This document shows positions 1-64,000 of a stretch of DNA of 64,000 bases, in pieces. The stretch is from a virus. The stretch lies in the IMG/VR virus record IMGVR_UViG_3300037193_001286, positions 9,859 through 73,858 of that record. One strand, 5' to 3'. Position 1 is the first letter of the stretch. Every line of letters begins with the position of its first letter. Under the pieces are notes generated by a model, which saw only the letters and a program-made list of their open reading frames with translations, was not told the DNA's origin and ran no database searches. Made by a program: the position numbers and the translations under genes.

Positions 1-850
1 GATTGAGCGCATCGACCAGGCGCTCCTTCTTGCGCTTGGCATACCAGCGATAAGCGATCCCGCCAGCAGCGAGCATGGCACCGCCGATGGCGAGCACGGC
101 AACTGTCGTCGTGATCCAGTCCCCGGCCGAACTGAATGGCGTGAGTTGTTCCTGCAAGGTTTGCAGGGTGCCAGCTATACCTCCGGCACCAATGCCGCCG
201 CCTGTCGCCGCATCGGCGGGTGCTGGCGATGGCGGCTGCTGAGCGTCTTCGATCTGCGCCTTGTTCTCGCCCCCCGCGATGAAGGCGACCTGCGCGACTT
301 GCTTGCTGCCTTCGGCTTCTGCCTTTCCGATCTTGCGGACGCTCTCGACTCGTCTTGTCCAGCCGCCAGCGAACGTCGGCCATGGCTTGAGCGCCTTCAG
401 AAATGACATGCGACGGTCGCACATTCGGTCGACCAATGCCGCGTGATTTTCCGTAGCGTCAATCGCGGCAAGAGTGCCAACCCCGATTACGCCATCGATC
501 TTGCCGTGATAGGTCGAGCCAAGCGCCCGCTGTAGCCACTTGATCGACTGTCTTGGACCACTGTTTACGGCCCCGTCAAAGACCGCGTAATCGACGCCTT
601 TGGGGAGCTTGTCGCCCTGTATCGTAACCCAATATTGCTCGCGATAAATTTCGTCGCGCTCGTGCGCCGTCATCTGCTTGACTGAACGCGTCGGCAGTTT
701 CTTACGGCGTCGATAGGCATCGTAAACGCGCTGCGTCACGCCCTGGTTGGTGGCCCCGCCCGGATCGAGCGGATGGTTGCTGTATCCGCCCTCATGGACG
801 AGCACCCGCGCGAGACATGTCTTGAAGCGTGTGGATCGTGTGGTAGCCAC
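1..850 (-). CDS. Endolysin, glycosyl hydrolase family 108, with C-terminal hydrophobic segments (runs off the left edge)
   Basis: Translated by hand from GTG at 850 (GAGG RBS upstream): MATTRSTRFKTCLARVLVHEGGYSNHPLDPGGATNQGVTQ. EGGY...DPGG.T..G.T is the GH108 motif. Absent from the ORF track because it is incomplete. Confidence 0.85.
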   Translation of the reverse strand, partial: MATTRSTRFKTCLARVLVHEGGYSNHPLDPGGATNQGVTQRVYDAYRRRKKLPTRSVKQMTAHERDEIYREQYWVTIQGDKLPKGVDYAVFDGAVNSGPRQSIKWLQRALGSTYHGKIDGVIGVGTLAAIDATENHAALVDRMCDRRMSFLKALKPWPTFAGGWTRRVESVRKIGKAEAEGSKQVAQVAFIAGGENKAQIEDAQQPPSPAPADAATGGGIGAGGIAGTLQTLQEQLTPFSSAGDWITTTVAVLAIGGAMLAAGGIAYRWYAKRKKERLVDALN

Positions 851-869
851 GACGTTACCTCATAGTAGG

Positions 870-1199
870 TTAGGCCCCTCCTGCGGCGGCATAGGCGTTC
901 GATCTGGCATCCCAAATCTGGCCCATGGCGTATTCGATATCGCCGTCCGGAACTGCGTCGCCGCCACCACTTTCGAGTGTCGCGGCAATCGTCGGGTTTG
1001 ATGCCGCGATGTGAAGTGCGAGCAGAATCGCCTTGTCCTCGCCAGTCATGACGCGACCCGCATAGGCCATCCTGTTGGCGTGGTTCGGGGTAGTGTCCGC
1101 TTCTGTCGCGACGTTCTGCGCAGCCTTAAGCGCAATGAACGCGACGCGGGTGTAGAAGGTGGGATTGGACGCGGCAGTGATGATGTCTTTGGTCGCCAT
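870..1199 (-). CDS. Hypothetical protein (tail/lysis module)
   Basis: 109 aa ORF, GGAG RBS, co-oriented between the tail fibre and endolysin genes. Confidence 0.6.
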   Translation of the reverse strand: MATKDIITAASNPTFYTRVAFIALKAAQNVATEADTTPNHANRMAYAGRVMTGEDKAILLALHIAASNPTIAATLESGGGDAVPDGDIEYAMGQIWDARSNAYAAAGGA

Positions 1200-1213
1200 C
1201 GGTCGGTATCTCC

Positions 1214-1531
1214 TTATTGCGTGGGGAAAAGCTGGTTTGTTGAGCCGAAAATATCGGCAAGGGATGGCCCGCCTGTCAGGTCGGCCGGCGCGGTGGTGAT
1301 TTGCTCGTTAAGGCTGGCTGTCGGTGGAACGTAGGGCTGGCGCGGGAAGTCTGGATTGTCTGCGAGCCATTGCCGAATGAGCGGCGAGATCCCATAAGGA
1401 TCGTCCGGGCGCGAAACAAACCGGGTGTCATGGGTCGCCCCGGTAGTGTCGGTGATGTTGCAATCAACGAGGAAAACGTCTGCCTCGTTGGTGGTGTAGA
1501 CTGCCGATACGGAATTCAGTTGTGGTTCCAT
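1214..1531 (-). CDS. Putative tail fibre assembly/chaperone protein
   Basis: Coupled to the tail fibre stop codon; D.YG...PY.PP motifs typical of small post-fibre proteins. Confidence 0.5.
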   Translation of the reverse strand: MEPQLNSVSAVYTTNEADVFLVDCNITDTTGATHDTRFVSRPDDPYGISPLIRQWLADNPDFPRQPYVPPTASLNEQITTAPADLTGGPSLADIFGSTNQLFPTQ

Positions 1532-2787
1532 CAGGCTACCCTTTCAGCAAGTGTGAAACTGGCACCGCTCACCGTCGCTACCCCGCGCGCTCGCCACGTC
1601 CCCGCAAGCGCCGTGCCGGTTCCTGACAGGGTGTACAGTGTTGTTCCGGTGGCTAACCGAACGACGGCGGTGGCATTCCTATTGACCGAAGCATCGTCAA
1701 TCAGGACCGTATGGCCGACTGGGAAACTCGTAGTGGTGTCGACCGTCGTCGTTGATACCTGCGCAAAGCCGGTGCTGTTGATGCCGTCGAGCGTTCCCGC
1801 ATTCACGAGACCGGACAGAGCAGCTGCAAGCTGCGACGGAGTCGACGGGCGAAGGTAGTTATTCGATACCGTGTCGATCTGCGTCATGATGAAGCCGATG
1901 GTGGCGTTCGTCGTGTCGTATTCCGACCGGAACAGGCGGGCCGCTATGTCACCACTGGAATCACGCTTGGCGAGCGTGTTGGCCGTCCCTGCGAGGGCAT
2001 CAACCGGCTGATTGCCCGCGTGCCAAATCTCGTTGCCGAACGTAAGGGCTTTGTTGGTATCCCCTTCGAGCTGCAATGGATACGGCGCTTCGTATGCGCC
2101 GTCGCCGGTACGGTCGACCAGCACATAGAAATTTTGTCCATCGACGTGCATCCAAAAGTCATAGGCGCTCGCCGTCGTATCGGTGAGCTTGATACTTGGC
2201 GCAGCCGCTTGGACCTCAATCCCGGCCGTTGTGTTGGTGCCGATGATGACTGTCTGCCCGCCTTCGGAGATGTTCAGTGTCCCGTCGACCGTGACAACGC
2301 CAGCGGTCGAGATGTTCAGGTATGACGTGAAAACGCCGCTCACCCATTTGCCGAGGCGAAGCGTGGCGTTGTTTGCGCCGATCAGCCCGGCGCTGTTGGC
2401 GTCGTTGCCGAACATGAGCGCTGGCGTCGTGCTGTTCTGCCGGTTGACGGCAAAGACCGAATTGCCTTCCGCACCCGTCGTGACGCGCGCATCCTGTACG
2501 GCAACGAGGGCATTGGCGACGGCTGTCGACGTGCCATTGAAAACCACTGCACTGTCGAGTGTGACAGTGCCGCCCATGTACCTAGAAACCGCTTCCCATG
2601 CAGTGTTGGCCGAGTTGCGCACCTGCATCCGGCCGGTGGAGGTGTTGAACCAGAGCTGCCCGGCAACCTTGACGGTCGGCTCGACCGTGCCGGAATTCGA
2701 GGAGAATAGCGCCGCGAGCGCTGCGTTGATGTCGGTGCGCACCGCAAGGCCGGGACCGTTATCAATAACCTGATCGTGTTGCGCCAT
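1531..2787 (-). CDS. Tail fibre / receptor-binding protein
   Basis: N-terminal MAQHD..IDNG.G.AVRTDINAAL..GQLWFNT anchor, beta-rich T/G/A body and WHAGN motif; follows the J-like gene. Confidence 0.8.
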   Translation of the reverse strand: MAQHDQVIDNGPGLAVRTDINAALAALFSSNSGTVEPTVKVAGQLWFNTSTGRMQVRNSANTAWEAVSRYMGGTVTLDSAVVFNGTSTAVANALVAVQDARVTTGAEGNSVFAVNRQNSTTPALMFGNDANSAGLIGANNATLRLGKWVSGVFTSYLNISTAGVVTVDGTLNISEGGQTVIIGTNTTAGIEVQAAAPSIKLTDTTASAYDFWMHVDGQNFYVLVDRTGDGAYEAPYPLQLEGDTNKALTFGNEIWHAGNQPVDALAGTANTLAKRDSSGDIAARLFRSEYDTTNATIGFIMTQIDTVSNNYLRPSTPSQLAAALSGLVNAGTLDGINSTGFAQVSTTTVDTTTSFPVGHTVLIDDASVNRNATAVVRLATGTTLYTLSGTGTALAGTWRARGVATVSGASFTLAERVA

Positions 2788-2799
2788 GGCGCGTCCTCC

Positions 2800-5700
2800 T
2801 TAATAACCGTGCGCCGACCAGTCGAAGGTGCGCGCGGCAGCGATAAGCGCACCCCCGTTCAAAAGTTCTAGGTCGAAGCCGGTTCTTGACTTGTTGGTGA
2901 TGCGGAATGTGTCGCCAGCGACGCCATTCTGAATCGCTACGGATATCGACGGCGTGTAGGAGAATTTCACAGTGAAGTTGACGCGCATCTTGGCTTGCGT
3001 CCAAGCGACGTCGGCACCCTGCTCCATCTTCGAAGAGACGTCGGCGATGATCGACAATTCCTCGACGGCGACGTTCTGCCCGTCCGGCGCGTCCAGCCAC
3101 GCCTGAAACTGGAAGCCGCGCCCGATGTACTCGCCGGATATGAACTGCGCCCATGGGGACCATACCGCTGTCCCCGACGCCGGATCGTTATCGGTCTGGC
3201 GAACGCGGATCGAAACCATCCCATCGCCGTCGTCAAATGTGCTGTCGAAGCTCTGATAATTGTCCACCAGACCGTTGCGCTGGTCGATGAAGACGTCGGA
3301 CTCGTAAAACGGGAAGGCCAGCATATCGACGGAAAGGATGACCGGAAAAACGCCGCCCATGTCGATCCTGTTGCTGAACGTATAGATGCCGGTTCCCACG
3401 TTCTCGTCGGTAATGACAATCCATTCCTGCGGTAGGCGGATTGAGACGTTGGATTTGCTGCCAGCCCATGTCGGGCTTTCGCTGATGCGGATGTATTGCT
3501 TGATCCGCTGCGTCGTAAGATTCGTTACGACTGTGCTGGCATTGGCGGAAAAGATGCCGCTGATGTCGATGGCTTTGATGAGATACGTCCCCGGACGATA
3601 GGGCAATTCCGCCGTCGTCGCCGTGCCGGGGATTGAGGTGAGAACCTTGTTCGCGTTCACCCACGTCACGCCGCTGGTGCGCGACGAGTGGCGAATTTCG
3701 TAAGCACCGCCAATCATGACATCGAGTTCGGCAGACGGTGCCCACTGGAAAAGCGCGATGTCGCCTTTGACCTGAATGCGGAAATTGGCGACGTCGGCAG
3801 GTGGTGCGGTGCGCCCAATGACGGTGTACTTGATCTTTGTCGTAGCGCCGCGCCGACCGAGCATGCTGATCGGCGTCACCCATATATCGTAGTCGCCCTC
3901 CTGAACCTCGATATCGTGTGCCGTCTGGTCGACGCGCGTCCTGATCCAGTTGCCGTCCTTCGGCCGCCAGGCGATCTCGAACGCTGGCGCGGCCGATTGC
4001 CACGAAACCAGCATGCGAACGCCGATGGATATGGGCGACAGAGCGACAAGATAGTCTTTCGCATTGAGGCCGGAGATGCCCGGCACGCCGCCGATATTGG
4101 AGATGTCGACCTTCGGGAGGGGAACGTTCTTTTCGACGTATGCCCACTTTTCCGGCAGATGCCGAACCGCCGTCATTTCGTAGCGGTCACTTTCGCGTTG
4201 CCGGGCGGTCATGACGCGCCAGAGCGTCGGATTAAGATCGCTCGATGCAATCACGTAAATTGTGTCGGGCAATGGTGCCGTCGTAAAGGAGACGCCAAGC
4301 ACTGTCCGCGATCCGGCCGAGGCGGTTACCTGCGATGTCGCCACCGTCCCGTCAGGCAGCACGCATGAAGCGTAATAGACGCGTCCGGATACGATGGTGA
4401 TCGGCGCATCGAGCGTCAGCTGCGTCTTCGTCGCCGCGACAAGCCTGCCGCCCCGGCGCTCGCCGCCGATATTGACATCCGCCACTTTGACGATGTCGCC
4501 CGGCCGCGCCCATGCCGCCTCAAGCCCGGCCACGAAATCGACCGTCTCGGCTTCATAGTTGTCGGTGTACATCGCCCATTTGCCGACACGGATAGCCTGA
4601 GCTTCAGACGTGCAGCCGATGGCGTCGATTTCCTCGCGCAGCAGACCGTATTTGGAAATCGACGTGACATCCTCGACGAGGGCTGGCCGCCGCTCGCCCA
4701 GATTTTCCGGGTCGTTCCAGTAGACGGTGTACATGTTATGACGGGCGCGAACGTCGCCACCGTGATAGTTGAATGCGCCGTCGATGACGTTGGCGTTGGT
4801 ATAGAGCGCGACGGGATCGGACGGCATGTCGGCGATGGCGACCATCTGCCCGCCAGACCAGTAGGTGGCACCCCGGAAGACAGAGGCCATAGAGGCAAGA
4901 AGATCGAACGCTTCCTGTTGGGAGCTGATCACCGCGTTACAGGTGAAGCGCGGCTCGGTTCCTCCTTGCCCGTTAGGCACCAGCCCATCGCACCACTGGG
5001 CGATCTTGTAGAGCGTCCATTTGTCGATATCGGTAGCCTTGACGAAATCGCCGAGGCCGTAGCGACTTTGCGTCACAAGATCATAGAAAACCCACGCCGG
5101 ATTGTTGGTCCATGCCTGCTTGAATGTCCCGGTCCATGTGCCTGTATACTTCCGCGTCTCCGGGTCGTAGTTCGATGGCACCTGCACCAAGAGGCCCTTG
5201 ATGTCGTAGGTGCGCTTCGGGATCGACTGAAATTGCTCCGCGTCGATGGTCACGCCCATCACGGCAGACAGCGTGTAGTTCACCTTCGAATCGATGATCG
5301 ACGTGAAGGAATCCCAATAGAGATCGTTTTGCAGTTTCAGTTGCGTCGAGTCGGCGGTGATGCGCCTGATCTGGATATCCCACGGCGGATTCCCGATCAG
5401 GTCGAATGTCAGGGATCGCTGGTAGCGGGTGTTCGTCTTGCCGCTGATCTCATGCCGGGTGACCAGCTGATAGCCGCCGCCATTCGACTGCAAATATATT
5501 TCGAAGATCAGGCTGGTGCCTCTGATGTCGCCGTCGTCTTCCTGCCTCTGAAGTGCCGGAACAGAGACCGTGACGCGACAGCGATCAATATCCCCGTTTA
5601 TGATCGTGCGGGTGATCGGGGTCGTAGTCTTGACTTGCAGGTTTACGGCGGTTTCCGCCTGTTGCGCGGCAAAGCCCGACAGTAGCGGTTGGTCCGGCCA

Positions 5701-5959
5701 ACCAGAGTTCCCGGCGATTGTCCAGTTCGAAAAGTTAGACGTTCCGTCAGCGTTCTCAACCGGCACGCCGTCGAAATAAACCGACTTCGCACCATCGACC
5801 GGGCCGACGATAGGCCCCTCGCTCAAAAGGTCGATGATGCGAGCGGTCTGTCTCGACTTCAGCGAGTTCGGGGCTTCGGTTCCGCCGCCGCCACCGCGAC
5901 CGCGTTTACCGCCACCACCACTACCCGCAATGATCGCCGGGAACTGGGAACGCATGTTC
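2800..5959 (-). CDS. Tail tip / host specificity protein (lambda J-like, TipJ)
   Basis: IIDLLSEGPI.G, WTNNPAWVFYD and EPRFTCN motifs, FN3-like repeats, about 1050 aa. Confidence 0.92.
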
Positions 5960-5960
5960 A

Positions 5961-6365
5961 TTAGGCATTCTCCGGAATCCAACGCCGCTTGGACCGACCA
6001 GGCGGATAGTAGGTTTCAGGATCGGGTAACGGCGGCGGCGGCTCCTGCCGCAGCGCCTGGATGCTTTGAGTGATCTCATCCGACGTCGTCTGCTCCGATG
6101 CGGTCTGATCGGATGTGCCGATCTCGCTTGGCTCCGCTGCGGGGGTTGGCGTTGGAGTCGGTGCTGCCGGTTCCGGCGCTGGTGCAGGAGTAGGCTCTGG
6201 CGTCGGCGCTGGTTGCGACGGCTCCGGGGTTGGAGTCGGAGTAGGCGTCGGCGCTGGAGTCGGCGTCGGAGTGCCGGGAGTGGCCGGGGTGGCAGGCGTA
6301 GCCGGAGTGGCTGGTACAGCCGGATCGGTAGCCTGTGATTTTGCTTTACGCGTAGCCATGCTCAT
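5961..6365 (-). CDS. Small Pro/Thr/Ala-rich low-complexity protein
   Basis: GGAGG RBS before ATG 6365; (PAT)n and (PT)n repeats; lies between the I-like and J-like genes. Confidence 0.6.
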   Translation of the reverse strand: MSMATRKAKSQATDPAVPATPATPATPATPGTPTPTPAPTPTPTPTPEPSQPAPTPEPTPAPAPEPAAPTPTPTPAAEPSEIGTSDQTASEQTTSDEITQSIQALRQEPPPPLPDPETYYPPGRSKRRWIPENA

Positions 6366-6370
6366 TCCTC

Positions 6371-6964
6371 CTATGCTGGACGGTTCCAAACCCAATTGTT
6401 GCCGCTGGTCGTGCCGAGGTTTTCGGAGACCTCAAGCCCGGCCGAAACCACGACTGAGCCAACGAAGCAGCGGCCGTAAACGAGAGGGACAGGAACCCCC
6501 TGTTCGGTGACATTCTCCGGTCCGCTGAAGATGTAATTTTCGTTCTTGTTGCTATCCGCGCCGGTCGGCTTTTTCGGTTTCGGCGAGAGAAGCAGTGACG
6601 CGCCGACCAGGAGGCCGAGCGTGATCACCCCGGCGAGGACGTTTGCGGTAACGCCAGCCCCGACCAGCGCCGTCGTCAACGACAGGATCGGCGCGAAAAT
6701 CCGGCCTTCGATGATCGGGCAGATATCCATTTCGCGAGAGACCGGAAAATTCGCCACGTCCGGGCAGTTGGTCTCGTCTCGCCAGTCACCATCGACCAGA
6801 AGCGCGTAATGACCGACAGCAAGGAAGTCGCGCCGGAAGCCGGGAAAATTGGCGTCGAGCGCTTCTATGGCCTCACGCGGGGATGAGATCGCAAAGTGAT
6901 GCTCCGCGCCGTATTGGCTGGCGAGAGGACCATGCAGACGAACGGTGACGAGGTTATTCCTCAT
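6371..6964 (-). CDS. Tail assembly protein (lambda I-like)
   Basis: VTVRLHGPL..YG and FSGPENVTEQGVPVPLVYGR..VGSVVVSAG motifs; start re-assigned to ATG 6964. Confidence 0.9.
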   Translation of the reverse strand: MRNNLVTVRLHGPLASQYGAEHHFAISSPREAIEALDANFPGFRRDFLAVGHYALLVDGDWRDETNCPDVANFPVSREMDICPIIEGRIFAPILSLTTALVGAGVTANVLAGVITLGLLVGASLLLSPKPKKPTGADSNKNENYIFSGPENVTEQGVPVPLVYGRCFVGSVVVSAGLEVSENLGTTSGNNWVWNRPA

Positions 6965-7718
6965 AGGCTCGCCCCCATACCTGATAGTCCTTGGGAAGCG
7001 GCGGCGGTGCATCCAGCAGCGTTTCGTGGCGCAAATGCAGAACCGTCGCCTGTTGATAGACGCCGCCATAGACTTCGCGGACGGAAAGCCGCCCAAGCAT
7101 CTGGTGGAGCATCACATCTGGATGCAGGAAAAGGCCAAGGTGGTTGACGACCTTCGACGGCCAGATACGCATGCCGATCACGTCGCAATGCCGCCACTCG
7201 TCATTGACCTCGACGAACCCGGCATCCTTGAACTGTTGCGTGATGATGTCCTCGCCGCGCTCCCACCAGAGCCAGCGACGATCAAAGTCCGGCAGATCCA
7301 GACCGGCGTAATCCTTCAGCCCGTCCCGGATCAGCCCGAAGCAGTCATGCGTTCCCCATGCCCATTTGCGGCCGATGAGAGGTGCGCGCCAGCCGCTAGG
7401 CTCGATCACCGCATAATTGCCGAGCGGCCAAGAGACGATGAGCCACGGCTTGCCGGTGGACTCGCACATTGCTCGATCCGCATCCGACGCGATTGGCGGA
7501 CCGTAAACGTGGCTATGAACGATAGCCTCGATTACATGCTCCTTCGCCAGCGCGAGATATTCCTTCATGTCCATGACGAAGGTGTCGTAATCCGTCGCCC
7601 GGTTGGTGATGGGGAAGAACTCGCCGTCAGCCACCACCCCGCACGACTCAAGCGGCTGGCACTCTTCCGCATGCGCGAGAGCTGCTTCGATGATCGTGTC
7701 GTTCGCCGCCCACGTCAT
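6954..7718 (-). CDS. Tail assembly protein K (JAB/MPN plus NlpC/P60)
   Basis: HAEE..P.ESCG, HSH..S..D (JAB); DC.GLIRD and NHLG (NlpC). Confidence 0.92.
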   Translation of the reverse strand: MTWAANDTIIEAALAHAEECQPLESCGVVADGEFFPITNRATDYDTFVMDMKEYLALAKEHVIEAIVHSHVYGPPIASDADRAMCESTGKPWLIVSWPLGNYAVIEPSGWRAPLIGRKWAWGTHDCFGLIRDGLKDYAGLDLPDFDRRWLWWERGEDIITQQFKDAGFVEVNDEWRHCDVIGMRIWPSKVVNHLGLFLHPDVMLHQMLGRLSVREVYGGVYQQATVLHLRHETLLDAPPPLPKDYQVWGRAYEE

Positions 7719-8410
7719 TGGCGCACCAACAGGCTTGCGGGGAATGCTGACGTGCGCAGTATTCCCTTGCCGAAACGCGCCTCACAGGCGGAAATTGTCT
7801 TACGGCATTGATCCTTGGCAGGGTCGGTCGTCGCGTTGCCGTCGATGTCCTGAACTGGCGGACCGGCATAGGAGCATTCGGCGGATCGATAAACCCACTG
7901 GCACACTCCGGCGATGACCTGACGGCGCGGCAGATGGACGCCCTGCACGTCGAACTTCACCGCAAGCTCGATCTCGACGAAAACCGGGTTTTCATTCGCC
8001 TTTCGGGCCACGTAATAGATTTCATCGGGAAATGACGTTGCAGAATTGGCGTAAGGATTGCCGTTCGGGAAGTTCGCCGCGTCGAGGTATTTGCCGAGTG
8101 TGCGCTTGCGCGTCACCTTGGCGTTAAGGCCATCGGCGATCGAGCGGAGATAGTTCCCAAGCTCCCCGCCGATGTTGGCGGCTCGCAGCGTCGGGCGCGG
8201 CAATTTGTCGGCTACCGAAACCTCAAACCCGGTCGCCTCGATTGGCAGCGGATCGTAGGTCTGGCCCTGCCAAATGATCGCGCCATTCGTGACGGTCGTT
8301 CCCGGATGCCAGCGCAAGATGCCGCCGCCGATGGCGGTCGCATCCCAGACGAACATCTCCACCATTTCGAGTGCGCCCAACTGAGTGACGTCTGAACGGA
8401 CGGTGCTCAT
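7715..8410 (-). CDS. Minor tail protein L
   Basis: KVTRKRTL.KYLDAANF and C.W.YR..EC.Y.G...D.C.K....C..RF Fe-S cysteine motif. Confidence 0.93.
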   Translation of the reverse strand: MSTVRSDVTQLGALEMVEMFVWDATAIGGGILRWHPGTTVTNGAIIWQGQTYDPLPIEATGFEVSVADKLPRPTLRAANIGGELGNYLRSIADGLNAKVTRKRTLGKYLDAANFPNGNPYANSATSFPDEIYYVARKANENPVFVEIELAVKFDVQGVHLPRRQVIAGVCQWVYRSAECSYAGPPVQDIDGNATTDPAKDQCRKTISACEARFGKGILRTSAFPASLLVRQ

Positions 8411-8799
8411 GCGGTCACCCCGTAGGCTTTGACGAACTCGGCGGAAAGCGTGCCCCAGAACTCAGGCACCTTCACCCACCCCACCCGTTTGTTGCGCTTG
8501 TAAGTCCAGTCGACCTTCCATTTGTCGCACCAGACCTGGTGCAGGTTGCCGGTCGGCTGCTCCTTGAATAGGAAGGAGCTGCCTTTGCGCGCGATCAGGT
8601 AGGCGACCATCGCCTCGACCACGTCCTTCGGCCGGTTTTCCCAAGTGAGCGTCCACTTCATGTCGACGGCGTTGATGCCATCGAGCGTCCGCTGGGCGTA
8701 GCCATCACCGAAGCTGGCGACGCGCAGTCGCACGTCTTGCTGCCGACCGATGGTCGGGATGTCCGGGATCCAGCAAGTGACTGTTCCGTCGAAGGCCAT
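8407..8799 (-). CDS. Minor tail protein M (distal tail)
   Basis: FGDGY.QR..DGIN motif; position after the tape measure gene. Confidence 0.88.
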   Translation of the reverse strand: MAFDGTVTCWIPDIPTIGRQQDVRLRVASFGDGYAQRTLDGINAVDMKWTLTWENRPKDVVEAMVAYLIARKGSSFLFKEQPTGNLHQVWCDKWKVDWTYKRNKRVGWVKVPEFWGTLSAEFVKAYGVTA

Positions 8800-11717
8800 T
8801 ACGCAGGAACCCTCCGCAATAAACCGCCCGGCCGCGACTCGCGGACTATTTCGGCTTGGATCAGCTTCTGAATGTTGGCACCGAATTGCCGCGCGCTGTC
8901 GTTGTCGGCGGCGACCGATCCGGAGCGCGACATGTCGATGGAAATGTTGCCGAGCGAGGTGGATGAATTGTCGATGTAAGCGCCGCCAGTCTTGCCGACC
9001 ATGTTGCGCGGGATGACTGCCTCGCCAGCCTGTAGGATCGCCGGATACTCATTCGGCAGGAGGCCGTTGTGCAGACGCGGCGCGTTGGCAAACAGCGCTG
9101 GTGACACGCGCCGCCTCGGTCCGCTCCATGCCGGTCCAACGATGCCGCCGCCGTGCATGGTCGGAGCTGCCGGGAATGGAAGGCCGGGAATAATCCCGCC
9201 GCCGCCGAACATCCCGCCCAAGACGCCGCCAAGCGCGTTCTTGGCGAACAGCGCCTCGATCGCCATGTTGATCAGGCCGTCGATGACGCGATCCAGCATG
9301 TTCCTGAAGGCATCACCCGCCGAAACGCCATTGCGCAAATCATTGACGAAGCCGGAGACCGCTGTCTGCGCCGTCTGGATGATCTGTTGATTGTACCGCT
9401 CTTGTTCAGCCGACAGCTGCTTCTGGGATCGCTGGAAGGCGTCCATTTGAGCCTTCGCAGTGGCAATTGCTGTCGTCTGTTGCAGAATGGCCTGGCTTTG
9501 CGCGGTGGTGACGGTCGCCCCCTGAGTGCGCAGTTGCTGCTCGATCCTCAGAGCTTCATTGGCGGCTTCTTGAGACACCTTGTTTTGATCGATGGCGACG
9601 CTTGACGCACCGAGCTGCACTACTTGTTGCGACAGCAGCGCGCTTTCCTCGCGCAGAGATTGAATGCGCGCCTCGAAACTTTCCGCCTGTTTAGACGCCT
9701 CCTGCATCCCCTTGATGCGGCCGTATTCGTCAGCCTGTCTCTTGAGTTCGGCAGTCTCGGCAGCTGTCAGCGTCCGCCCTTCTTCCGCCGCCTTCTTCGT
9801 CGCTTCGCGGCTGAGTTCGGCGAACTTCAGAGCTGCTTCTTCCTTGGCGACCTTCTGATCGATCCCGGCGTTGATCTCGCCGCGAATGGTCGCTTGTTCC
9901 CGGAGCGCCGAGTTCTCTTCGGCGATGTCGGACGCGCCTACAGTGGCCGCTGCGCCAGAGACCTTCTGCTGAAAAGCAGCAATCGTTTCAGCGACGGTGC
10001 GACCGCCGATCAAAGTCGGATTGAGTTCCGCTACGCGCCCGCCGAGGACATCGGCCGCACGCGCGTTGGGATTGGCCGACAGGAGTTTTGTCGCACCCCC
10101 TGGTCCAAGCACATGCGCCATGTAGCGCGATACATTGTTGAGGGCGACGCCATGCTTGGTGAGGATGGCGTCGTTCTGGCGAGTGAACTCGTCGAAGGCC
10201 GCTTTCTGAACGGCGACGTTGTTCTTTTGCGCCCTGATCTGCTCTGTCGTCAGCCCTGCGAATTGAGGCAGCGATTTCAGATACGGGATCAACCCCTCAA
10301 AGGTCTTGTTGATGAACTGAAAGAGGCCGCTTGCCGATGAGTTCGGATTCTGCGCGTTTGGTCTGCCGCCAGATTCAAGCTTGGAGACGATTTTCGCGTA
10401 GTCATCAAGACCGCCGACCGCGAGGTTGGCGAAATCCATTGCCGCCTGTGTGCCGATCTCTTGCAGCGCGTTGGCTTTGGCGAGGTTGGCGGCATAGATT
10501 TCCGCCTGGCCGTTGGCGTTCGCCAGCGCGAGCCTGTGCTGTTCCAGCACTTGCTGCACCTTGTCCAGCGCTGGCTTGCCGATCTTCTCTATCGCCTCGA
10601 CAGCCTTGTTGTATTCCTTCTGCGCGTCTTCCGCCCGCTTCGCCTTTTCGGCCGAACCATCAAGTCCCTTTGTTAATTGGTTCGTCGCTTTCTCGTTCTT
10701 GACGATCTCGGCGATCAGCGTGCGCATGTTCCCGATGACGTCACGGACGTCCGGACCGGCCGTGAGGAAGGCCTTCGCCAGCGCCTCGTCGAGTTCCACG
10801 AAGCTTACCGCGCCCTTGTCGGCTTGCTCGACCATCGCCTGCAGTTCGGGCGACAGGGCGCTGAACTCTTCGGCTATTCTTGCGACGCCGATGGCGGCTT
10901 GACCGGCCGCCGTTTTCAGGCCATCCCATTCCTCGCGTATCGCCTTGATGGCGGCGGAATCGTTAGCTTCGACGGCGGCCCTCATCTTCTGGGTAAGTTC
11001 TTGGACCTTCGCCAGAGCCGCCCGGCTGGCGTTCGGATCGAACTCCATTGACGTTTCGAAGACCTGGGTGCGGAACCCTTCTCTCAGCTTTTGATATGCA
11101 TCCCGCTGGGCCAATGCATTGGCGTCGGCGACCGCCTTGCTCGTTTCCCCGAATTCCGTCAGCCCATCCATCGCATCGCCGTAGGCCTCTTTAAGACCTG
11201 AGATGACTTCGGAATGCCGCTTCCACATCTCATCCGCTTTTTCTGCTTCATTTGACGAGCTGCTGACGTATTCAATTGCCGCCTGCGTGAGGTAACCGAA
11301 GCCGAGAATGAGACCGGAGATTGCCAGCGACGCTGGACTTAGCAGCGAGCCAAATGCGCTCATGAGGCCTTTCAAGAGGCCACCCTTGCCCAGCTCGCCG
11401 ACCGCCTGCTGTACCTGCCCCGCCTGCTGGACCATGATCGTGAATGGTGAGGTGCCGGATAGCAGCCCTTGAGTGATATCGTTCAGTTGGAAGGACAGGT
11501 TACGCACGCCCTGTTGCGCTTGTTTCGCTCCTTTCTCGACCGACCTGCCGATGTTGTTCATCTGCTGATCGACCTCGCGGCCAGCGCCAGTGAAGCCCTT
11601 CTCAATGCTGTCGGTGGTCTGCTTCGTCAGAACGCCAGCACGCTTGAGGGTGTTTTCGAGGCTTTTGATATTCGCCTCAATTTGCAGGACCAGTCTGGTT
11701 TCTTCAGGCGTTGCCAT
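8799..11717 (-). CDS. Tape measure protein with an internal lytic-transglycosylase-like domain
   Basis: 972 aa, helical; NLSFQLNDI..G...G.SPF TMP motif; ESGG.PNAQNPNSSASGLFQF lysozyme-like motif; E.PAILQ.GE.V.P C-terminus. Confidence 0.92.
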   Translation of the reverse strand: MATPEETRLVLQIEANIKSLENTLKRAGVLTKQTTDSIEKGFTGAGREVDQQMNNIGRSVEKGAKQAQQGVRNLSFQLNDITQGLLSGTSPFTIMVQQAGQVQQAVGELGKGGLLKGLMSAFGSLLSPASLAISGLILGFGYLTQAAIEYVSSSSNEAEKADEMWKRHSEVISGLKEAYGDAMDGLTEFGETSKAVADANALAQRDAYQKLREGFRTQVFETSMEFDPNASRAALAKVQELTQKMRAAVEANDSAAIKAIREEWDGLKTAAGQAAIGVARIAEEFSALSPELQAMVEQADKGAVSFVELDEALAKAFLTAGPDVRDVIGNMRTLIAEIVKNEKATNQLTKGLDGSAEKAKRAEDAQKEYNKAVEAIEKIGKPALDKVQQVLEQHRLALANANGQAEIYAANLAKANALQEIGTQAAMDFANLAVGGLDDYAKIVSKLESGGRPNAQNPNSSASGLFQFINKTFEGLIPYLKSLPQFAGLTTEQIRAQKNNVAVQKAAFDEFTRQNDAILTKHGVALNNVSRYMAHVLGPGGATKLLSANPNARAADVLGGRVAELNPTLIGGRTVAETIAAFQQKVSGAAATVGASDIAEENSALREQATIRGEINAGIDQKVAKEEAALKFAELSREATKKAAEEGRTLTAAETAELKRQADEYGRIKGMQEASKQAESFEARIQSLREESALLSQQVVQLGASSVAIDQNKVSQEAANEALRIEQQLRTQGATVTTAQSQAILQQTTAIATAKAQMDAFQRSQKQLSAEQERYNQQIIQTAQTAVSGFVNDLRNGVSAGDAFRNMLDRVIDGLINMAIEALFAKNALGGVLGGMFGGGGIIPGLPFPAAPTMHGGGIVGPAWSGPRRRVSPALFANAPRLHNGLLPNEYPAILQAGEAVIPRNMVGKTGGAYIDNSSTSLGNISIDMSRSGSVAADNDSARQFGANIQKLIQAEIVRESRPGGLLRRVPA

Positions 11718-11720
11718 GGG

Positions 11721-11939
11721 CTACTGCATCCTCGTCAGCGGAACTGGTTGCTGCTGTTGCATCCATTCCCAGATTTCATCCGCTTCCTTCGATCCCAACG
11801 ATCCAGACGAGTCCTCGCTTGAGTTCGCCTTGATCCAACCTTCGACCGCTGCCATGAATTCCCACATCGACAGCCGGTCCACGTCGCGAGGCGTCAGCCC
11901 GACGACAGCTCCGGTTCCGTAAATCGCGGCAAATCTCAA
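11721..11939 (-). CDS. Tail assembly chaperone, downstream (T) part, probably made by -1 frameshift
   Basis: G.TP.DVD..S.WEF.AA..G motif; -1 frame relative to 11936-12340 and open back to G GGG GAG at 12005-11999. Confidence 0.75.
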   Translation of the reverse strand: MRFAAIYGTGAVVGLTPRDVDRLSMWEFMAAVEGWIKANSSEDSSGSLGSKEADEIWEWMQQQQPVPLTRMQ

Positions 11940-12340
11940 TTTACCGTTGGGGAGATCGTCGAGTCGGTCTCCCCGCTTGGTGGACTTGCCGCTTCGCTCT
12001 CCCCCAAGCCTTCCTCCGGAGCGCCGATGAGACCGGCCCCAAGGACACGCTTGGCGAGCGCCATGTTTTCCATGGGCGGCCGTTCCTCGACGTACATCTG
12101 GACGAGCTTGACGGCTCTGGCCGGGGCCATGCCGCCACCGATCAGTCCGCAGCGGATGATTTCCCGGATGTCCTCAACCCGCCACGCGCCGGACTCCAGA
12201 AGCCCGAAGATGAACAGCGGTCCCATGTCGCGGGATTCCTGCAACATCCGGATCGCCCCGTAGTTCATGCAGAAGTCGTAGGTGCCATCGGCGAATTCGG
12301 CCGTGAACCGGGCGTTGCGAATTGCGTTCTCAGCCATCAC
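11936..12340 (-). CDS. Tail assembly chaperone (GTA gp10-like, G part)
   Basis: DIREIIR.GLIGGGM.P..A..LV..YV motif; lies between the tail tube and TMP genes. Confidence 0.8.
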   Translation of the reverse strand: MMAENAIRNARFTAEFADGTYDFCMNYGAIRMLQESRDMGPLFIFGLLESGAWRVEDIREIIRCGLIGGGMAPARAVKLVQMYVEERPPMENMALAKRVLGAGLIGAPEEGLGESEAASPPSGETDSTISPTVN

Positions 12341-12345
12341 TCACC

Positions 12346-13044
12346 TCACGCCGGGGTCCAGACGTCGGCGATCTGGCCGTCCGATTGAGCGTTGAAGCCG
12401 AGCGTGACGCGACCACCCTGCTCCGCACCGAACGTCAGCTGGTCGACGATGAAGTCGCCAGTGAACGTCTTCATGCCGGTGGTGAACTCGATCTCGACCT
12501 TGAGCGGGATTGAGAAGGTCGAGATTGCAGCGTCGTTCCAATCAGGCACGGACTCGGCTGCGGCAACGCCGTCGCCGGATACAGTGATCGACAGGTTCTG
12601 AACGTCGCGGGCGATCCACGATGGAGCGTCCGGATCGTCGCAATCGGGAATATCGATCTCTTGCAGGTTCTTGGAGATTTGCAGGTTCTTGGTGGTAAGA
12701 CCGCACGGCGAAGAATAGGTGATCGTGCCGCTTGGGTCAGTCACGCCCGCTACGCCGGTCGTCTGCGCTGACGGTGCGGCGGAAAGATCGACGCCGATGG
12801 TGAACGTGTTGTTGGTCGTGTTGACGTTGGAAACCATCCGTCTGCCGTTGGCCACGGCCATGGCACCCGTCAGGCCGGAAATCTCGACCGTGTCGCCGTT
12901 GTGGAATTTGGAGATATCGGCGCTGGCGACCGTGGCGACCGCTGGATTGGCGTTCGACACGCTTGTCAGATTGACCGCCACTTCCGGATAGGAACCGAGC
13001 AGGACTCGCATCTTGCCGAATTTTGCTGTGGTAGGCTGTGCCAT
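12346..13044 (-). CDS. Major tail tube protein with an inserted beta-sandwich domain
   Basis: PCGLT.K, IPDCDDPD.P.W and S.T.SG.GV tube motifs; insert SNANPAV...GDTVEISG. Confidence 0.88.
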   Translation of the reverse strand: MAQPTTAKFGKMRVLLGSYPEVAVNLTSVSNANPAVATVASADISKFHNGDTVEISGLTGAMAVANGRRMVSNVNTTNNTFTIGVDLSAAPSAQTTGVAGVTDPSGTITYSSPCGLTTKNLQISKNLQEIDIPDCDDPDAPSWIARDVQNLSITVSGDGVAAAESVPDWNDAAISTFSIPLKVEIEFTTGMKTFTGDFIVDQLTFGAEQGGRVTLGFNAQSDGQIADVWTPA

Positions 13045-13161
13045 GGATGAGGCTCCTTCAGAACGCCGCGTAAGTCGGCCGTTACGGGGATGGGGCGTCT
13101 CCGACGCTCCTTAAGGCCTTGCCCAAGGGCCGTTACGGGCAGGAAGGTTAGGCCCTCCAAA

Positions 13162-13572
13162 CTATGGTCTGCGCTCGATGAACGCGTTGAGATCGACGAC
13201 ACCGTGGCTCGTGAGGCCGTCTGGATCGCGCAGCACGCGGATGCCACGACACTGGATCATCACCAGAGCGTTTTCGGTGAGCTGAATGTCGCGCTCATGC
13301 ACGGCATTCCGGACTGCGTTGCAAATGCGCTTCGCTTCCGGGAAGCCGACCGCGCGCGACCAAACGTCCAGCTGGAAACTGATGTCGGAACCGAAAATGC
13401 AGTCGGCATCGTCCTCGACGTCGAAGGTCGGTCCGCAAGAGATGTAAGGGAAAACCACGTTTTCCGGGACGCGATCATAGGCGCGTCTATCGACGAGCTG
13501 GACCAATTCCGGGTCGTTTCTCAGCACGTCCACGACAACACCCTGTAACTCCAGATCAGGAGAGATCGCCAT
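13162..13572 (-). CDS. Tail completion/terminator protein (DUF3168-like)
   Basis: YDRVP...FPYI, Q.DVWSR and RDPDG.T.HG motifs. Confidence 0.85.
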   Translation of the reverse strand: MAISPDLELQGVVVDVLRNDPELVQLVDRRAYDRVPENVVFPYISCGPTFDVEDDADCIFGSDISFQLDVWSRAVGFPEAKRICNAVRNAVHERDIQLTENALVMIQCRGIRVLRDPDGLTSHGVVDLNAFIERRP

Positions 13573-14105
13573 TAAGCCGCCTCCCCTTTCTGTACGCCCT
13601 GGTTCTTAAGCGCCTTCTGAACGGCAACCCTCATAGCGCGCGAGATGCGACGTTCCATATTCTTCCGCTCTGAGCGGTAGGTCGGGAAGATGTGCGGCTG
13701 CGCCGGCGAGCCTGGATGAGTGACCTCAATCGCCGATCTCAGCTGCCCGTCACGGCCACGGAAGACGAGGCGGGGCGCGTTCTTTGCGCGGATCGTGTGC
13801 GGCAGGGTGCCGAATTCAATGAAGTGCCAAGTCCACAAGGCGAAGATACCGACAGCGTTTGGATCGGTGGTCTTCCGAATGCCGCCTACCAACTTGGAAT
13901 CTGGTCGATCCGCCAGCCGCGCTGCATGAATGGATTGGCGATACTTGCCGGTAGCACCGACCGGCGCTCTGGTCTGGATCTTCTCAGCCAGCTCGCGCCC
14001 AACCTTCATCTGCATGCCCGCAATCGCGGTGACGACGTTTGGCTCGATCTGCGCCATCCGCTTCAGGAGATCGTTGCGGCCGTTGAACTTAGCTTTCAGC
14101 GCCAT
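13572..14105 (-). CDS. HK97 gp10-like tail component
   Basis: APV..TG....SI, HFIEFGT and PAQP.IFP motifs; start re-assigned to ATG 14105. Confidence 0.85.
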   Translation of the reverse strand: MALKAKFNGRNDLLKRMAQIEPNVVTAIAGMQMKVGRELAEKIQTRAPVGATGKYRQSIHAARLADRPDSKLVGGIRKTTDPNAVGIFALWTWHFIEFGTLPHTIRAKNAPRLVFRGRDGQLRSAIEVTHPGSPAQPHIFPTYRSERKNMERRISRAMRVAVQKALKNQGVQKGEAA

Positions 14106-14277
14106 CTTCGCTTGCCTTCGCCTTTCTGGCCGGTGCCTTTGCTTCTTCGGCGGCACCTGCGGCGATTGCCGCTTCACCAGCGGCGCGCGTCACGTTCTCC
14201 TGCCGACCGGCGCGATAGGTGATGGTCACCTGCGCTGTCGGCTTCCAGTCGAAGTCGCGATTGAAGGTAACCCACAT
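14089..14277 (-). CDS. Small virion-associated hypothetical protein
   Basis: WV.F.RDFDW.P...V...Y.AG motif common in Rhizobiales neck modules. Confidence 0.55.
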   Translation of the reverse strand: MWVTFNRDFDWKPTAQVTITYRAGRQENVTRAAGEAAIAAGAAEEAKAPARKAKASEDGAES

Positions 14278-14287
14278 GACACTGTCC

Positions 14288-14638
14288 TCACGTTGCAACG
14301 TTGGATTCGATCATCATTTCGAAGATCGCTTGGGTTCTGTCCTGATGGATTTCGCGGATATTGAAGACCGTGCCGCGCCGAACGTCAGTGACCTGCCAGT
14401 CCGGAGTGACCTGTTCAGTCTGGTCCGAAGCCCAGACCTGCATCAAGACGACGCTCTTACTGTCCAGCCGTGCGGCCATGACGGTTTCGCTGCCCCTGAG
14501 ATGAGTGAACTTGGCCGGTTCGCGAAACCGCTCGATCCAGTCACCGGCAACTTCATTGCCGTAACCATCGTCCAGCATCTCGCGAGAGGAGAAGGCGACC
14601 AAGTCCTTCATCTGGCCAGCGCCGAACTTCTGCGGCAT
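14288..14638 (-). CDS. Head closure / head-tail adaptor protein
   Basis: DDGYGN...W, LRGSE.V.AARL and FNIREI motifs. Confidence 0.85.
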   Translation of the reverse strand: MPQKFGAGQMKDLVAFSSREMLDDGYGNEVAGDWIERFREPAKFTHLRGSETVMAARLDSKSVVLMQVWASDQTEQVTPDWQVTDVRRGTVFNIREIHQDRTQAIFEMMIESNVAT

Positions 14639-14735
14639 GGCGAATCCTCATACGGAAAACCCCGGCTGGCGGCCGGGGCGTTCTCGAAACCTATTTTTCA
14701 GGAGTACCGTATTGTTGACTCAGACGTGCGCACAG

Positions 14736-15182
14736 TCAACGCTCTTTGTCGATCAGGAGCGCAATTTCCGTCAGGTGAATCTTCAGCATATCGACAGCGG
14801 TATCACGCTCGCGGCGCGTCTTGTAGAGATCGCGGATATGAAATCCGTCACCGCAGACCTTTGAGAGAAGCTGGAAACCGTGGACCCCGACCACCGTCCG
14901 GTAGCGCGCCAATTCCTTCTTCGCGGTATCCCTTGCCGCTACACGGTCGGACGTTCTTGGCGCGTTATCGACGCGTTCGAACATCATCGCCGGGCGTGAC
15001 ACATCGACGAACCGTTCCCAGAGATCGCGGAAGCGAAGCGCTGCGGCAACCTGCGCCGCGTCAAGAAGGCCGTGGCTGGCCAGCGAGACGATCGATGACT
15101 CCCGCATCGCGACAACGGGCGCTTTCTCCCTTTGTTGGGGGTAGTCCGTCGTCTGCGGTTTTGGGTTTCGAAGCGCCATCAA
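14736..15182 (-). CDS. Hypothetical protein, DUF6456-like
   Basis: L...G.L...Q..AA.RFR.LWE motif; GAAAACCCCGGC..GCCGGGGCGTTC hairpin follows at about 14655-14685. Confidence 0.5.
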   Translation of the reverse strand: MMALRNPKPQTTDYPQQREKAPVVAMRESSIVSLASHGLLDAAQVAAALRFRDLWERFVDVSRPAMMFERVDNAPRTSDRVAARDTAKKELARYRTVVGVHGFQLLSKVCGDGFHIRDLYKTRRERDTAVDMLKIHLTEIALLIDKER

Positions 15183-15183
15183 T

Positions 15184-15729
15184 TCATGCCCTTGGTATCC
15201 AGTTGCCGAGAAGCAGGTCGTTCATCCATTGCGGCACCTGCTCTAGGCTGTAGGAAGCGATACTCTCGCGGTTCTCATAGAAGTATGCGGTGAGCCTCAG
15301 CGTAATATCGGTCACCGATGGCGGAAGGTTGGCCATGCTCGCAAAGCCCGCGATCAGCGTCACCTTTAGACCGGCCGGGATCGCCGCTTTGTCGAGCCGT
15401 TCGAAGTACCACCGCAAGGTCTCATGATTGGCGTAGATTCGGTACTGCGCGGTGACGTCGCTACCAAGGCTGTCCAATGCCGTCATGCCGTCAATCGGCT
15501 GGACTGGCGTCGGCAGCAACACCTTTCCGTTGGGTGGCGTCCATTCGACGGTCCTTGTGAAGACGAACCATCCGGCGTGTCTTTCGAACAGGTCGATGGC
15601 ACGCGACAAGCAGAGCCTGATGTACTCGTCATCATCGTCGAATGTCACGCGCAGATGCGACTTGGCGATAGACAGCATATTCGCTGGGAGTGTCGCCCGG
15701 TCCACGCCGATGATCAGCCAATCGCTCAT
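15184..15729 (-). CDS. Head-tail connector (gp6-like)
   Basis: AKSHLRV..DDDDEYI and .AYFYENRE motifs. Confidence 0.88.
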   Translation of the reverse strand: MSDWLIIGVDRATLPANMLSIAKSHLRVTFDDDDEYIRLCLSRAIDLFERHAGWFVFTRTVEWTPPNGKVLLPTPVQPIDGMTALDSLGSDVTAQYRIYANHETLRWYFERLDKAAIPAGLKVTLIAGFASMANLPPSVTDITLRLTAYFYENRESIASYSLEQVPQWMNDLLLGNWIPRA

Positions 15730-15733
15730 TGGA

Positions 15734-17263
15734 TCAAGCCCCTATGCTGTCAACTGTCGTCGGAATGTCGATTGCCACCCATGCGCCATTCTGTCGGACA
15801 TACATCTTTCCATCGCTGGGAGCGTCGCCAATCTTGCTGGCGATCCCGGCGTCATACGTTGTTTTGAGGACCGTTTCGGCCCATGCCAAGCTTCGACGGG
15901 CGTAAGCTTTCCCGTCGTTTGGCGCTTCGCTGGTTTTGCTGGCAATGCCCGCGTCGTAGGTGGCCTTTGTTACGGTCGCAACCCACGCCGCGCCCTGCCG
16001 TCCATAGATATTCGTGTCGTTCGGCGCATCACCGATCTTGCTGGCGATACCCGCATCGTAAGTCGCCTTTGTGACAGTCGTAACCCATGCCCCGCCCTGA
16101 CGCCCATAGATGTTTGTATCGTTGGGAGCGTCGCCGATTTTGCTCGCGATCCCAGCGTCATAGGTGGTCTTCAGGACCGTTTCGGCCCATGCAAGGCTGC
16201 GGCGCGCATAGGCTTTACCGTCGTTCGGTGCCTCGCTCGTCTTGCCGTTGATTGAGGTTTGCAGGGACGCGACGGCGGCATCGTGCGTCGCTTTCGTGAC
16301 CGTCACGATCCACGCCGCGTTTTGCCGCGCATAGGGGTTACCATCAGTTGGTGCGTCTTCCGGAATACCATCGGCACCTGCCGGGCCTTGCGGCCCCTCT
16401 GGCCCTTGTGGTCCGGTTAAGCCTTGTGGCCCTTCCGGTCCCGCTGGTCCGATTGGCCCAATTTCGCCCTGCGGTCCGGCCGGACCTTGCGGACCGATCA
16501 AGCCTTGCGGCCCCGGCTCACCCTGCGGTCCAGCCGGTCCAGTTAAACCTATCGGCCCTTGCGGCCCTTCTGGCCCCATGATGCTTCTGCCGGTATCGGT
16601 CCACTGCGTGCCGTTCCACTGCCAGAGTTGGCCATTCAAGCGATTGAGCCATGTATCGCCGAACTCCATTCCGGTCTGGACGGGATCGCCCTCGCCGGAA
16701 TACATCGAAACGCCGTCAACGCCAGCGGGACCAGCTGGCCCCTGCGGCCCGGCTGCACCTTCTGGTCCCGGTGGTCCCACTGGACCCTCCGGCCCAATCG
16801 GCCCGATTTCGCCCTGCGGCCCCTGCGGTCCCGGTTCACCCTGCGGCCCGGCTGGACCGGTTAAGCCTATCGGCCCTTGTGGCCCTTCCGGCCCAATTGG
16901 TCCAATCTCGCCCTGCGGTCCAGTTAATCCCTGCGGCCCTTGCGGCCCCTGCGGACCTTGAGGGCCTGGCGGACCGGGAACGCCGTCGCCACTGCCGCCG
17001 CCGCCACCACCGCCACTGCCGGTAACGTCGCTAAGTGGCACCCATTCGCCGTAACGGCGGGCGTAAGTTTCCCCACCATCCTCCGGCACGTCTTTTACCA
17101 GCGGAATTCGCTCACCACCGATCAGGAGCTGTTCCTGTTCTTCGTCGAAAACAAGTGTCTCGCTGCCCTTCAACCGACTGTCGCCTTCCCAGACGGCAAT
17201 CTGATCCTTCTTACCTGATCCGATCAGGGCTCGTTGGTGAAGGGTAAGCGGTTGATCGTTCAT
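15734..17263 (-). CDS. Collagen-like fibre protein with multiple fibritin foldon-like repeats
   Basis: Two (GPx)n blocks, GD.WLN..NG.L.QWNG.QW...G.I.G linker, six 34-aa [DE]AP.D...Y.R...W repeats and one N-terminal copy. Confidence 0.85.
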
Positions 17264-18744
17264 TCACCGCGTTCCTCGTGATAACGGTCGAAGAAGCCGC
17301 GCAAACTTACAGGCTGCCGACGCCCATCCTCGAATACGAAGATGATACCGAAATTATCAATGTCCTCGATCACCTTTTCGATACCAGGACCAGTTGGCCC
17401 TGCCGGGCCGCGCGGTCCGCGTTCGCCCTGCTTGCCGCGACTGCCTGCCTTGGCCGCAAGCATCCAGCCATCACCGGGCAGCGGTCCGGGATTGTTCCGC
17501 CGTGCCATCCAAAGCGATCCGTCCATCGCTACGAAGTCTCGCGCCCGGTAGTCGGCATCGGGATCATAGAGGCCACGCGCTTCGCCGGGGTAGGTATCCT
17601 CACCCTTGAGAGCGACTGGTGCCCAATCCTCATGCGGCGGTCGCTTCGCCGTCAGGCAGCGCGCCGCCCATGTCGAGCCATCGCAGTGAACAAGCACGCC
17701 TTTCTCGTAAGCCCCGCCTTCCTCCCATACGAGAGGAGGATCGAAGGTGCCGCGTTCACCTTTTTCACCGCGTTCGCCCTTTGGGCCGGGTGGCCCTGCT
17801 TCGCCGCGCAAACCGCGAGGACCGGTTTCGCCTTGCGGTCCGGGATCGCCGCGTTCGCCGCGCTCACCCCGCTCGCCTTGCGGTCCTGGTTCGCCTCTCT
17901 CTCCTCTTTCACCGGCTGGACCGGTTTCGCCGCGCTCGCCTTTTTCACCGCGCTCGCCGCGTTCACCGGGATCGCCCTTTTCCCCCTTCTCACCGGGATC
18001 GCCACGTTCACCGGGTTCACCGCGCTCACCCTTTTCGCCTTGTGGACCTTGCTCGCCGGGCGGACCTTGCTCGCCGTCCAGCCCAGCCGGGCCGGGTTCA
18101 CCTTGCGGCCCCTGTTCACCGGGATCACCTTTTTCACCTTTTTCGCCGGGTGGCCCCTGCTCGCCCTGCGGACCGGGTTCGCCATCCTTGCCAGCTGGAC
18201 CAGCCTCACCGGGTTCACCCTTCTCACCCGGTTCACCTTGCAAGCCCCGCTCGCCCTGCGGACCGGGTGGTCCTGCTTCACCGGGATCACCGCGCTCGCC
18301 GGGTTCGCCGCGCTCGCCTTGTGGCCCTTGCTCGCCGCGTTCGCCAGCCGGACCTGTTTCGCCCGGATCGCCGCGCTCGCCCTTCTCACCCTGCTTGCCT
18401 CTTTCGAGCGCAGTCACGACTGCCAGTTTCTCGCGGATGTCGAGTGATAGTTCGCGGAAGTTTTGACGTTGTGTGTCGTGCTCACTTTCCATGCACACGA
18501 CAACACGTTCCACCACGTCTGCGGTGATCTCCTCGATGAGGCCGTCAAGGCGCGTGCGCAGTTCGTCGGCGGTCCTGCCGGTTTCTTCTTCCCGCGCCAT
18601 GATCTGATCAGCGATCTCGCGGACTTCATCGATACGGGCGTTCAGCTCCTTTTCGGCTTCACCTATTGCGAGGCCGCATGCCCTGAGAATGTGATCCTGG
18701 TCAAGCCGCATCACGCGCCTCTTTTCTCGCGCCACGGATGGCAT
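17260..18744 (-). CDS. Collagen-like protein (N-terminal coiled coil, GXY domain, beta-rich C-terminus)
   Basis: About 220 aa of G-E-[RKPQ] triplets; Y..G..V...GS.W.A repeats; follows the portal gene. Confidence 0.85.
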
Positions 18745-20206
18745 CCAGCGCGAACATGTCTTTCACCTGATCGGGGACGCCGTCCTTTTCTTCTTCCTCA
18801 GCTTCGGCCGCCGGCGGCGGCGCAGGCGGGGCTTCCGGAGCTTCCGGCGCTGGCGTTACCGGTTGCTCATTCTCTGTCTGCGCCCATGCCGACAGCGGAA
18901 CGACTTGCTGCTGAACGCGCGGTTCTTTGCCATATCCGCCCGGAACGGCTGGCAGTTCCTCAGTGTTGCGGGCCTCGTCCGGTGCATAGATACCACCTTG
19001 CACGCCTCGCGCCAGTGCCTCGATCCGGTCCTTGTAAGCGACGCGAAGAAGCGCGCGCGTATCAAATTCCACGTACTCATCAGGCCATCCCTTGAGGCCG
19101 AAGAACTGGTCGAACGCCACCTCGATGTGGTTGATCGCATAGCCGAGGCCACGAGAGAGCCAGAACTGCATCAGCGCTTCCGTCGAGGAAAACGTGCCCT
19201 TGTCGGCGAGACCGAGGATTGCTGGCGGGACGCCATAGACCATGAAGATTTCGTCTTGCGTCAGCTTCAGCGCTTGGGCGACTTCCGAGTCCTTGGCGCT
19301 CATCGCCACGCCCTTGAACTTCATGCCGTTGGTGAGGATCGGCGGTCCCGCGTCGAGATTGTCGATGCCACGCCACGTCTCATTCAGCCGCGCGCGCAGT
19401 TCGGTGATTTGCTCCTTGGTGAAATTCAGATCGGTTTCGATCACGCCGGGCGGGCGGTTCATGTTGCCGAAGAAGTTGATCAGCTGCTGGCCGATCAGGC
19501 GTTGCGCCATGATGGCGTCGGAAGCGTGCCGGAGCGGCGGCACGCCCTTCAGCCAGTTGCCGCGTTCGGCTTCAAGCTTGACATGCAGCACGTCGCGCGC
19601 GGGCACGATCCGCTTCTTGTTCATGTGAGCGTAGCCGCCCAATGAGACCGCCATCGGATCATAGCCAGCTGCGGAAACAGCGTCGGCCTCAAGGACGTTG
19701 TTGCCCGCCAGCTCATAGAAAATCTGCTGGTCATCGCCGACGATTGCCTGTGATTGCCTTGGATCGAACGGATGCAGCGCGTCCACCTCGAAACGCGAAT
19801 TGCGTGTGGCCAGGTGGTAGCTATTGCCGTCGATATAAAGGTTGCGGACGAGATTGAGGATGAAATCCGAACGCGACTGATAGTCGTTCGGATCTCTGAG
19901 GATCCGCGACAGCGCCGAATTGGTCACCCGCTCGCGCCCGCCGTCTCCGGTTGCGCGCCAGTGGTCACCGGGACACTGGGCTATCGTCTGGGCATAAGCT
20001 GAAACACATGCCTCGACCACTGCCGACACGCCGCCATTGCCGCGTATCGGATCGTAGTTCATTTGCCAGTAGTTCCAATGCTTACCCCATTCGTTCGGCA
20101 GAGCGCCGTCCGGGAAATGAACTACCCACGGTCCTTCGCGCGGCGCTCCCTCTTGTTTGGAAGCGCCTCGAAAAGGCTTGAGCAACGTGTCAAGCCAGCT
20201 TGCCAT
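18701..20206 (-). CDS. Portal protein (HK97 family)
   Basis: V.ACV...AQ.IA, L..PN.YQS, I..VYGVPP..LG and PDEAR..EELP motifs. Confidence 0.93.
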
Positions 20207-20212
20207 CGGATT

Positions 20213-20563
20213 TTACTCGTCCTTTGGCTTGGATACCGATCTGGTTTTGTAGGCTTCGCCGGTCTTGTCGGCTTCAAGCGTTCGCGTCTGCGCAGATGTC
20301 GTGGTCTCCGACCCTTCATCCTGCGTGGCGGTTTTCCGCGTCCTTTTGGCCGGTTCTTCCTCGCCGCGAAGCTTCCGAGCTGCCGTCACGGCCGCCTCCA
20401 ACGCTTTTTCGTGATCATATTCCTTGGCTGGCTCATCGCTCGCCGCAGCGTATGGATCGATTGCCCAGCCATCCCGGATCGCTGCTTTTGCGACATCGGC
20501 CGGGACATCAATATGTTGCCCCGCGTAGGGGCCAACGGTCGCTTGAATGCGCTGTGTCGTCAT
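20213..20563 (-). CDS. Hypothetical head-associated protein
   Basis: GPYAG...DV....A..AI.DGWA motif; lies between the capsid and portal genes. Confidence 0.6.
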   Translation of the reverse strand: MTTQRIQATVGPYAGQHIDVPADVAKAAIRDGWAIDPYAAASDEPAKEYDHEKALEAAVTAARKLRGEEEPAKRTRKTATQDEGSETTTSAQTRTLEADKTGEAYKTRSVSKPKDE

Positions 20564-20585
20564 GGCGGTCTCCCTTTGCCAAAGG

Positions 20586-20614
20586 AACCGGCCCGGCGCT
20601 AAACCGGGCCGGAA
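20586..20614 (-). terminator. Stem-loop after the major capsid gene
   Basis: CCGGCCCGG-loop-CCGGGCCGG inverted repeat. Confidence 0.55.
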
Positions 20615-20631
20615 GAAGGTTGTTCAAAGGA

Positions 20632-22599
20632 TCACCAGTTGACGCCCTGTACGGCTGCGATCATCCCGGCGCGACGCATTGCCCACTCGACATAGAGGGT
20701 CATGCGAACGCCGACAGTGTCAGTCTGCCAGAGCGAGCGGATCGGGCTTGCCGTTGCTGGCGTAGCACCGCCAGTGACGAGCGGCGCGGGCGTCGTGTCT
20801 TCCTCGTGGATCGTTGCCTGATCGGAGATCGAGAACCGGGGCGTATCGCCGTTCGCCGAGGCGAAGTCGGCAGCATCGACCGCGATGACGGTATCCGCAG
20901 GCACCGTGTTGGAGACGAGGAAGGTGACGTTCAGCCGCTGGGCAGCTTCCGCCTGGTTGAAGATGAACTCGCCCGTCGAGGACTGCGCCCAGTTGACGCC
21001 CATGCTCTGGACCGGGTTCATGATGATGGCGATGTTGCGGCCACCGCCATTCGCGGTGATCGCTCCCACGAGCGCCTTGAAGTCGGCGATCATGGCCAGC
21101 GGACCGCTGGGGTTCGCGTCGGGCGTTAGCGGGGTGACACCGTTCAGGAGACCTGCCGGGCGCACCACCGATCCAGCGACATCGTCGAGCAGGTAGGAGT
21201 CGATGGACTCCATCGTGTCGTCGGCCATCGCCTGACGAATGACCGCCTCGATCGCCGGGACCGAATGCATGGCCAGTTCTTCAGTGAAGGTCGAGATCAC
21301 TGCCAGCTTCTTGGGCGTCAGCGTGATAGTGGTGAGACCGATGCGGCGAACCGGCTTCGGTGCACCCTCACCTACCCAAGAACCTGCGAGCTTCGGCGTA
21401 TTGGCGCGGGCCGGAATCTTGAGCGACGCGTTCGCGCCGAACGAGAACCGGACGCCAAGGTTGGACAGCCTCGTATAGATCGACTCCGGCATCAACCGGT
21501 CGATAAAGTCGAGGTTGGCCTGCTGCACCAATTCGGCAGCCCAGCCCGGCGTGGTCGTGTTTGCCGGGTTGGTCACGGCCCTGAGAACGACTTCCGTCAT
21601 TTCGTCGTTGCCATAGACCGCCTGCATGGCTTCAAGCGGGTTCTGCTGGCGCATGCGCGCGAGGAAGTGCACGACGCCCGCACGGACGAGGAAGTCGCCC
21701 GGCTCGACCTTCTTCTTCGCCATGGCGAATGGTCGCTTCTGATCAGCCGGTGCCTGACGCTGCGGCTGCTGAAGCTGCGGCTGCGGTTCTTCCGAGTCCC
21801 TGGAATTGGCCGTCGTAAGCGCGAGGGCGCGTTCGGCCGACTGAAGGGTGACGAGCTGCTTCTGAGCGACGGCGATACGGCCGTCCTCGCCGCGAGCCAG
21901 TTCTTCCAGCTCAATCTGTTCGGCTTCGTCGAGTTCTTCCATGCCGGTAAGCACGGTGAGGCGGTCGCGCAGGTCATTCAGAGTCGTCTGCGCCGCCTTG
22001 ATGCGATCAGCGAGTTTCATTGATTTTCTCCCGGATGCAGGGAGTTGCGGCTTGGCGATCTTGCCTGGGGAACCGCCTTCTCCATCCAGCTCCGGTGCGG
22101 CGATCTTGCCATAGAGCTGGCGGCTAACGTCGGCGGGAAGAGCCAACGAGCGGCCGATTTGCAGCGCGTTGGGATTGGCGGGAACGGCGACAAGCGAGCA
22201 TTCGACAAGCTCGCTCTTGAGGTAACGGTATGGCCCCCAGCTGCCAGCGTCCTTGTCTATCGGCTCCTTGTCGATGGGGCGGAAACCGACCGACACGGCC
22301 TTGAGGATGCCTTGCTTCCAGAGGCGACGAATATTGTCGACGAGTTGACTGGTGCCTTCCTCAGCCAGCTTGAGGCGGCCGATCAGACGGCGACCCTCGA
22401 CGCGCACATTCTCCCAAGTTCCGACGATGGCGTCGGAATGGTGATTGAACAGCGCGATGGGGTTCTTCTTGAAGGACGATAAATCCCAACCGGCAGCGAG
22501 AATGATCTCGCCGTAACGGTCTACAGTTTCGTCGGAAAGGACATATTCGGAAGGATCGCGTTCGGACTGCCTGGCGGTGCGATAGACGATCTCTTTCAT
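20632..22599 (-). CDS. Prohead protease-major capsid protein fusion (HK97 fold)
   Basis: N-terminal S78 protease motifs (DRYGEII, LFNH, AVSVGF, ECSLVAVPANPNA), coiled-coil scaffold and HK97 capsid motifs (WVGEG..KP, SLWQ). Confidence 0.92.
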   Translation of the reverse strand: MKEIVYRTARQSERDPSEYVLSDETVDRYGEIILAAGWDLSSFKKNPIALFNHHSDAIVGTWENVRVEGRRLIGRLKLAEEGTSQLVDNIRRLWKQGILKAVSVGFRPIDKEPIDKDAGSWGPYRYLKSELVECSLVAVPANPNALQIGRSLALPADVSRQLYGKIAAPELDGEGGSPGKIAKPQLPASGRKSMKLADRIKAAQTTLNDLRDRLTVLTGMEELDEAEQIELEELARGEDGRIAVAQKQLVTLQSAERALALTTANSRDSEEPQPQLQQPQRQAPADQKRPFAMAKKKVEPGDFLVRAGVVHFLARMRQQNPLEAMQAVYGNDEMTEVVLRAVTNPANTTTPGWAAELVQQANLDFIDRLMPESIYTRLSNLGVRFSFGANASLKIPARANTPKLAGSWVGEGAPKPVRRIGLTTITLTPKKLAVISTFTEELAMHSVPAIEAVIRQAMADDTMESIDSYLLDDVAGSVVRPAGLLNGVTPLTPDANPSGPLAMIADFKALVGAITANGGGRNIAIIMNPVQSMGVNWAQSSTGEFIFNQAEAAQRLNVTFLVSNTVPADTVIAVDAADFASANGDTPRFSISDQATIHEEDTTPAPLVTGGATPATASPIRSLWQTDTVGVRMTLYVEWAMRRAGMIAAVQGVNW

Positions 22600-22643
22600 G
22601 ACTCAGCAACCCTGCTTGAAAAGGTTGCTGGTCCATTTACACC

Positions 22644-22862
22644 CTACCTGCGTAACATGTCCGTTACGTCAGCCCTGTTATGCCGGTCGGCGAGCGACTT
22701 AAGGCGGGCATAGGTGTCGTATGAAGGTCTGGACGTTTCCCCAATGGACAGTCGCCAGAGGGTTTGACGCGAGAGGCCTGTTTCGCGGGCTATCTCGCTC
22801 TTGGTCATGCCGGTACTTTCGATGCCAGCTATGATCGCTGCGAACTTTTCCGCATCCGTCAA
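22644..22862 (-). CDS. XRE-family HTH protein
   Basis: GMT.SEIARETGLSRQTLWRL..GE..RPSY. Confidence 0.8.
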   Translation of the reverse strand: MTDAEKFAAIIAGIESTGMTKSEIARETGLSRQTLWRLSIGETSRPSYDTYARLKSLADRHNRADVTDMLRR

Positions 22863-22929
22863 TCGTCTTCCCTATCCATCTATCCTTGTTGCGCAAATTA
22901 TAAACCAGTGCTGGATCGCAACAAAATCA

Positions 22930-22970
22930 TCAAATTTGCCTTTACAATTGAGCAAATCTGACTATATTTG
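22930..22970 (+). promoter_or_regulatory. Promoter with two CAAA(T/C)(T/C)TG boxes upstream of an HTH gene
   Basis: TCAAATTTGC at 22930; TTACAA-17-TATTTG with GCAAATCTGA in the spacer; same architecture as the island promoters. Confidence 0.55.
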
Positions 22971-23000
22971 CCACATCTCCCCACGCAAGGAACAACAGAC

Positions 23001-23279
23001 ATGGACGCATACGATCTGATCAAATGGCGCGAGATGCATTTTGGCCCGGACCGCAAGAGTGCGGCTGAGGCGATGGGGATCGCGTACAATTCTCTGAAGG
23101 CCTACGAGACCGGCAAAAGCATCCCGGCGTATATCCCGCTGGTCTGCGCGGCGATTGCGGCCGACATCGGCCCATGGAAACTGCCAGCCAAGCTGATGAA
23201 GGAGAAGAAAGCCAACCCCGTAATCACCCCGACGTCGAGGCCTCGCGGCAACCCAAATTGGACGAGCAAAGCATCATGA
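23001..23279 (+). CDS. XRE-family HTH regulator
   Basis: L.KWRE......SAAEAMGI..NSL..YETG...IP; AAGGA RBS. Confidence 0.8.
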   Translation: MDAYDLIKWREMHFGPDRKSAAEAMGIAYNSLKAYETGKSIPAYIPLVCAAIAADIGPWKLPAKLMKEKKANPVITPTSRPRGNPNWTSKAS

Positions 23280-23632
23280 AGACCTACGTCCTCTTGCCTA
23301 ATCGGATGATCGCTGAAGCTGGCTTCATGGACTGGGCGGTCTGGTTCGAAGATGCTGGCGATGAGCGGGTTGTCGCACAGTCTGAAACAGAGATGCATGC
23401 GGTAAGCACCGTCTTTATCGGGATCGATTATCGGGTTTTCGGCAAGGGTCCGCCGCTTGTGTTCGAAACGATGGTCGTTTCGAAAGGTGGCGGTGAATTC
23501 GACTGGGAAGATGATCACGGCCAATGGCGTTATTCGTCATGGGATGACGCTGAGGCTGGCCATCACGCGGCTCTGCGGCGGGTGCTCAAGGCCGAAGCCG
23601 AGGCAGCAAAGACGATTGCGGGGCAAGCATGA
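23276..23632 (+). CDS. Conserved phage hypothetical protein
   Basis: VSTVF.G.D......PP..FETMV and RYSSWDDAEAGH motifs; ATGA-coupled. Confidence 0.65.
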   Translation: MKTYVLLPNRMIAEAGFMDWAVWFEDAGDERVVAQSETEMHAVSTVFIGIDYRVFGKGPPLVFETMVVSKGGGEFDWEDDHGQWRYSSWDDAEAGHHAALRRVLKAEAEAAKTIAGQA

Positions 23633-23922
23633 TTGCAAAATCGGAAAATTTCCGGAATCGCAACATACCCGGAAAATGGATCGTCACCGTGCCGCTCTGG
23701 CGCAATGGAAAGGGCGTTCCCATCGATGAGCGCCTAGGGCAGCTGGAAGCGTTCAAAGAGTTGACCGGGCACTATGCCGCGCCCTTTGAAAGCGAGGAAA
23801 AGGCCGACAGCGCCGCCTATTTATGGTCTCAGGCGTTGGGTTTCAGCGTCGAGGCAAAACGGCGCGGACCGGCCATTTCAGCAGAAGACTCCGACAGGAT
23901 CGTTGCCGCAGCCACAAAATAA
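23629..23922 (+). CDS. Hypothetical protein
   Basis: ATGA-coupled ORF, followed by a GGCCGGG..CCCGGCC hairpin. Confidence 0.55.
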   Translation: MIAKSENFRNRNIPGKWIVTVPLWRNGKGVPIDERLGQLEAFKELTGHYAAPFESEEKADSAAYLWSQALGFSVEAKRRGPAISAEDSDRIVAAATK

Positions 23923-24229
23923 AAAGGCCGGGGATGATACCCGGCCAAGATCAGGAGAAAATGTGAACGACAAGCCAAAGAGCCACTTGAACGTTGACAG
24001 TGTGCGGTCATGCCGTAGCCGCGTCAAGTCTGCCGTTAGCTAGGCTTCTTTCTCCTTGATAGTCGGCCTATCACGAAACCGGTCACGAACAGACATGCCA
24101 TGCGTCCAACCGGTTTGAAAAACTGGAAGAGAATTTCGCTAAGCAGGAGGATGTTGTCGAAGTGCGTGGTTACGAAATTGGTAACGATGCCCACGGACAA
24201 CATGCGCGCCAGCGAGCGCGCCCTGCTTA

Positions 24230-24625
24230 TCATTGCAGCGTCTTCTTCACTTCGCTCGAATATGCAACAAGTTCGTCGCCTTGAAAGACCAGCAACAGGT
24301 CCGCATTGCGCTCGACGATGTGCTGGATCGTCGGCAGATCAATGAAGTCGACACCGTCGTCACCGCCGAATGTGGCGCGTTTCGCTTCCCACCAATCGTC
24401 AAACTCCATCGTCGTCGGATCGCACTCATCGGCATAGACGACAGGAGGCTTTTCCCCTTCGCCGAACACGCCGTTATGCATCAGATAGACGCCGTGGTCA
24501 CCAACCAGCCAAAAGCCCGGCCCAGTCTCCTCGTCATGAAGGGTTCGGACACCCTTCAGCCAAGCGACTTCCGCCGCCAGTAGCAGTTCCTTCAGCTTGT
24601 CGTGTTTGAACGTTAACTTCCTCAT
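24230..24625 (-). CDS. DUF3085-like protein
   Basis: LVGDHGVYLM.N, YA..C.P and GGDD.VDF motifs. Confidence 0.75.
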   Translation of the reverse strand: MRKLTFKHDKLKELLLAAEVAWLKGVRTLHDEETGPGFWLVGDHGVYLMHNGVFGEGEKPPVVYADECDPTTMEFDDWWEAKRATFGGDDGVDFIDLPTIQHIVERNADLLLVFQGDELVAYSSEVKKTLQ

Positions 24626-24883
24626 TGCCCCAACCCCATAATGCGGCGCACACTTCGCGCCAGTTTTGCTGCTTCTCTTTGATGGACGCGCGCATCGCGC
24701 AGGTCGTCATCGGTAGTTTCGCCCTTTTGCCATGACCGCGAGCTGCAATATTCCTTGGCGGCGCGGTCCTGTAACCTCGCCACGACGTCCAAGCTGGCGA
24801 TGCCCGTATTGCGATCCTCGTTGGTCATGACCATTTGCCCCTTTGTTTTGGATGGGGGCCAGCATACGCCAGCCCCCTTTTAT

Positions 24884-25132
24884 TCAGCAGGAAAGGCTGT
24901 AGCTGCAATCCGTGCCGAAGGAGTCATACGACTTCTGTTGGCCGACCTTGCCAGTGTAGGGATTCGTATTCCCCTGATAGGAGTAATTGTTATCCCGGAC
25001 ACCGTCAGCCGATGAGCGGAAGTGTCCCTGAACGTAGGTGCCGTCGCTACGCGTGTAGCCGTTGACATATTCATCGGCGAAAGCGGGTGCGGCAGTAACA
25101 ATAATCGCCATAGCAGCGAGCATGCTTTTCAT
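24884..25132 (-). CDS. Small exported protein
   Basis: Signal peptide followed by YV.GY.RSDGTYV.GH.RS...N.NPYTG. Confidence 0.75.
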   Translation of the reverse strand: MKSMLAAMAIIVTAAPAFADEYVNGYTRSDGTYVQGHFRSSADGVRDNNYSYQGNTNPYTGKVGQQKSYDSFGTDCSYSLSC

Positions 25133-25209
25133 TTCGGTTTTCCCATCTGAGCGTGCCATCTTCGGGATCGGAATGCTCAATCCGACCGACGCCCTCGCGA
25201 GCGTTTCGG

Positions 25210-25656
25210 CTATTTTCCGGGACGCTTCCATTTGTCGCCCAACTCGGCATTCGGGCCGCACCAGTGGCGCAGCCGCGCCAGCTTGGCGTCTCTGCCGGGC
25301 TGGTATGGTAGGGCGACGCCATCGCGGATCATTTGCTGGCCAATATTGACTTCGCCGACATAAACATGGGCCAGCATACGACCGTAACGATCCCTGCCAG
25401 TTGCCTCATAGGATACGGTTCCGCTGTCGAGCAGGGCGCGAAGATGCTCCTTTGCCGCAAGGCCGAGGATCAGTTCATTCTCGCAACGCGATCTGAATGT
25501 CTCAGGCGTATCGAGTTCCGTGATCCGGATCGTGACGCCATCAACACGGATGGTATCGCCGTCGATAATGTTTACGTTGCTCGCATTGGCAGTAGAAAAG
25601 GCAAGCGTCGTCGACGCGACAGCGAATGCCGCTACTAAAGGAAGTATTTTGTACAT
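25210..25656 (-). CDS. Secreted thermonuclease (SNase family)
   Basis: Signal peptide; IDGDTI, D.PE and DRYGR.LA motifs. Confidence 0.9.
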   Translation of the reverse strand: MYKILPLVAAFAVASTTLAFSTANASNVNIIDGDTIRVDGVTIRITELDTPETFRSRCENELILGLAAKEHLRALLDSGTVSYEATGRDRYGRMLAHVYVGEVNIGQQMIRDGVALPYQPGRDAKLARLRHWCGPNAELGDKWKRPGK

Positions 25657-25659
25657 AGT

Positions 25660-26163
25660 TTATCCCAGCATGGCGCGTATTGCGCCGATAAGAGTCGACC
25701 CTATTACGATAAGTAATATGATTTCTGCTATATTGTACATTTTAGACTTCGGTGAATTACAAGACATTGGTCTTGGCTCCACATCAGACTTTAGTCTTAC
25801 TGTCACGAACGTACCGCTATAACGAATCGCATCCTCCATTTCGAAGGTGAGCCGACGAAGGTCGTTGACCAGCGGTCGATACCGGCGCACGAAAGCTCCA
25901 CCCGCTCTCATTAGTTGTGGTTCCAGCGGCTCTAGGTTGCGTAGCATGCCCTCTATCAGGGTGCGTTGGTGAGTAACCTGCTCGACAATATTGGGTATCG
26001 GGTGGGCGCGCAGCATCTGGACAGTTTGCGACGCCATCATATAAGTGCGGGAAAGGTTCTCGATGACCGAGTCGCCTTCCTCTTGCAGCGGCAGAAGGTC
26101 ATCGTTCTCATCCGCGTCCCGATGACGCTCAAAGGCCGGATGCGCGGTGATGTCGATAATCAT
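25660..26163 (-). CDS. Hypothetical protein with a C-terminal hydrophobic helix
   Basis: 167 aa ORF with an RBS; hydrophobic tail. Confidence 0.45.
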   Translation of the reverse strand: MIIDITAHPAFERHRDADENDDLLPLQEEGDSVIENLSRTYMMASQTVQMLRAHPIPNIVEQVTHQRTLIEGMLRNLEPLEPQLMRAGGAFVRRYRPLVNDLRRLTFEMEDAIRYSGTFVTVRLKSDVEPRPMSCNSPKSKMYNIAEIILLIVIGSTLIGAIRAMLG

Positions 26164-26548
26164 CGAAGTTTCCTAATAGGTTACACAACCGTCTAATATA
26201 ATCTCAACGCGCGGCTGTCGGCCTCAAGCTGAAGCGCTTCCTTGAGCAGCGGTGTGGTGACATTGCCCCTGATACGCGATACGCGAAGTTGGCCCTCGCC
26301 TCGCTCGTTTCGGTACTCAAAAAGGTCCAAAACCCACCTTTCACCCTCGTATTCGACGGCAAAATCGATGTCAGACCGCACTTTCCTCATAGAAACACAC
26401 ATAGCGAGATACCCCCTAAAAATGTATGGGTCTTGTCATTTCTCTGTGTACTTGTTTTTATGCCTTGTCATTTCCCTGCGTACTTGCTTAACTTGGAATT
26501 ACCCCGAGGGCAAGTGTTAATGTACATAAATGTTGGATAGAGAAGGCT

Positions 26549-26761
26549 ATGGCAATCCGATCACCGAACGGCACGGTTACGATGCACGTCAACCTTTCGC
26601 TGCTCGGCGACATGCCTCAGCGCATCGACCAGGCGCGAGAGACTGGCGAGACAAGAGCCGCATTTATTCGAGGTGCGATTGAGCGCGAGCTGGAACGCCG
26701 TGCCTATCGCGATGATGTCGCCGCACAAAAACGAGAAGCCAATGGATTGGCCGCAAAATAA
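26549..26761 (+). CDS. Ribbon-helix-helix DNA-binding protein
   Basis: VNLSL...M..RID......TRAAFIR.AIEREL. Confidence 0.7.
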   Translation: MAIRSPNGTVTMHVNLSLLGDMPQRIDQARETGETRAAFIRGAIERELERRAYRDDVAAQKREANGLAAK

Positions 26762-26796
26762 CCCCCCGTCAAAACCTTTGAGAGAGGACTCCTTTG

Positions 26797-27081
26797 ATGG
26801 CAAACGTTGTGCCAATCGCATCAGCTACGGCTTTCAAGAAAGCCAAGACTGTCCATACGGACGATGGAGAAGTGAATTTCGCTAACGTCTATGAACTGAC
26901 AAAATTCGTCGCCGCAGAAATACGCGCCTCGAAAATGAAGTTCACCAAACTTGCGGACAAAGCTGGCTGCTGCCCGGCCACCGTTTCAAATCTCGCTCAT
27001 GGCGTTACCCGCGATCCGCGCACCGGAACGATGTTGAACATTCTCCGCGTTCTGGGCTTCCGCGTCATCGTCCGCCGATGA
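26797..27081 (+). CDS. XRE-family HTH protein
   Basis: LADKAG...ATVSNLA.G.T.DP...T...IL..LG. Confidence 0.75.
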   Translation: MANVVPIASATAFKKAKTVHTDDGEVNFANVYELTKFVAAEIRASKMKFTKLADKAGCCPATVSNLAHGVTRDPRTGTMLNILRVLGFRVIVRR

Positions 27082-27119
27082 CCGCTCCCTTCTACAAAAT
27101 CGAAAGGTGAGGCAGCAAC

Positions 27120-27572
27120 ATGGATATCCTTGACAAGATCAGAGATGAGATCGCAGAGCATGAGCGCGAGATCGAGCGGCTTACTATCGCCCTCGACGTG
27201 ATGGAAAGGCTGGCCAAGAAGGGCGTACTGAAACCCACTTCGTCGAAGCCCGCACCGATGTTCACGGTGAAGAGGGTTGGCGGGAAGAAGGCTGCGCCAG
27301 CGAAACCTTCCGGTATGCCAATGACGGACCGGATCATCGCGGCGGTCGAAGCTAACGGCCCTCTGACGTCGAAGCAGATGAAAACTCTGATCGACTTCAG
27401 TGGGCGGAAACCGAACTCGCTTTATACCTCGCTGGGCGATCTACTTAAGCAGAACAAGCTGATACGGGATGGCAAAGTTTATCGCCTTGCTTCGCGCAAG
27501 GAGACGACGCCAGAAGCGCCGGTTGAAACGGAAGCTGAAAGCAGCGAAGGCGGTCATGCAGCTGCCGCCTGA
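27120..27572 (+). CDS. Coiled-coil plus winged-helix protein
   Basis: N-terminal coiled coil; GPLTS.Q...LY..L..L....L.RDGK.YRL. Confidence 0.6.
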   Translation: MDILDKIRDEIAEHEREIERLTIALDVMERLAKKGVLKPTSSKPAPMFTVKRVGGKKAAPAKPSGMPMTDRIIAAVEANGPLTSKQMKTLIDFSGRKPNSLYTSLGDLLKQNKLIRDGKVYRLASRKETTPEAPVETEAESSEGGHAAAA

Positions 27573-27798
27573 CAATGTGTTGCCAATGTGGGTGGTCTGT
27601 CGGTCTCCGGCAGACTATCCGGGCAAGTTCACCGCCCGGTGTCAGTACGTTTGCGCTGGGGGCGTCACTCTTGTTGCAAGGGAAGTGATGGTTTGCGACC
27701 GCCTGATCACTATCCGGCGCAAGATGATCGGTGCAGGGCTGACGCGCCTTCCGCGACAGCCTGACGATGAACCGCAAATCCTTGAGGTTTGGGTGTGA
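27556..27798 (+). CDS. Conserved phage hypothetical protein
   Basis: P.DYPG.F.AR and L.R...DEP.I.E.W motifs. Confidence 0.55.
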   Translation: MQLPPDNVLPMWVVCRSPADYPGKFTARCQYVCAGGVTLVAREVMVCDRLITIRRKMIGAGLTRLPRQPDDEPQILEVWV

Positions 27799-28106
27799 AG
27801 AAGCGTGACTGGTATGTCGAGCATCGACAGCGTTGGATCATGGAGATGCTGGACATCTATGGCTTCATCAATCGAAACCATCTGATGAAGAAGTTTGGCG
27901 TCTCGACGGCGCAAGCAGCGCTCGACTTCCGCGATCTGCAAGACCGCTATCCAGACGCGATGATCTACAACGAGAGCGCCAAGCGTTACGAAAAGCTGGA
28001 AAGAGACGTCGAAGATGGCCCGCAAGAGTCGCAGGAAGTACAGGACCACTATGTTCGATTGCGGCGACGGCGCGCATCGCGTCGCAACCGTCGTGTCGCC
28101 CAATGA
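27795..28106 (+). CDS. Winged-helix protein resembling the N-terminus of WYL regulators
   Basis: G.INR.HLM.KFGVS..QA..DF..L......YN.S.K.Y. Confidence 0.6.
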   Translation: MKKRDWYVEHRQRWIMEMLDIYGFINRNHLMKKFGVSTAQAALDFRDLQDRYPDAMIYNESAKRYEKLERDVEDGPQESQEVQDHYVRLRRRRASRRNRRVAQ

Positions 28107-28491
28107 AGGTCCGCTTCGATTTCGGCGTACCCCTTGCGCGGAATGCCCATGGCGCAAGGATGCGCCCCTTGAGGCCTTCCCAGCAAACGCCTACCGCCAT
28201 TCGGCCGTGACCGCATGGGACATGGCCCAGAATGTTTTCTCCTGTCACATGTCAGGGATCGAGAAAGGTGCCGTCTGCGCCGGGTTCCTGCATCGTGGCG
28301 CTGAGCACAATCTGTCGATCCGGATGGCGATCATCACCAACCGGTTTGACTGGGCCGATCTGCCTGACAGCCCGGTCGATCTTTACGAGAGTTATCGCGC
28401 CATGGCTGAAGCCAACGGCGTTCCGGCCGACGATCCGATGCTGACGCCATGCCGGGCAAACAGGAAGTTTGAACGAAGGACAACTCGATGA
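28015..28491 (+). CDS. DUF6283-like Cys-rich protein
   Basis: PC.ECPWR.D, F.CH, CAGFL and HNL..R motifs. Confidence 0.7.
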   Translation: MARKSRRKYRTTMFDCGDGAHRVATVVSPNEGPLRFRRTPCAECPWRKDAPLEAFPANAYRHSAVTAWDMAQNVFSCHMSGIEKGAVCAGFLHRGAEHNLSIRMAIITNRFDWADLPDSPVDLYESYRAMAEANGVPADDPMLTPCRANRKFERRTTR

Positions 28492-28697
28492 GCGGCATGA
28501 TGGAACAGTACCGCTGCGAGCGGTGCAAGGAAGAGTTCTATTCGAACTGGACCGACGCCGAGGCGCGCGAGGAATTCGCCCTCACCTTTGGACGCGAAAC
28601 AAAGCCCGAGGACGCCGTGATTTGTGACGATTGCTACAAAGAACTGAAGGCCAAGTTGCTGGCCGCTGATTAACTATTTGAGGGAAAGGACCATACG

Positions 28698-29135
28698 ATG
28701 CAGAAGGCACTCAGCAAAGGGGAGTTCAAGACACCTGCCCGCGCTCCGCAGCAGCGGAACAGGAAGGTCAATGACCGCGAAAAGGAAATCAGCGTCATCG
28801 TCGGCCAGAATCTGAAGACGCTGCGCGCGATGGTCGGGATGTCGCAAATGACGTTGGCCGACTATCTGGGGGTTACATTCCAACAGGTGCAGAAATACGA
28901 GAGTGGGGCGAACCGTGTCAGCGCCCCGAAACTGGTGATGATGTCGGAAATCTTCAACACGCCGGTCACGACCTTCTTCTCCAATACTGGAATAACGGCG
29001 AAGGAAGAGAGCGTTTTGCCAACCTTCGGAAAGCATGGCATTCGCGCGGCAAGGCTCATCGAGACAATGCGGCCGGGGATGCGCGGCGCGGCGATCCGGG
29101 TATTGCAGACGCTTGCGGATGATAGTGACGTCTGA
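28698..29135 (+). CDS. XRE-family transcriptional regulator (alphaproteobacterial host-like)
   Basis: GMSQ..LA..LGVTFQQVQKYE.G.NRVSA. Confidence 0.9.
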   Translation: MQKALSKGEFKTPARAPQQRNRKVNDREKEISVIVGQNLKTLRAMVGMSQMTLADYLGVTFQQVQKYESGANRVSAPKLVMMSEIFNTPVTTFFSNTGITAKEESVLPTFGKHGIRAARLIETMRPGMRGAAIRVLQTLADDSDV

Positions 29136-29884
29136 TGAACGATGATAACGACAACGTCACTCCCTTCCAAAAACGGAAACGGAAAACCCCTCCGGAGTAC
29201 GGGCGACTGATTCCACCAGCAAGCAACGACCCCAGAGACCTTCTGATGGGGAGGATCATCGATCAGCTCTATCACCTGCAAAATCGCGTTGCATGGCAAG
29301 AGAGGATCAGCCTCGTGCTGTTTATCGCACTCGTTCTTGTGTCGTTAGGTGATGTGCTTCGGCTGATTGACAGGTGGCTGAAATGACAGAGACCGCAGAT
29401 CGCGTAAGTTTCACCGAAAATGGCACGCTCGATGAGATCGTCGCCTCGCGCGGCGCGCACTTAGAGCGCGTCGGCAAAAGCGAATGGTTCCTGACCTTCG
29501 GTCATGGTGACGGATCGGAGACAGCGCTCTGGTTTACATCGAAGGATTTGGTTCGGCCGAATTTGGAGAAGCGTGCACCATGACGATGGATGTGATCCGC
29601 GAAACAGCGACCACGGCATCGCTTTTGGCCATGGTCATGTATGCTCTGTTTCAGCTTCGAATTAACCGCCTGATGCGCAAACGGATCGAGCTGCTTGAGA
29701 TGCTGGTATACTGGCAAGGACAGTTCAATGATGGGACATCGCGAAAGAACGAAGGCGGCTGAGACGGCCGTCTTCTCCGATTGGCGCAAGGTGACCAAAT
29801 ACATGCGGAAGCCTCGCCGCGTGCACTACTGGAAGAAGCTGTTCTCACGGCGCGTCCGCAGGGAAGCCAAGGCGGAACTGCGCG

Positions 29885-30106
29885 ATGACCGATAGATTCT
29901 ATTTCAAGGAGTGGCGCAAGTTCGCCGGGCTCTCGCAAGAGGAGGTGGCGCGCGAGCTGGGAATGAAGCGCCAGACACTTTCTCGCATAGAGAGCGGGCA
30001 AGCTGATTGCTCCATCAGTTTTGTGAAGGGGTTCGCCGATCTGGTCGGATGTCGGCATTTTACCGATCCCCTCACGCGCCCGCCTGACGGTCGTCCTGAT
30101 GACTGA
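29885..30106 (+). CDS. XRE HTH protein, paralogue of the CI-like repressor at 54.4 kb
   Basis: FKEWR...GLSQ..VA...G....LSRIESG...FA..VGC...D.L.RPP. Confidence 0.8.
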   Translation: MTDRFYFKEWRKFAGLSQEEVARELGMKRQTLSRIESGQADCSISFVKGFADLVGCRHFTDPLTRPPDGRPDD

Positions 30107-30628
30107 GCGCGCGGCATTCTGGATTTCCGTTGCCATCGCCCTCGCCCTGGTCTTTTTCTTGGCTGCCGCCGCGCTATGATGGGGCGTCATGAACCTCGTT
30201 CGTACCCAATCGATGCCGCCATTTGACCTGAAGGTCTATTATCAACGGCGGCACCACCGCTTCATCGTGCAGGTGTCGCATCAAGACGGCCGGAGCATCG
30301 TCGAGCACGTCGATGCGACCTATGAGCCGGTGGTCGGCATCGACTTTTCAGACAATGAAGAGATCAGCCTCGTGGCTGAGGAAATCTGCCGCCGCATGGA
30401 GCAAGGCGCGCAATGAAGTCTATCCGTGAAATCATCGCTTACAACAAGGAGCGGATGAAGGACTGCGAGGATGAGATCGCTCGCATCCAGAAGCTGCGCG
30501 AGAGCAAGGCTGTCACGACCGATGATCACGACAAGTGGATCGAGGGCTGGCGCGAGACGCGGGCGTTCTGCCGCGACACTATCGCCTATCTGACGACTCT
30601 TGAGCACTTCCAGAAGGCGTTAAAGAAG

Positions 30629-30660
30629 AAGCCCCCAAGCGGCGGCAACCGTGGGGGCTT
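30629..30660. terminator. Probable bidirectional terminator between convergent operons
   Basis: AAGCCCCCA...TGGGGGCTT inverted repeat. Confidence 0.6.
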
Positions 30661-30665
30661 CAACA

Positions 30666-31997
30666 CTACTCGTCAGTAGCTTCCTGTAGCACCGGCTGGC
30701 CGATGCCTTCGGCAGCTGCGATGTATCGCAGGATGCCTTCAGAGAAGCCGTCGATGTGCGTCCAGCCATTGCCGTAACCGACGCCGTTCCGGTAGGAAGC
30801 GACGTTGATCATGTAGGCACGATCCGCACGCGGCGGCGGCACAACGTCTGCCGTCTGCTCATCGGAGATGACGATCAGGCGGTCATGCCACTCACGGTTC
30901 GCACGCTCGATGGCCCTACCAAGATAGGTGCCCATGTGCATCTGCGAGCTGATCACCGCATCGACGCCAGCCATGCCGCGACGCGCCGGGACTTCCTTGA
31001 TGTCATTCGAGAACGAAAACACCCGCAAGTCGCCGTTGATCACCGACGCCAGAGCGGCGGCGGCATCCATCCGCATCATGTCCGAACGCTGCGATAGCCG
31101 CGTGTTCATCGAGCCGGAGACATCGACGAGGACAATCGTCTTGCCCGGCAGCTCGACGCCTTCAGACACCGCCTCGACCAGCGCCTGATCGATCACCCCT
31201 TCCAGCTGCGGCGCGGCGCGAGCGGCAGCAACGTAGCGGAACGGGAAGACCATCTTGGCACCACGGCGAGCAAGGATCGCCTCCTTGACCAGATCGAGGT
31301 CGGCACCTGCCTCGACCATGTTGCGCAGGTTGCGCAACAGAGCGAGGTAGCCGATCTTCCCCTCCCGGATCAGGCGTTCGAACGTCTCCTTCTTGTCGGC
31401 ACCCCCGGACAGCGCGACTTCCCACGTATCCGGCGTCACCAGCTCACGGTTGGCGAGCCGCTTGTAGAGCGATTCACGCTCCGGCGTCTTGCCCTTGGCG
31501 TGCGACAGGAACAGCACGTCGCGAAGGCGGACCATGCCGTCACGGTCATACTTCGCCAGCGAATACTCGTTGAACTTGTCGAAGGCAGCAGCCAGCCCGC
31601 GCTTCATCTGGGCGGACAGCGGACGCTTGCCGCCACGCCAGTAGAGCGCAACCAGTTCTGCCAGCTCATCCGGGCGCGTGATCGTCGCGGTGATCGCCTC
31701 GGCAACGCCGGGACCGCCTCGACGGACCAGATCGAGAAGCAGCATCAGTGGTGCATGGCGAAGGCCGTGGACGGTACGCGCCTCGACAGCGAGCGCCGCA
31801 ACGTCGTCCTTCTTCACCTTCTCTGCGGTCACCATGATGCGGTCGGCGATGGTCTCCCCGTCCTCGTAGAACTGGTTTTCCCATAGGAGACATGCGAGCA
31901 CGGACCGGCGCAGCTGCAAGATCGGCGAAAGTCCGCCGACAGCGCGAGCGCCCTCGTGGGTGAACTCAGTCTTCCGGATTGGCTTGTTGGTGCGCAT
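30666..31997 (-). CDS. rsr: Ro60-related TROVE/vWA RNA-binding protein
   Basis: LRR.V..CLLWE..FYE, RPDEL, F.EY.LAKY, TWE, ALLRNLRN, PFRY and vWA DVSGSM motifs; start re-assigned to ATG 31997 with an AAGGA RBS. Confidence 0.93.
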   Translation of the reverse strand: MRTNKPIRKTEFTHEGARAVGGLSPILQLRRSVLACLLWENQFYEDGETIADRIMVTAEKVKKDDVAALAVEARTVHGLRHAPLMLLLDLVRRGGPGVAEAITATITRPDELAELVALYWRGGKRPLSAQMKRGLAAAFDKFNEYSLAKYDRDGMVRLRDVLFLSHAKGKTPERESLYKRLANRELVTPDTWEVALSGGADKKETFERLIREGKIGYLALLRNLRNMVEAGADLDLVKEAILARRGAKMVFPFRYVAAARAAPQLEGVIDQALVEAVSEGVELPGKTIVLVDVSGSMNTRLSQRSDMMRMDAAAALASVINGDLRVFSFSNDIKEVPARRGMAGVDAVISSQMHMGTYLGRAIERANREWHDRLIVISDEQTADVVPPPRADRAYMINVASYRNGVGYGNGWTHIDGFSEGILRYIAAAEGIGQPVLQEATDE

Positions 31998-32061
31998 GAT
32001 CGAAATTCCTTTGGTTGGCCTACGCCACCGTGGGTTTTCCATCAGCGCCCAGGAGGAAGGT

Positions 32062-32130
32062 GGGCGGGAATAATCGCCAGACGGTCTGGACATCATTTCA
32101 AGTGAAGTAACCGTCAGCTTCGCCACGCCC
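32062..32130 (-). ncRNA. Y-RNA-like element D (short, about 69 nt)
   Basis: GGGCG/CGCCC terminal stem, UGGCGAAG...AUUCC motif, GACGG/CCGUC helix, UACUUC. Confidence 0.75.
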
Positions 32131-32139
32131 GTTTTCCGG

Positions 32140-32246
32140 TCCAGCGGGAACTATCGATACGGTCACATGCCTGATTTGAACAGGCACCACCCGGCTTAAA
32201 GCCGATGGTTCATCCACGAAGTATCCGTATCTTACGCCACGCCGGA
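32140..32246 (-). ncRNA. Y-RNA-like element C (about 107 nt) with a T-arm-like hairpin
   Basis: UCCGGCG/CGCUGGA stem, UGGCGUAAG, UACGG/CCGUA, UACUUC, GCCUG-UUCAAAU-CAGGC. Confidence 0.8.
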
Positions 32247-32254
32247 GAAAACGA

Positions 32255-32394
32255 AGGGTCTGGCGGGAATTGACGAAATCGGGCTTTTTGCTGTTGCTCT
32301 ACCGCTGAGCTAACCCCCTTTCGGGGGTACTGGATTCGAACCAATGACCTACAGTTTATGAGAAGTATCCGATCTCTTCGCCACGCCAGACCCT
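32255..32394 (-). ncRNA. yrlA: YrlA-type Y RNA with a circularly permuted tRNA domain (element B, about 140 nt)
   Basis: 11-bp terminal stem AGGGUCUGGCG/CGCCAGACCCU; GGCGAAG; T arm AUUGG-UUCGAAU-CCAGU precedes a GAAA-capped acceptor stem ACCCCC/GGGGGU and D arm GCUC-AGCGGUA-GAGC; next to rsr. Confidence 0.9.
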
Positions 32395-32411
32395 ATAAGA
32401 ATCTCCATAGC

Positions 32412-32483
32412 GCCAACGGGAATAAGCGGAAACGGTCTGGCTCTCTATTGACAAGAAGTAACCGTTACCTTCGCCACGTCAGC
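32412..32483 (-). ncRNA. Y-RNA-like element A (short, about 72 nt)
   Basis: GCUGACG/CGUUGGC stem, UGGCGAAG, AACGG/CCGUU, UACUUC, AUUCC. Confidence 0.75.
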
Positions 32484-32489
32484 AATTAA

Positions 32490-32518
32490 GGAGTAAATGC
32501 AAATTTGTCGGATTGCAA
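32490..32518 (-). promoter_or_regulatory. Putative promoter of the Y RNA-rsr operon
   Basis: TTGCAA-17 bp (containing CAAATTTGC)-TACTCC; predicted +1 near 32483 coincides with the 5' end of element A. Confidence 0.6.
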
Positions 32519-32588
32519 GCTTGTAATTACCTAATAGGCATATTATCACTATGTACAGAGACGGCCGCTGGGGCTGTCTTCGCTAATT

Positions 32589-33707
32589 TTGGAGAAACTC
32601 ATCGTGTCGGACGTAATCATTTGCGGCTTCGCCGCCACCATCCAGTACATCAATCCCAAAAATGTTGAATTCGATATTCACCCGGCAGCCAAGCTGTTTC
32701 CAGTCCCGACTTCGGAGGATCGCGCGGCGCTCAAGGCGTCGCTCGTCGAGCACGGTTTCAGCTCGACCAATCCGATCATCGTCTATGCGGATCGCAATCA
32801 GATCGTCGATGGACGGACACGCTGGGCCATCGAAAAGGAGCTGAAGCGCGACTTGGAAATCCCGGTTGCGTTCGTCCAATTTCCCGATGACGAAGCTGCA
32901 AAGCGCTTCGCGCTGTCGCAGAACCTTGGCCGTCGCCACCTCACCCGCGAGCAGCGCGACCAGATGATCAACGATCTCGTTTTCGACGGCTGGGCGGTCA
33001 AGGACTTGGCCGAGATGTTCGGCATCTCCGAATCGGCCGTCACCAAGATCACGACGGAAACCCGCGATCTCATCGAAGAAGAACGCAACAAGAAGATCGT
33101 CGCCCTTGTCGACGAAGGTAAAACGCAGCGCGAAGTGGCTGAGGAAGTCGGCGTCAACGCGGCGACCGTGAACCGCGTGTTGCAGAAACGGACAAAATCC
33201 GAAATCGCAACGGACGGCAGCTGGCTGAACAAAAAGCCCGCCGTCGAGCCTGTCGTCAAGCCGACCGAAATCGATCCGCTGAAGATCACCGCCGTCCAAG
33301 CCAAGCAGGACGAGAAGATCGAGCGTCAGGTCGCCAAGAAGGTCGAACAGGCTCTCAAGGTCGAGCGCAAGAAGCTCGACAAGGAATTCGACGTGAAGGT
33401 CCGCGAGGCTGCCGACGCCTTCGTCAACCAGAACATCCTGCCGGTCTATGGCAAGCGCATCGAGCTGGCCGAACAGATCATCGCCTCGCACAAGGGCGTC
33501 ATGACGAAGTCCCAGTTCCGCAAGGTGCTGTCTGTCCTTCACCCGGATTCGACGCAGGATGAGGAACACAAGAAGAAGCTCGCTGCTGTCTTCGACATGT
33601 TCAAGTCGCTGGAACCGGTGCTGATCGAACCCAAGACGGCCGAAATCGAGCCGCTGGCGGCAACCGTCGAAGAATTCACCGCCAAGAAGACGCGGAAGGC
33701 TGCATGA
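32589..33707 (+). CDS. ParB/Srx N-terminal domain protein with HTH domains
   Basis: HPAA.LFP, L..SL...G...PI, IVDGR.R and SQN..RRHLT..QR motifs; two HTH-like segments; start uncertain. Confidence 0.8.
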   Translation: MEKLIVSDVIICGFAATIQYINPKNVEFDIHPAAKLFPVPTSEDRAALKASLVEHGFSSTNPIIVYADRNQIVDGRTRWAIEKELKRDLEIPVAFVQFPDDEAAKRFALSQNLGRRHLTREQRDQMINDLVFDGWAVKDLAEMFGISESAVTKITTETRDLIEEERNKKIVALVDEGKTQREVAEEVGVNAATVNRVLQKRTKSEIATDGSWLNKKPAVEPVVKPTEIDPLKITAVQAKQDEKIERQVAKKVEQALKVERKKLDKEFDVKVREAADAFVNQNILPVYGKRIELAEQIIASHKGVMTKSQFRKVLSVLHPDSTQDEEHKKKLAAVFDMFKSLEPVLIEPKTAEIEPLAATVEEFTAKKTRKAA

Positions 33708-34108
33708 TGCGCGCGATCCTGATCGATGCCGTCGAAAAGACGGTGACAGAAATTGACATGGACGGGAAGCTTCAGAGCCTTTACCGGCTGCTTGGCTGCA
33801 ATCTGGTCGAGGCAGTGGAGCTGGATGATCGTCATTCCCTCTGGGTCGACGAGGAAGGCTTGATGGTCGAAAATCCCGGCCCGTTCTTCGCCTTCAAGGG
33901 TGGCGAGCGCCCCTACCCGTTCAAAGGCGTCATCCTTGGTGACAACCACCAAACTGGAAGCAACACCGATGCCGTCGTTCCGCTGGACGTCGTCCAAAGC
34001 GTGATCGAATGGCCCGATGTCGAGTTTGCCGGTTTCGAGGAAATCAATGAACCCGGCATTCTTTACGGCGTGCGGGCGGCATTCAGGGACAAAGGGGCGG
34101 ACGAATGA
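33704..34108 (+). CDS. DUF3846-like protein
   Basis: LQ.LY...GC..VE.V and L.VDEEGL motifs. Confidence 0.6.
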   Translation: MMRAILIDAVEKTVTEIDMDGKLQSLYRLLGCNLVEAVELDDRHSLWVDEEGLMVENPGPFFAFKGGERPYPFKGVILGDNHQTGSNTDAVVPLDVVQSVIEWPDVEFAGFEEINEPGILYGVRAAFRDKGADE

Positions 34109-34271
34109 AAGCGATCATCTGTCTCTGCGCCGTGATCGTCACGGCCATCGCCATCTACTTCTTCTGGCAGGATCGCGCCGAAAAGGCGGCTTACGCCAAG
34201 AATGAAATCTGGCGGAAGCACGATCAAGCGGTCCGGGGCCTTGAAGAGGCCTACGGCATAGATTTGGACAA

Positions 34272-34538
34272 ATGAGAATGAAGAGATTCCTCATCGCTGC
34301 CGCAGCGATTCTTGCGGCAACTGGCGCATATGCCGTCGATACCTACGAGATCGAAGTCGCCGCCGACGATGAACTGTTCATCATCAACGGCGAGCGGTTC
34401 GAGTCGAAAACCTACTGCCTCGGATGGGAAGAAGGCGAAGACGTGATCTTCATCGACGGTAGCGCGAACGGCGTCTGCCTCTCAGCCGAACTCTACAATT
34501 TGAATCGCAGGGAATCCTGCGAAGTCTGGTGCGAATGA
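34272..34538 (+). CDS. Small exported Cys-containing protein
   Basis: Signal peptide; DE.FIINGE.F..KTYC...CEVWCE. Confidence 0.7.
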   Translation: MRMKRFLIAAAAILAATGAYAVDTYEIEVAADDELFIINGERFESKTYCLGWEEGEDVIFIDGSANGVCLSAELYNLNRRESCEVWCE

Positions 34539-34570
34539 TTACTGTCGCACCTAAATCAACAAACGAAATG

Positions 34571-34593
34571 AACCGCCTTCGGGCGGTTTTTTT
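34571..34593. terminator. Rho-independent terminator
   Basis: AACCGCC-TTCG-GGCGGTTTTTTT. Confidence 0.85.
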
Positions 34594-36199
34594 ACGCGAT
34601 CAGCGCGTCGATATCGACCGAGTTTTCCGTCTCAAGCTTCAGTGCCGCAATCGCCATGATCGCCGCCACGGCAGGGTCTATGCGCCCGGTGGACTTCGAT
34701 TTTTCCGGCTTGCGGTTGTTCGCGGCGTCGAAAGCGACCACGACGTTGGACATCGCCCAGCGCAGCACCGGATGCCCGCCATGGCGGATGCGCCCCTGTA
34801 GCGCCAGCTCCTCGACCAGATCGAGCGACGGCCCCATATCCTTGAAGCCTTGGCCGTGGCTCATCAGCGGTATGATAAGCCCCTGCCGCGCCAAGGATTG
34901 CCGGAAAACGTCGATCCGCCAGCGGTCGTAAGCGATCTTGTGGAACGGGATCGTCTTCGACAGCTCGCCGATGTCACGCGCAAGGAAGTCGTAATCAAGC
35001 GCCTCGCCCGGAACCGGGATCATCAGATCGCGATCCGCCCATGCCCGGTATGGCGCACGGTCGCGGATGGCGCGCGCGTCGAGCGTATCATTCGGCGTCC
35101 AGATGCGCGGCATCAGATGGATGATGCCCTCGTCATCCTCGACCGCCATCACCAGCGCCGAAAGGTCCACCCTCGCCGACAGGTCGAGGCCCGCGCCGAC
35201 TTTGCGATCCGAATAGAACAATGCCTCATTGATTGCCTCATCCCCCCTCGCCCAGACCGCCTGAGTGAGGAATGGAGCTTTAGCCTGGACGCGCTGGTTC
35301 AGGTACAGATTGCGCACCGACGCTTCCAGCGCGGGCAGCTTCACGGCGCGGCCCATCATCGTGCGGAACTCGTCGATGTCGCGATAATCGCCCAGTGTCG
35401 GATTGGCCTTCAGCCACTGCTTTTCGTCGAGCAGCTTGCACTCTGGATCGGCGGCATAGAGGTGAACCGTGAAGGTCTCGTCCTCGATCACGCCCGCCTT
35501 CACTTTGAGGCCATAGTCGATCAGTTCGGAAAGAAGGTGCTCATCGCTCGCCGCTTGCGTCGAAATAACCATCATCAGCGGCTCGACCTGCGATCCAAGC
35601 GACGTCATCAGCGCGTCATAGAGCGCCGAATTCTTCGACTGGGCCAGCTCGTCATAGATCACGAAATCCAGACCCTCGCCGAATGCGCCACCGGCATCCG
35701 CTGAGATCGCCGTGTAGGTCGAGCCGTCCTCCTTGTGGACGATCACCTTCGACGAGTTGATCACCTTCAGCTTCTTCATCAAGGCGCGATTGCGGAAGAC
35801 GATGGTCGCGACCAGGCGGTGGATGATGCCAGCTTGCTTGCGGGTCGTCGCGGCGCTGACGATCGTCGAGTTCGGCTTCTTGAATGGACCGACCAGGTGC
35901 AGCAGCAAGATCACCGCCGCAAGCAGCGATTTCCCAGCGCGCCGGCCGACTGAAAGTATCCCTTGCCGCCTTTTGCGCCGCCCATCCTCTGTTCTGGGGT
36001 TATAGACGTCCCGGATGAAGTCGATCTGGAACTGTCGAAGGCGAAGCGGCTGGTTGACATATTTACCGGCCGGGACGACCAGCGAATGAGCGAACGCGAT
36101 GGCCAAGCCCGATGGCAGATCCCAGTCCTCTTTGGGAACGTCCAGCGCCTTCATGCGTCGATGCCGGAGTTGCCGTTTGTCCTTCACGATCTGGTCCAT
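34592..36199 (-). CDS. terL: Terminase large subunit
   Basis: Walker A GRRAGKS, Walker B IYDE, ISTQ, GLDLS..DL.A, YDRW and RIDP.VA motifs. Confidence 0.95.
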   Translation of the reverse strand: MDQIVKDKRQLRHRRMKALDVPKEDWDLPSGLAIAFAHSLVVPAGKYVNQPLRLRQFQIDFIRDVYNPRTEDGRRKRRQGILSVGRRAGKSLLAAVILLLHLVGPFKKPNSTIVSAATTRKQAGIIHRLVATIVFRNRALMKKLKVINSSKVIVHKEDGSTYTAISADAGGAFGEGLDFVIYDELAQSKNSALYDALMTSLGSQVEPLMMVISTQAASDEHLLSELIDYGLKVKAGVIEDETFTVHLYAADPECKLLDEKQWLKANPTLGDYRDIDEFRTMMGRAVKLPALEASVRNLYLNQRVQAKAPFLTQAVWARGDEAINEALFYSDRKVGAGLDLSARVDLSALVMAVEDDEGIIHLMPRIWTPNDTLDARAIRDRAPYRAWADRDLMIPVPGEALDYDFLARDIGELSKTIPFHKIAYDRWRIDVFRQSLARQGLIIPLMSHGQGFKDMGPSLDLVEELALQGRIRHGGHPVLRWAMSNVVVAFDAANNRKPEKSKSTGRIDPAVAAIMAIAALKLETENSVDIDALIA

Positions 36200-36209
36200 G
36201 GATCAAAGC

Positions 36210-36674
36210 TCAATCCCCGGCACCATCCATCAGCCAACCCATCTCGTCATCGGGATCGACTTTCGTCGCCATGATCCGCTGGCGAGCGACCGGCGACAGC
36301 CCCAGCTCCGCGCCGCAGGCATGCATCTCCCGCTGTAACCCGTTCATGGCCGAAAGCAGCGGATGTTTGATCACCCCTTGAGGCGTCTTCACCAGCATCC
36401 CATCCGCCTTGACCGCCTCGTCAGCCTCCCGCCACCTCGCCCAAGCGACCACGTACCTCTCCATGATCGACGTGTCGGCCCTGGCGAGCACTCCGGCCGG
36501 TAAAGAGGCGACAACGAAGCGCCAAAGTGCCTTTTCGGTCGGCGTGAGATGATCTGGTGGTTCCAACGTGCCAACGCCCTCGATGCGTGGTCCCTGGCCC
36601 TTTTTCCCTACATGGGAGCGGTCGCCCTCGCTTTCCTTGACGATTGCGAGCTTTGGTTTGCGTCCTTGCATCAC
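36210..36674 (-). CDS. terS: Terminase small subunit (P27 family)
   Basis: GRKPK, PP.HL, KHP and ELGLSP.AR.R motifs. Confidence 0.92.
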   Translation of the reverse strand: MMQGRKPKLAIVKESEGDRSHVGKKGQGPRIEGVGTLEPPDHLTPTEKALWRFVVASLPAGVLARADTSIMERYVVAWARWREADEAVKADGMLVKTPQGVIKHPLLSAMNGLQREMHACGAELGLSPVARQRIMATKVDPDDEMGWLMDGAGD

Positions 36675-36769
36675 TGATACCCGTCAAAATGCGTTTTTCC
36701 TCATATAGGGCTACAGGTTACCGGAAAGGCAACCATTTCGCCAAATAGGGCCAAAAAGATTTTCCCGAA

Positions 36770-36870
36770 AGTGGTAGTTGTTGGGGGCCGCCGGTCCCGG
36801 CCGGGGTATATGACGTTTTGCTAATACCCCCCCCCTCCTCCGCCCTGGTTGGCGGCCGTCCCGCCTGCCG
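36770..36870. other. Probable cos (genome end) region
   Basis: GC-rich non-coding gap between HNH and terS with a C9 tract and short palindromes; the usual cos position in HK97-like HNH-terS-terL phages (inference). Confidence 0.6.
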
Positions 36871-36919
36871 TTCGACGATCGTCGAGAGGCCGGAGCACTT
36901 CGAGCCTTTCGGCCTAGGC

Positions 36920-37297
36920 CTATCGGCCGCTATGCCGCCTCTTTAGCCGGGCTTGCGTTGTCGGATCGATTGGAGCGGGACGGTTGACCGTGTCGATTGC
37001 GGCCGTGTTGTCGGATTGGTTCCATGGGTGATTAGGATCGATAGGCATGCCGGACTCGTCGCATGCTCCGGCTAACGTGCCACGGTCATAAGCGGCCGTA
37101 AGGACTCCATGGTGAAACTTGCATAACGATTGCAGATTGGACGGATCGAGTCGGCGATTAGGCGCATTCTTGACCGTGACAATATGGTCCACAAAAACCG
37201 CACGCTTTCCGCATCCTTTAACGACGCATGCAGGATTGTGCTTTAGATGCTTTGCCCGGAGTCGGTTCCATTCTTTGCTCTGGTAAAATCCCGGCAT
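36920..37297 (-). CDS. HNH endonuclease (terminase-associated, HK97 gp74-like)
   Basis: FY.S.EW..LR, P.C, VDHI and NLQSLC..HH motifs. Confidence 0.92.
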   Translation of the reverse strand: MPGFYQSKEWNRLRAKHLKHNPACVVKGCGKRAVFVDHIVTVKNAPNRRLDPSNLQSLCKFHHGVLTAAYDRGTLAGACDESGMPIDPNHPWNQSDNTAAIDTVNRPAPIDPTTQARLKRRHSGR

Positions 37298-37321
37298 TTC
37301 ATCAAACCTGCAAAATAGGCC

Positions 37322-37350
37322 TTGCTATTCGTCAAACTTGCCTTTATGTA
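37322..37350 (+). promoter_or_regulatory. Island promoter P1
   Basis: TTGCTA-ttcgtCAAACTTGcctt-TATGTA; repeated at 38168, 39215 and 40587. Confidence 0.75.
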
Positions 37351-37388
37351 CATGGTCAACAACAACCACACACATAAGAGGCAAGGCA

Positions 37389-37871
37389 ATGATAACCGCT
37401 CAAGAGCTAGTTAACCGTGAAGTGCACTATTGCGTTTCCAGTCTCGTTTCCACGCTTGCCGGTGGCTATTCGGTAGTTGACCATAAAGCCCGCGACCTAA
37501 GCGAGCTTACCGAGCAAGCGGCCGAATTGTGCTACCCCATAGACGATTACGAGGAAGCCGCTATTCAAGCCGGTTGGACTCGCAATGCGCATAACGGCAT
37601 GTTCGTTGCGCCTACCGGGCATGAGCCACGCATGGCCGATTATGACGATTGGCGCGAGCTTTGCGAAGATAACGACATTGAACCGTATCAGCGCGAAGTG
37701 TTCGAACACTGGATTGTGTCAGATTGGTTTGCGGACAAGCTCGCCGAAAAAGGCGAAAAGGTCGACAAGGACTTTGCCGGTTTGACCGTTTGGGCACGTA
37801 CCACGACGGGACAAGCAATCTACATGGATAGCGTCATTGAAACCATTCACGCGGAATTGGTTGCGCGCTAA
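37389..37871 (+). CDS. Island hypothetical protein
   Basis: GGCAAGGCAATG leader; E.FEHWIVS.W.A.KL...GE and VW.R.TTGQAI.MD.VI phage motif. Confidence 0.75.
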   Translation: MITAQELVNREVHYCVSSLVSTLAGGYSVVDHKARDLSELTEQAAELCYPIDDYEEAAIQAGWTRNAHNGMFVAPTGHEPRMADYDDWRELCEDNDIEPYQREVFEHWIVSDWFADKLAEKGEKVDKDFAGLTVWARTTTGQAIYMDSVIETIHAELVAR

Positions 37872-37907
37872 CGCGCGCGACTCTCTCTTATTAGGGAAGG
37901 CAAGGCA

Positions 37908-38153
37908 ATGAAGCGCTGGAATAACACAAACAAAGTTATCGTTTCGCGGGACGAAGTCGCACGGTTCAACAGTCAATGGCCGTGCAGCGAATTGCGCGAC
38001 TCGCGTTCCTATTGGTTTGAGTTTGACGACAATGGCGACTTAGTCGACCACGATGTCCCGCAACAGGATGACGGGACGGCGGCGCGCGCGATGGCGGACG
38101 ATTGCCGCGCATGGCTCTTCGATGACGACACTCCGGAATGGTCCGACAAATAA
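37908..38153 (+). CDS. Island hypothetical protein
   Basis: GGCAAGGCAATG leader; acidic, 81 aa. Confidence 0.7.
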   Translation: MKRWNNTNKVIVSRDEVARFNSQWPCSELRDSRSYWFEFDDNGDLVDHDVPQQDDGTAARAMADDCRAWLFDDDTPEWSDK

Positions 38154-38167
38154 TCACATTTGCCCTA

Positions 38168-38195
38168 TTGCTATTAGTCAAACTTGCCATATGGA
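38168..38195 (+). promoter_or_regulatory. Island promoter P2
   Basis: TTGCTA-ttagtCAAACTTGcca-TATGGA; second box TCACATTTGC just upstream. Confidence 0.7.
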
Positions 38196-38232
38196 TATGT
38201 GCATAGACAACGCGTCACGAAAGGCAAGGCAA

Positions 38233-38481
38233 ATGAAACGCATTCTCGCAACCGCAACCGCTCTTTTCGCGCTCGCAAGCTCCGGCTTTGCGGCCGAGTC
38301 CGCACGCTATGAATTGCGCGTGGAATACAGCGGAAACGTCTATACGGCCGATTATGGCCTAACCGGAGACGATTGCTTGATTGCTCTGGATCAATTCCGG
38401 GCAAAGCGCATGCTTGAAATCAGCTCCGGAGACTTCGTTTTGATAGCGGACGACTCCGCAAGCTCTTGCGTAGGGGAGTAG
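38233..38481 (+). CDS. Island exported protein
   Basis: GGCAAGGCAAATG leader; signal peptide MKRILATATALFALASSGFA. Confidence 0.7.
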   Translation: MKRILATATALFALASSGFAAESARYELRVEYSGNVYTADYGLTGDDCLIALDQFRAKRMLEISSGDFVLIADDSASSCVGE

Positions 38482-38486
38482 CGGCA

Positions 38487-38792
38487 ATGGCAAAAGTCAC
38501 GGTTGATAATTCGGGCAATCTGTATCCGGGCACGGTCTCAATTGCGGACTTGGCCCAGTTTCTTCCAATCCTGAACAACGACTCCAATTGGCTCGACATC
38601 TATCTAGTCGAGTCCGCGATGGCGGAAGCATGGCCGCATGAAATCGAGCGGTTCGAATATGAGTTTGCAACCGGCTATTCGGCTTATTTCAAGGACGGGA
38701 CGGCAATTCATATAGGCGCGTGGATGGATAGGGACGAACACGAGTCCGCGCGTCTGTGGCGCGCTATGAAGGCAAAGGAAGCAAGGCAATGA
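38487..38792 (+). CDS. Island hypothetical protein
   Basis: GGCAATG leader. Confidence 0.65.
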   Translation: MAKVTVDNSGNLYPGTVSIADLAQFLPILNNDSNWLDIYLVESAMAEAWPHEIERFEYEFATGYSAYFKDGTAIHIGAWMDRDEHESARLWRAMKAKEARQ

Positions 38793-39019
38793 ATTTTGCA
38801 CAATCGGCAACATGCGGCTTTGTGGAGCTGCTAGACGCAAAAGGAGACGGTTCGCACTTCATTCGTGCAGCTCATATCGTCCGGATTAGTCCGGCATTTG
38901 ACGCGGATGGCGTATGGACGCATTGCGACGTTTGGACAATCGACGGCCGCACGACATGCGTTAACGCGACGTTTGAGCAAATTGCGGAAGCGATTGAAGC
39001 GGAGACGGCAAGGCAATGA
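38789..39019 (+). CDS. Island hypothetical protein
   Basis: GCAAGGCAATGA overlap with the previous stop codon. Confidence 0.65.
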   Translation: MNFAQSATCGFVELLDAKGDGSHFIRAAHIVRISPAFDADGVWTHCDVWTIDGRTTCVNATFEQIAEAIEAETARQ

Positions 39020-39192
39020 CAACGGTCAACAGCTACGAAAAAGCCGCGCGTCTAGCTGGTTGGGAGCTTCGCACTTTCGGCAATGGAGTCGCGAAATGGT
39101 GGAATCCGCAAAATGATGACGGAAGCCGCTATGTCAACAACGAACGCGCGTCTCGGTACATCTGCGAAGATTACGGCATAAAGCCGGAATAG
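39016..39192 (+). CDS. Island hypothetical protein (58 aa, not in ORF track)
   Basis: GGCAAGGCAATGA overlap; MTTVNSYEKAARLAGWEL... Confidence 0.6.
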   Translation: MTTVNSYEKAARLAGWELRTFGNGVAKWWNPQNDDGSRYVNNERASRYICEDYGIKPE

Positions 39193-39214
39193 GCACAATT
39201 AATCAAATTTGCCA

Positions 39215-39243
39215 TTGCTATTAAGCAAGTTTGCCTATATGTA
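39215..39243 (+). promoter_or_regulatory. Island promoter P3
   Basis: TTGCTA-ttaagCAAGTTTGccta-TATGTA; TCAAATTTGC just upstream. Confidence 0.75.
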
Positions 39244-39280
39244 AGAAGGCATAGGGCAAACACGCTTTGGAGCGAGGCAA

Positions 39281-39421
39281 ATGCATAACCTACCGGCTTT
39301 CATTTCTTTCAACGTCGCGGCCGTCGCGCTGATTCTCATGATTGCGATTCCCGGCAATCCGCTGAACGAACTAACGCGCGGCGCAATCCAGACTTTCGTT
39401 TGTGAAGGGGCTTGCAAATGA
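39281..39421 (+). CDS. Island small membrane peptide (46 aa)
   Basis: GAGGCAAATG leader; hydrophobic stretch; ATGA-coupled to the next ORF. Confidence 0.5.
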   Translation: MHNLPAFISFNVAAVALILMIAIPGNPLNELTRGAIQTFVCEGACK

Positions 39422-39942
39422 TCACGGCAAAACCAGAGATGACCGCTCACTATTTGGGAGTCGTTCGCGGCCGTTGCGACGGTCAACCGATTGTTGACGT
39501 CATGACGGGAAAGGTTTTGCCCGGTATCTGCCGGACATACGTTCCATGCCAACTAGACGGCAATCATGCTTATTTCGATCTGGGCGGCTATTCGTGGCGC
39601 GTTCCGCTCGATGGCACGGCTTGTGAGCGGTTGCCACGGACTCACGTTTACGTGTTGCACCTTTCCAAGTCCCGCAACGGATTCGGAAAGCCAACCGTGC
39701 CCGCTATCCGCTCCGCTCACACTGGGCACTATATCGCGGAGACAGGCACAACAGTTAAGCCGGATTCGGCCGCTATTCGCGCGGCATTGCCTCACTACTA
39801 CCGGAAAGCGTTTGACCGCGCGTGCGGCGCAATCTGGTTTGATAAACACGACGACAACAAACCGGCTTACATAACGTTACGGGACGCGCGCGGCCGTTAC
39901 CTGAACACGGTCTATTGTCTATTGAGCAAGATGGAAGGTTAA
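39418..39942 (+). CDS. Island hypothetical protein
   Basis: 174 aa ORF coupled to the previous ORF. Confidence 0.6.
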   Translation: MITAKPEMTAHYLGVVRGRCDGQPIVDVMTGKVLPGICRTYVPCQLDGNHAYFDLGGYSWRVPLDGTACERLPRTHVYVLHLSKSRNGFGKPTVPAIRSAHTGHYIAETGTTVKPDSAAIRAALPHYYRKAFDRACGAIWFDKHDDNKPAYITLRDARGRYLNTVYCLLSKMEG

Positions 39943-39946
39943 GGCA

Positions 39947-40558
39947 ATGCCGGAATTCATCCTGAACACTGACGGCGCAACGGCCGATAATTGGCACAAT
40001 CTCGACTCCTTCACGCAAGGCTTTATTGAAGCCGCGTTTTTCTCCGATTCCTCTTGCTTTGACTCGTCCGAGTTCTTCGGAGATGAGGCACAAGAGCGAG
40101 TCCGCGAAGGACAAGCGGACGGAAGCATTCCGAATGATGCGGGACCGTCCGATATAGACGCGGAGTCCCTTGCCAAGGTTAAGGCCTTTTGCGCGGCATT
40201 CCAGACGCGTGCAGCGGACGTTCTAACGGAAGCTTACGAACGCGAGTATGACGAAACGCAAGCCGGACGGGACTTGTATTTCACCTATGCCGGGCACGGA
40301 GTCGGCTATTGGGATAGGGATGCATTGAAAGCCAATGACGCGGACTTAGAAGAGTATGAGCGTTTGACGGCCGTTATGATTGCAAACCGCGACAACAATG
40401 CAAAATGGGATGAAGCGCTATCCGCACGGCATGAGGTGGAATCGCGAGGCATAGGGAAACGGCTTTCCAAGCTTTGCGGCCGTGGCGAAATCAATCTGGA
40501 TGCATACGAGTCGGAAGAGTCGGAAAGCGGTTTTTACGTGTCGTTTTATATCGGCTGA
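39947..40558 (+). CDS. Island hypothetical protein (acidic)
   Basis: AAGGCAATG leader; QAG.D..FT..GHG.GYWDR phage motif. Confidence 0.75.
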   Translation: MPEFILNTDGATADNWHNLDSFTQGFIEAAFFSDSSCFDSSEFFGDEAQERVREGQADGSIPNDAGPSDIDAESLAKVKAFCAAFQTRAADVLTEAYEREYDETQAGRDLYFTYAGHGVGYWDRDALKANDADLEEYERLTAVMIANRDNNAKWDEALSARHEVESRGIGKRLSKLCGRGEINLDAYESEESESGFYVSFYIG

Positions 40559-40586
40559 TTTATGTACATTTTTTTGATTTAGGCTC

Positions 40587-40616
40587 TTGCCTATTCGTCA
40601 AATTTGCTCTTATATA
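40587..40616 (+). promoter_or_regulatory. Island promoter P4
   Basis: TTGCCT-attcgtCAAATTTGctct-TATATA. Confidence 0.7.
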
Positions 40617-40653
40617 CCTCTCAGGCAAACACAAATGCATGAGAGGTTTTTTT

Positions 40654-40881
40654 ATGAAGAACATGACTCGCCATACCGGCAAGCTTGAAATTATCAAGCG
40701 CTTGCCTTCGTCCGCAAACGGCAATCCGCGATACCTGCTTAAGGTTGACGGTTGGACTTGCCGCACGGCCGTAGACTCTTCGCTCGGTTATTCCGTCACC
40801 AATTTTGACGGCAAAACCGTGCACGCGACAATCGGCACACATTACGGCAATGCAACACTGGACTCGGTTCAGCTCGCTTAA
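40654..40881 (+). CDS. Island hypothetical protein
   Basis: GAGG RBS; R..SS.NGNPRY motif. Confidence 0.65.
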   Translation: MKNMTRHTGKLEIIKRLPSSANGNPRYLLKVDGWTCRTAVDSSLGYSVTNFDGKTVHATIGTHYGNATLDSVQLA

Positions 40882-40898
40882 CTCCGAAAGGCAAGGCA

Positions 40899-41147
40899 AT
40901 GACAACGGTTATGCTCGACTCATACGATCCGGTAAAGAATAGCGGCGGACTCTGCCGTGACTTCACGACAGACGGTTTTCCTATTCGCCTTTATCAGCAT
41001 AGGACGCGGAAAGAACGCGGCTTTGCGGTTCAGTACGGAAAGCAATTCGACATTTACCTAACCTATTCGGAAGCGTGCAAAAAACTAGGCGAAGCGCTCA
41101 TGCATGACGCGGCTTGCCGTGGCGAACTCGACAACGAAAGGGATTAA
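40899..41147 (+). CDS. Island hypothetical protein
   Basis: GGCAAGGCAATG leader; F.V.YG.Q...LTY..A...LG..LMH...C.G.LD. Confidence 0.7.
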   Translation: MTTVMLDSYDPVKNSGGLCRDFTTDGFPIRLYQHRTRKERGFAVQYGKQFDIYLTYSEACKKLGEALMHDAACRGELDNERD

Positions 41148-41149
41148 TC

Positions 41150-41392
41150 ATGATACCGATTAACGTTCGCGTCTTTAACTTTGGCACGGTTCAATTCTGG
41201 AATAGTTACCGCAAACATACGAACGCGCGGACGTGGCGCGGAGCAATGCGCACATTTGCCGCGCAACACGGCAAAGCAATTGCAATGCGTTGCGACGGTT
41301 CAGCATTCCTCGTTTATCGCGACGAAGGCAATAAGAGCGGATTCCGGCAGGAAACGATTCCCGCGTCCAATGTTCAATGGCTCAACATTTGA
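41150..41392 (+). CDS. Island hypothetical protein
   Basis: ORF starting 2 nt after the previous stop codon. Confidence 0.55.
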   Translation: MIPINVRVFNFGTVQFWNSYRKHTNARTWRGAMRTFAAQHGKAIAMRCDGSAFLVYRDEGNKSGFRQETIPASNVQWLNI

Positions 41393-41460
41393 ACGGCTTA
41401 TAGAGCGGCCAATCTGGGCCGCTCCGGTAAACCGTTAATCAGGCAAGGAAAGACAAGGCA

Positions 41461-41859
41461 ATGACATACCATTTCAAATGGCAATCCGGATACATGGGAA
41501 CCGTCGATTATATGGTGACGGATTCAACCGGGACATTTCGCGCGGAGCTTAGAACGCAATTAGGCGATTACGAGCGCTCGATTTTGAACTATGACGCGGA
41601 CGGAATCGCAAAGCACGTCGAGTCCACAATCGGACTTCTTACACGTTGCGTTTGCGACAACCACGGCGAAATTTTACCGGAGACAATCGCCGCTTTTAAC
41701 GCATGGCGCGCGGACGAACACGCGCGGCAAATGGCGCATATGCGCGCGCATCCGGAGCGATACGGGACGGAATTTAATGAGCCATGGTTTCAACCGCCTA
41801 AACCGGTGCACGCGGGACGTTGGAGTGAACAAACCGGCTGGACTCGTGTAGGGGAATAA
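41461..41859 (+). CDS. Island hypothetical protein
   Basis: GACAAGGCAATG leader. Confidence 0.7.
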   Translation: MTYHFKWQSGYMGTVDYMVTDSTGTFRAELRTQLGDYERSILNYDADGIAKHVESTIGLLTRCVCDNHGEILPETIAAFNAWRADEHARQMAHMRAHPERYGTEFNEPWFQPPKPVHAGRWSEQTGWTRVGE

Positions 41860-41864
41860 CGGCA

Positions 41865-42188
41865 ATGGAAAAGCAAACGACGTTCCGCAAACATAGCTGG
41901 AAAGTCCCGGTGCGTGCGGGAAAGACTGTCGAGCAAAACGGCTATGCTACGGCTAATTTCGGCATACATAAACACTATGACAATTGGTGTGTAACGCATT
42001 TGCCTACCGGGCTTGCGATTGACTATTTCCGCTCCAAACGGCTTTCCATGGTCAAATCAATTGTTGCGCGTGCGGAAACGGTTTTCGATTGGTCAACCGG
42101 AGCGGACGTCTATGAAATCGCGGCACATAACCGAATTGACGCGCGCGCATTCAATGACGCGGTGCGGGACATTGGACGCGGTCAATAG
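41865..42188 (+). CDS. Island hypothetical protein
   Basis: CGGCAATG leader; W.VTH.PTG motif. Confidence 0.7.
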   Translation: MEKQTTFRKHSWKVPVRAGKTVEQNGYATANFGIHKHYDNWCVTHLPTGLAIDYFRSKRLSMVKSIVARAETVFDWSTGADVYEIAAHNRIDARAFNDAVRDIGRGQ

Positions 42189-42200
42189 AAAGGCAAGGCA

Positions 42201-42590
42201 ATGGCAAATCACGACACAAGCCGCTTTTGGGCATGGTTTGACGCCACGCGGAACGCTGCAATCCAGACGGATGACGGCCGCAAGTTTCATGCGGCTGGAT
42301 TCGACCTAACCCATACCGGAGGAGGTTGCACGGCATGGGAACGCGCCATACCGGGCACGGATTGGCTTATATGGATTGCTACCAGTGAAGCCGGGCATGA
42401 ATTGACTCCAGCGGATATTGAAGCCGGAGACGATTTTGGCGCGTGGATTGTGCACAAGGAAGAGTCGCACCATTCGCGCGCGCAAAACGCGAACACGGTT
42501 GAAGGCGTATTGAAGATAGCGGACGAAATGGCCGCGACCGTGCAGCGTGGCGAAATAGACTCGCTTCATATGGAATACGTCCACTACTGA
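42201..42590 (+). CDS. Island hypothetical protein
   Basis: GGCAAGGCAATG leader; HTGGGCTA motif. Confidence 0.7.
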   Translation: MANHDTSRFWAWFDATRNAAIQTDDGRKFHAAGFDLTHTGGGCTAWERAIPGTDWLIWIATSEAGHELTPADIEAGDDFGAWIVHKEESHHSRAQNANTVEGVLKIADEMAATVQRGEIDSLHMEYVHY

Positions 42591-42682
42591 CGGCTTATAG
42601 ACGGCCGCGCGTTGCGTTTTCGGAGCAATTCCGATTCCGCAATGCGGCCGTTCAATAAACTGTTGAGAGGAAAGGCAAGGCA

Positions 42683-42877
42683 ATGCCCGAGTTTGTTGTA
42701 ATCGCGCATAGGCGCAACGGAAGCGTTTTCGGAGCGGCAACCGCTATCTGTAAAGACGCGGACGGCAAAGAAAAGACTTATCCAACGCGCGACGCGGCCG
42801 ACTCCGCTGCAAAGCGCTATAACGACAGAACCACGTCACCAAACGTCTATTACACTGTTGAGGAAATGGCGCGATGA
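42683..42877 (+). CDS. Island hypothetical protein
   Basis: GGCAAGGCAATG leader. Confidence 0.65.
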   Translation: MPEFVVIAHRRNGSVFGAATAICKDADGKEKTYPTRDAADSAAKRYNDRTTSPNVYYTVEEMAR

Positions 42878-43101
42878 ATGACTCCATTCTAGCGGACGAT
42901 ACCCGCTATATCATGCGCCGCGACGCGGACGGCCGTTTATTGGTTCTGACGTTCAGCAATGATGAATTTGCCGACTATTGGACGGCCGCGCAAATAGAGC
43001 GTTTCGGCCGCGCGTTACCAGTGACGCGGGACGGATGCACCTTCGCGGACATGGCCGCATGTACGGCCGAAACAATGCAGCATTGGAGCGAAACGCCGTG
43101 A
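42874..43101 (+). CDS. Island hypothetical protein
   Basis: ATGA-coupled; last plus-strand ORF of the island. Confidence 0.55.
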   Translation: MNDSILADDTRYIMRRDADGRLLVLTFSNDEFADYWTAAQIERFGRALPVTRDGCTFADMAACTAETMQHWSETP

Positions 43102-43609
43102 TTGCTCCGGAGCTTGAAAATGATGGATAGACCGTTGCGCGCTGCTAGTCCGCTAGTGGCGCGTTTCCGCATGTTTCGGAGTCTTGCCGTGAACCGTCCA
43201 ACCGGTTGACGGGACGACTCCGCGTGGCTTGCGGCCGTGGCGCGGCCGTGCAGCGCGATTCCAGCTCCGGCATGGTGGTTGACCGTCCGGAGCGAAGAAA
43301 ACGCGTGTACGGCCGTTTATGGCGGTTTGCCTTGCGTGGTTTCGTTGCCGCATCCCGTTCCATGCTCCGGCATTGGCGCGGAGACGTATGGAAGCGGTTG
43401 CGACTCGTCCGGCATGCCGGGAACGGCAAGGCTTAAGACGCGTTGTGCGGCCGTCTGTGGCGGTTTGGCCGCTTGCCGCTCCGGTTCCATGCCCGGCGAT
43501 TGGCTAATGGAAGGTGGCGGAAGCGTTCTATGCGCAATGCAACCGACGCGTTGCAAAGCAGCCCCTTGAAGCCCCAGCCCATCCCCTAGATTGCGAATTT
43601 GGTAGCGAC

Positions 43610-43735
43610 CAGGGCCGGGGGGGGTATCCCGGTTGCTTTTAAAAAAAATTTTTGGGCACGCTTCCCAAGGCCGGGCGCAAAAAAAGGGCCGGTGAAAAAA
43701 ATCCGGCCCGAAAAATCTGGGAGGGAATTCCATTC
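43610..43735. other. G8-TA tract followed by repeated A/T tracts (island boundary)
   Basis: GGGGGGGGTA at 43617-43626, then TTTTA8T5, A7, A7 and A5 tracts. Confidence 0.6.
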
Positions 43736-45995
43736 TACACGACGTCGTATTTTTCATCAGGGAGTTTTTTCTCCAACCGCTTTGTCTTTTCGTTCAGCCC
43801 AGCGACGACGCATTCTAGGGCGTCATCCCTGTCCCTGTATTTGTGCAGGAACCGCTTGATCAATCTGTCCAGTTTCCTGTCGAAATCATCGTCCATCGAG
43901 GTGTCGGCAACGCGGTCCGGTTCAGGTGGACCATACAGGCGGGAATTGATCAGACATTCCAAGTCATCCACCACTAGGTCGAGCGTTGCGAGCCTCGTCG
44001 CGATCTTAGTTACGTCATCAGCATCTTCTTCTTCTCTCATAGCGACATCCTCCCATGGCGCTTAAATACCGGCTCTGATCCGGGTGATTTCAGAGCGCAT
44101 GGCTTGCACCAGTGCTTCCAGATCGCCGGATGCCTCATGCACCGCCTTGAAGATCGGGGAGGTCGGCCGTTCTGCGCGGTCGATTTCTGCCGGGGATGCC
44201 GGTCCGACGAGGCTGTCCGCCAGCTTGATCAGGTCGTGATAAACCTCATCGACGGCGCGGATCGCCAGATGCAGGTGCTCGACCGGGCCGGTGGTCACCA
44301 CCTGGCGGGGTTTGGCTTGCGGTAAAGCGCCCAGCCGCGTGGCACCTCCTGCGCTGGGAGCGAACTTGCGTGCAATCGACACGTCGTCGGCGGCAATAGC
44401 CTCGGCAAGGCCAGCTTCAAGTGTCTTGTCATTCATTTGGGTTTCTCCTCTGGTGATAACGTTCACGAAGTTTGTCCATCAATAGGTCGATTGCAGTCGT
44501 GTCGTCCAACGGCCCTTCCCGCTCCTGATCGAACAACTCGACGATCATGCGCATGTAGGCCATGTATTCGGTATTCTTCGCGTGCTTGCAGATAGTGCCC
44601 GCCATTATTCCGGTGACATAGACCGCCAACTGGACTGGCATGTCGCTGGTCTCGATCTCTTTGATCAGCGCGTCGATATTTGTCATCATCGCTCCTCCGC
44701 TCTCCTACCTGAGCGTGATTTCGATGTGCAGTTGACCGCCTTCATCTTCCCAAAAGGTTGTTCCGCCAGCTTTGACATAGCCGTTCAGCCCTTCTTGCCT
44801 GTCAGACGAGACGTAATCACCGCTCTGCGGGACCACCGGCAAATCCAATTCGAACATCTGATATTCAGGACCATCGGTGTATTTCTTGATGGCGATCTTC
44901 ATTGCACCCTCCTATATCGCCGTCCACGCCCAGAGGCTGAGCGCGAGGATCGAGAACAGCACGAGGGCAAGCGCGGAATTGATTAGCGCGTCGTAGCTCA
45001 TGACACCGCCTTTAGAACGCGGACATACCAGACGTTCTCGATGTCCTGATTGGTGATCTGCTTCAGATCGTCGGGGGTCTCGATGGTCGACCACCAGCTT
45101 TCGAAGCCATAGACCAGCTCGCCGGTTTCGAAGACGAACATGCAGGGATTGGAGTAGGTGCGCTGAAGCGTCAACAGCTCGCCGTTCTTGACGACGGGGG
45201 CGACGCCGATGGGCATGTCGCCCAGATAGAGGCCAAGCCGGGTGATGTCTTCGCTCGCCTTGCGGACGGCGACATAGGAACCCTGCGCGGATTGCTTGAA
45301 CAGCGGCTGCTTGACGCGCGGCACCATGACTTCATCGACGTCGATCTGAACGACGCCTTGCGGGATGTTGACGACGCTCATTCCGTCTCCCTCCCCTTTA
45401 TGGCGTGCAGCACTGCAAGGCAGATCGCCAGCGGTTCGGTGCTTCCCCTTACATCAAACGGGTGATTGAGCGAGCCGATGCCCCAGCCGCCTTCCGCATC
45501 CGCATCGCGCTGCTCATAGGTGATGCGCGCTGCCGGATTCAGGCCGGTCCAGATGGTCATTGAGTATCGGCGATCCGGTGTATCCGGGAAAACCGTCTTA
45601 AACAGGATGAGCGCCGCGTCGATGGAGGCGGTGGGATACCCCTCGATCATCTCGAAATATTCGTTCAGCATCTCGTCGAGGTTGGCGTCTGGGCCGGTCG
45701 CGGCCCGCAGTTTTTCGATCAGTTCTTCGATCATCATGACCCTTCTCCTCGTTGGTCACTGGCGTCCGTCGAATTGCTCCACTTCCTCGCGGCCGTGCAG
45801 CCTGACGAGGCGGATAAGCATCTGCCTTTCGGTCGCCAGCTGCCGGGCCATGTCGGTCACCCAAGGCAGTCTCTCTTCATCCGCCGCCATCAACGGCATC
45901 CATTGCCCGTTTATCGAGACTGCGCATAGGCCTTCGATCCCGTCTGTGTCGACAGAAACCGCTACCCACACCTGGTCGATCCTGGTAATGTTCAC
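43735..45995 (-). CDS. Run of about 8 small hypothetical ORFs (43735-44040, 44062-44434, 44429-44689, 44705-44902, 44998-45381, 45378-45737, 45756-45995)
   Basis: Tightly packed, co-oriented ORFs with GGAG RBSs; no family recognised. Confidence 0.55.
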
Positions 45996-46140
45996 TGATT
46001 CCCCCTCACCCTTGGATTTTTAGCCTAGCCCGAGCGGGCCAGGTATACTTACCCATTGGGTATTATTTGTCCACCGCTATTCTTTGTATATGGATAGCTT
46101 CAGCTCGACCTGTGGAAGCCTCTACAGAAAAGGTCTGTAA

Positions 46141-46354
46141 TTTATCCCCCGCAGTGGGTTCTATAAAAATCAATGACTTAACAATGGAGTGCGGGGTATG
46201 CGGGGTATGAAATAGGTCAAACGCGCGGAACTAACAGTCGTGCACGACTGATTGTTTGGGTGAAAGTAACGGAATCATACCCCGCACACCCCGCAGCGGT
46301 TCGCTAACGTATTGATTTTCCACAAACGGGTGCGGGGGAAGCGCGGGGGATAAA
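46141..46354. repeat. Symmetric dyad, probable replication origin
   Basis: Central 16-bp palindrome at 46235-46250, mirrored GCGGGGTAT repeats and two mirrored IHF-consensus sites; downstream of the helicase genes. Confidence 0.65.
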
Positions 46355-46371
46355 ATTTTCGCGAGCGGATT

Positions 46372-46662
46372 TCAGTCGAGAAAGACGATCTCAAGCCCAA
46401 GATATTCAGCAAGAGCGTGCTCCACCTTCGCACCCTTGGAATGTTCCCAACCGGGAAGCATCGCCATGCCCTCAGCATGGGCAATAATCCATGCGATACC
46501 GACCAGCATGTATTCGACAGGCTCGCCATCGGTGTGGTCCGTCATCTCGGCCGGATTGAAGACGAAGTGCCCGGCAGCGCGCAGATCGACCGCTGCCTTG
46601 TGAAATGTCGGATAGTTGTATTCGGGATGACCGTTCATCGGGCCAGCCAGATAGAGCCGCAT
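46372..46662 (-). CDS. DUF4406 protein (deoxyribosyltransferase-like fold)
   Basis: YLAGPM.G...N.P.F, NPAE and LPGWE.S.GA..E motifs. Confidence 0.85.
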   Translation of the reverse strand: MRLYLAGPMNGHPEYNYPTFHKAAVDLRAAGHFVFNPAEMTDHTDGEPVEYMLVGIAWIIAHAEGMAMLPGWEHSKGAKVEHALAEYLGLEIVFLD

Positions 46663-46671
46663 GGATGCCTC

Positions 46672-48222
46672 CTATTCGAGCGTCTGTAACGTCCAGCGCA
46701 TGATGCCGTTACGGTCCGGCTTGCCGACCAGTTTCCGCCGCAGCAGCACACGATCCTTCCATCGCTTCAGCCAGTAGCCGAACTGGCGCGCGTCGAGGTC
46801 GCCCTTGACGTTGCTGGCTACCTGCTTGACGACTTCCTGCCAGATGCCGGTGTCGGAAGTGATCAGGTGCGCGGCCGTGTCCTGAATGAAACCACCGTCA
46901 AGTTCGGTCGGCCAGTTCATGAAGACCGCTTCCGCCTTGTTGCGCTCCTCGTCATTGGCGCGAAGGCTGGTCATCGACACGCAAGGGTCTTCGTAGCCCA
47001 GCCAGCAGAGCGCTTCGCGAACCGTCTTCGACCATCGCTCATAGGACGCCAGCGGCGGCAGACGCGCCGGGCGCTTGGCCTTGAGGTAGGAGCTGACGAC
47101 GGTCAAGGCTGCGGCGACATACCGTCCCCGGTCAACGAGGATGTGCCGATCCGGGCGGCCCCGATATTCGTGCTCCTCCGGCTTCTCCTCGTTGCGGTCC
47201 ACGGTTGCCAGAATGGTGCGGCGCGTCAGGTCCGCCATCACCTGCAAATGGTTGCCGTTGGCGAACCATGTCACCCGTTGCTCGATCCGCGTGAGACTGG
47301 ATGTGCCCAGCGGCCGGACGTCCACCACCGGTTCCGTCAGCGCCTGGCACAAGAGCGGCGAGTTGATCCGGTTGACGACGTTGTCGAGCGAGATGATCGG
47401 CATCCCCGCCATCATCACCGCCGTCAGGCGCTTTTCGAATTCCTCGCCCTTCTCTGCCGGTGGAATGACCGGGCATGGTCGGCCGGTGGCGATAAGGCTG
47501 GCGAGAGTCGACAGGTAGCTCTTGCCTGAACCGGGTGTCGGCGCTGTCACCGCGTGCAGCGGTGCTGTCGGCAGGATGCCACGGCAGACCGGCGTGATCA
47601 GCATCGAGAGCGCCACCGAACGCGATTCCTCGCCGACGAACTGGTATTCCTCAAGCAGCTCGTGCAGGACGTTGATCGCGCCGATGGCCTCGCCCTTGTC
47701 CGGCTCACTCTTTATCGCTGGCAGCGCCGGAAGATCGGCGAGCAACAACCTCGACGGTCGGTGCACGCCGGGTTCATCGACGATGTCGCCGTTTGATTCC
47801 AGCGTCTGCGCCGGGACGATGTTCGTCACTTCCGGAAATGGCCAGTGGCCGATCCGCGAGAGGATCAGCCTGGCGATGCTCTCCGGCGCATCGGTCATCA
47901 CCCAATCGCGCCGCCGATTGTCGTACTTGAAGAAGATGCAGGCTTCTTCCATCAGATGGATCATTCGGCCCATGGTCACCGCCACAAGCCGGACGTTGCG
48001 GACCGGGATGTATTCGCCACCTTCCTCGCCAACCGTGTCGGCCTCGATTGCTATCACCAGCTGGCCAGCCGAGACGTAAACCGGGACATCGCGTTCCAGA
48101 ATTGCGTCCTCGACTTCGATGCAGGTCGCGACCTGAGTGCCGGGCATGAGTTCGATTCGTTTGCGGTCCAGTTTTGGCGTCTTGTTGAGCATTTTTTCTT
48201 TCCCGTCATCGTCATCGGTCAT
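46672..48222 (-). CDS. P-loop replication helicase / primase-associated domain protein
   Basis: PGSGKS.L, DNV, NGN and DL.RR motifs with C-terminal winged-helix-like segment; start re-assigned to ATG 48222. Confidence 0.75.
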   Translation of the reverse strand: MTDDDDGKEKMLNKTPKLDRKRIELMPGTQVATCIEVEDAILERDVPVYVSAGQLVIAIEADTVGEEGGEYIPVRNVRLVAVTMGRMIHLMEEACIFFKYDNRRRDWVMTDAPESIARLILSRIGHWPFPEVTNIVPAQTLESNGDIVDEPGVHRPSRLLLADLPALPAIKSEPDKGEAIGAINVLHELLEEYQFVGEESRSVALSMLITPVCRGILPTAPLHAVTAPTPGSGKSYLSTLASLIATGRPCPVIPPAEKGEEFEKRLTAVMMAGMPIISLDNVVNRINSPLLCQALTEPVVDVRPLGTSSLTRIEQRVTWFANGNHLQVMADLTRRTILATVDRNEEKPEEHEYRGRPDRHILVDRGRYVAAALTVVSSYLKAKRPARLPPLASYERWSKTVREALCWLGYEDPCVSMTSLRANDEERNKAEAVFMNWPTELDGGFIQDTAAHLITSDTGIWQEVVKQVASNVKGDLDARQFGYWLKRWKDRVLLRRKLVGKPDRNGIMRWTLQTLE

Positions 48223-49682
48223 GCGAACAACCATTGATTTGAGCGAAGCATCAGCACCTGTTTCTTGGCGCGGGTGATGCCGGTGTAGACCAGACGTCGC
48301 GCTTCCAGAGCGTCGCCGTTCCAGCCGGAATAGAGAAAGATCACGCGCCCGAACTCCGCGCCCTGGACGGCGTGAACCGTCACGGCCCACGCGTATTCCA
48401 GCACCGTTACCAGCGCTTCGCGATCATAGGTTTCCTGAAAGTATTCGACTTCGCCCTTGGCCTTATCGATGGCCCGGCGATAGTCCGCCTCGTCGCCGTC
48501 CTGATAGGCCCATTGCAGCATCGAAAGCGGGAAATAAAGCGGCTCCGGCTCAAACACTCTCGGCATCTCCCGGTTCGGCGTGCCGTCCTCATACGCCCGC
48601 TTCAGCCAGATTCTCCGCAGATGTTCGTGGTCGATCAGATCGAGCCGCAGATAGCCCTCCGGCGCATAGTCCGCATCCTTCGGCGGGAACGCCAGCTCCT
48701 TGCCCAGCGTCAGCATCATGGCGTTCTCAAAACCGTACTTGTTGCGCCGCCGCACGAGGAACCGGTCGCCGCGCATCAGCGGCCGGTCAATGCCGCAGCG
48801 GAATAGCGCCCTGCGGATCGCCGTCGTCGCCAGCCGTCTCAGCCGGTGATAAGGGGCGATGATGATGTCGGCCGCCCTTCCCCATCGTCCCCATTCCTCG
48901 TCATCGATATTGGCGAATGGCTGCTGGCGGCGGAAGGACGGCGAGGTGCGGACCGTGAACTGGCCATAATCGCCATCGTCGAAATGCGCCTGATCCTGCC
49001 GGAACAGGTTGCCGATCTGCGGGATGTTTGTCCCGCTGCCGCGCTCGATCTTCGTCAGCTCGTAGCCGACCGGGATCGTCTCGAATGCATTGTGGTGATG
49101 GCCAACCGGTGGGAGCTGGAAACTGTCGCCCAGAAGCAGGATGCGGCATTTGGTATGCTCGACGATGTAATCGTAAATTTCCGGCTTCACCATCGAGTAT
49201 TCGTCGATCACGAGGATGTCATTCTCGCCAAGCTTCGTCACTTGGCCTTGCGTGTCGAGGACGAAAATGTCCTTGAGGTATCGATCAACGTCGACCAGTT
49301 TCGAGCGCAACCATGGCCGCGTGTCCTGCGTCAGCTCGCCGCGCTCAACCCGCTGTTCCAGTCCGGCGAGCGCCTTGAGATATTCAGGTGTCTCGATCTT
49401 CTCGTGGCGGTAAAAGAGGGCGGCGACGGTCTTGCAGGGGATCGGGCAATTCTTCAATTCGAGGCTGTTGGACAACCGTTTGGTGGCGATGTGCGAGACG
49501 CTTGATCCGATGGCTTCGACGCCGGGAAGCCGATTGAGAATGTGCGGGACGGTGTATGTCTTGCCGGTTCCGGCCGCGCCGTCGAGTTTGAACCATCGGT
49601 CGTTTTCGAAGGCCTTCAGCGCTGCCTCGACTGCGTGCTGCTGCCCGCCGTTCAGGACGCTCGCGCCGGTCCGCCGCCTCAT
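48219..49682 (-). CDS. RecD/Dda-like SF1 helicase
   Basis: GAAGTGKT, IDEYSMV, GD.FQLPPV, YA.TVH..QG.EF and YTGITRAK motifs. Confidence 0.9.
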   Translation of the reverse strand: MRRRTGASVLNGGQQHAVEAALKAFENDRWFKLDGAAGTGKTYTVPHILNRLPGVEAIGSSVSHIATKRLSNSLELKNCPIPCKTVAALFYRHEKIETPEYLKALAGLEQRVERGELTQDTRPWLRSKLVDVDRYLKDIFVLDTQGQVTKLGENDILVIDEYSMVKPEIYDYIVEHTKCRILLLGDSFQLPPVGHHHNAFETIPVGYELTKIERGSGTNIPQIGNLFRQDQAHFDDGDYGQFTVRTSPSFRRQQPFANIDDEEWGRWGRAADIIIAPYHRLRRLATTAIRRALFRCGIDRPLMRGDRFLVRRRNKYGFENAMMLTLGKELAFPPKDADYAPEGYLRLDLIDHEHLRRIWLKRAYEDGTPNREMPRVFEPEPLYFPLSMLQWAYQDGDEADYRRAIDKAKGEVEYFQETYDREALVTVLEYAWAVTVHAVQGAEFGRVIFLYSGWNGDALEARRLVYTGITRAKKQVLMLRSNQWLFA

Positions 49683-50308
49683 TGATCACCTCCCATGGGG
49701 TTTTCGCGCGCGATCCGCTTCAGCGCCGTAAGCATCTCGGCGCGTGTCAATCGCAAGCCTTGCCGCAGCAAATACTCATAGAGGCCGGAGGCATCCGTCT
49801 CGGTGAGCACCCGCATGGTGAAGTCCGGTTCCCAGTCGTCCGGAAGGCGACCCTTGAGCATGATCTTTTTGGTCGCCAGATCGAAACCAAGGATACCAGA
49901 AAGCGCCGGGTCTTCCCTCATCGCAATCGCGGCGTTTGCCGCTCCCTTGAGCGGTTTGCCGGTGTCGTCCCGGATGAGTTGCTGATGCCATTCCGGCGTT
50001 TGCGGCTTTCGCGGTCGCGGCGGATTGAAGCCGCGCTGCCGGTATTCCTCGGCGAATTTGCGGAACTGATCTTTCTGGCAATCCGGCCGGTGCGTCTCGC
50101 CCTGGTCGGCGTCGCACCAGAGGCATCCGCCATCGTGGCGAACGGCTTGCTCGAATTCCGGGCCGAACGTCCCGTTCCTCAGCGCCATGAAGAAAGTCAC
50201 GAACGATCGACGATCGAGGTCAACGAGGAAGCGGAGCATATCCTTAGACATCGCCCCTCCCCCAGTCCTCGACGAGCTGGATGCGCTCGCCAACCCAACG
50301 ACCGACAT
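49679..50308 (-). CDS. Protein resembling the N-terminal region of VapE/VirE replication proteins
   Basis: G.P....AN...A...DP.L.G.L.FD and R.LTE.D motifs; start uncertain. Confidence 0.5.
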   Translation of the reverse strand: MSVVGLASASSSSRTGGGAMSKDMLRFLVDLDRRSFVTFFMALRNGTFGPEFEQAVRHDGGCLWCDADQGETHRPDCQKDQFRKFAEEYRQRGFNPPRPRKPQTPEWHQQLIRDDTGKPLKGAANAAIAMREDPALSGILGFDLATKKIMLKGRLPDDWEPDFTMRVLTETDASGLYEYLLRQGLRLTRAEMLTALKRIARENPMGGDQ

Positions 50309-51554
50309 TGACCGCCCATGCGTTGCCTATCGCCCGGTAGCGTGGCCCGTCCGGCGAGTGTGCCCTGCCGCGCCATGGAACATTGGTCCAGTCGTCCGGC
50401 AGCCCTTGCAGACGTTCGCATTCTCGCGGGGTTAATCGGCGAACCGCGTAGGCGGTCGGCACGAAGGCACCCTGATCGAGATCGTTGCGCCAACCGCGCG
50501 CGCCGTCGCCAGCGCCCAACGGCTGGGCCACCGCCAGCTGGCCGCCGGCGTTTGCGTGGCTGCCGTCGAAGTTCATCGCCCGCATCGCAGGTGTTGCGCC
50601 GTCGTCGCCGAAACCATGCCGTTTGGAATCGAAGGCGACCGCTTGGCTGTAGCCGTCCTCGTCGAGGGAACCGGGGATGTCGGCGGGCACAGGATCCTGT
50701 CGCGCATTGAACGCGATCAGCGCGCCTCGCTCGCTCGGCATGCGGTTGGTGCTCGCGGCCATGCCAGCGGTGAGCGCATGAGCGATCATCGTCTGGCCTT
50801 CATCCATGGTGGTATTGACGCCCTTGTGCATGCGGGCTGTCAGGCCGTTGGCAACTCCGGGGACGGCGATGATGTCGTCCTGTCCTCTGGAGTCTCCGGG
50901 TCGTTCAACGCCCCGGCCACTGCCTGTAAGGCATGAAGCAGTAGGTCGGGCATAACCTTGCCCCGACGCGCGGCGCGGCGCAGGATTCCAGCGCAGGCTT
51001 TCCGGCTCAAGTAATACTTGCGCGGGACGTCGCCAGTCGGTTCCAAGATATCCGACAACGAACACACGGTTCCGTCGTTGGGGGACGGCGCGAGCGTGAC
51101 CGGCCACTCGGACATATTGAGCGTCAAGCACTCGCCAGGCCGCAGAATACCCGCTGACTTCCAGCCCTCTGAGGAGCGTTTCAAAAGCCCGTCCTTGGTC
51201 CTGCGACAGGACACCGGGGACATTCTCCCATATGATCCACTGGGGGCGATAATGGCGAATGATCGCCAGATAGGCGAACATGAGTCCGCCACGCGGGTCA
51301 TCCAGTCCCTTGCGCAATCCGGCGATAGAAAATGACTGACAGGGGCTTCCGCCGCAAACAAGGTCAACTGATCCAAGGTCTGGCCACCCTTCATATGCGG
51401 TCACGTCACCAAGGTTGGCGACATCCGGGAACCGATGCGCGAGAACGGCGGATGCGAACCTGTCCACCTCGGCATGGGCGACGCACTGCCAGCCAAGCGG
51501 CTCGAATGCGAGCGATGCAGTGCCGATGCCTGAGAACAGGTCGAGATAACGCAT
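50244..51554 (-). CDS. DNA (cytosine-5) methyltransferase
   Basis: FSGIG, GSPCQSFS.AG.R.G, ENVPG, PQRR.RVF, RRLTP.ECERLQG.PD.W and RY.A.GN motifs. Confidence 0.95.
   Translation of the reverse strand: MRYLDLFSGIGTASLAFEPLGWQCVAHAEVDRFASAVLAHRFPDVANLGDVTAYEGWPDLGSVDLVCGGSPCQSFSIAGLRKGLDDPRGGLMFAYLAIIRHYRPQWIIWENVPGVLSQDQGRAFETLLRGLEVSGYSAAWRVLDAQYVRVAGHARAVPQRRNRVFVVGYLGTDWRRPAQVLLEPESLRWNPAPRRASGQGYARPTASCLTGSGRGVERPGDSRGQDDIIAVPGVANGLTARMHKGVNTTMDEGQTMIAHALTAGMAASTNRMPSERGALIAFNARQDPVPADIPGSLDEDGYSQAVAFDSKRHGFGDDGATPAMRAMNFDGSHANAGGQLAVAQPLGAGDGARGWRNDLDQGAFVPTAYAVRRLTPRECERLQGLPDDWTNVPWRGRAHSPDGPRYRAIGNAWAVNVGRWVGERIQLVEDWGRGDV
50840..51394 (-). CDS. Nested alternative-frame ORF inside the C5 MTase gene (putative second subunit)
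   Basis: 184-aa open frame with ECLTLN.SEW and CSLSDILE...P.KYYLS.KAC.GILRRA.RRGK motifs. Confidence 0.65.
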   Translation of the reverse strand: MKGGQTLDQLTLFAAEAPVSHFLSPDCARDWMTRVADSCSPIWRSFAIIAPSGSYGRMSPVSCRRTKDGLLKRSSEGWKSAGILRPGECLTLNMSEWPVTLAPSPNDGTVCSLSDILEPTGDVPRKYYLSRKACAGILRRAARRGKVMPDLLLHALQAVAGALNDPETPEDRTTSSPSPELPTA

Positions 51555-51561
51555 TTCAGGC

Positions 51562-51759
51562 TCACTCTCCTTCTTCTCCTCTGGCCTTCATCATCTCGTC
51601 GGCAATGAAGTACGCGCGATCCCAGACGTCGCCGCCCGCGTTGTTGGCGAGCAGCCCGACAAGCGCCTGTCCGGCGAACCAATCACGCAGGTCCATGCCG
51701 CGAGCCGGATCGCCCCAGCTCTCAGGTGGCGACAGCGCTGGGAAGGCTGGGATGCTCAT
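51562..51759 (-). CDS. Small conserved phage protein
   Basis: GM.LRDWFAGQAL.G and AY..AD.M..AR motifs. Confidence 0.75.
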   Translation of the reverse strand: MSIPAFPALSPPESWGDPARGMDLRDWFAGQALVGLLANNAGGDVWDRAYFIADEMMKARGEEGE

Positions 51760-52274
51760 GCCATCTTCTCCCAGAAGCGGATTTCATGGACGGATGAGGC
51801 CCAGAGGCCGATCAGGATCGCCTCGGCTTCATCGACGGATCGGTATTTGATGTTCAGGTGCTGGCAGGTCTCTTTGGCGCGGCGCTTGGCCACCTCGCGC
51901 GACAGCTTTCCGTCGCCCAGAATTGCCGCTCGCCATGTGGCGACCGCGACGCCCAGAAGGTGGATGTCGAGCGCTGCGCCGACGCCAATGATCGCGCCTT
52001 CGATATTGTGCAGGATCATCGACGCCGCGTTCGGCGTGACGAACCCTTCGTTACCGGGCAGCAGTCCCTTCTTGCCGTACATCTTGATCGAGCGGATCGC
52101 CCGTTCGAAGACAATGACCTTCGGTCGCCACTCGCCGACAAGCAGCGTGAACTTCTGGGCGAAGTCCTCGACGCCATCGGATCGCAACGTGCCGGATGCC
52201 ATGCACTCTCGACCGTCGAAGATCGCCCAACCGGACGCGGTCTTGGATGGATCGACGGCGAGGACGCGCATCAT
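51756..52274 (-). CDS. RuvC-like Holliday junction resolvase
   Basis: VLAVDPS...SGWA, VFE, TWR and DEAEAI.I motifs. Confidence 0.8.
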   Translation of the reverse strand: MMRVLAVDPSKTASGWAIFDGRECMASGTLRSDGVEDFAQKFTLLVGEWRPKVIVFERAIRSIKMYGKKGLLPGNEGFVTPNAASMILHNIEGAIIGVGAALDIHLLGVAVATWRAAILGDGKLSREVAKRRAKETCQHLNIKYRSVDEAEAILIGLWASSVHEIRFWEKMA

Positions 52275-53749
52275 GCCGCACCCCCGAACAATGGCCCGGC
52301 GTCGAGTTCGGCTTTTCCGGATCGCTTGATAATCTCGCGCGCTTTCTCATCCGGCCCGGCGAGGCAGAGCCGCATGCGTTCGGCGATGTCTTGCTGATAT
52401 TCCGGTTCGCGCTCGACCAGGATCGCGTTGAAGCCTTCGCGCCAAGCCGCCTCGCCGGTCGTTCCGGTTCCAGCGAATGGATCGAGCACGGTGCCACCGG
52501 GCGGTGTCACCAGCCGCACGAGGTATTGCATCAGATCGACAGGCTTCACGGTCGGATGTTTCGATCCGATGCGGTCCTCGGCGTCGGCTTTGGCAGAATA
52601 GAAAAGGCTCGATGGCGGCACGCCCGCACGGCGCGCGCCCGGTAGCATGGCGAAGTCGGTCGCGCCTGCCTTGTCGTAGCGCCGCAAGGCCGATGGCTCG
52701 TCCGGCCGGGCCGCATAGAAGAAGCGAGCTGCGGAACCTGTGTCCTTCACGCCGGGGCGCGTGATCCCGTTCGCCCCACCATGGTAGCCCATCGTTCCGT
52801 TGGGATCGTTGTTCCCGCCGATCTGCCCATCGACCTGCGGGAAGCACGCGATCACCTCGTCGCTGCCGTCGTGGATGACGTTCGCGGGCCAGCGGCCGGT
52901 CGAGGTGTCGATCTCGCCGGTCCGGTTGCTGCCGTTCTTTCCATCGCCATAGCAGTTCAGAGCCGCTTCGCCGCGATGCGTGAACTTCGGTACGCCGTCC
53001 GGAGCATGAACCCGGCACGCGTCGATGTTCACCGCGCCCGTTTCCCAGAACAGGATGTTGGCCGCGCCGTTCCTTTCGGTGAAGGGCTTCTGGCCCATAT
53101 AGATCGGCTCGATGGCTGGTTTCAGCGACTGCCCGCCGTAGTGCCAGCCGTTCCACCTTGCCGCTTCCGCCGATCCCGGAACGTAAGCGCCCGGTTGATA
53201 GACGCGATCCTCAAGCTTTTCCCAGCTGCCGTCCTTGTTCTGGTCCGCGCCTGGTCGGATGCGGCGCACGGTATTGCCGTTCGCCATCTTCTCACCTTCC
53301 CGGCCCAGCTCCTTGTCGATGGCGCGGGCGGCATTGTGTGCCTTCGGGAACCCGGAACCGAAAATCCATGCGATCAGCGGATGGGTGATGAAGCCCGCGT
53401 CTTCGATGGCGACCGACATTCGGCCGAAGCCGCGCGTCGAGGCGAAGGCCAAAACGTAACCGCCCGGTTTCAGAACGTGGAAGACGGCTTTCCATGTCTC
53501 GACACGGAAAGCGACGTCGCCGCCGTCCCAGAGCTTGTTCATAAAGCCGCGAGCGGTGCGCTGATGCGGCCCGCTTTTCGTCCGAGTCTTGTCGGTTCGA
53601 CCGGTCTTGGCGAAGCGCTTGGTGATACTGTGAAGATGGTACGGCGGATCGCAGACGACGGCATCGACGGAATTCTCCGGCATGGCCGCGAGCGCGTCGA
53701 GGCAGTCGCCGGGATACAGGATGACGCGGCCGTCGAGGAACGAGATCAT
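52271..53749 (-). CDS. DNA amino-methyltransferase (N6-A/N4-C, beta class)
   Basis: GDCL..L, DPPY, W.FGSGFPK, GRWPAN, HPTVKP and LDPFAGTGTT motifs; ATG 53749 overlaps the upstream stop codon. Confidence 0.92.
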   Translation of the reverse strand: MISFLDGRVILYPGDCLDALAAMPENSVDAVVCDPPYHLHSITKRFAKTGRTDKTRTKSGPHQRTARGFMNKLWDGGDVAFRVETWKAVFHVLKPGGYVLAFASTRGFGRMSVAIEDAGFITHPLIAWIFGSGFPKAHNAARAIDKELGREGEKMANGNTVRRIRPGADQNKDGSWEKLEDRVYQPGAYVPGSAEAARWNGWHYGGQSLKPAIEPIYMGQKPFTERNGAANILFWETGAVNIDACRVHAPDGVPKFTHRGEAALNCYGDGKNGSNRTGEIDTSTGRWPANVIHDGSDEVIACFPQVDGQIGGNNDPNGTMGYHGGANGITRPGVKDTGSAARFFYAARPDEPSALRRYDKAGATDFAMLPGARRAGVPPSSLFYSAKADAEDRIGSKHPTVKPVDLMQYLVRLVTPPGGTVLDPFAGTGTTGEAAWREGFNAILVEREPEYQQDIAERMRLCLAGPDEKAREIIKRSGKAELDAGPLFGGAA

Positions 53750-53958
53750 CGGCGAGGTCTCCGATGGTCCCGCTGGTGCCAACAGCGGTCATGGTGCTCT
53801 TCGCAAAAAAACGAGCCGCGAATGACCGGCTTGCCACAAAACATATACCAACCTGTGATGGTATGGTCCTCATGAACCGGGAACCGACACTGCCGGTCAT
53901 TGAGGGTATGGAGGGGTGCATTGCATTGTGACTGCTGGGCCGGTTCAGCTGGCTGCAT
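53746..53958 (-). CDS. GcrA C-terminal-domain-like mini protein
   Basis: L..L...QCRFPV......FCG.P...GS.FCEEH matches the Cys/His C-terminal domain of GcrA; GGAGG RBS; no N-terminal HTH. Confidence 0.75.
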   Translation of the reverse strand: MQPAEPAQQSQCNAPLHTLNDRQCRFPVHEDHTITGWYMFCGKPVIRGSFFCEEHHDRCWHQRDHRRPRR

Positions 53959-54025
53959 GATGGTCCTCCCAAACAATAGTACAGGCACGCGAGCGCGGGA
54001 CGCTCAACGCGAGGGCGGCTGCCTA

Positions 54026-54229
54026 CTAGGTTGCGAACACGTCCGGCCGCAGTCGTTCACGCGGGATTCCGAAGTGCTTTTCGATAAGGACTGCCTTCTC
54101 AGCCGTAATGCGCTTGAGGCCGGTTTCGTAGCGTGAGACCTGCGCGGCAGAAATGCCTAGTTTTGCGGCAATTTCCGCCTGACTCAAAGGGATTGGCTGC
54201 TTCAGTCGCCATTCACGAAGAGGGTGCAT
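54026..54229 (-). CDS. Cro-like HTH repressor
   Basis: LSQ.EIA..LGIS...VSRYETG and GIPR..LRPDVF. Confidence 0.85.
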   Translation of the reverse strand: MHPLREWRLKQPIPLSQAEIAAKLGISAAQVSRYETGLKRITAEKAVLIEKHFGIPRERLRPDVFAT

Positions 54230-54394
54230 GACGGGGAGGATACCCGAAAGGTAACCCCCTTGGAAGGTTAAAAAATCATGTACGGGATTAACCCTAACCT
54301 AGAATACCTCGAAAGTGTCATGTACACGTCACTTGCCTTTTGGGTAAATAACGTACATAAATATAAAACAGTGTTCAGTATCAGGATTCGCGGC

Positions 54395-54718
54395 TTGACA
54401 CAGATAATTTTCTTTTTCCGGGAATGGCGCTTACACGCCCACCTCTCTCAGAAGCAGCTCGCCAAACGCGTGGGGAGGACTGCTGCGACCGTCTCTCGCA
54501 TCGAGAATGGCATGCGTGAAATTACGAGAGACTATTTGGTGAAATTCGCTGAAGCAGTGGGTTGCCGCCCCGGAGACCCCATAAATCGCCCTCCGGAAAA
54601 GATTTCAATCGACGAAATAATTGAGACGAGCGACGCGCACGACGAGGAAACTGAGCGGATCATCAAGCAGAAGGTGATCGAGTTTTTGAAACTCATCGAC
54701 CAGTCAAAAAAAGAATAG
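54395..54718 (+). CDS. CI-like XRE repressor (no peptidase domain)
   Basis: REWR....LSQ.QLA.RVG...TVSRIENG; divergent from the Cro-like gene; TTG start assumed. Confidence 0.75.
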   Translation: MTQIIFFFREWRLHAHLSQKQLAKRVGRTAATVSRIENGMREITRDYLVKFAEAVGCRPGDPINRPPEKISIDEIIETSDAHDEETERIIKQKVIEFLKLIDQSKKE

Positions 54719-54934
54719 CTGATTCGCAGACTTAGCGTTTTATCCCTCCGCCAGAGTGGCTTTGCTGTTGCCTTGTAGTACCTTTTGGGTATTCTGAGAG
54801 CAACAGCAAGCCACTTTTTTTCGCGTTTTACCCCCGCTTCAGGTAACCCCTTTTGCGGGAATGCGATGCCGCGCGATTGAGGGAGTCCACGGCACCGAAA
54901 CGACAATAATCCCTCCTAACCAGAGGAAAGTGCC

Positions 54935-56386
54935 ATGAACGTCATCGACAAGACCATCGACAAGATTCCGCTCAAGGGTGACGACGCCGAAATCGACTGG
55001 GCGCGGCTGGATACCGGTCTGCAATACAAGGGCAAGGCAATCGTCCTGCCCGGCGAACCAGGCGAAATGCCGATCCCGGACGCCATCCAGACCCTTGAGA
55101 GGATCGATCAGGCGAACAAGCAAACCTACGATGTCACCGAGCACATTCAGGGTCTGCCGTGGGATGCGGCGGTCGCTACCTTCCTCGCAATGCAGTCAAT
55201 TTATGGGGTGATTTTGCCGAAGACGATGATGACGTGGTTCGGCCCCCGCAACCCGAGTTTCCTTACGGTCAAGACCGGGAAGAAGAAGACCGATGTCATT
55301 CAGGTGCCGGTCGGCCAGATAACCCTTCCGGGTATGGCCAACCCAATTTTCGTCACGCCGCGTGCTAACGGTCTCTATCTCTCCGGAACGGTGACGAAGA
55401 AGGAGCAGAGCCGCCTGATCGAGATCGCGATCAAAGCGCGCGACATCGTCAACAACAATTCCATTTACAAGGGCAAGGCAATCGCGCTCAAGGTCGACGA
55501 GGAAGGCGATCTCGACATGTCGCAACAGCCGGACTTCTTCGACGTCTCGCACGTCAAGGAGACCGACGCGATCTATAACAAGATCACCCATTCGATAATC
55601 AAGACGTCGATCTTCGCTCCGATCCAGCACACCGATGCCTGCCGGAAGCACAACGTCGCGTTGAAGCGCGGAATCCTGCTTGAGGGTCGCTACGGCTGCG
55701 GCAAGTCCCTAACCGCTCGCGTCACGGCGAAGATCGCCGAGGACAACGGCTGGACCTTCATCGTCCTCGACCGGGCACAAGGCCTGAAGGCGGCGCTTGA
55801 GACGGCCAAGCGCTATCAGCCTTGCGTCGTATTCGCGGAAGACATCGACCGGTTCGGCGACCGCACCAAGGAGAAGGTCAACGATCTGGTCAACCTCCTC
55901 GACGGCCTCGTGCCGCTTGGTTCGGCGATCATGACGATCCTGACGACAAACCACATCGAAAAGATCGACAAGGCCCTCCTGCGCCCCGGTCGCCTCGATG
56001 CGGTGATCTCCATCGACGCACCGGACGCCGAGACGGTCGGTCGCCTGATCAAGCACTACGCCGCCGAGGCGCTGCCTGACGACGTTTCGCTTGAAGCGGT
56101 CGGTACTGCCTTGGCCGGTCAAATCCCGGCATCCATCGCCGAGGTCGTGAAGCGCGCCAAGCTGGCCATGCTCACCGAGGATCGCCAGCAGCTGACGGAA
56201 GACGATCTTGTCACCGCCGCCGAAAGCGCCATGCGCCACCTCGCCCTGCTTGCAGACATGCCGCCGCAGAAGTCGAAGGGCGATCTGCTCGCCGACTCGT
56301 TGACGGATGTCGTCAACGCACGCGTCGAGCTGATGGCTGAAGAAATGACGAATGGCATCAAGGCCATTCTTGAACAGGTCTCGTAA
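54935..56386 (+). CDS. AAA+ ATPase
   Basis: RGILLEG.YGCGKS, FAEDID, LNLLDG-like and TTN....D.ALLRPGRLD motifs. Confidence 0.9.
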   Translation: MNVIDKTIDKIPLKGDDAEIDWARLDTGLQYKGKAIVLPGEPGEMPIPDAIQTLERIDQANKQTYDVTEHIQGLPWDAAVATFLAMQSIYGVILPKTMMTWFGPRNPSFLTVKTGKKKTDVIQVPVGQITLPGMANPIFVTPRANGLYLSGTVTKKEQSRLIEIAIKARDIVNNNSIYKGKAIALKVDEEGDLDMSQQPDFFDVSHVKETDAIYNKITHSIIKTSIFAPIQHTDACRKHNVALKRGILLEGRYGCGKSLTARVTAKIAEDNGWTFIVLDRAQGLKAALETAKRYQPCVVFAEDIDRFGDRTKEKVNDLVNLLDGLVPLGSAIMTILTTNHIEKIDKALLRPGRLDAVISIDAPDAETVGRLIKHYAAEALPDDVSLEAVGTALAGQIPASIAEVVKRAKLAMLTEDRQQLTEDDLVTAAESAMRHLALLADMPPQKSKGDLLADSLTDVVNARVELMAEEMTNGIKAILEQVS

Positions 56387-56761
56387 TCCAAATCCCTGCG
56401 CGCGCCTTAGGCAACAGCGCGCGCGGGATAAGCGGGACGGCCCCATCCGCCTTGCCGGGGCCGTCCCGTCGAATTCCCCCGTAATTCCTTCCTCCTTGGA
56501 TCGGTGTTGCAACAACGGGGGATAGGCGGGATGGCCAAACTCGCTGCCTTTCGGAGGCCATCCCGCCGCCACTTCAGGAAATTGTCAGGAGGCAACAGCC
56601 ATGCCGACGCAATTGAGAAGTCGCCCTATGACCGAAATGGAGAAGCTGGAATTCCGGATCACATGCCTTGAGCGTTGGTCGCTGTTTCTCGACCGCATGC
56701 TTCTCTGCTTCCTGATCCTTGCCACGCTTCAGACCGTCGCGCTGATCTCCTTGCTCTGGTG

Positions 56762-57679
56762 ATGAAGATGGAAGTCCACCGCCGCACCGTAACGAACAGG
56801 ACAGAATGGCTGCAATGGCGCAGACAGTATCTGTGCGCGTCGGATGTCGGAGCGGCAGCTGGCGTTGACGAATACCGGACGGCGCTTTCGGTCTATGCCG
56901 AAAAGGCCGGGCTGATCATGAACGCTCCGGATAGCCCGCTCCTGCGCCGTGGCCGGAATTTCGAAGCAGCCGCGATTGCCTATCTGGTCGAGGATCACCC
57001 GGACTGGCGGATCAGCCAGCCGCACGTCTTTCTGTTCAACAACGAATTCCGGATCGCTTGCACGCCTGACGCCATCGTCGAAACGCCGGATCGGCCGGGC
57101 ATCACCAACTGCCAGATCAAGACGGTCGCCAAGCCAGCGTTCGAAAAGTGGAACGGCGAGCCGCCAGCCTCCTATTCGCTACAGGTCGCGACCGAAAACA
57201 TGCTGCTCGACGCCGTTCACGGCATCCTGGCCGTGCTGGTCGTCGATACCTATAGCGCCGAACTGGAAATCTTCGACATCCCGCGCCATGCGGCTGCGGA
57301 AGCGAAGATCAGGGAATTTTCGCTCGACTTCTGGAAAAACCTCGAGGACGGAAAATTTCCGCCTCCCGATTTCAAGCGCGATCACTCGACGATCGCCGAG
57401 ATGAACGCCAATGGCGTGCCGGACAGCGTCATCGACCTAACCGGCGACAACCTGCTCAACGAGATGCTTGAGAAGCGAGAAATGCTGAAGGCGAACATCG
57501 CCGACATGGAGGCTGATGTCGCCGCCTGTGATGCCGAAATCCGCCACAAGCTGGGGGAATTCGAGCGCGCCGAATTCCCCGGCTGGAAGATCACGCTCCG
57601 AGAGCAGGTGCGGAAATCATATGTGGTGCCGGAGTGGTCCGGCCGCGTGTTGCGTGTGAGGCGGGAGAGAGAGAAATGA
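56762..57679 (+). CDS. YqaJ-like viral recombination exonuclease
   Basis: WL..RR....ASDV, RG..FE, TPD and QIKT motifs. Confidence 0.88.
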   Translation: MKMEVHRRTVTNRTEWLQWRRQYLCASDVGAAAGVDEYRTALSVYAEKAGLIMNAPDSPLLRRGRNFEAAAIAYLVEDHPDWRISQPHVFLFNNEFRIACTPDAIVETPDRPGITNCQIKTVAKPAFEKWNGEPPASYSLQVATENMLLDAVHGILAVLVVDTYSAELEIFDIPRHAAAEAKIREFSLDFWKNLEDGKFPPPDFKRDHSTIAEMNANGVPDSVIDLTGDNLLNEMLEKREMLKANIADMEADVAACDAEIRHKLGEFERAEFPGWKITLREQVRKSYVVPEWSGRVLRVRREREK

Positions 57680-58197
57680 TTCCACAACTGAAGCAGTCCG
57701 AAATCGCCGTTGGTCTGACGCTTGCCGACCTTCACGAGAAGATGGTCGCATTCGGTGAGGATCAGTTTGCGCGCAAGGGCGCAGCGCCATTCCTCTGGCT
57801 CATCTGGGACGGGGCGCATCTCCTGTGGATCGACACGCCGTGGGAGGATGAAGAGGAAAAATATCTGTCGGTCTCCTTCATCAAGCGCCTGATGCAGGTC
57901 TGCGGCGCGCGGATGTATTCCTTCATGAGCGAGGCGTGGGAAGCGAAGGTGACCGCAAGTGAGGTCGCCAGCCACGGCAATAGACGGGCAAGCGAGATCC
58001 CCGGCCGTGAAGACATCCTGATGATCCATAGCCATCACATCGACGGCAGCTATCTGGGCACCCGCTACAAGGTGACCATACGCCGTCCGCAAGGGCCGAA
58101 CTTCCTTGGGCCGCGCGACGATCAATCCCTTACGGGCGCGAGCAATGTCGGCGGCGATATTTTCGATCTTTTCTCACAGATAAGGAATGGACGATGA
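57676..58197 (+). CDS. Hypothetical protein
   Basis: ATGA-coupled; SEAW and RED motifs. Confidence 0.6.
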   Translation: MIPQLKQSEIAVGLTLADLHEKMVAFGEDQFARKGAAPFLWLIWDGAHLLWIDTPWEDEEEKYLSVSFIKRLMQVCGARMYSFMSEAWEAKVTASEVASHGNRRASEIPGREDILMIHSHHIDGSYLGTRYKVTIRRPQGPNFLGPRDDQSLTGASNVGGDIFDLFSQIRNGR

Positions 58198-59270
58198 CCG
58201 TTGATACGAGAGAGGAACGCCGTTCGGCGCTCGACGAATTCGCCGCCAGCACCAAGCAGGAGCTGGTTCCGGTGAAGCTGCAATCGGCGGTATCACCCAT
58301 GGAGACCGTCCACGGTGCCCAGCCTGTGGCGGTCAAGCGTGATGACGCGGCCGTGCTGTCGAAGCTGAAGGTGCTCGCGGCTGCGGCTGGCGAGGATTGG
58401 TATTATCGTTTCCCGGTCAAGAACCGGCAAAAAGGCACCACGGATTTCATCGAAGGGCCGTCGATCAAGCTGGCGAATGACCTGTCGCGCATCTATGGCA
58501 ACTGCGAGGTCGATTGCCGGGCGCAAGATTTGGGCGATCACTGGCTGTTTCACGCCCGGTTCATCGATATCGAAACCGGCTATTCGCTCACCCGGCCATT
58601 CCAACAGCGGAAGAACGCATCCCGTATGGGCGGCGACGAGGACCGCAGACTGGACATCGCCTTCCAGATCGGCGCGTCGAAAGCGATCCGCAACGTCATC
58701 GTCAACGCCCTTCAGACCTTCGCCGACTTCGCATTCGACGAAGCCAAGCAGGCGTTGGTCGACAAGATCGGCAAGCGGCTTGAGGACTATCGTAGCCGCA
58801 CCATCGACCGGCTGTCGGCGAAGCTTGACATCAAGCGCGTCGAATCTGCTATGGGCCGATCTGCGAAGGAATGGCTCGCGCCGGACATCGCCCGCATCAT
58901 CGCCACGATGAAGGCGGTCGAAGACGGCATGGCGACGCTCGATGAGAGCTTCCCGCCGTTCACAGTCGAATCCAAATCCACCACCGCGTCCCTCGACACG
59001 TTCGCGGATGGTGCCGGTCACGCCACCCAGCCGCCTCCCCCCTCAGAGGCGGGCGCGACCGGGGCCGACGAATCCCCCAGCCCCACCTCAAGGTCGTCGG
59101 CCGATCCTTTTGCAGCACTTCAGCGTCGCCTGAAGGACGCCCCGAACGAGGCGGCAGTGCACCAGCTCTGGGAAGACCTGAAGCTGGATGAGCACTACGA
59201 AAACGACGAGCCAGGCCGCCAGAAAGCATGGAAGCTCGCCGACGCCAGACTGAAGGAGCTACGCAAATGA
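58194..59270 (+). CDS. Putative ssDNA-annealing / recombination protein
   Basis: Y..P....IEGPSI.LA....YGN, D.ETG and SKA.RN motifs; follows the YqaJ-like gene. Confidence 0.6.
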   Translation: MTVDTREERRSALDEFAASTKQELVPVKLQSAVSPMETVHGAQPVAVKRDDAAVLSKLKVLAAAAGEDWYYRFPVKNRQKGTTDFIEGPSIKLANDLSRIYGNCEVDCRAQDLGDHWLFHARFIDIETGYSLTRPFQQRKNASRMGGDEDRRLDIAFQIGASKAIRNVIVNALQTFADFAFDEAKQALVDKIGKRLEDYRSRTIDRLSAKLDIKRVESAMGRSAKEWLAPDIARIIATMKAVEDGMATLDESFPPFTVESKSTTASLDTFADGAGHATQPPPPSEAGATGADESPSPTSRSSADPFAALQRRLKDAPNEAAVHQLWEDLKLDEHYENDEPGRQKAWKLADARLKELRK

Positions 59271-62200
59271 GCGATGGCGGAATCGTCGTCGAATGTGTCG
59301 CCTGTAAAGGCAAGAAAACGATCACCTTCGACGAGGCCTCACACCTCCTTGAGATGCCGTTCTGCGAGCGCTGTTACATGCCGATGGTCGCCGTCGAGGC
59401 GACGGTCAACAACACCCGGAAGAAGCAGCAGTGAAAAAGGAGAAGAACGATGATGCACAAACCACTCGGCCTTCAAGATCAGCTGCGTGCATGGCTGGCA
59501 ACCAAGAGCGGCCCATACGAATACAACCATTGCCGCGAATGCGCCCTCGCCCAGTTCCTGCGCGACGCTCACGGTGCGGACGCAAATATCCGCGTGGACA
59601 CCTTCTATTACACCGTCAACCAGAGACTGCATGCCATCCCCGAACCGCTCGACGTCCATCTGGCTCAAGCGCGGACATTCGAGGAGCTGCGCGATCTCAT
59701 AGATCGAGCCGCATAAGAACGGCACCAACTTCAACCAGAGAGGAAAATGACCATGTTCGGCAGCATATTCAAATCGAATGCCAAGGAGGCGATCAACAAG
59801 TTCGCCGGGAACACAGACTACCTTGAAGGTATGAGTGCCGCATGCGCCCTCACGGCGGCGGCGGAAGGCGGGATCGACGATACCGAATACGACAAGACTG
59901 TCGCGGTGATCCGCGCCAATTCGGCGATCTCGTCCGCATTCAACGCGCAGCAGATCGAAAGCACCTTTTCCCGGATGACGCCGAAGACGGCGACGCGCTC
60001 CGGCAAGGCCGAACTGAAGAACGAAATCCGCGAAGTGATCGCCCGCGACAAGACCGGCCAGATGGGCACCGCGATCCTTCTCGCTTGCCTCGACGTCGCC
60101 GATGAAGGCGGCATCGGCCCGCAAGAAGAAGCGGTCATGCGCGACATCGCGACGATCTGCAACGTCAGCTACGACAAGCTGGCTGCCGGTTAATCGACAT
60201 CCGGGGATCGCTCCGGCGATCCCCATCCACCGGAGCGACACCCATGGAATGGATACGCAAACGCGCTACGGCAACGCTGCTTTCGGCAGCTACTGCGGTC
60301 GTCATGCTTCAGCTGGTCGTCCCGGCGATCTTCGACTTCATTTTTGACCTGATCCTGATCGGGCTGGTCGGCCTCGCCGCCTTCATCAACGGGGACAAGA
60401 AAAAATGACCGACGACAGCGATGACGATGAAGTTCGGGGCCAGATTGCCATGGAGGTATTGAGGGCGAACATGGGGCCGATCTTCAAGGAGCTGGAAGAG
60501 CAGTTCCTGCGCCTGTCGGGCGCATTCCCCGACGATAGGACTTGGTTTGTGCCGGTGCTGCTGATTGGCATCGTGCACAACAATGATGAGGACGCTGATC
60601 TCTTCGGCACCGCCGTATCCGCGCCGGTCGGCCTTTCCGACAGAGGTATCAGGACCATACTTTCCGAAGCGCTCGATCAGGCTAATGCCGGTAACTGCGA
60701 AACGATGACGGTACTCGACGACGGCACCAGCGTTCCGAAGAAGGACATCCAATGAGAGCGCCGGTCCGCCATTTCGATTTCATGCCATCGGCAATCGCGA
60801 AGTTGCCACGCGATGATCGCGGCTATCCGATTCCGTATTTCGCGGCCGTCGTCGATGGCAAGCCGGACTTCAAATATGCAGATCCGGAAAAATTCCGGAA
60901 ATGCATCAAGCAGAATCGCTGCTGGATTTGCGGCGGGGTTCTGGGCGTCCGCAAGTGGTTCGTTCTGGGGCCGATGTGCACCATCACGCGCACCACGTCA
61001 GAACCGCCGTGCCACCGTGAGTGCGCGGAATTTGCCTGTCGCGCCTGTCCGTTCTTGACGAAGCCGCTGGCTAAGCGCGGCGAGACGCACGGCGTCAATC
61101 CTGGCGGCTTCATGATCGTGCGCAATCCGGGCGTCTCGGCGATCTGGGAGACAAAGACTTATGAGCTATTCGAGGCTGACGGTGTCCTATTTAGCGTCGG
61201 CCCACCGGAGGATGTGACGTTCTGGCGCGAGGGGCGCAAGGCGAAACCTGCGGAAGTTATTGAGAGCATCGAGACCGGGCTTCCGCCTCTGGTCGAGCTT
61301 GCCAAGAAAGACGGCGATCAGGGGGTAGCCGCCTTTATGCAGACCGTCGCCGACTTCCGGTTGGAAGTGGTGGACCGTTTCCTGAAGGAGGATACGAACA
61401 ATGGAGAAAACCCCCGAACAAGAACTCGCAAGCACGCTGATGTGCAGACTGGGCGACGACATTCTCAGTGAGGCGGAAGACATCTGCGCCGAGGCGCAAC
61501 AGGAGAACCTGTATTTCGTCCCCATCATCGTCATTGCGGCCGTGCGTGACGGCGAGCCAGCCCAGCTGCTGGCGAGCAATTGCGTGTTCTCCACCGGGCA
61601 GCCGATAGAGGAAATCGCCCGATTGCTGGGAATGACATCAAGGCATCTGGTCGGCGACAACGGCCCGGACGATGGAATCGCCGTCGAGCGCAGCGTCATC
61701 AATGGAGGGGAACAATGAACCAGTTCGCGCCAGTGTTGTCGGTCGGCCAGATCAGAATGCTTGAGATCGCCGACAAGATAGAAAAGCTGGACAAGAGCGG
61801 CTTCGATCTGTCGCGTTGGTATCATCCGAACTGCGGCACCCCCGCATGCATCGCCGGTCACGCGATCTGGGAGAAATACAGAACGCGAGGCTACTCCCAA
61901 GACGTATGCGAAACGTGGCTTCACAACGCCTCCCACGCTTCGGAAGCGGCGGATTATTTCGAGATCGACACCGATACCGCAGTCCAGCTGTTCATGCCGC
62001 TTGCCAGCGACCTGTTCCCGGACGGCATCTTCGATAAGCCAGCCGAGCTTTACCTGTTTCCCGATGATTACGCCCGATCCCACGTCACCGGCAAATGGGC
62101 TGCGGCCACGCTGCGGCATCTGGTGCGAACCGGCGAAGTGAACTGGCAAGTAGGGAGAGAGTCATGAAGAAGGCGGATCACCAAATCGGCGACGGCCCAA

Positions 62201-63741
62201 TCGACGAGCGCTATGTGGCCATGATGAATGCGATCGCCAAATCGCTCGACGAAGTCTTGAACGGCGATAAGGCGCGCACGCCGGATGCGACGGTCGGCTT
62301 CGTCCTCATGGTCTTTCCATTCGGAGACGTTGCTGGCCGGACGAACTACATCTCGAATGCGCGTCGGGAAGACATTGTCGTTCTGTTGAAGGAACAGCTC
62401 GCCAGATTCGAGGGCCAGCCCGAGGTCAAGGGCCATGCTTGAGAACGAAACGAAAGTGGACGCGCGCTGCCCGCATTGCAATCGCAAACACGAGCTGGCG
62501 ACATGCGTGGACGCCGACGCCACACCGAAAGACGGTGACTTCTCGCTCTGCATCAAGTGTGGCGAATGGGCGATCTTCGACCACAAGTCCCCCGGCCACT
62601 TAAGGTCACCGACCGTCGATGAATACCTTCATATCGGCCAATCCGAGACGATGCGGAAAACCCGCGCGGCCTGGGTGACGATGAAGGAGAAAATCGACAA
62701 GAAGCCTGAACCGCCGCCGAAGCCCAAGCCGAAGAAGCCCACGCCGTTGCAGGATGGCTTCGACGCACTGATGAAGGACGTCTATGGCGGGCATCGCGGC
62801 CCCATACCAGACAAAGTGTATAAGGAATTCCGCCGCCATTTCTTCTTCGGTGCGCTTGTTGCCGTGCAACATATCGCGGAAGCCATGGAAGACATGAACG
62901 TCGCGGACATGTTGAAACGCTACAACGACGTGGTCGACGAGGCGCGCGCTTTCAAAGCTGATCTCAGCGCTGGCGAGGCGTGAAATGAAGCCAATCTGCG
63001 TCCGCTGTCAGCGCTTCTATCGATGCAAGAAAAACGGCTTCGTCTTTTGCGAGATGATGCCGAAGGCGGGCGCACTTGACGCCCGGCCTGGCACCGAAGC
63101 GCCACATCAATGGACGCCTTACAAGATTTGGCGCGGCGATCTTTGGGAATGCAAGGGCTGCGGCCACTGGCTGGTCGTCGGCGTCGCGAGAGCACCGTCA
63201 AGCGAGCATTGGAAGCCGGACTTCGCCGAGGAGATGACGCACGTCCAGCTGCTGGTGAACGACTGCTGAAGGAGAAGACGATGGACACTTATGAGCACTA
63301 TGCCAAGCAGGTCCAGACGGCGATTGGTTTCAGGCCGAACAAGAAGATGCTGGAACCGAAACATCTGCGCGTTGGGATCGACATGAGCAAGGCCGACATG
63401 AAAGGCCTCGTCGAGCTGCTGATCGCCAAGGGCGTCTTCACCGCCGATGAATACATGGCAGCGGTGACGAAGTCGGCCGCTGATGAAGCCGAACTACAGC
63501 GCGCCGCGCTCGCGCAAGAGATGGGCATCGACGATCCCAACACGATCACACTGGGAGGGTGATGCCCATGCTTGTCAACCTTGAGGTCGAGGCTGCCAAG
63601 AAGCTGATCATCCGGTTGCTCTATGAAGCGCATCCGAAAGCGGTGCCACATGAGGAATTGCGGACGCGATTTGTCTCCCTCGTCAGGAAGCATGGTTCGG
63701 CGATTGCCGCACTGAAGCATCTGGAAGGGAGGCTGCAATGA
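59267..63741 (+). CDS. Run of small hypothetical ORFs (e.g. 59450-59716, 60405-60755, 61401-61718, 61715-62167, 62164-62442, 62435-62983, 62985-63269, 63281-63562, 63559-63741)
   Basis: Co-oriented, overlapping start/stop codons, several CxxC motifs. Confidence 0.55.
59747..60193 (+). CDS. TerB-family protein
   Basis: LE...AACAL.AAA.G.ID..E and VAD.GGIG..E..V...I motifs. Confidence 0.8.
   Translation: MTMFGSIFKSNAKEAINKFAGNTDYLEGMSAACALTAAAEGGIDDTEYDKTVAVIRANSAISSAFNAQQIESTFSRMTPKTATRSGKAELKNEIREVIARDKTGQMGTAILLACLDVADEGGIGPQEEAVMRDIATICNVSYDKLAAG
60752..61471 (+). CDS. Conserved phage Cys-rich protein
   Basis: RGYP.PYF, CWICG, GPMC and EPP.H.ECA.FA..ACPFL motifs. Confidence 0.7.
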   Translation: MRAPVRHFDFMPSAIAKLPRDDRGYPIPYFAAVVDGKPDFKYADPEKFRKCIKQNRCWICGGVLGVRKWFVLGPMCTITRTTSEPPCHRECAEFACRACPFLTKPLAKRGETHGVNPGGFMIVRNPGVSAIWETKTYELFEADGVLFSVGPPEDVTFWREGRKAKPAEVIESIETGLPPLVELAKKDGDQGVAAFMQTVADFRLEVVDRFLKEDTNNGENPRTRTRKHADVQTGRRHSQ

Positions 63742-64000
63742 GACCGTATGCGGCCGTTCTTGTTGCAGTAGTCTCGTTCGGCGCGGCCCAAGCCCACGAT
63801 GCGCCGGCCGGTTGGAGCTACGACCGAAGCTGCTGCTCCGGCATCGATTGCCGCGTCGTCAACCACCAGGGCGGGGTGCAGGTCTCTGAGACGCCGAAAG
63901 GCTATCGGATTTCGACGACCGGCGAGACGCTGAACTATCGCGATTCCCGGATCAAAGTTTCACCTGACGGCGAATACCACTGGTGCAGCGCTGGCGGGCG

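What the first reader, a model, noticed from the sequence alone, without database searches (positions are those of the whole stretch)
30666..32520. Phage Ro60 (Rsr) gene with a tandem array of four modular Y RNAs
Seen in sequence: 420 bp upstream of the TROVE gene hold four units on the same strand. They share one scaffold: terminal stem, CGUGGCG(A/U)A, an inner helix, UACUUC, a variable cargo, then UUCCCG. The inner helix covaries between units (AACGG/CCGUU, AUCGG/CCGAU, UACGG/CCGUA, GACGG/CCGUC), which indicates selected RNA structure. The cargo differs. Unit B carries a full permuted tRNA (T arm, GAAA-closed acceptor stem, D arm), unit C a hairpin plus a lone T arm, and units A and D only loops of about 18 nt. 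Established knowledge: bacterial and some phage Ro60 genes lie next to Y RNAs, and YrlA has a GNCGAA-type Ro stem and a permuted tRNA domain. Inference: a constant Ro-binding handle with four interchangeable effector modules, including minimal RNAs of about 70 nt that YrlA models would probably miss, would let one Ro protein be tethered to different partners during infection.
Basis: partly seen in the sequence, partly recalled or inferred. Interest (0 to 1): 0.88.

Follow-up and report, generated by a model that had tools for sequence, protein, structure and literature searches.

The report
Four Y RNAs beside phage Ro60
A complete 74-kb soil phage carries, in front of its gene for the ring-shaped RNA-binding protein Ro60, four small RNA genes that share one docking handle but hold different inner parts; this is real but is a typical member of the known Ro60/Y-RNA partnership, found beside this type of Ro60 in well over a hundred phage and bacterial loci.

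Summary
On the minus strand, a 443-aa TROVE/vWA gene (30666-31997) is preceded by four co-oriented units: A 32411-32484, B 32256-32393, C 32140-32246, D 32062-32130. All four share a terminal stem, GGCG(A/U)AG, an 8-bp inner helix, UACUUC, a cargo and UUCC. B is a sub-threshold YrlA (permuted tRNA). C has a hairpin plus a T arm. A and D are about 70 nt.

A covariance model built from the scaffold alone hits only this locus in the phage. It gives 95 hits in 45 related viral loci and 152 hits in 80 bacterial rsr loci. All hits are on the rsr strand and nearly all lie upstream. In an alignment of 76 of these hits, all 15 modelled pairs show compensatory changes.

These are therefore almost certainly Ro60 partner (Y) RNAs, probably made as one transcript with rsr. 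The idea of one handle with several effector modules is already the published model for Y RNAs (YrlA/YrlB; phiLo Yrl1/Yrl2). This scan has reported similar arrays on other DNA many times.

One detail may be new: many units, including D, carry an anticodon-arm-like hairpin. Expression, Ro binding and partners remain untested.

The parts
32490..32518 (-). Promoter/operator-like element: TTGCAA (-35-like), a spacer holding CAAATTTG, then TACTCC (-10-like, 17-bp spacing). It predicts a start at about 32482-32484, the first base of unit A.
   Evidence: The pattern TTGCN7CAAAYTTG occurs 5 times in the window against 0.58 expected. Aligned copies at 37322, 38168 and 39215 show TATGTA or TATGGA at the same spacing. 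The generic sigma-70 scan found nothing. Function is inferred.
32411..32484 (-). Unit A, a minimal Y RNA of about 72-74 nt: 7-8 bp terminal stem, GGCGAAG, 8-bp inner helix with one U.U mismatch, UUACUUC, and a 5-bp/7-nt hairpin (32441-32457).
   Evidence: CM R1 73 bits, E 1.3e-15. Fold. Parsed.
32256..32393 (-). Unit B, a YrlA-type Y RNA of about 132-138 nt: 10-bp terminal stem, GGCGAAG, inner helix GAGAUCGG/CCGAUUUC. The tRNA-like domain has the anticodon-stem remnant CUGU/ACAG, variable loop AGGUC, T arm 32329-32345, GAAA-closed acceptor-like stem 32313-32328, UA, and D arm 32296-32310.
   Evidence: Rfam YrlA 41.3 bits, E 1.3e-7, below the gathering score of 69. Fold z -2.35. Coordinates. 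ARAGORN calls no tRNA.
32140..32246 (-). Unit C, a Y RNA of about 107 nt with the variant motif GGCGUAAG. Its cargo is a long hairpin (32187-32208, loop CUUUAAG) plus a lone T arm (32169-32185, loop UUCAAAU).
   Evidence: CM R1 41.9 bits, E 1.2e-7. Fold z -3.18. Coordinates.
32062..32130 (-). Unit D, a minimal Y RNA of about 69 nt. Its cargo is an anticodon-arm-like hairpin, CUUCA-CUUGAAA-UGAUG (32091-32107).
   Evidence: CM R1 72.6 bits, E 1.8e-15. Fold z -2.75. It passes the anticodon-arm-like test.
31998..32061 (-). rsr leader: no terminator-like site, an RBS-like AAAGGAA at 32006-32012, and a predicted stem that pairs the AUG region with sequence just 3' of unit D.
   Evidence: Fold z -2.4. 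Folds that pair the AUG region are also predicted in L002 (z -0.76) and L010 (z -3.86). The terminator scan found nothing here.
30666..31997 (-). rsr: a Ro60/TROVE + vWA protein of 443 aa (P0001) with the MIDAS-like motif DVSGS.
30620..30661 (-). Terminator-like hairpin directly after the rsr stop codon: GAAGCCCCCA...UGGGGGCUUC followed by UUCUUUAA.
   Evidence: Fold -27.3 kcal/mol, z -2.86. The 14-nt loop is outside the range of the standard scan. Function is inferred.

Best explanation
This is a phage-borne Ro60 (Rsr) operon with four Y RNA genes.

Shown: four co-oriented structured units share the Ro-binding-type handle of bacterial Y RNAs. The handle is GGCG(A/U)AG in a bulged helix closed by a GG:CC pair and a terminal stem. 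The units sit directly 5' of a TROVE/vWA gene. The handle is kept by compensatory changes in more than 200 units next to rsr homologues in phages and soil bacteria.

Inferred:
- One phage promoter (32518-32490) drives a single A-B-C-D-rsr transcript that ends at the hairpin at 30661-30620.
- Host RNases cut the transcript into RNAs of about 70-135 nt, as shown for M. smegmatis YrlA/YrlB.
- Each RNA docks on the phage Rsr ring through the common handle.
- The different cargoes present different surfaces to host factors. The cargoes are a full permuted tRNA in B, a hairpin plus T arm in C, and short anticodon-arm-like hairpins in A and D.
- The phage encodes no RtcB, RNA ligase or PNPase-type domain and no tRNAs, so the partners must be host proteins. 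The most likely are PNPase or other exoribonucleases (a RYPER-type complex, as reconstituted for phage phiLo) and tRNA-binding enzymes.
- The net effect would be re-targeting of host RNA decay or quality control, or protection against RNA-directed defence, during infection.

The confidence given (0.8) is for the identity of the units as Rsr-partner Y RNAs. The specific partners and the biological role are much less certain (about 0.4).
For: - Gene identity. Complete phage genome.
- Units and motifs. YrlA-like unit B.
- Scaffold model specificity: it hits only this locus in the phage genome. It gives 95 hits in 45 viral TROVE loci and 152 hits in 80 bacterial loci. All hits are on the TROVE strand. 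All 152 bacterial hits lie upstream, as do all but a few viral ones.
- Covariation: 94.2% paired against 63.4% in shuffles and 44-51% in slid controls; 15 of 15 pairs have double changes. RNAalifold on a plain MAFFT alignment finds the same structure, with 12 of 16 pairs compensatory.
- The closest homologous array, L002 (76% identical Rsr), also has four units but with different cargo order.
- Published precedents: the GNCGAAN0-1G Ro motif, at least two Y RNAs per species, a single precursor and a T arm in YrlB (PMC4201824); phiLo Ro60 binds two upstream Yrl RNAs and forms ternary complexes with host PNPase (PMC12135203).
- No RtcB, RNase PH or RNA ligase domains in the phage and no tRNAs.
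- Promoter-like motif. Terminator-like hairpin, and none between D and rsr.
Against: - There is no expression, end-mapping or binding data. No RNA run holds the sequence.
- Unit B is below the Rfam gathering score, and A, C and D match no curated family.
- Unit C's motif, GGCGUAAG, does not fit GNCGAAN0-1G exactly.
- The promoter and terminator are consensus-level inferences, and the sigma-70 scan found none.
- The alignment used for pair counts was fitted to the model. This is mitigated.
- Partner identity and biological role are extrapolated from Deinococcus, Salmonella and phiLo.
Confidence: 0.8

Rival explanations
1. The units are cis-acting parts of the rsr mRNA leader, not free RNAs. Rsr would bind Y-like sites in its own 5' UTR to control its translation or stability.
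For: The units abut rsr with no terminator between them. The leader can pair the AUG region with sequence just after unit D in the window, L002 and L010.
Against: In related loci the same units lie up to 1.5 kb upstream, or downstream of rsr (L014, L025, L031). M. smegmatis YrlA and YrlB are processed from such a precursor into stable Rsr-bound RNAs (PMC4201824). An extra GGCGUAGG in the window's leader is not conserved. The two roles are not mutually exclusive.
Confidence: 0.08
2. The cargoes act mainly as tRNA-part decoys or baits (anticodon arm, T arm, whole tRNA shape) for host tRNA-targeting nucleases or tRNA enzymes. Rsr would serve only to stabilise or position them.
For: Anticodon-arm-like hairpins (at least 4/5 bp, 7-nt loop, Y32, U33, R37) occur in 13 of 26 viral and 25 of 59 bacterial tRNA-type units, and in 10 of 49 viral and 13 of 55 bacterial minimal units. 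Shuffles give about 0.5-0.9. Unit D is one of them. In 37 of 85 tRNA-type units the spacing to G53 is exactly that of a tRNA. A Ro60-like protein of phage Bas63 was reported to counter the Ppl defence system (PMC11482910).
Against: There is no evidence for any nuclease target. The same arrays sit beside chromosomal rsr in many bacteria, which argues for a general RNA-metabolism role rather than a phage-specific counter-defence. Unit B of this phage lacks the hairpin, and A departs from the loop rules (G32, U37). The 'anticodons' are diverse and show no clear pattern.
Confidence: 0.1
3. The units are decayed tRNA genes or chance repeats without function.
For: Unit B resembles tRNA. A record annotation calls part of one CcrColossus unit a tRNA-Gln.
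Against: ARAGORN finds no tRNA. Both strands of the handle covary across more than 70 distinct sequences. There is a strict strand and position link to rsr across phyla.
Confidence: 0.02

Closest known systems
Bacterial Rsr with YrlA/YrlB Y RNAs (S. Typhimurium, M. smegmatis; Chen et al. 2014, PMC4201824; Rfam RF02553)
   Same: A TROVE/vWA protein with Y RNAs on the same strand within a few hundred bases. GNCGAA-type motif near the 5' end. One RNA has a permuted tRNA domain (T arm, closed acceptor stem, D arm). Additional smaller Y RNAs are present, one of them with a T arm. A conserved YUAY (here UUAC of UUACUUC) follows the stem. In M. smegmatis the RNAs lie upstream of rsr and are cut from one precursor.
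   Different: There are four units rather than two. Unit B scores below the Rfam threshold. There is no rtcBA/rtcR context. The host is a phage. The handle is conserved on both strands, with UUCC on the 3' strand pairing GG, whereas Chen et al. recognised only the 5' strand in Salmonella and M. smegmatis.
Thermus phage phiLo Ro60 with Yrl1/Yrl2 (Hu et al. 2025, PMC12135203; PDB 9KOP, 9L5Y)
   Same: It is the closest solved relative of the protein (E 1.9e-24). It is phage-encoded with Y-like RNAs next to the gene. Binding to the RNAs and a ternary complex with host PNPase were shown in vitro. The phage has no PNPase of its own.
   Different: The proteins are only about 28% identical. There are two RNAs, defined by a CGAA motif. 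My scaffold model does not hit the upstream region. It gives one weak hit just downstream of the gene.
D. radiodurans Rsr-Yrn1/Yrn2-PNPase (RYPER) and the four human Y RNAs
   Same: Modular RNAs with a Ro-binding stem plus an effector module. Several Y RNAs serve one Ro protein. The Y RNA tethers Ro to an exoribonuclease.
   Different: The handle sequence differs (metazoan-like GGUCCGA helix). The tRNA-like part has a different orientation or is absent.
Listeria phage CKA15 (PMC12282133)
   Same: Three highly transcribed non-coding regions lie within 2 kb upstream of an Rsr-like gene, in the same direction. The authors suggested they are Y RNAs.
   Different: It is a different phage group. No shared scaffold was shown, and identity as Y RNAs is unproven there too.

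Membership tests
Ro60/Rsr (TROVE) protein | TROVE domain | tested here: met
   Pfam PF05731 scores 41.7 bits against a cut-off of 23. PHROG 850 gives 2.1e-46 over residues 9-429.
Ro60/Rsr (TROVE) protein | C-terminal vWA domain with a MIDAS motif | tested here: inconclusive
   VWA_CoxE scores 22.3 and VWA_2 scores 21.2 bits, both just under their cut-offs. A DVSGS motif is visible in the translation. No fold was predicted.
Ro60/Rsr (TROVE) protein | Full-length homology to a structurally solved Ro60 | tested here: met
   phiLo Ro60, 9KOP/9L5Y, E 1.9e-24, query residues 13-426.
YrlA (Rfam RF02553) | Reaches the family's gathering score | tested here: not met
   Unit B scores 41.3 bits against 69 (E 1.3e-7). 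A, C and D have no YrlA hit.
YrlA (Chen 2014 criteria) | GNCGAAN0-1G near the 5' end | tested here: met
   GGCGAAG in A, B and D. C has GGCGUAAG, which has one extra base and is not an exact fit.
YrlA (Chen 2014 criteria) | T arm, closed acceptor-like stem and D arm in that order | tested here: met
   Unit B only: 32329-32345, 32313-32328 and 32296-32310. C has a T arm only. A and D have none.
YrlA (Chen 2014 criteria) | Within 4 kb of a Ro60 orthologue and on the same strand | tested here: met
   The units lie 65-490 nt upstream of the ATG on the same strand.
Y RNA (functional definition) | Bound by Ro60 and accumulates as a discrete small RNA | not testable with these tools
   No RNA run holds the sequence. 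This needs RIP, EMSA or Northern blots.
tRNA | Recognised as a tRNA gene with free acceptor ends | tested here: not met
   ARAGORN finds none in the window. The acceptor stem of B is closed by GAAA.

The most novel reading that the evidence does not exclude
The arrays are a graded library of tRNA parts displayed on one Ro60 handle: anticodon arm only (like unit D), anticodon-type hairpin plus T arm (like C), and a whole tRNA. In about 45% of the tRNA-type units the hairpin that Chen et al. called the 'V' stem-loop is really a retained anticodon arm. It has a 5-bp stem, a 7-nt loop with Y32 and U33, three variable bases and R37, and then a 5-nt variable loop and the T arm at exact tRNA spacing. 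On this reading the tRNA is permuted at position 26/27 rather than opened at its anticodon loop. The phage would use Rsr-held anticodon-arm mimics as decoys or sensors for host anticodon nucleases or tRNA-modifying enzymes.
Probability: 0.1. Interest if true: 0.75.

Novelty: new member of a known kind. Interest (0 to 1): 0.4.

Why it matters
The locus adds a clean, compact example: a complete 74-kb phage with no tRNAs and no RNA-repair genes, carrying a self-contained promoter, four Y RNAs, rsr and a terminator.

The scaffold model built from it shows that multi-unit arrays are the rule for this Rsr clade. My parser counted 1-6 units per viral locus and 1-5 per bacterial locus, and I counted about eight handles by eye in Caulobacter phage CcrColossus. 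The clade spans soil Acidobacteriota, Alphaproteobacteria and their phages. The papers I could search describe two or three RNAs per locus.

The practical value is threefold:
- a handle-only model that finds the roughly 70-nt Y RNAs that Rfam misses;
- tractable systems for testing what the different cargoes bind (CcrColossus on Caulobacter crescentus, Xanthomonas phage Bolivar);
- the observation that many cargoes keep an anticodon-arm-like hairpin.

It does not change the concept of what Ro60/Y RNA systems are.

Tried and rejected
- Rfam at gathering thresholds over the whole window gave nothing. At relaxed E-values only unit B appeared, as YrlA.
- ARAGORN found no tRNA or tmRNA.
- The generic sigma-70 promoter scan found none in 30500-32700, and the two terminator-like sites it found are on the other strand.
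- Sequencing runs: no RNA holder is listed. Two RNA runs of a label-matched organism, laid on the stretch, gave zero reads, which is no test. DNA contigs from soil metagenomes hold it.
- A fifth GGCGUAGG at 32019-32029 in the rsr leader looked like a half-handle, but it lacks UACUUC and a 3' partner and is absent from the leaders of the related loci. It is treated as chance.
- My first two 3'-end parsers over-extended several units or picked up coding-region false positives. Counts per locus from them are approximate, and L002 unit B was mis-cut.
- A U36-A37-A38 bias seen in the viral tRNA-type units did not hold in the bacterial set. I dropped it as a general rule.
- The supplements to Chen 2014 and the 2020 Annual Review (PMC10870794) are not held. 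I could not check which phages or how many RNAs per locus they list.
- NCBIfam has no model matching the protein.
Full report
**What is there.** The window is most of a complete 73,858-bp virus record with direct terminal repeats. On the minus strand an ORF at 30666-32126 contains a TROVE domain (Pfam 41.7 bits, cut-off 23) and weak vWA matches. The likely start is the ATG at 31997, preceded by AAAGGAA, which gives a 443-aa protein. This protein matches PHROG 850 'RNA-binding protein' over its whole length (2e-46). Its best solved relative is the Ro60 of Thermus phage phiLo (9KOP/9L5Y, E 1.9e-24).

**The four units.** The 420 nt upstream, read on the same strand, hold four units:
- A, 32411-32484
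- B, 32256-32393
- C, 32140-32246
- D, 32062-32130

They are separated by 9-18 nt spacers. Each unit has a terminal stem, then (G/A)U, GGCGAAG (GGCGUAAG in C), an 8-bp inner helix, N-UACUUC, a cargo, the other strand of the inner helix, a short linker ending in UUCC whose CC pairs the first GG of the motif, and the closing strand of the terminal stem.

Unit B carries a T arm, a GAAA-closed acceptor-like stem and a D arm, and is a sub-threshold Rfam YrlA match (41.3 bits against 69; E 1.3e-7). Unit C has a long hairpin plus a T arm. A and D are about 70 nt. Rfam at gathering thresholds and ARAGORN find nothing in the window.

**Is it more than chance, and is it conserved?** I built a covariance model (R1) from nine minimal units, two from the window and seven from relatives, modelling only the handle.
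- In the phage genome it hits only this locus.
- In 45 viral contigs encoding relatives of the protein (27-76% identity) it gives 95 hits at E<1. All are on the TROVE strand and nearly all lie within 1.5 kb upstream.
- In 80 bacterial loci (Acidobacteriota, Bradyrhizobium, Caulobacterales, Mesorhizobium and others) it gives 152 hits at E<=0.01. All are on the rsr strand and upstream.

On the 76 best viral hits, 94.2% of cells pair, against 63.4% in shuffles and 44-51% when partners are slid. All 15 modelled pairs show changes on both sides, including the GG:CC pair. That alignment is fitted to the model. However, RNAalifold on a plain MAFFT alignment of 13 units predicts the same three helices, with compensatory changes in 12 of 16 pairs.

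**Array architecture across relatives.** My parser is approximate. It finds 1-6 units per viral locus and 1-5 per bacterial locus. A typical array has one full tRNA-type unit plus one to four smaller ones. The closest array, L002 (76% identical Rsr), also has four units, but its third is minimal and its fourth carries the T arm. Cargo therefore changes faster than the handle.

Cultured phages carry the same scaffold. Xanthomonas phage Bolivar has three hits in an unannotated 700-nt gap. In Caulobacter phage CcrColossus I count about eight GUGGCG(A/U)AG handles by eye in 1.2 kb upstream of gp139, with three sub-threshold YrlA matches.

**Operon signals (inferred).** A motif TTGCN7CAAAYTTG occurs five times in the window (0.58 expected). 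One copy lies at 32500-32518 on the minus strand, just 5' of unit A. The aligned copies share a -35-like TTGCWA and a TA-starting -10-like hexamer at 16-17 bp. This places the predicted start at about the first base of unit A. No terminator-like site lies between D and rsr. A strong hairpin followed by UUCUUUAA sits right after the rsr stop codon. This fits one A-B-C-D-rsr transcript that is then processed, as shown for M. smegmatis YrlA/YrlB.

**How it most likely works.** The handle contains the motif that Chen et al. (PMC4201824) proposed as the Rsr-binding site of YrlA/YrlB (GNCGAAN0-1G). UUAC corresponds to their conserved YUAY. Y RNAs are established as modular adaptors with a Ro-binding stem plus an effector module. 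In Deinococcus and Salmonella they tether Rsr to PNPase. Phage phiLo Ro60 binds two adjacent Yrl RNAs and forms ternary complexes with host PNPase.

This phage has no RtcB, RNA ligase or RNase-PH/PNPase domain and no tRNAs. Its four Rsr RNPs must therefore act through host factors. That the RNAs are discrete, bind Rsr and recruit different partners is inference.

**A detail that may be new.** Directly after UAC, many cargoes form a 5-bp stem with a 7-nt loop. This register (offset 4, loop 7) stands out against all other offsets and loop sizes: 15 perfect stems against about 1 expected. I then required at least 4/5 bp plus Y32, U33 and R37. The counts passing that test were:
- 13 of 26 viral and 25 of 59 bacterial tRNA-type units;
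- 10 of 49 viral and 13 of 55 bacterial minimal units;
- about 0.5-0.9 in shuffles.

Positions 30:40 and 31:39 show all four Watson-Crick pairs. In 37 of 85 tRNA-type units exactly 9 nt separate the hairpin from G53-UUCRA, usually reading AGGUC plus four stem bases. That is the spacing of a class-I tRNA.

This hairpin is what Chen et al. called the less-conserved 'V' stem-loop. It looks more like a retained anticodon arm. That fits the published idea that YrlA arose from tandem tRNAs.

In this window, unit D passes the test (CUUCA-CUUGAAA-UGAUG). Unit A has the shape but not the loop rules (G32, U37). Unit B lacks the hairpin and instead has the open anticodon stem (CUGU/ACAG) of Salmonella-type YrlA. 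There is no evidence that these loops act as decoys.

**Comparison and novelty.** The protein is a Ro60. Unit B meets the descriptive YrlA criteria but not the Rfam threshold. A, C and D are YrlB-like companions for which no curated model exists. Multiple Y RNAs per Ro60 are published: four in humans, at least two in three bacteria, two in phiLo, and three candidate regions in Listeria phage CKA15. This is therefore a new member of a known kind.

Earlier notes of this scan describe very similar arrays of four to ten units beside phage Ro60 on other DNA and reached the same verdict. Those notes are unchecked AI notes, and I did not use them as evidence. I score it 0.4 for a well-supported but ordinary example with a useful model and one possibly new structural observation.

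Noticed in passing
window 32500-32518 (-), 37322-37340 (+), 38168-38186 (+), 39215-39233 (+), 39226-39244 (-): A shared promoter/operator-like design, TTGCWA followed by a spacer with CAAAYTTG and a TA-starting -10-like hexamer, links the Y RNA-rsr operon to several sites at 37-39 kb. There are 5 copies against 0.58 expected.
   Followed up: partly
window 31990-32066 (-); L002 2932-3012; L010 2958-3012: The rsr leader is predicted to pair the start-codon region (AUGCGC) with a complementary stretch just 3' of the last Y RNA (z -2.4, -0.8 and -3.9). This could be a translational control or processing-dependent switch.
   Followed up: partly
window 32019-32029 (-): An isolated GGUGGCGUAGG lies in the rsr leader. 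It resembles the 5' half of a handle but has no UACUUC or 3' partner, and it is not conserved in the leaders of related loci.
   Followed up: yes
L128 (Caulobacter phage CcrColossus NC_019406) 1250-2450: About eight GUGGCG(A/U)AG handles lie in a row upstream of gp139 (RNA-binding protein). The record's 'tRNA-Gln' (locus 1664-1731) starts at one of these handles and runs through its anticodon-like hairpin and T arm. ARAGORN calls no tRNA there and Rfam gives sub-threshold YrlA matches, so the annotation is probably part of a Y RNA.
   Followed up: partly
L129 (Thermus phage phiLo MH673673) 3482-3543: The scaffold model gives a weak hit (24.5 bits, E 2.8e-4) just downstream of the Ro60 gene. 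It contains GGGUACUUC and UUUCCGCCCAG and overlaps the annotated start of phiLo_25. It may be a further Y-like RNA beyond the published Yrl1 and Yrl2.
   Followed up: no
loci L042-L045 (TROVE proteins only 27-30% identical): Units upstream of these distant TROVE genes keep UUACUUC and the two-helix layout but replace GGCG(A/U)AG by AGUGA. The UACUUC element is therefore more conserved than the presumed Ro-binding motif.
   Followed up: no
window 30620-30661: The terminator-like hairpin after rsr lies inside the last codons of the convergent + strand ORF 30413-30679. It could end transcription from both directions.
   Followed up: no
window 34592-36199 (-) and 32589-33707 (+): A terminase large subunit (PHROG 9, 3e-113) lies on the minus strand, and a ParB-like/HTH protein is divergent from the Y RNA promoter. 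The rsr operon is a lone minus-strand unit between + strand early-type genes.
   Followed up: no

Follow-up and report, generated by a model that had tools for sequence, protein, structure and literature searches.

In the phages T5 and BF23, restriction sites matter only inside the first-step-transfer region. The pre-early region of these phages is a several-kb terminal block of small genes of unknown function with host-type promoters, a long repeat-rich non-coding stretch is present at its inner border, and the region is depleted of words kept by the remaining genome. In the Autographiviridae, the leading region varies strongly, and sensitivity depends on where in it the R-M motifs lie. Their early region, a block of about 7 kb, is closed by terminators and has inward host promoters some hundreds of bp from the entering end. 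The morons by cos of HK97/HK022-type phages have their own promoter and terminator and a deviant base composition, and they occupy a fixed slot with conserved edges and with contents differing among close relatives. The terminal repeats of phiCbK-like phages, of which the termini are experimentally mapped, contain about 21 small inward genes by the terminase gene. The island described here resembles T5/BF23 in the gene block, the promoters, the non-coding stretch and, for GATC, the depletion of words; the Autographiviridae in the block, promoters and terminators; the morons in all the features listed; and the phiCbK-like repeats in the gene arrangement.

The window, that is, the whole stretch of DNA analysed, consists of 64,000 nucleotides (positions 9,859 to 73,858 of the record IMGVR_UViG_3300037193_001286). 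The genome is that of a 73.9-kb temperate HK97-type siphophage from soil, and its host probably belongs to the Rhizobiales. An integrase and a CI-like repressor are the marks of the temperate lifestyle. The phage also encodes a beta-class N6-MTase and a C5-MTase, both in the Cro-side operon. Four related metagenomic phages (L148, L170, L224 and G001) have a cassette at the position of the island, and its genes are mostly different ones. The packaging module and the cos region contain the following features.

34592..36199, minus strand, TerL of HK97 type (Pfam TerL_nuclease 4.6e-40, TerL_ATPase 1.8e-18)
36210..36674, minus strand, TerS, Terminase_4 / P27 family (Pfam PF05119, 3.5e-21)
36766..36777, no strand, proximal border motif CGAAAGTGGTAG, between the cos core and TerS
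36781..36800, no strand, predicted cos core TTGGGGGCCGCCGGTCCCGG, from conservation in relatives and assembly ends
36827..36835, no strand, C9 run, about 25-45 nt inside the HNH-side end
36920..37297, minus strand, HNH endonuclease (weak Pfam HNH match, 0.001)

TerL shows 42.6% identity to the HK97/HK022 TerL. The HNH protein shares 81% and 65% identity with its counterparts in L148 and L170, respectively, and its placement upstream of cos and TerS, as in HK97, suggests the cos-cleavage helper of HK97-type systems. The cos core is identical in L148 amid otherwise diverged non-coding DNA and 85% identical in L170, and its part GGGGCCGCCGG is found in L224. Assembly ends are located at the predicted cos: the contig of G001 begins at a position equivalent to 36784, that of L148 ends nearby at the 36773 equivalent, and the unitigs of run X2 stop at 36783 and resume at 36805. 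The contig ends of independent assemblies and the conserved GC-rich core thus give a well-supported prediction of cos at about 36.78-36.80 kb, which would place the island at the last-packaged end. The HK97-type packaging module, the clustered contig ends and the conserved core agree on the claim of the earlier note that the island adjoins cos. The description as a terminal island holds in this sense but not for the deposited record, which is 73,858 bp long and has the island at 46.7-53.5 kb. The HNH/cos/terminase block adjoins the island on one side, and the converging replication operon adjoins it on the other.

The earlier note had reported an island at 36825-43626 rich in GANTC and CGGCCG and poor in GATC, and the recount reproduced its numbers. 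The island contains 51 GANTC, 28 CGGCCG and 8 GATC (only 4 within 37300-43600), and bases 1-6000 contain 12, 8 and 43, respectively. The final GATC of the flank is at 37144, and dense GATC resumes at 43858; the claimed abruptness of the borders was thus confirmed. The GANTC sites of the island span 37053 to 43402.

37145..43857, no strand, zone of deviant word usage, GATC-poor, GANTC/GASTC-rich and CGGCCG-rich

This zone, with a GC content of 0.51-0.55, is also poor in ACCC/GGGT. The bias is not confined to the three words, as the entire tetranucleotide spectrum shifts. It extends into non-coding DNA as claimed (43102-43626 has the same skew), but the HNH gene, also said to be covered, is transitional (3 GATC and 4 GANTC).

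Dinucleotide-preserving simulations of the island (37.15-43.86 kb) were used as the null. GATC occurs 4 times against 25 expected (z -4.3), GANTC 47 against 22 (z +5.4) and CGGCCG 24 against 4 (z +9.7). The GANTC excess is mostly GAGTC/GACTC (GASTC), with 33 sites observed and 7 expected (z +10.9). The bulk of the genome shows the opposite pattern, with GATC 613 against 487 expected and GANTC 112 against 384. In dinucleotide signature, the island is at a distance of 143-144 from the bulk, and the other 5-kb windows give 17-79.

The skew could be a by-product of codon usage and expression: in small genes of low expression, a relaxed codon bias would be enough to remove a codon-driven GATC excess, and selection on the DNA itself would not be needed. 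The GC3 of the island is 0.55-0.62 versus 0.7-0.8 in the bulk, codons account for part of the GATC excess in the bulk (613 sites, where base composition predicts 244), and the G001 island and the terminal repeat of Caulobacter phage Ccr10 are neutral. Synonymous codons were shuffled among the 16 island genes in a way that left the encoded proteins and the codon usage of the island unchanged. The observed counts are still rejected for GATC (4 versus 14.3, z -3.4), GANTC (39 versus 26.6, z +3.9), CGGCCG (18 versus 3.4, z +8.9) and ACCC/GGGT (3 versus 18.8, z -4.7). The internal control 22600-30600, a low-GC region of small genes, is bulk-like (observed/expected GATC 56/52, GANTC 14/43; signature distance 39). 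The shuffle, the control region and the skew of the non-coding 43.1-43.6 kb largely refute the by-product explanation, which is very improbable; the skew goes beyond codon usage, as the earlier note had claimed.

The GATC-poor and GANTC-rich skew is clearly repeated in three of the four relatives. The observed/expected values are GATC 17/36 and GASTC 40/8 in L148, 6/25 and 33/6 in L170, and 6/18 and 7/3 in L224. The G001 island is neutral, without active skew and without the bulk bias. The flanks of all the relatives' islands show the bulk pattern. The signature distance is 74 from island to island, 124-155 from island to bulk and 27 from bulk to bulk. The islands of the window phage and L148 are 83% identical, and 14 of 18 CGGCCG and 22 of 30 GANTC sites are kept between them (all-word averages 40% and 53%, respectively). 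The pattern was absent from all of the roughly 53 HK97-type phages and prophages compared that are more distantly related.

A recent import of moron type, in which accessory genes would retain the undrifted composition of a foreign donor and the position by cos would be irrelevant, is distinctly unlikely. The lower GC and GC3, the distinct genome signature, the island's own promoters and terminators, the differing gene content among relatives and the temperate lifestyle are consistent with it, and the conserved junction sequences could mediate cassette swapping. However, the bulk has been purged of 14 six-bp palindromes (23 versus 434 expected), and the island has none of them (0 versus 30 expected), which indicates that the island has experienced the same restriction regime as the bulk. 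Word usage also adapts fast to the resident phage: CGGCCG is absent from the G001 island as from the G001 bulk, and the homologue region of RHph_N65 has no GANTC. Furthermore, the skew is common to islands with unrelated genes, the other low-GC accessory region is bulk-like, GATC is far below and GASTC far above the neutral expectation, and the sites are conserved. The island thus differs from morons in its composition, which is not donor-like and has the resident restriction-site avoidance, and in a word usage that is convergent and selected across unrelated cassettes. These results show that the word usage is maintained by selection acting on the compartment's DNA and is due neither to origin nor to codon usage. 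In this sub-lineage the island also keeps CGGCCG dense, besides the GATC purge and the dense GAGTC/GACTC.

The purge of the 14 palindromes holds in island and bulk alike in all the relatives, and the observed/expected ratio of all the 6-bp palindromes pooled is 1.0 in the island and 0.62 in the bulk. The proposal that the island avoids restriction words therefore stands for GATC only. The GANTC excess runs against the restriction-avoidance prediction, being its reverse; lytic rhizobiophages have purged GANTC (0 in 44.9 kb; 2 in 24 kb).

An epigenetic compartment independent of entry order is a possible reading, though a rather doubtful one. Adenine methylation by host CcrM or the phage N6-MTase would mark or regulate the cassette, with GATC and GASTC densities tuned for such marking; expression in a lysogen could follow the cell cycle of the host, or a nuclease or silencer could distinguish the cassette from the rest of the prophage. 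GATC depletion and GASTC enrichment covary across the five phages, and the two MTases of the Cro-side operon fit this reading. The window phage and L148, both with strong skew, encode the N6-MTase, and the 90%-complete G001, without skew, lacks it; the correlation draws on three genomes. The enriched GASTC is a subset of GANTC, the site of CcrM in the CcrM/GcrA control of sigma-70 promoters in Alphaproteobacteria, and host coding DNA avoids it as the phage bulk does; in Ensifer coding DNA GANTC is under-represented, and it is read by GcrA. However, the N6-MTase is far from the CcrM equivalog (67 bits versus a cut-off of 830). It may instead target one of GAATTC, GTCGAC and TCCGGA, and its absence in G001 fits equally with the avoidance of these words. 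Unlike sites of the CcrM/GcrA system, the island sites are scattered through coding DNA; none of the four island promoters contains GANTC, and the GcrA-preferred YGAKTCK context is not favoured (6 of 47 sites versus about 12 expected).

The promoters and small genes of the island are as follows.

37322..37350, plus strand, promoter P1 (TTGCTA-17 nt-TATGTA) with spacer/operator TCAAACTTGCC, repeat family D3/D4
38168..38196 (approximate), plus strand, promoter P2, second operator copy at 38149-38163
39215..39243 (approximate), plus strand, promoter P3, second operator copy at 39198-39212
40587..40617 (approximate), plus strand, promoter P4
37389..43101, plus strand, block of 16-17 small genes (46-203 aa), many products acidic
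37389-37871, plus strand, small gene
37908-38153, plus strand, small gene
38233-38481, plus strand, small gene, signal peptide
38487-38792, plus strand, small gene
38789-39019, plus strand, small gene
39016-39192, plus strand, small gene
39281-39421, plus strand, small gene, membrane
39418-39942, plus strand, small gene
39947-40558, plus strand, small gene
40654-40881, plus strand, small gene
40899-41147, plus strand, small gene
41181-41438, plus strand, small gene, doubtful
41461-41859, plus strand, small gene
41865-42188, plus strand, small gene
42201-42590, plus strand, small gene
42683-42877, plus strand, small gene
42874-43101, plus strand, small gene

Four near-identical, inward-facing promoters of host type with a shared operator are predicted from the four-copy repeat family and the aligned upstream regions (pattern count 7 versus 2.2 expected). 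P1 lies some 520 bp from where the DNA is predicted to end and reads inward. Of the roughly 17 small inward-read ORFs proposed earlier, 16-17 are real genes read from the cos-side end, because the substitutions relative to L148 cluster at third codon positions. The translation leader AAGGCAAGGCAATG is located at nine island start codons. The proteins match solely PHROGs of unknown function, and no significant Pfam match was found among them. The four copies of one promoter-operator design and the common leader are unlike morons.

The distal end of the island has the following layout.

43102..43593, no strand, non-coding, repeat-rich distal spacer, two repeat units (D7) spaced roughly 138 bp
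43594..43626, no strand, distal border CGAATTTGGTAG, then a G8 run (43617-43624), then TA, from layout comparison
43640..43720, no strand, A/T tracts and GC hairpins, read from the sequence

The spacer is about 79% conserved relative to L148, with substitutions lacking codon periodicity and 35 gap columns, and matches no Rfam family. The distal-border layout is kept in L148, L224 and G001, the run being C7 in G001. The tracts and hairpins look like terminators, both for the operons of the island and for the minus-strand replication operon that converges on them; one terminator-like match is on the minus strand (43668-43652), and the block GCTTTTAAAAAAAATTT in this region is kept in all the relatives. 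At each border there is a repeated motif with a run of G or C. The sequence CTACCAnnTTCG is unchanged at the two borders of the window phage and of G001 and is found also in L170 and L148. The C9 run is one of only two G/C runs of at least 7 genome-wide, and a C7-C9 run is at the equivalent place in L148, L170 and L224. The proximal motif CGAAAGTGGTAG is possibly a terminase-binding site.

The similar border sites, direct repeats of CGAAnnTGGTAG with a GC run, could mark the limits of a long direct terminal repeat that has been collapsed into one copy, of the kind found in T5, SPO1 and phiCbK, and homologues of island genes occur in phiCbK-type terminal repeats. This explanation is hardly credible. 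The unitig depth of 5.7-9.0 inside the island equals that of the flanks, 5.7-9.5 (run X2; X4 and X15 agree), which refutes a collapsed repeat; the island is single-copy. The terminase is of the HK97 cos type with an HNH partner, and the distal site lacks the conserved cos core.

We give about an even chance to the reading that the island is an exchangeable early/accessory cassette at the cos-proximal, last-packaged end, with its word usage kept by selection at the DNA level. The cassette would be the first DNA expressed and, if ejection is last-in-first-out, the first to enter. In that case its role would be host takeover or anti-defence, comparable to that of the pre-early region in T5 or the class I region in T7. 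The purge of GATC would follow the known leading-region rule, in which sites count only where the DNA is exposed before phage countermeasures act, and the GASTC excess would most likely be a dense adenine-methylation mark or a protein-binding word setting the early compartment apart. Several points stand against this reading. In vitro, lambda DNA can exit by either end, and last-in-first-out ejection has been questioned for this phage. The phage is temperate, and the cassette could be prophage-expressed instead. The bulk avoids the 14 palindromes, so the island gives no general protection; 4 to 17 GATC persist in each island, and GANTC is enriched in the supposed leading DNA. The lack of active skew in G001 and the absence of the pattern from the distant HK97-type phages and prophages also count against it.

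If the early-entry reading holds, the island is a variation on the T5/T7 leading-region theme in a cos/HK97-type temperate phage. The proposed likeness to T5 holds for the GATC-depleted block of small genes but not for the terminus, since the island lacks the roughly 10-kb terminal repeat. No A1/A2 homologues were found in the island, and the bulk has no general protection, itself avoiding the 14 palindromes. From the Autographiviridae the phage differs in virion type (siphophage) and lifestyle, and no transcription-driven entry is known in temperate HK97-type siphophages. The T7-like rhizobiophage RHph_X3_9 (Autographiviridae) carries a homologue of island gene 8 among its left-end early genes, but its early region has no word skew and zero GANTC. 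Adjacent homologues of genes 8 and 9 are present in the same order, inward, in the 10.6-kb terminal repeat of Ccr10 and relatives. GATC enrichment and GANTC avoidance are relaxed in this repeat as in the island (GATC 45/39 and GANTC 23/37, versus 191/126 and 22/101 in the next 19 kb), but it is neutral, without the active GATC purge or GASTC excess, and the phiCbK-like repeats are true 10-kb direct repeats of 220-kb virulent phages. The L170 island contains a phrog_1915 member.

In the island, a zone of deviant word usage at approximately 37.15–43.86 kb, all the word counts of the earlier note were reproduced on recounting. GANTC occurs 51 times in 36825–43626 as compared with 12 times in bases 1–6000, CGGCCG occurs 28 times as compared with 8 times in the same intervals, and GATC occurs 4 times in 37.3–43.6 kb as compared with 43 times in bases 1–6000. 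The sharp edges described there were also observed: GATC halts at 37144 and restarts at 43858. Against a dinucleotide-preserving null, the observed/expected counts in the island are 4/25 for GATC (z = −4.3), 47/22 for GANTC (z = +5.4) and 24/4 for CGGCCG (z = +9.7). Nearly the whole GANTC excess consists of GAGTC and GACTC (together GASTC; 33/7, z = +10.9), and the bases beside these sites favour S-GASTC-S, with no longer motif. In the bulk, the rest of the same phage genome, the skew is reversed (GATC 613/487, GANTC 112/384). The shift extends beyond these words: depletion also affects ACCC/GGGT, CTGC and CGCC, and CpG and GpC are raised. The dinucleotide-signature distance between island and bulk is approximately 144, versus 17–79 for any other 5-kb window. 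The unusual word usage of the island is a genuine and robust observation.

The island genes are all located on the plus strand, with minus-strand flanks on either side. Four near-identical promoter-like elements, TTGCTA-N16–18-TATGTA with the kept spacer TCAAAYTTGCC, are present.

P1, approximately 37322, inward, promoter-like element
P2, approximately 38168, inward, promoter-like element
P3, approximately 39215, inward, promoter-like element
P4, approximately 40587, inward, promoter-like element

At two of the four elements, a second copy of the spacer is located upstream. P1 is directed inward approximately 520 bp from the predicted DNA end, and terminator-like hairpins are located at 43.65–43.70 kb. 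A promoter scan with the E. coli consensus missed these conserved elements. The leader AAGGCAAGGCAATG was found at nine island start codons. Written as (AA)GGCAAGGCAATG, it stands ahead of nine island start codons in 37380–42685; in two related metagenomic phages, GGCAAGGCAA has ten copies in the island of L148, and the leader is not present in the island of G001. Two leader copies are located beyond the island, at 55031 and 55472 near an AAA-ATPase gene, and the operator word TCAAATTTGCC has one exact extra copy at 22930, upstream of a small-gene region. Substitutions relative to an approximately 83% identical relative concentrate at the third positions of the predicted frames, and thus the island genes are regarded as real. 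The segment 43102–43475 shows no codon periodicity and many indels, and is therefore regarded as non-coding. Small, acidic proteins are frequent among the island products, which include one protein with a signal peptide and one very small membrane protein. Against Pfam, NCBIfam and PHROGs, the island proteins matched families of unknown function only, and a TreK match (E = 0.015) was not significant. In the ESM Atlas, two small island genes, 9 and 13, gave viral hypothetical clusters only, or no match, and the single-sequence AlphaFold model of gene 9 was unusable (pLDDT 41).

The skew might reflect codon usage, or the island might be generic accessory DNA. It has the traits of a moron or accessory hot spot, namely its own predicted promoter and terminator, deviant composition and variability among relatives. 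Synonymous codons were shuffled among 16 island genes, so that neither the proteins nor the codon usage of the island changed. The shuffle still rejects the counts: GATC 4 versus 14.3 expected, GANTC 39 versus 26.6, CGGCCG 18 versus 3.4 and ACCC/GGGT 3 versus 18.8. The skew is also present in the 0.5-kb non-coding tail. The phage's other low-GC, small-gene region (22.6–30.6 kb, GC 0.555), used as a control, behaves like the bulk (GATC 56/52, GANTC 14/43, ACCC/GGGT 41/41, signature distance 39). According to the shuffle, the non-coding tail and the control, the skew is neither mere codon usage nor the property of a generic accessory region, in agreement with the earlier claim that it goes beyond codon usage.

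Four related metagenomic phages carry a cassette in the same slot, and the skew persists in cassettes whose genes differ.

Word counts (observed/expected) in the islands of the relatives and in their flank or bulk DNA
L148: approximately 80% nucleotide identity, island largely homologous; island GATC 17/36, GASTC 40/8; flank or bulk GATC 63/44, GASTC 0/12
L170: island mostly unrelated; island GATC 6/25, GASTC 33/6; flank or bulk GATC 13/14, GASTC 2/4
L224: island shorter, unrelated; island GATC 6/18, GASTC 7/3; flank or bulk GATC 139/129, GASTC 4/44
G001: island unrelated; island GATC 22/31, GASTC 11/6; flank or bulk GATC 221/176, GASTC 11/57

The G001 island is neutral. The signature distance is 74 between islands, 124–155 between an island and its own genome, and 27 between bulks. 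Between the window and L148 islands, 14 of 18 CGGCCG sites and 22 of 30 GANTC sites are kept, against all-word averages of 40% and 53%, a level similar to that found for the leader motif. The island DNA words are kept by compartment-specific selection. The CGGCCG enrichment is limited to the window/L148 lineage, with no CGGCCG site in 29 kb of G001. In approximately 53 HK97-type loci from more distant phages and prophages, no similar skew is present, and thus the skew is a clade feature; the prophage relatives from GTDB all have a large terminase subunit (TerL) at most 44% identical. An IMG/VR scan with the 16-mer leader, by which L148 was found, gave mostly chance matches. Runs of at least three G or C are approximately half as frequent in the window (37300–43600), L148 and L170 islands as in their flanks (observed/expected 0.23–0.36 in islands, 0.41–0.53 in flanks). 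This avoidance was rejected as a general island trait, being found in three of the five islands and not in L224 or G001.

The window phage is a temperate siphophage, with portal, protease–capsid fusion, tape-measure and J-like tail-tip proteins among its structural genes and with the following further features.

4032–5537 of the genome, just beyond the window, tyrosine integrase
54278–54718, CI-like repressor
Cro-side operon, C5-cytosine methyltransferase and β-class N6 methyltransferase

TerL belongs to the HK97 clade (42.6% identical to HK97/HK022 TerL over 89% of the length), and the small subunit (TerS) is of the P27 type, according to Pfam. The HNH gene (36920–37297, minus strand; weak Pfam HNH match) is located directly upstream of the predicted cos site and TerS, and is conserved in L148 and L170. 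In HK97 the gene order is HNH–cos–TerS–TerL. G001, a 66-kb IMG/VR relative with an 86% identical TerL, begins at the equivalent of 36784 and stops inside the HNH gene. The L148 contig stops at the equivalent of 36773, and an independent soil run has a unitig ending at 36783, with its successor beginning at 36805. The 20-nt GC-rich core TTGGGGGCCGCCGGTCCCGG (36781–36800) is identical in L148 amid otherwise diverged non-coding DNA, and is still recognisable in L170 and L224. The assembly ends, the conserved core and the gene order place the predicted physical ends at approximately 36.78–36.80 kb, so that the island probably adjoins cos, as had been proposed. In lambda and HK97, packaging proceeds from the terminase side; accordingly, the HNH/island end should be packaged last.

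That the last-packaged end would enter first is assumed; in vitro, either end of lambda DNA is able to leave first. The end position and the inner non-coding repeat region would fit a T5-like first-step transfer, in which this DNA is the first to enter and transfer halts until pre-early proteins have been made, with the order of entry presumed. In T5, the first-step-transfer region is part of a long direct terminal repeat, whereas the window island is single-copy by depth. In three runs, the unitig depth is the same in the island as in the flanks (low-depth Logan contigs, in which uncovered parts and missing joints carry no weight), and a collapsed long terminal repeat is ruled out by this equality. 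At both island ends, CGAAnnTGGTAG is followed by a GC-rich stretch and then by a homopolymer run. The C9 near cos and the G8 at the far border are the only G or C runs of seven or more in the genome, and the far border leads into the GCTTTTAAAAAAAATTT block, itself conserved, and terminator-like hairpins. This border layout is kept in all four relatives, with the run being C7 in G001. The conserved junctions can explain cassette swapping by recombination.

Homologues of island genes 8 and 9 lie side by side, with order and orientation retained and directed inward, in the terminal repeats of phiCbK-like Caulobacter phages, where repeats of 10 kb have been mapped experimentally. Gene 8 has a further homologue in RHph_X3_9, a T7-like rhizobiophage, among the early genes at the left end, and the unrelated island of L170 holds a member of the gene 9 family. 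In the terminal repeat of the Caulobacter phage Ccr10, the GATC excess and the GANTC avoidance are both relaxed relative to the next 19 kb. The counts are GATC 45/39 and GANTC 23/37 in the 10.65-kb repeat, and 191/126 and 22/101 in the next 19 kb; in bases 1–30000, the CGCG density of the repeat is approximately twofold. The Ccr10 repeat is a weaker version of the island trend. From its sequence, the island is best described as a site that receives an early or accessory cassette, at the end predicted to be packaged last in a temperate HK97-type phage.

The earlier note had proposed that the island avoids restriction words. In the leading-region rule of T5-like and T7-like phages, such words are removed from the leading DNA but may persist in the rest of the genome. 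The proposal stands for GATC (4 in the island versus 613 in the bulk), the only word that obeys the rule. It does not stand for GANTC, which is opposite to the rule, being avoided in the bulk and enriched in the island, nor for 14 of the 6-bp palindromes, which are avoided in both compartments. The bulk has an observed/expected ratio of 0.62 for 6-bp palindromes as a whole, and the 14 jointly number 23 versus 434 expected; in the island they number 0 versus 30 expected, and the islands of all the relatives likewise avoid them. Since the bulk itself avoids palindromes, the island confers no general protection on it. The shared avoidance indicates that island and bulk have been exposed to one restriction regime, and makes a recent foreign import unlikely. 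Recent foreign origin was rejected as the source of the composition on this ground, and because unrelated cassettes converge on the skew. Of the 6-bp palindromes expected at least twice, fifteen are wholly absent from 66.7 kb of bulk DNA, including CCGCGG (0/57), GGCGCC (0/50), CCCGGG (0/27), GAGCTC (0/26) and GGGCCC (0/24); restriction sites are thus strongly avoided in the bulk. GANTC is absent from the whole 44.9-kb genome of RHph_X3_9, a lytic phage (0 versus approximately 110 expected), and nearly missing from RHph_N65 (2 in 24 kb). In lytic rhizobiophages, GANTC must accordingly be under very strong negative selection. The geometry, the gene pool and the GATC purge of the island are consistent with a T5/T7-like leading region. 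The GASTC and CGGCCG excess is not accounted for by this explanation.

For this excess, methylation was considered. The phage N6 methyltransferase is not a CcrM equivalog according to NCBIfam, and in PDB and NCBIfam the catalytic cores of the methyltransferases alone match, as regards their specificity. Both the window phage and that of L148 encode the N6 methyltransferase, which is absent from the 90%-complete G001. Its presence fits the skew strength, but in three genomes. The homologue in the L148 record (4769–6277) is 79% identical and has one in-frame TGA. G001 alone avoids GAATTC, GTCGAC and TCCGGA, and therefore the N6 methyltransferase may target one of these instead. The G001 C5 methyltransferase diverges from that of the window in the presumed target-recognition stretch, and this difference could explain its total CGGCCG avoidance. 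In approximately 29 kb of G001, CGGCCG numbers 0 versus approximately 22 expected, and GAATTC, GTCGAC, TCCGGA and TGGCCA are also absent. The comparison suggests that the methyltransferases of the window phage protect some of the words avoided in G001. The four predicted promoters contain no GANTC, and the closest sites are at least 60 bp away. The preferred context of GcrA is YGAKTCK, and 6 of the 47 island GANTC sites fit it versus approximately 12 expected, with no enrichment. Simple GcrA recruitment is therefore unsupported.

A broader proposal, which we regard as rather unlikely, is that alphaproteobacterial phages write an epigenetic address into the first-expressed compartment. GATC would be stripped from the cos-proximal cassette and GAGTC/GACTC, as m6A sites, packed into it, whatever its genes, and a host or phage reader would treat this DNA apart. 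The reader would be a nuclease or an RNA polymerase cofactor, of the host or the phage, and would act in the first minutes of infection. If true, this would be a DNA-level compartment code with no description in print.

In the literature, no paper describing such an island for cos siphophages was found. The island treats its two adenine-methylation palindromes in opposite ways, with GATC purged but GASTC packed, and this points to a DNA-level reader. According to the leading-region rule, the outcome of defence depends on which sites fall in the first-exposed DNA. If the leading-region reading of the island holds, the rule would apply not only to virulent phages of the T5 and T7 types but also to temperate cos siphophages that infect soil Alphaproteobacteria, and early or anti-defence cassettes and genome polarity could be located in uncultured phages from sequence alone. 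The approximately 17 small proteins are candidates for host-takeover or anti-defence screens.

The window takes in bases 9859–73858 of the record, which totals 73,858 bp; neither a circular wrap nor a duplication of the window was found. Its sequence is present in soil and rhizosphere metagenomes of several studies, with no RNA run among the matching sequencing runs. A search of the INPHARED phage collection for close relatives yielded no more than a match of 300 bp to RHph_N65. A TROVE/Ro-like protein is encoded at 30666–32126, and in 22–46 kb no Rfam family reached the gathering score, hence no Y RNA. The window also contains a fused prohead protease–major capsid gene and encodes a pair of proteins with collagen repeats, of which one ends in a fibritin-like C-terminus (15734–18744 and 20632–22599).
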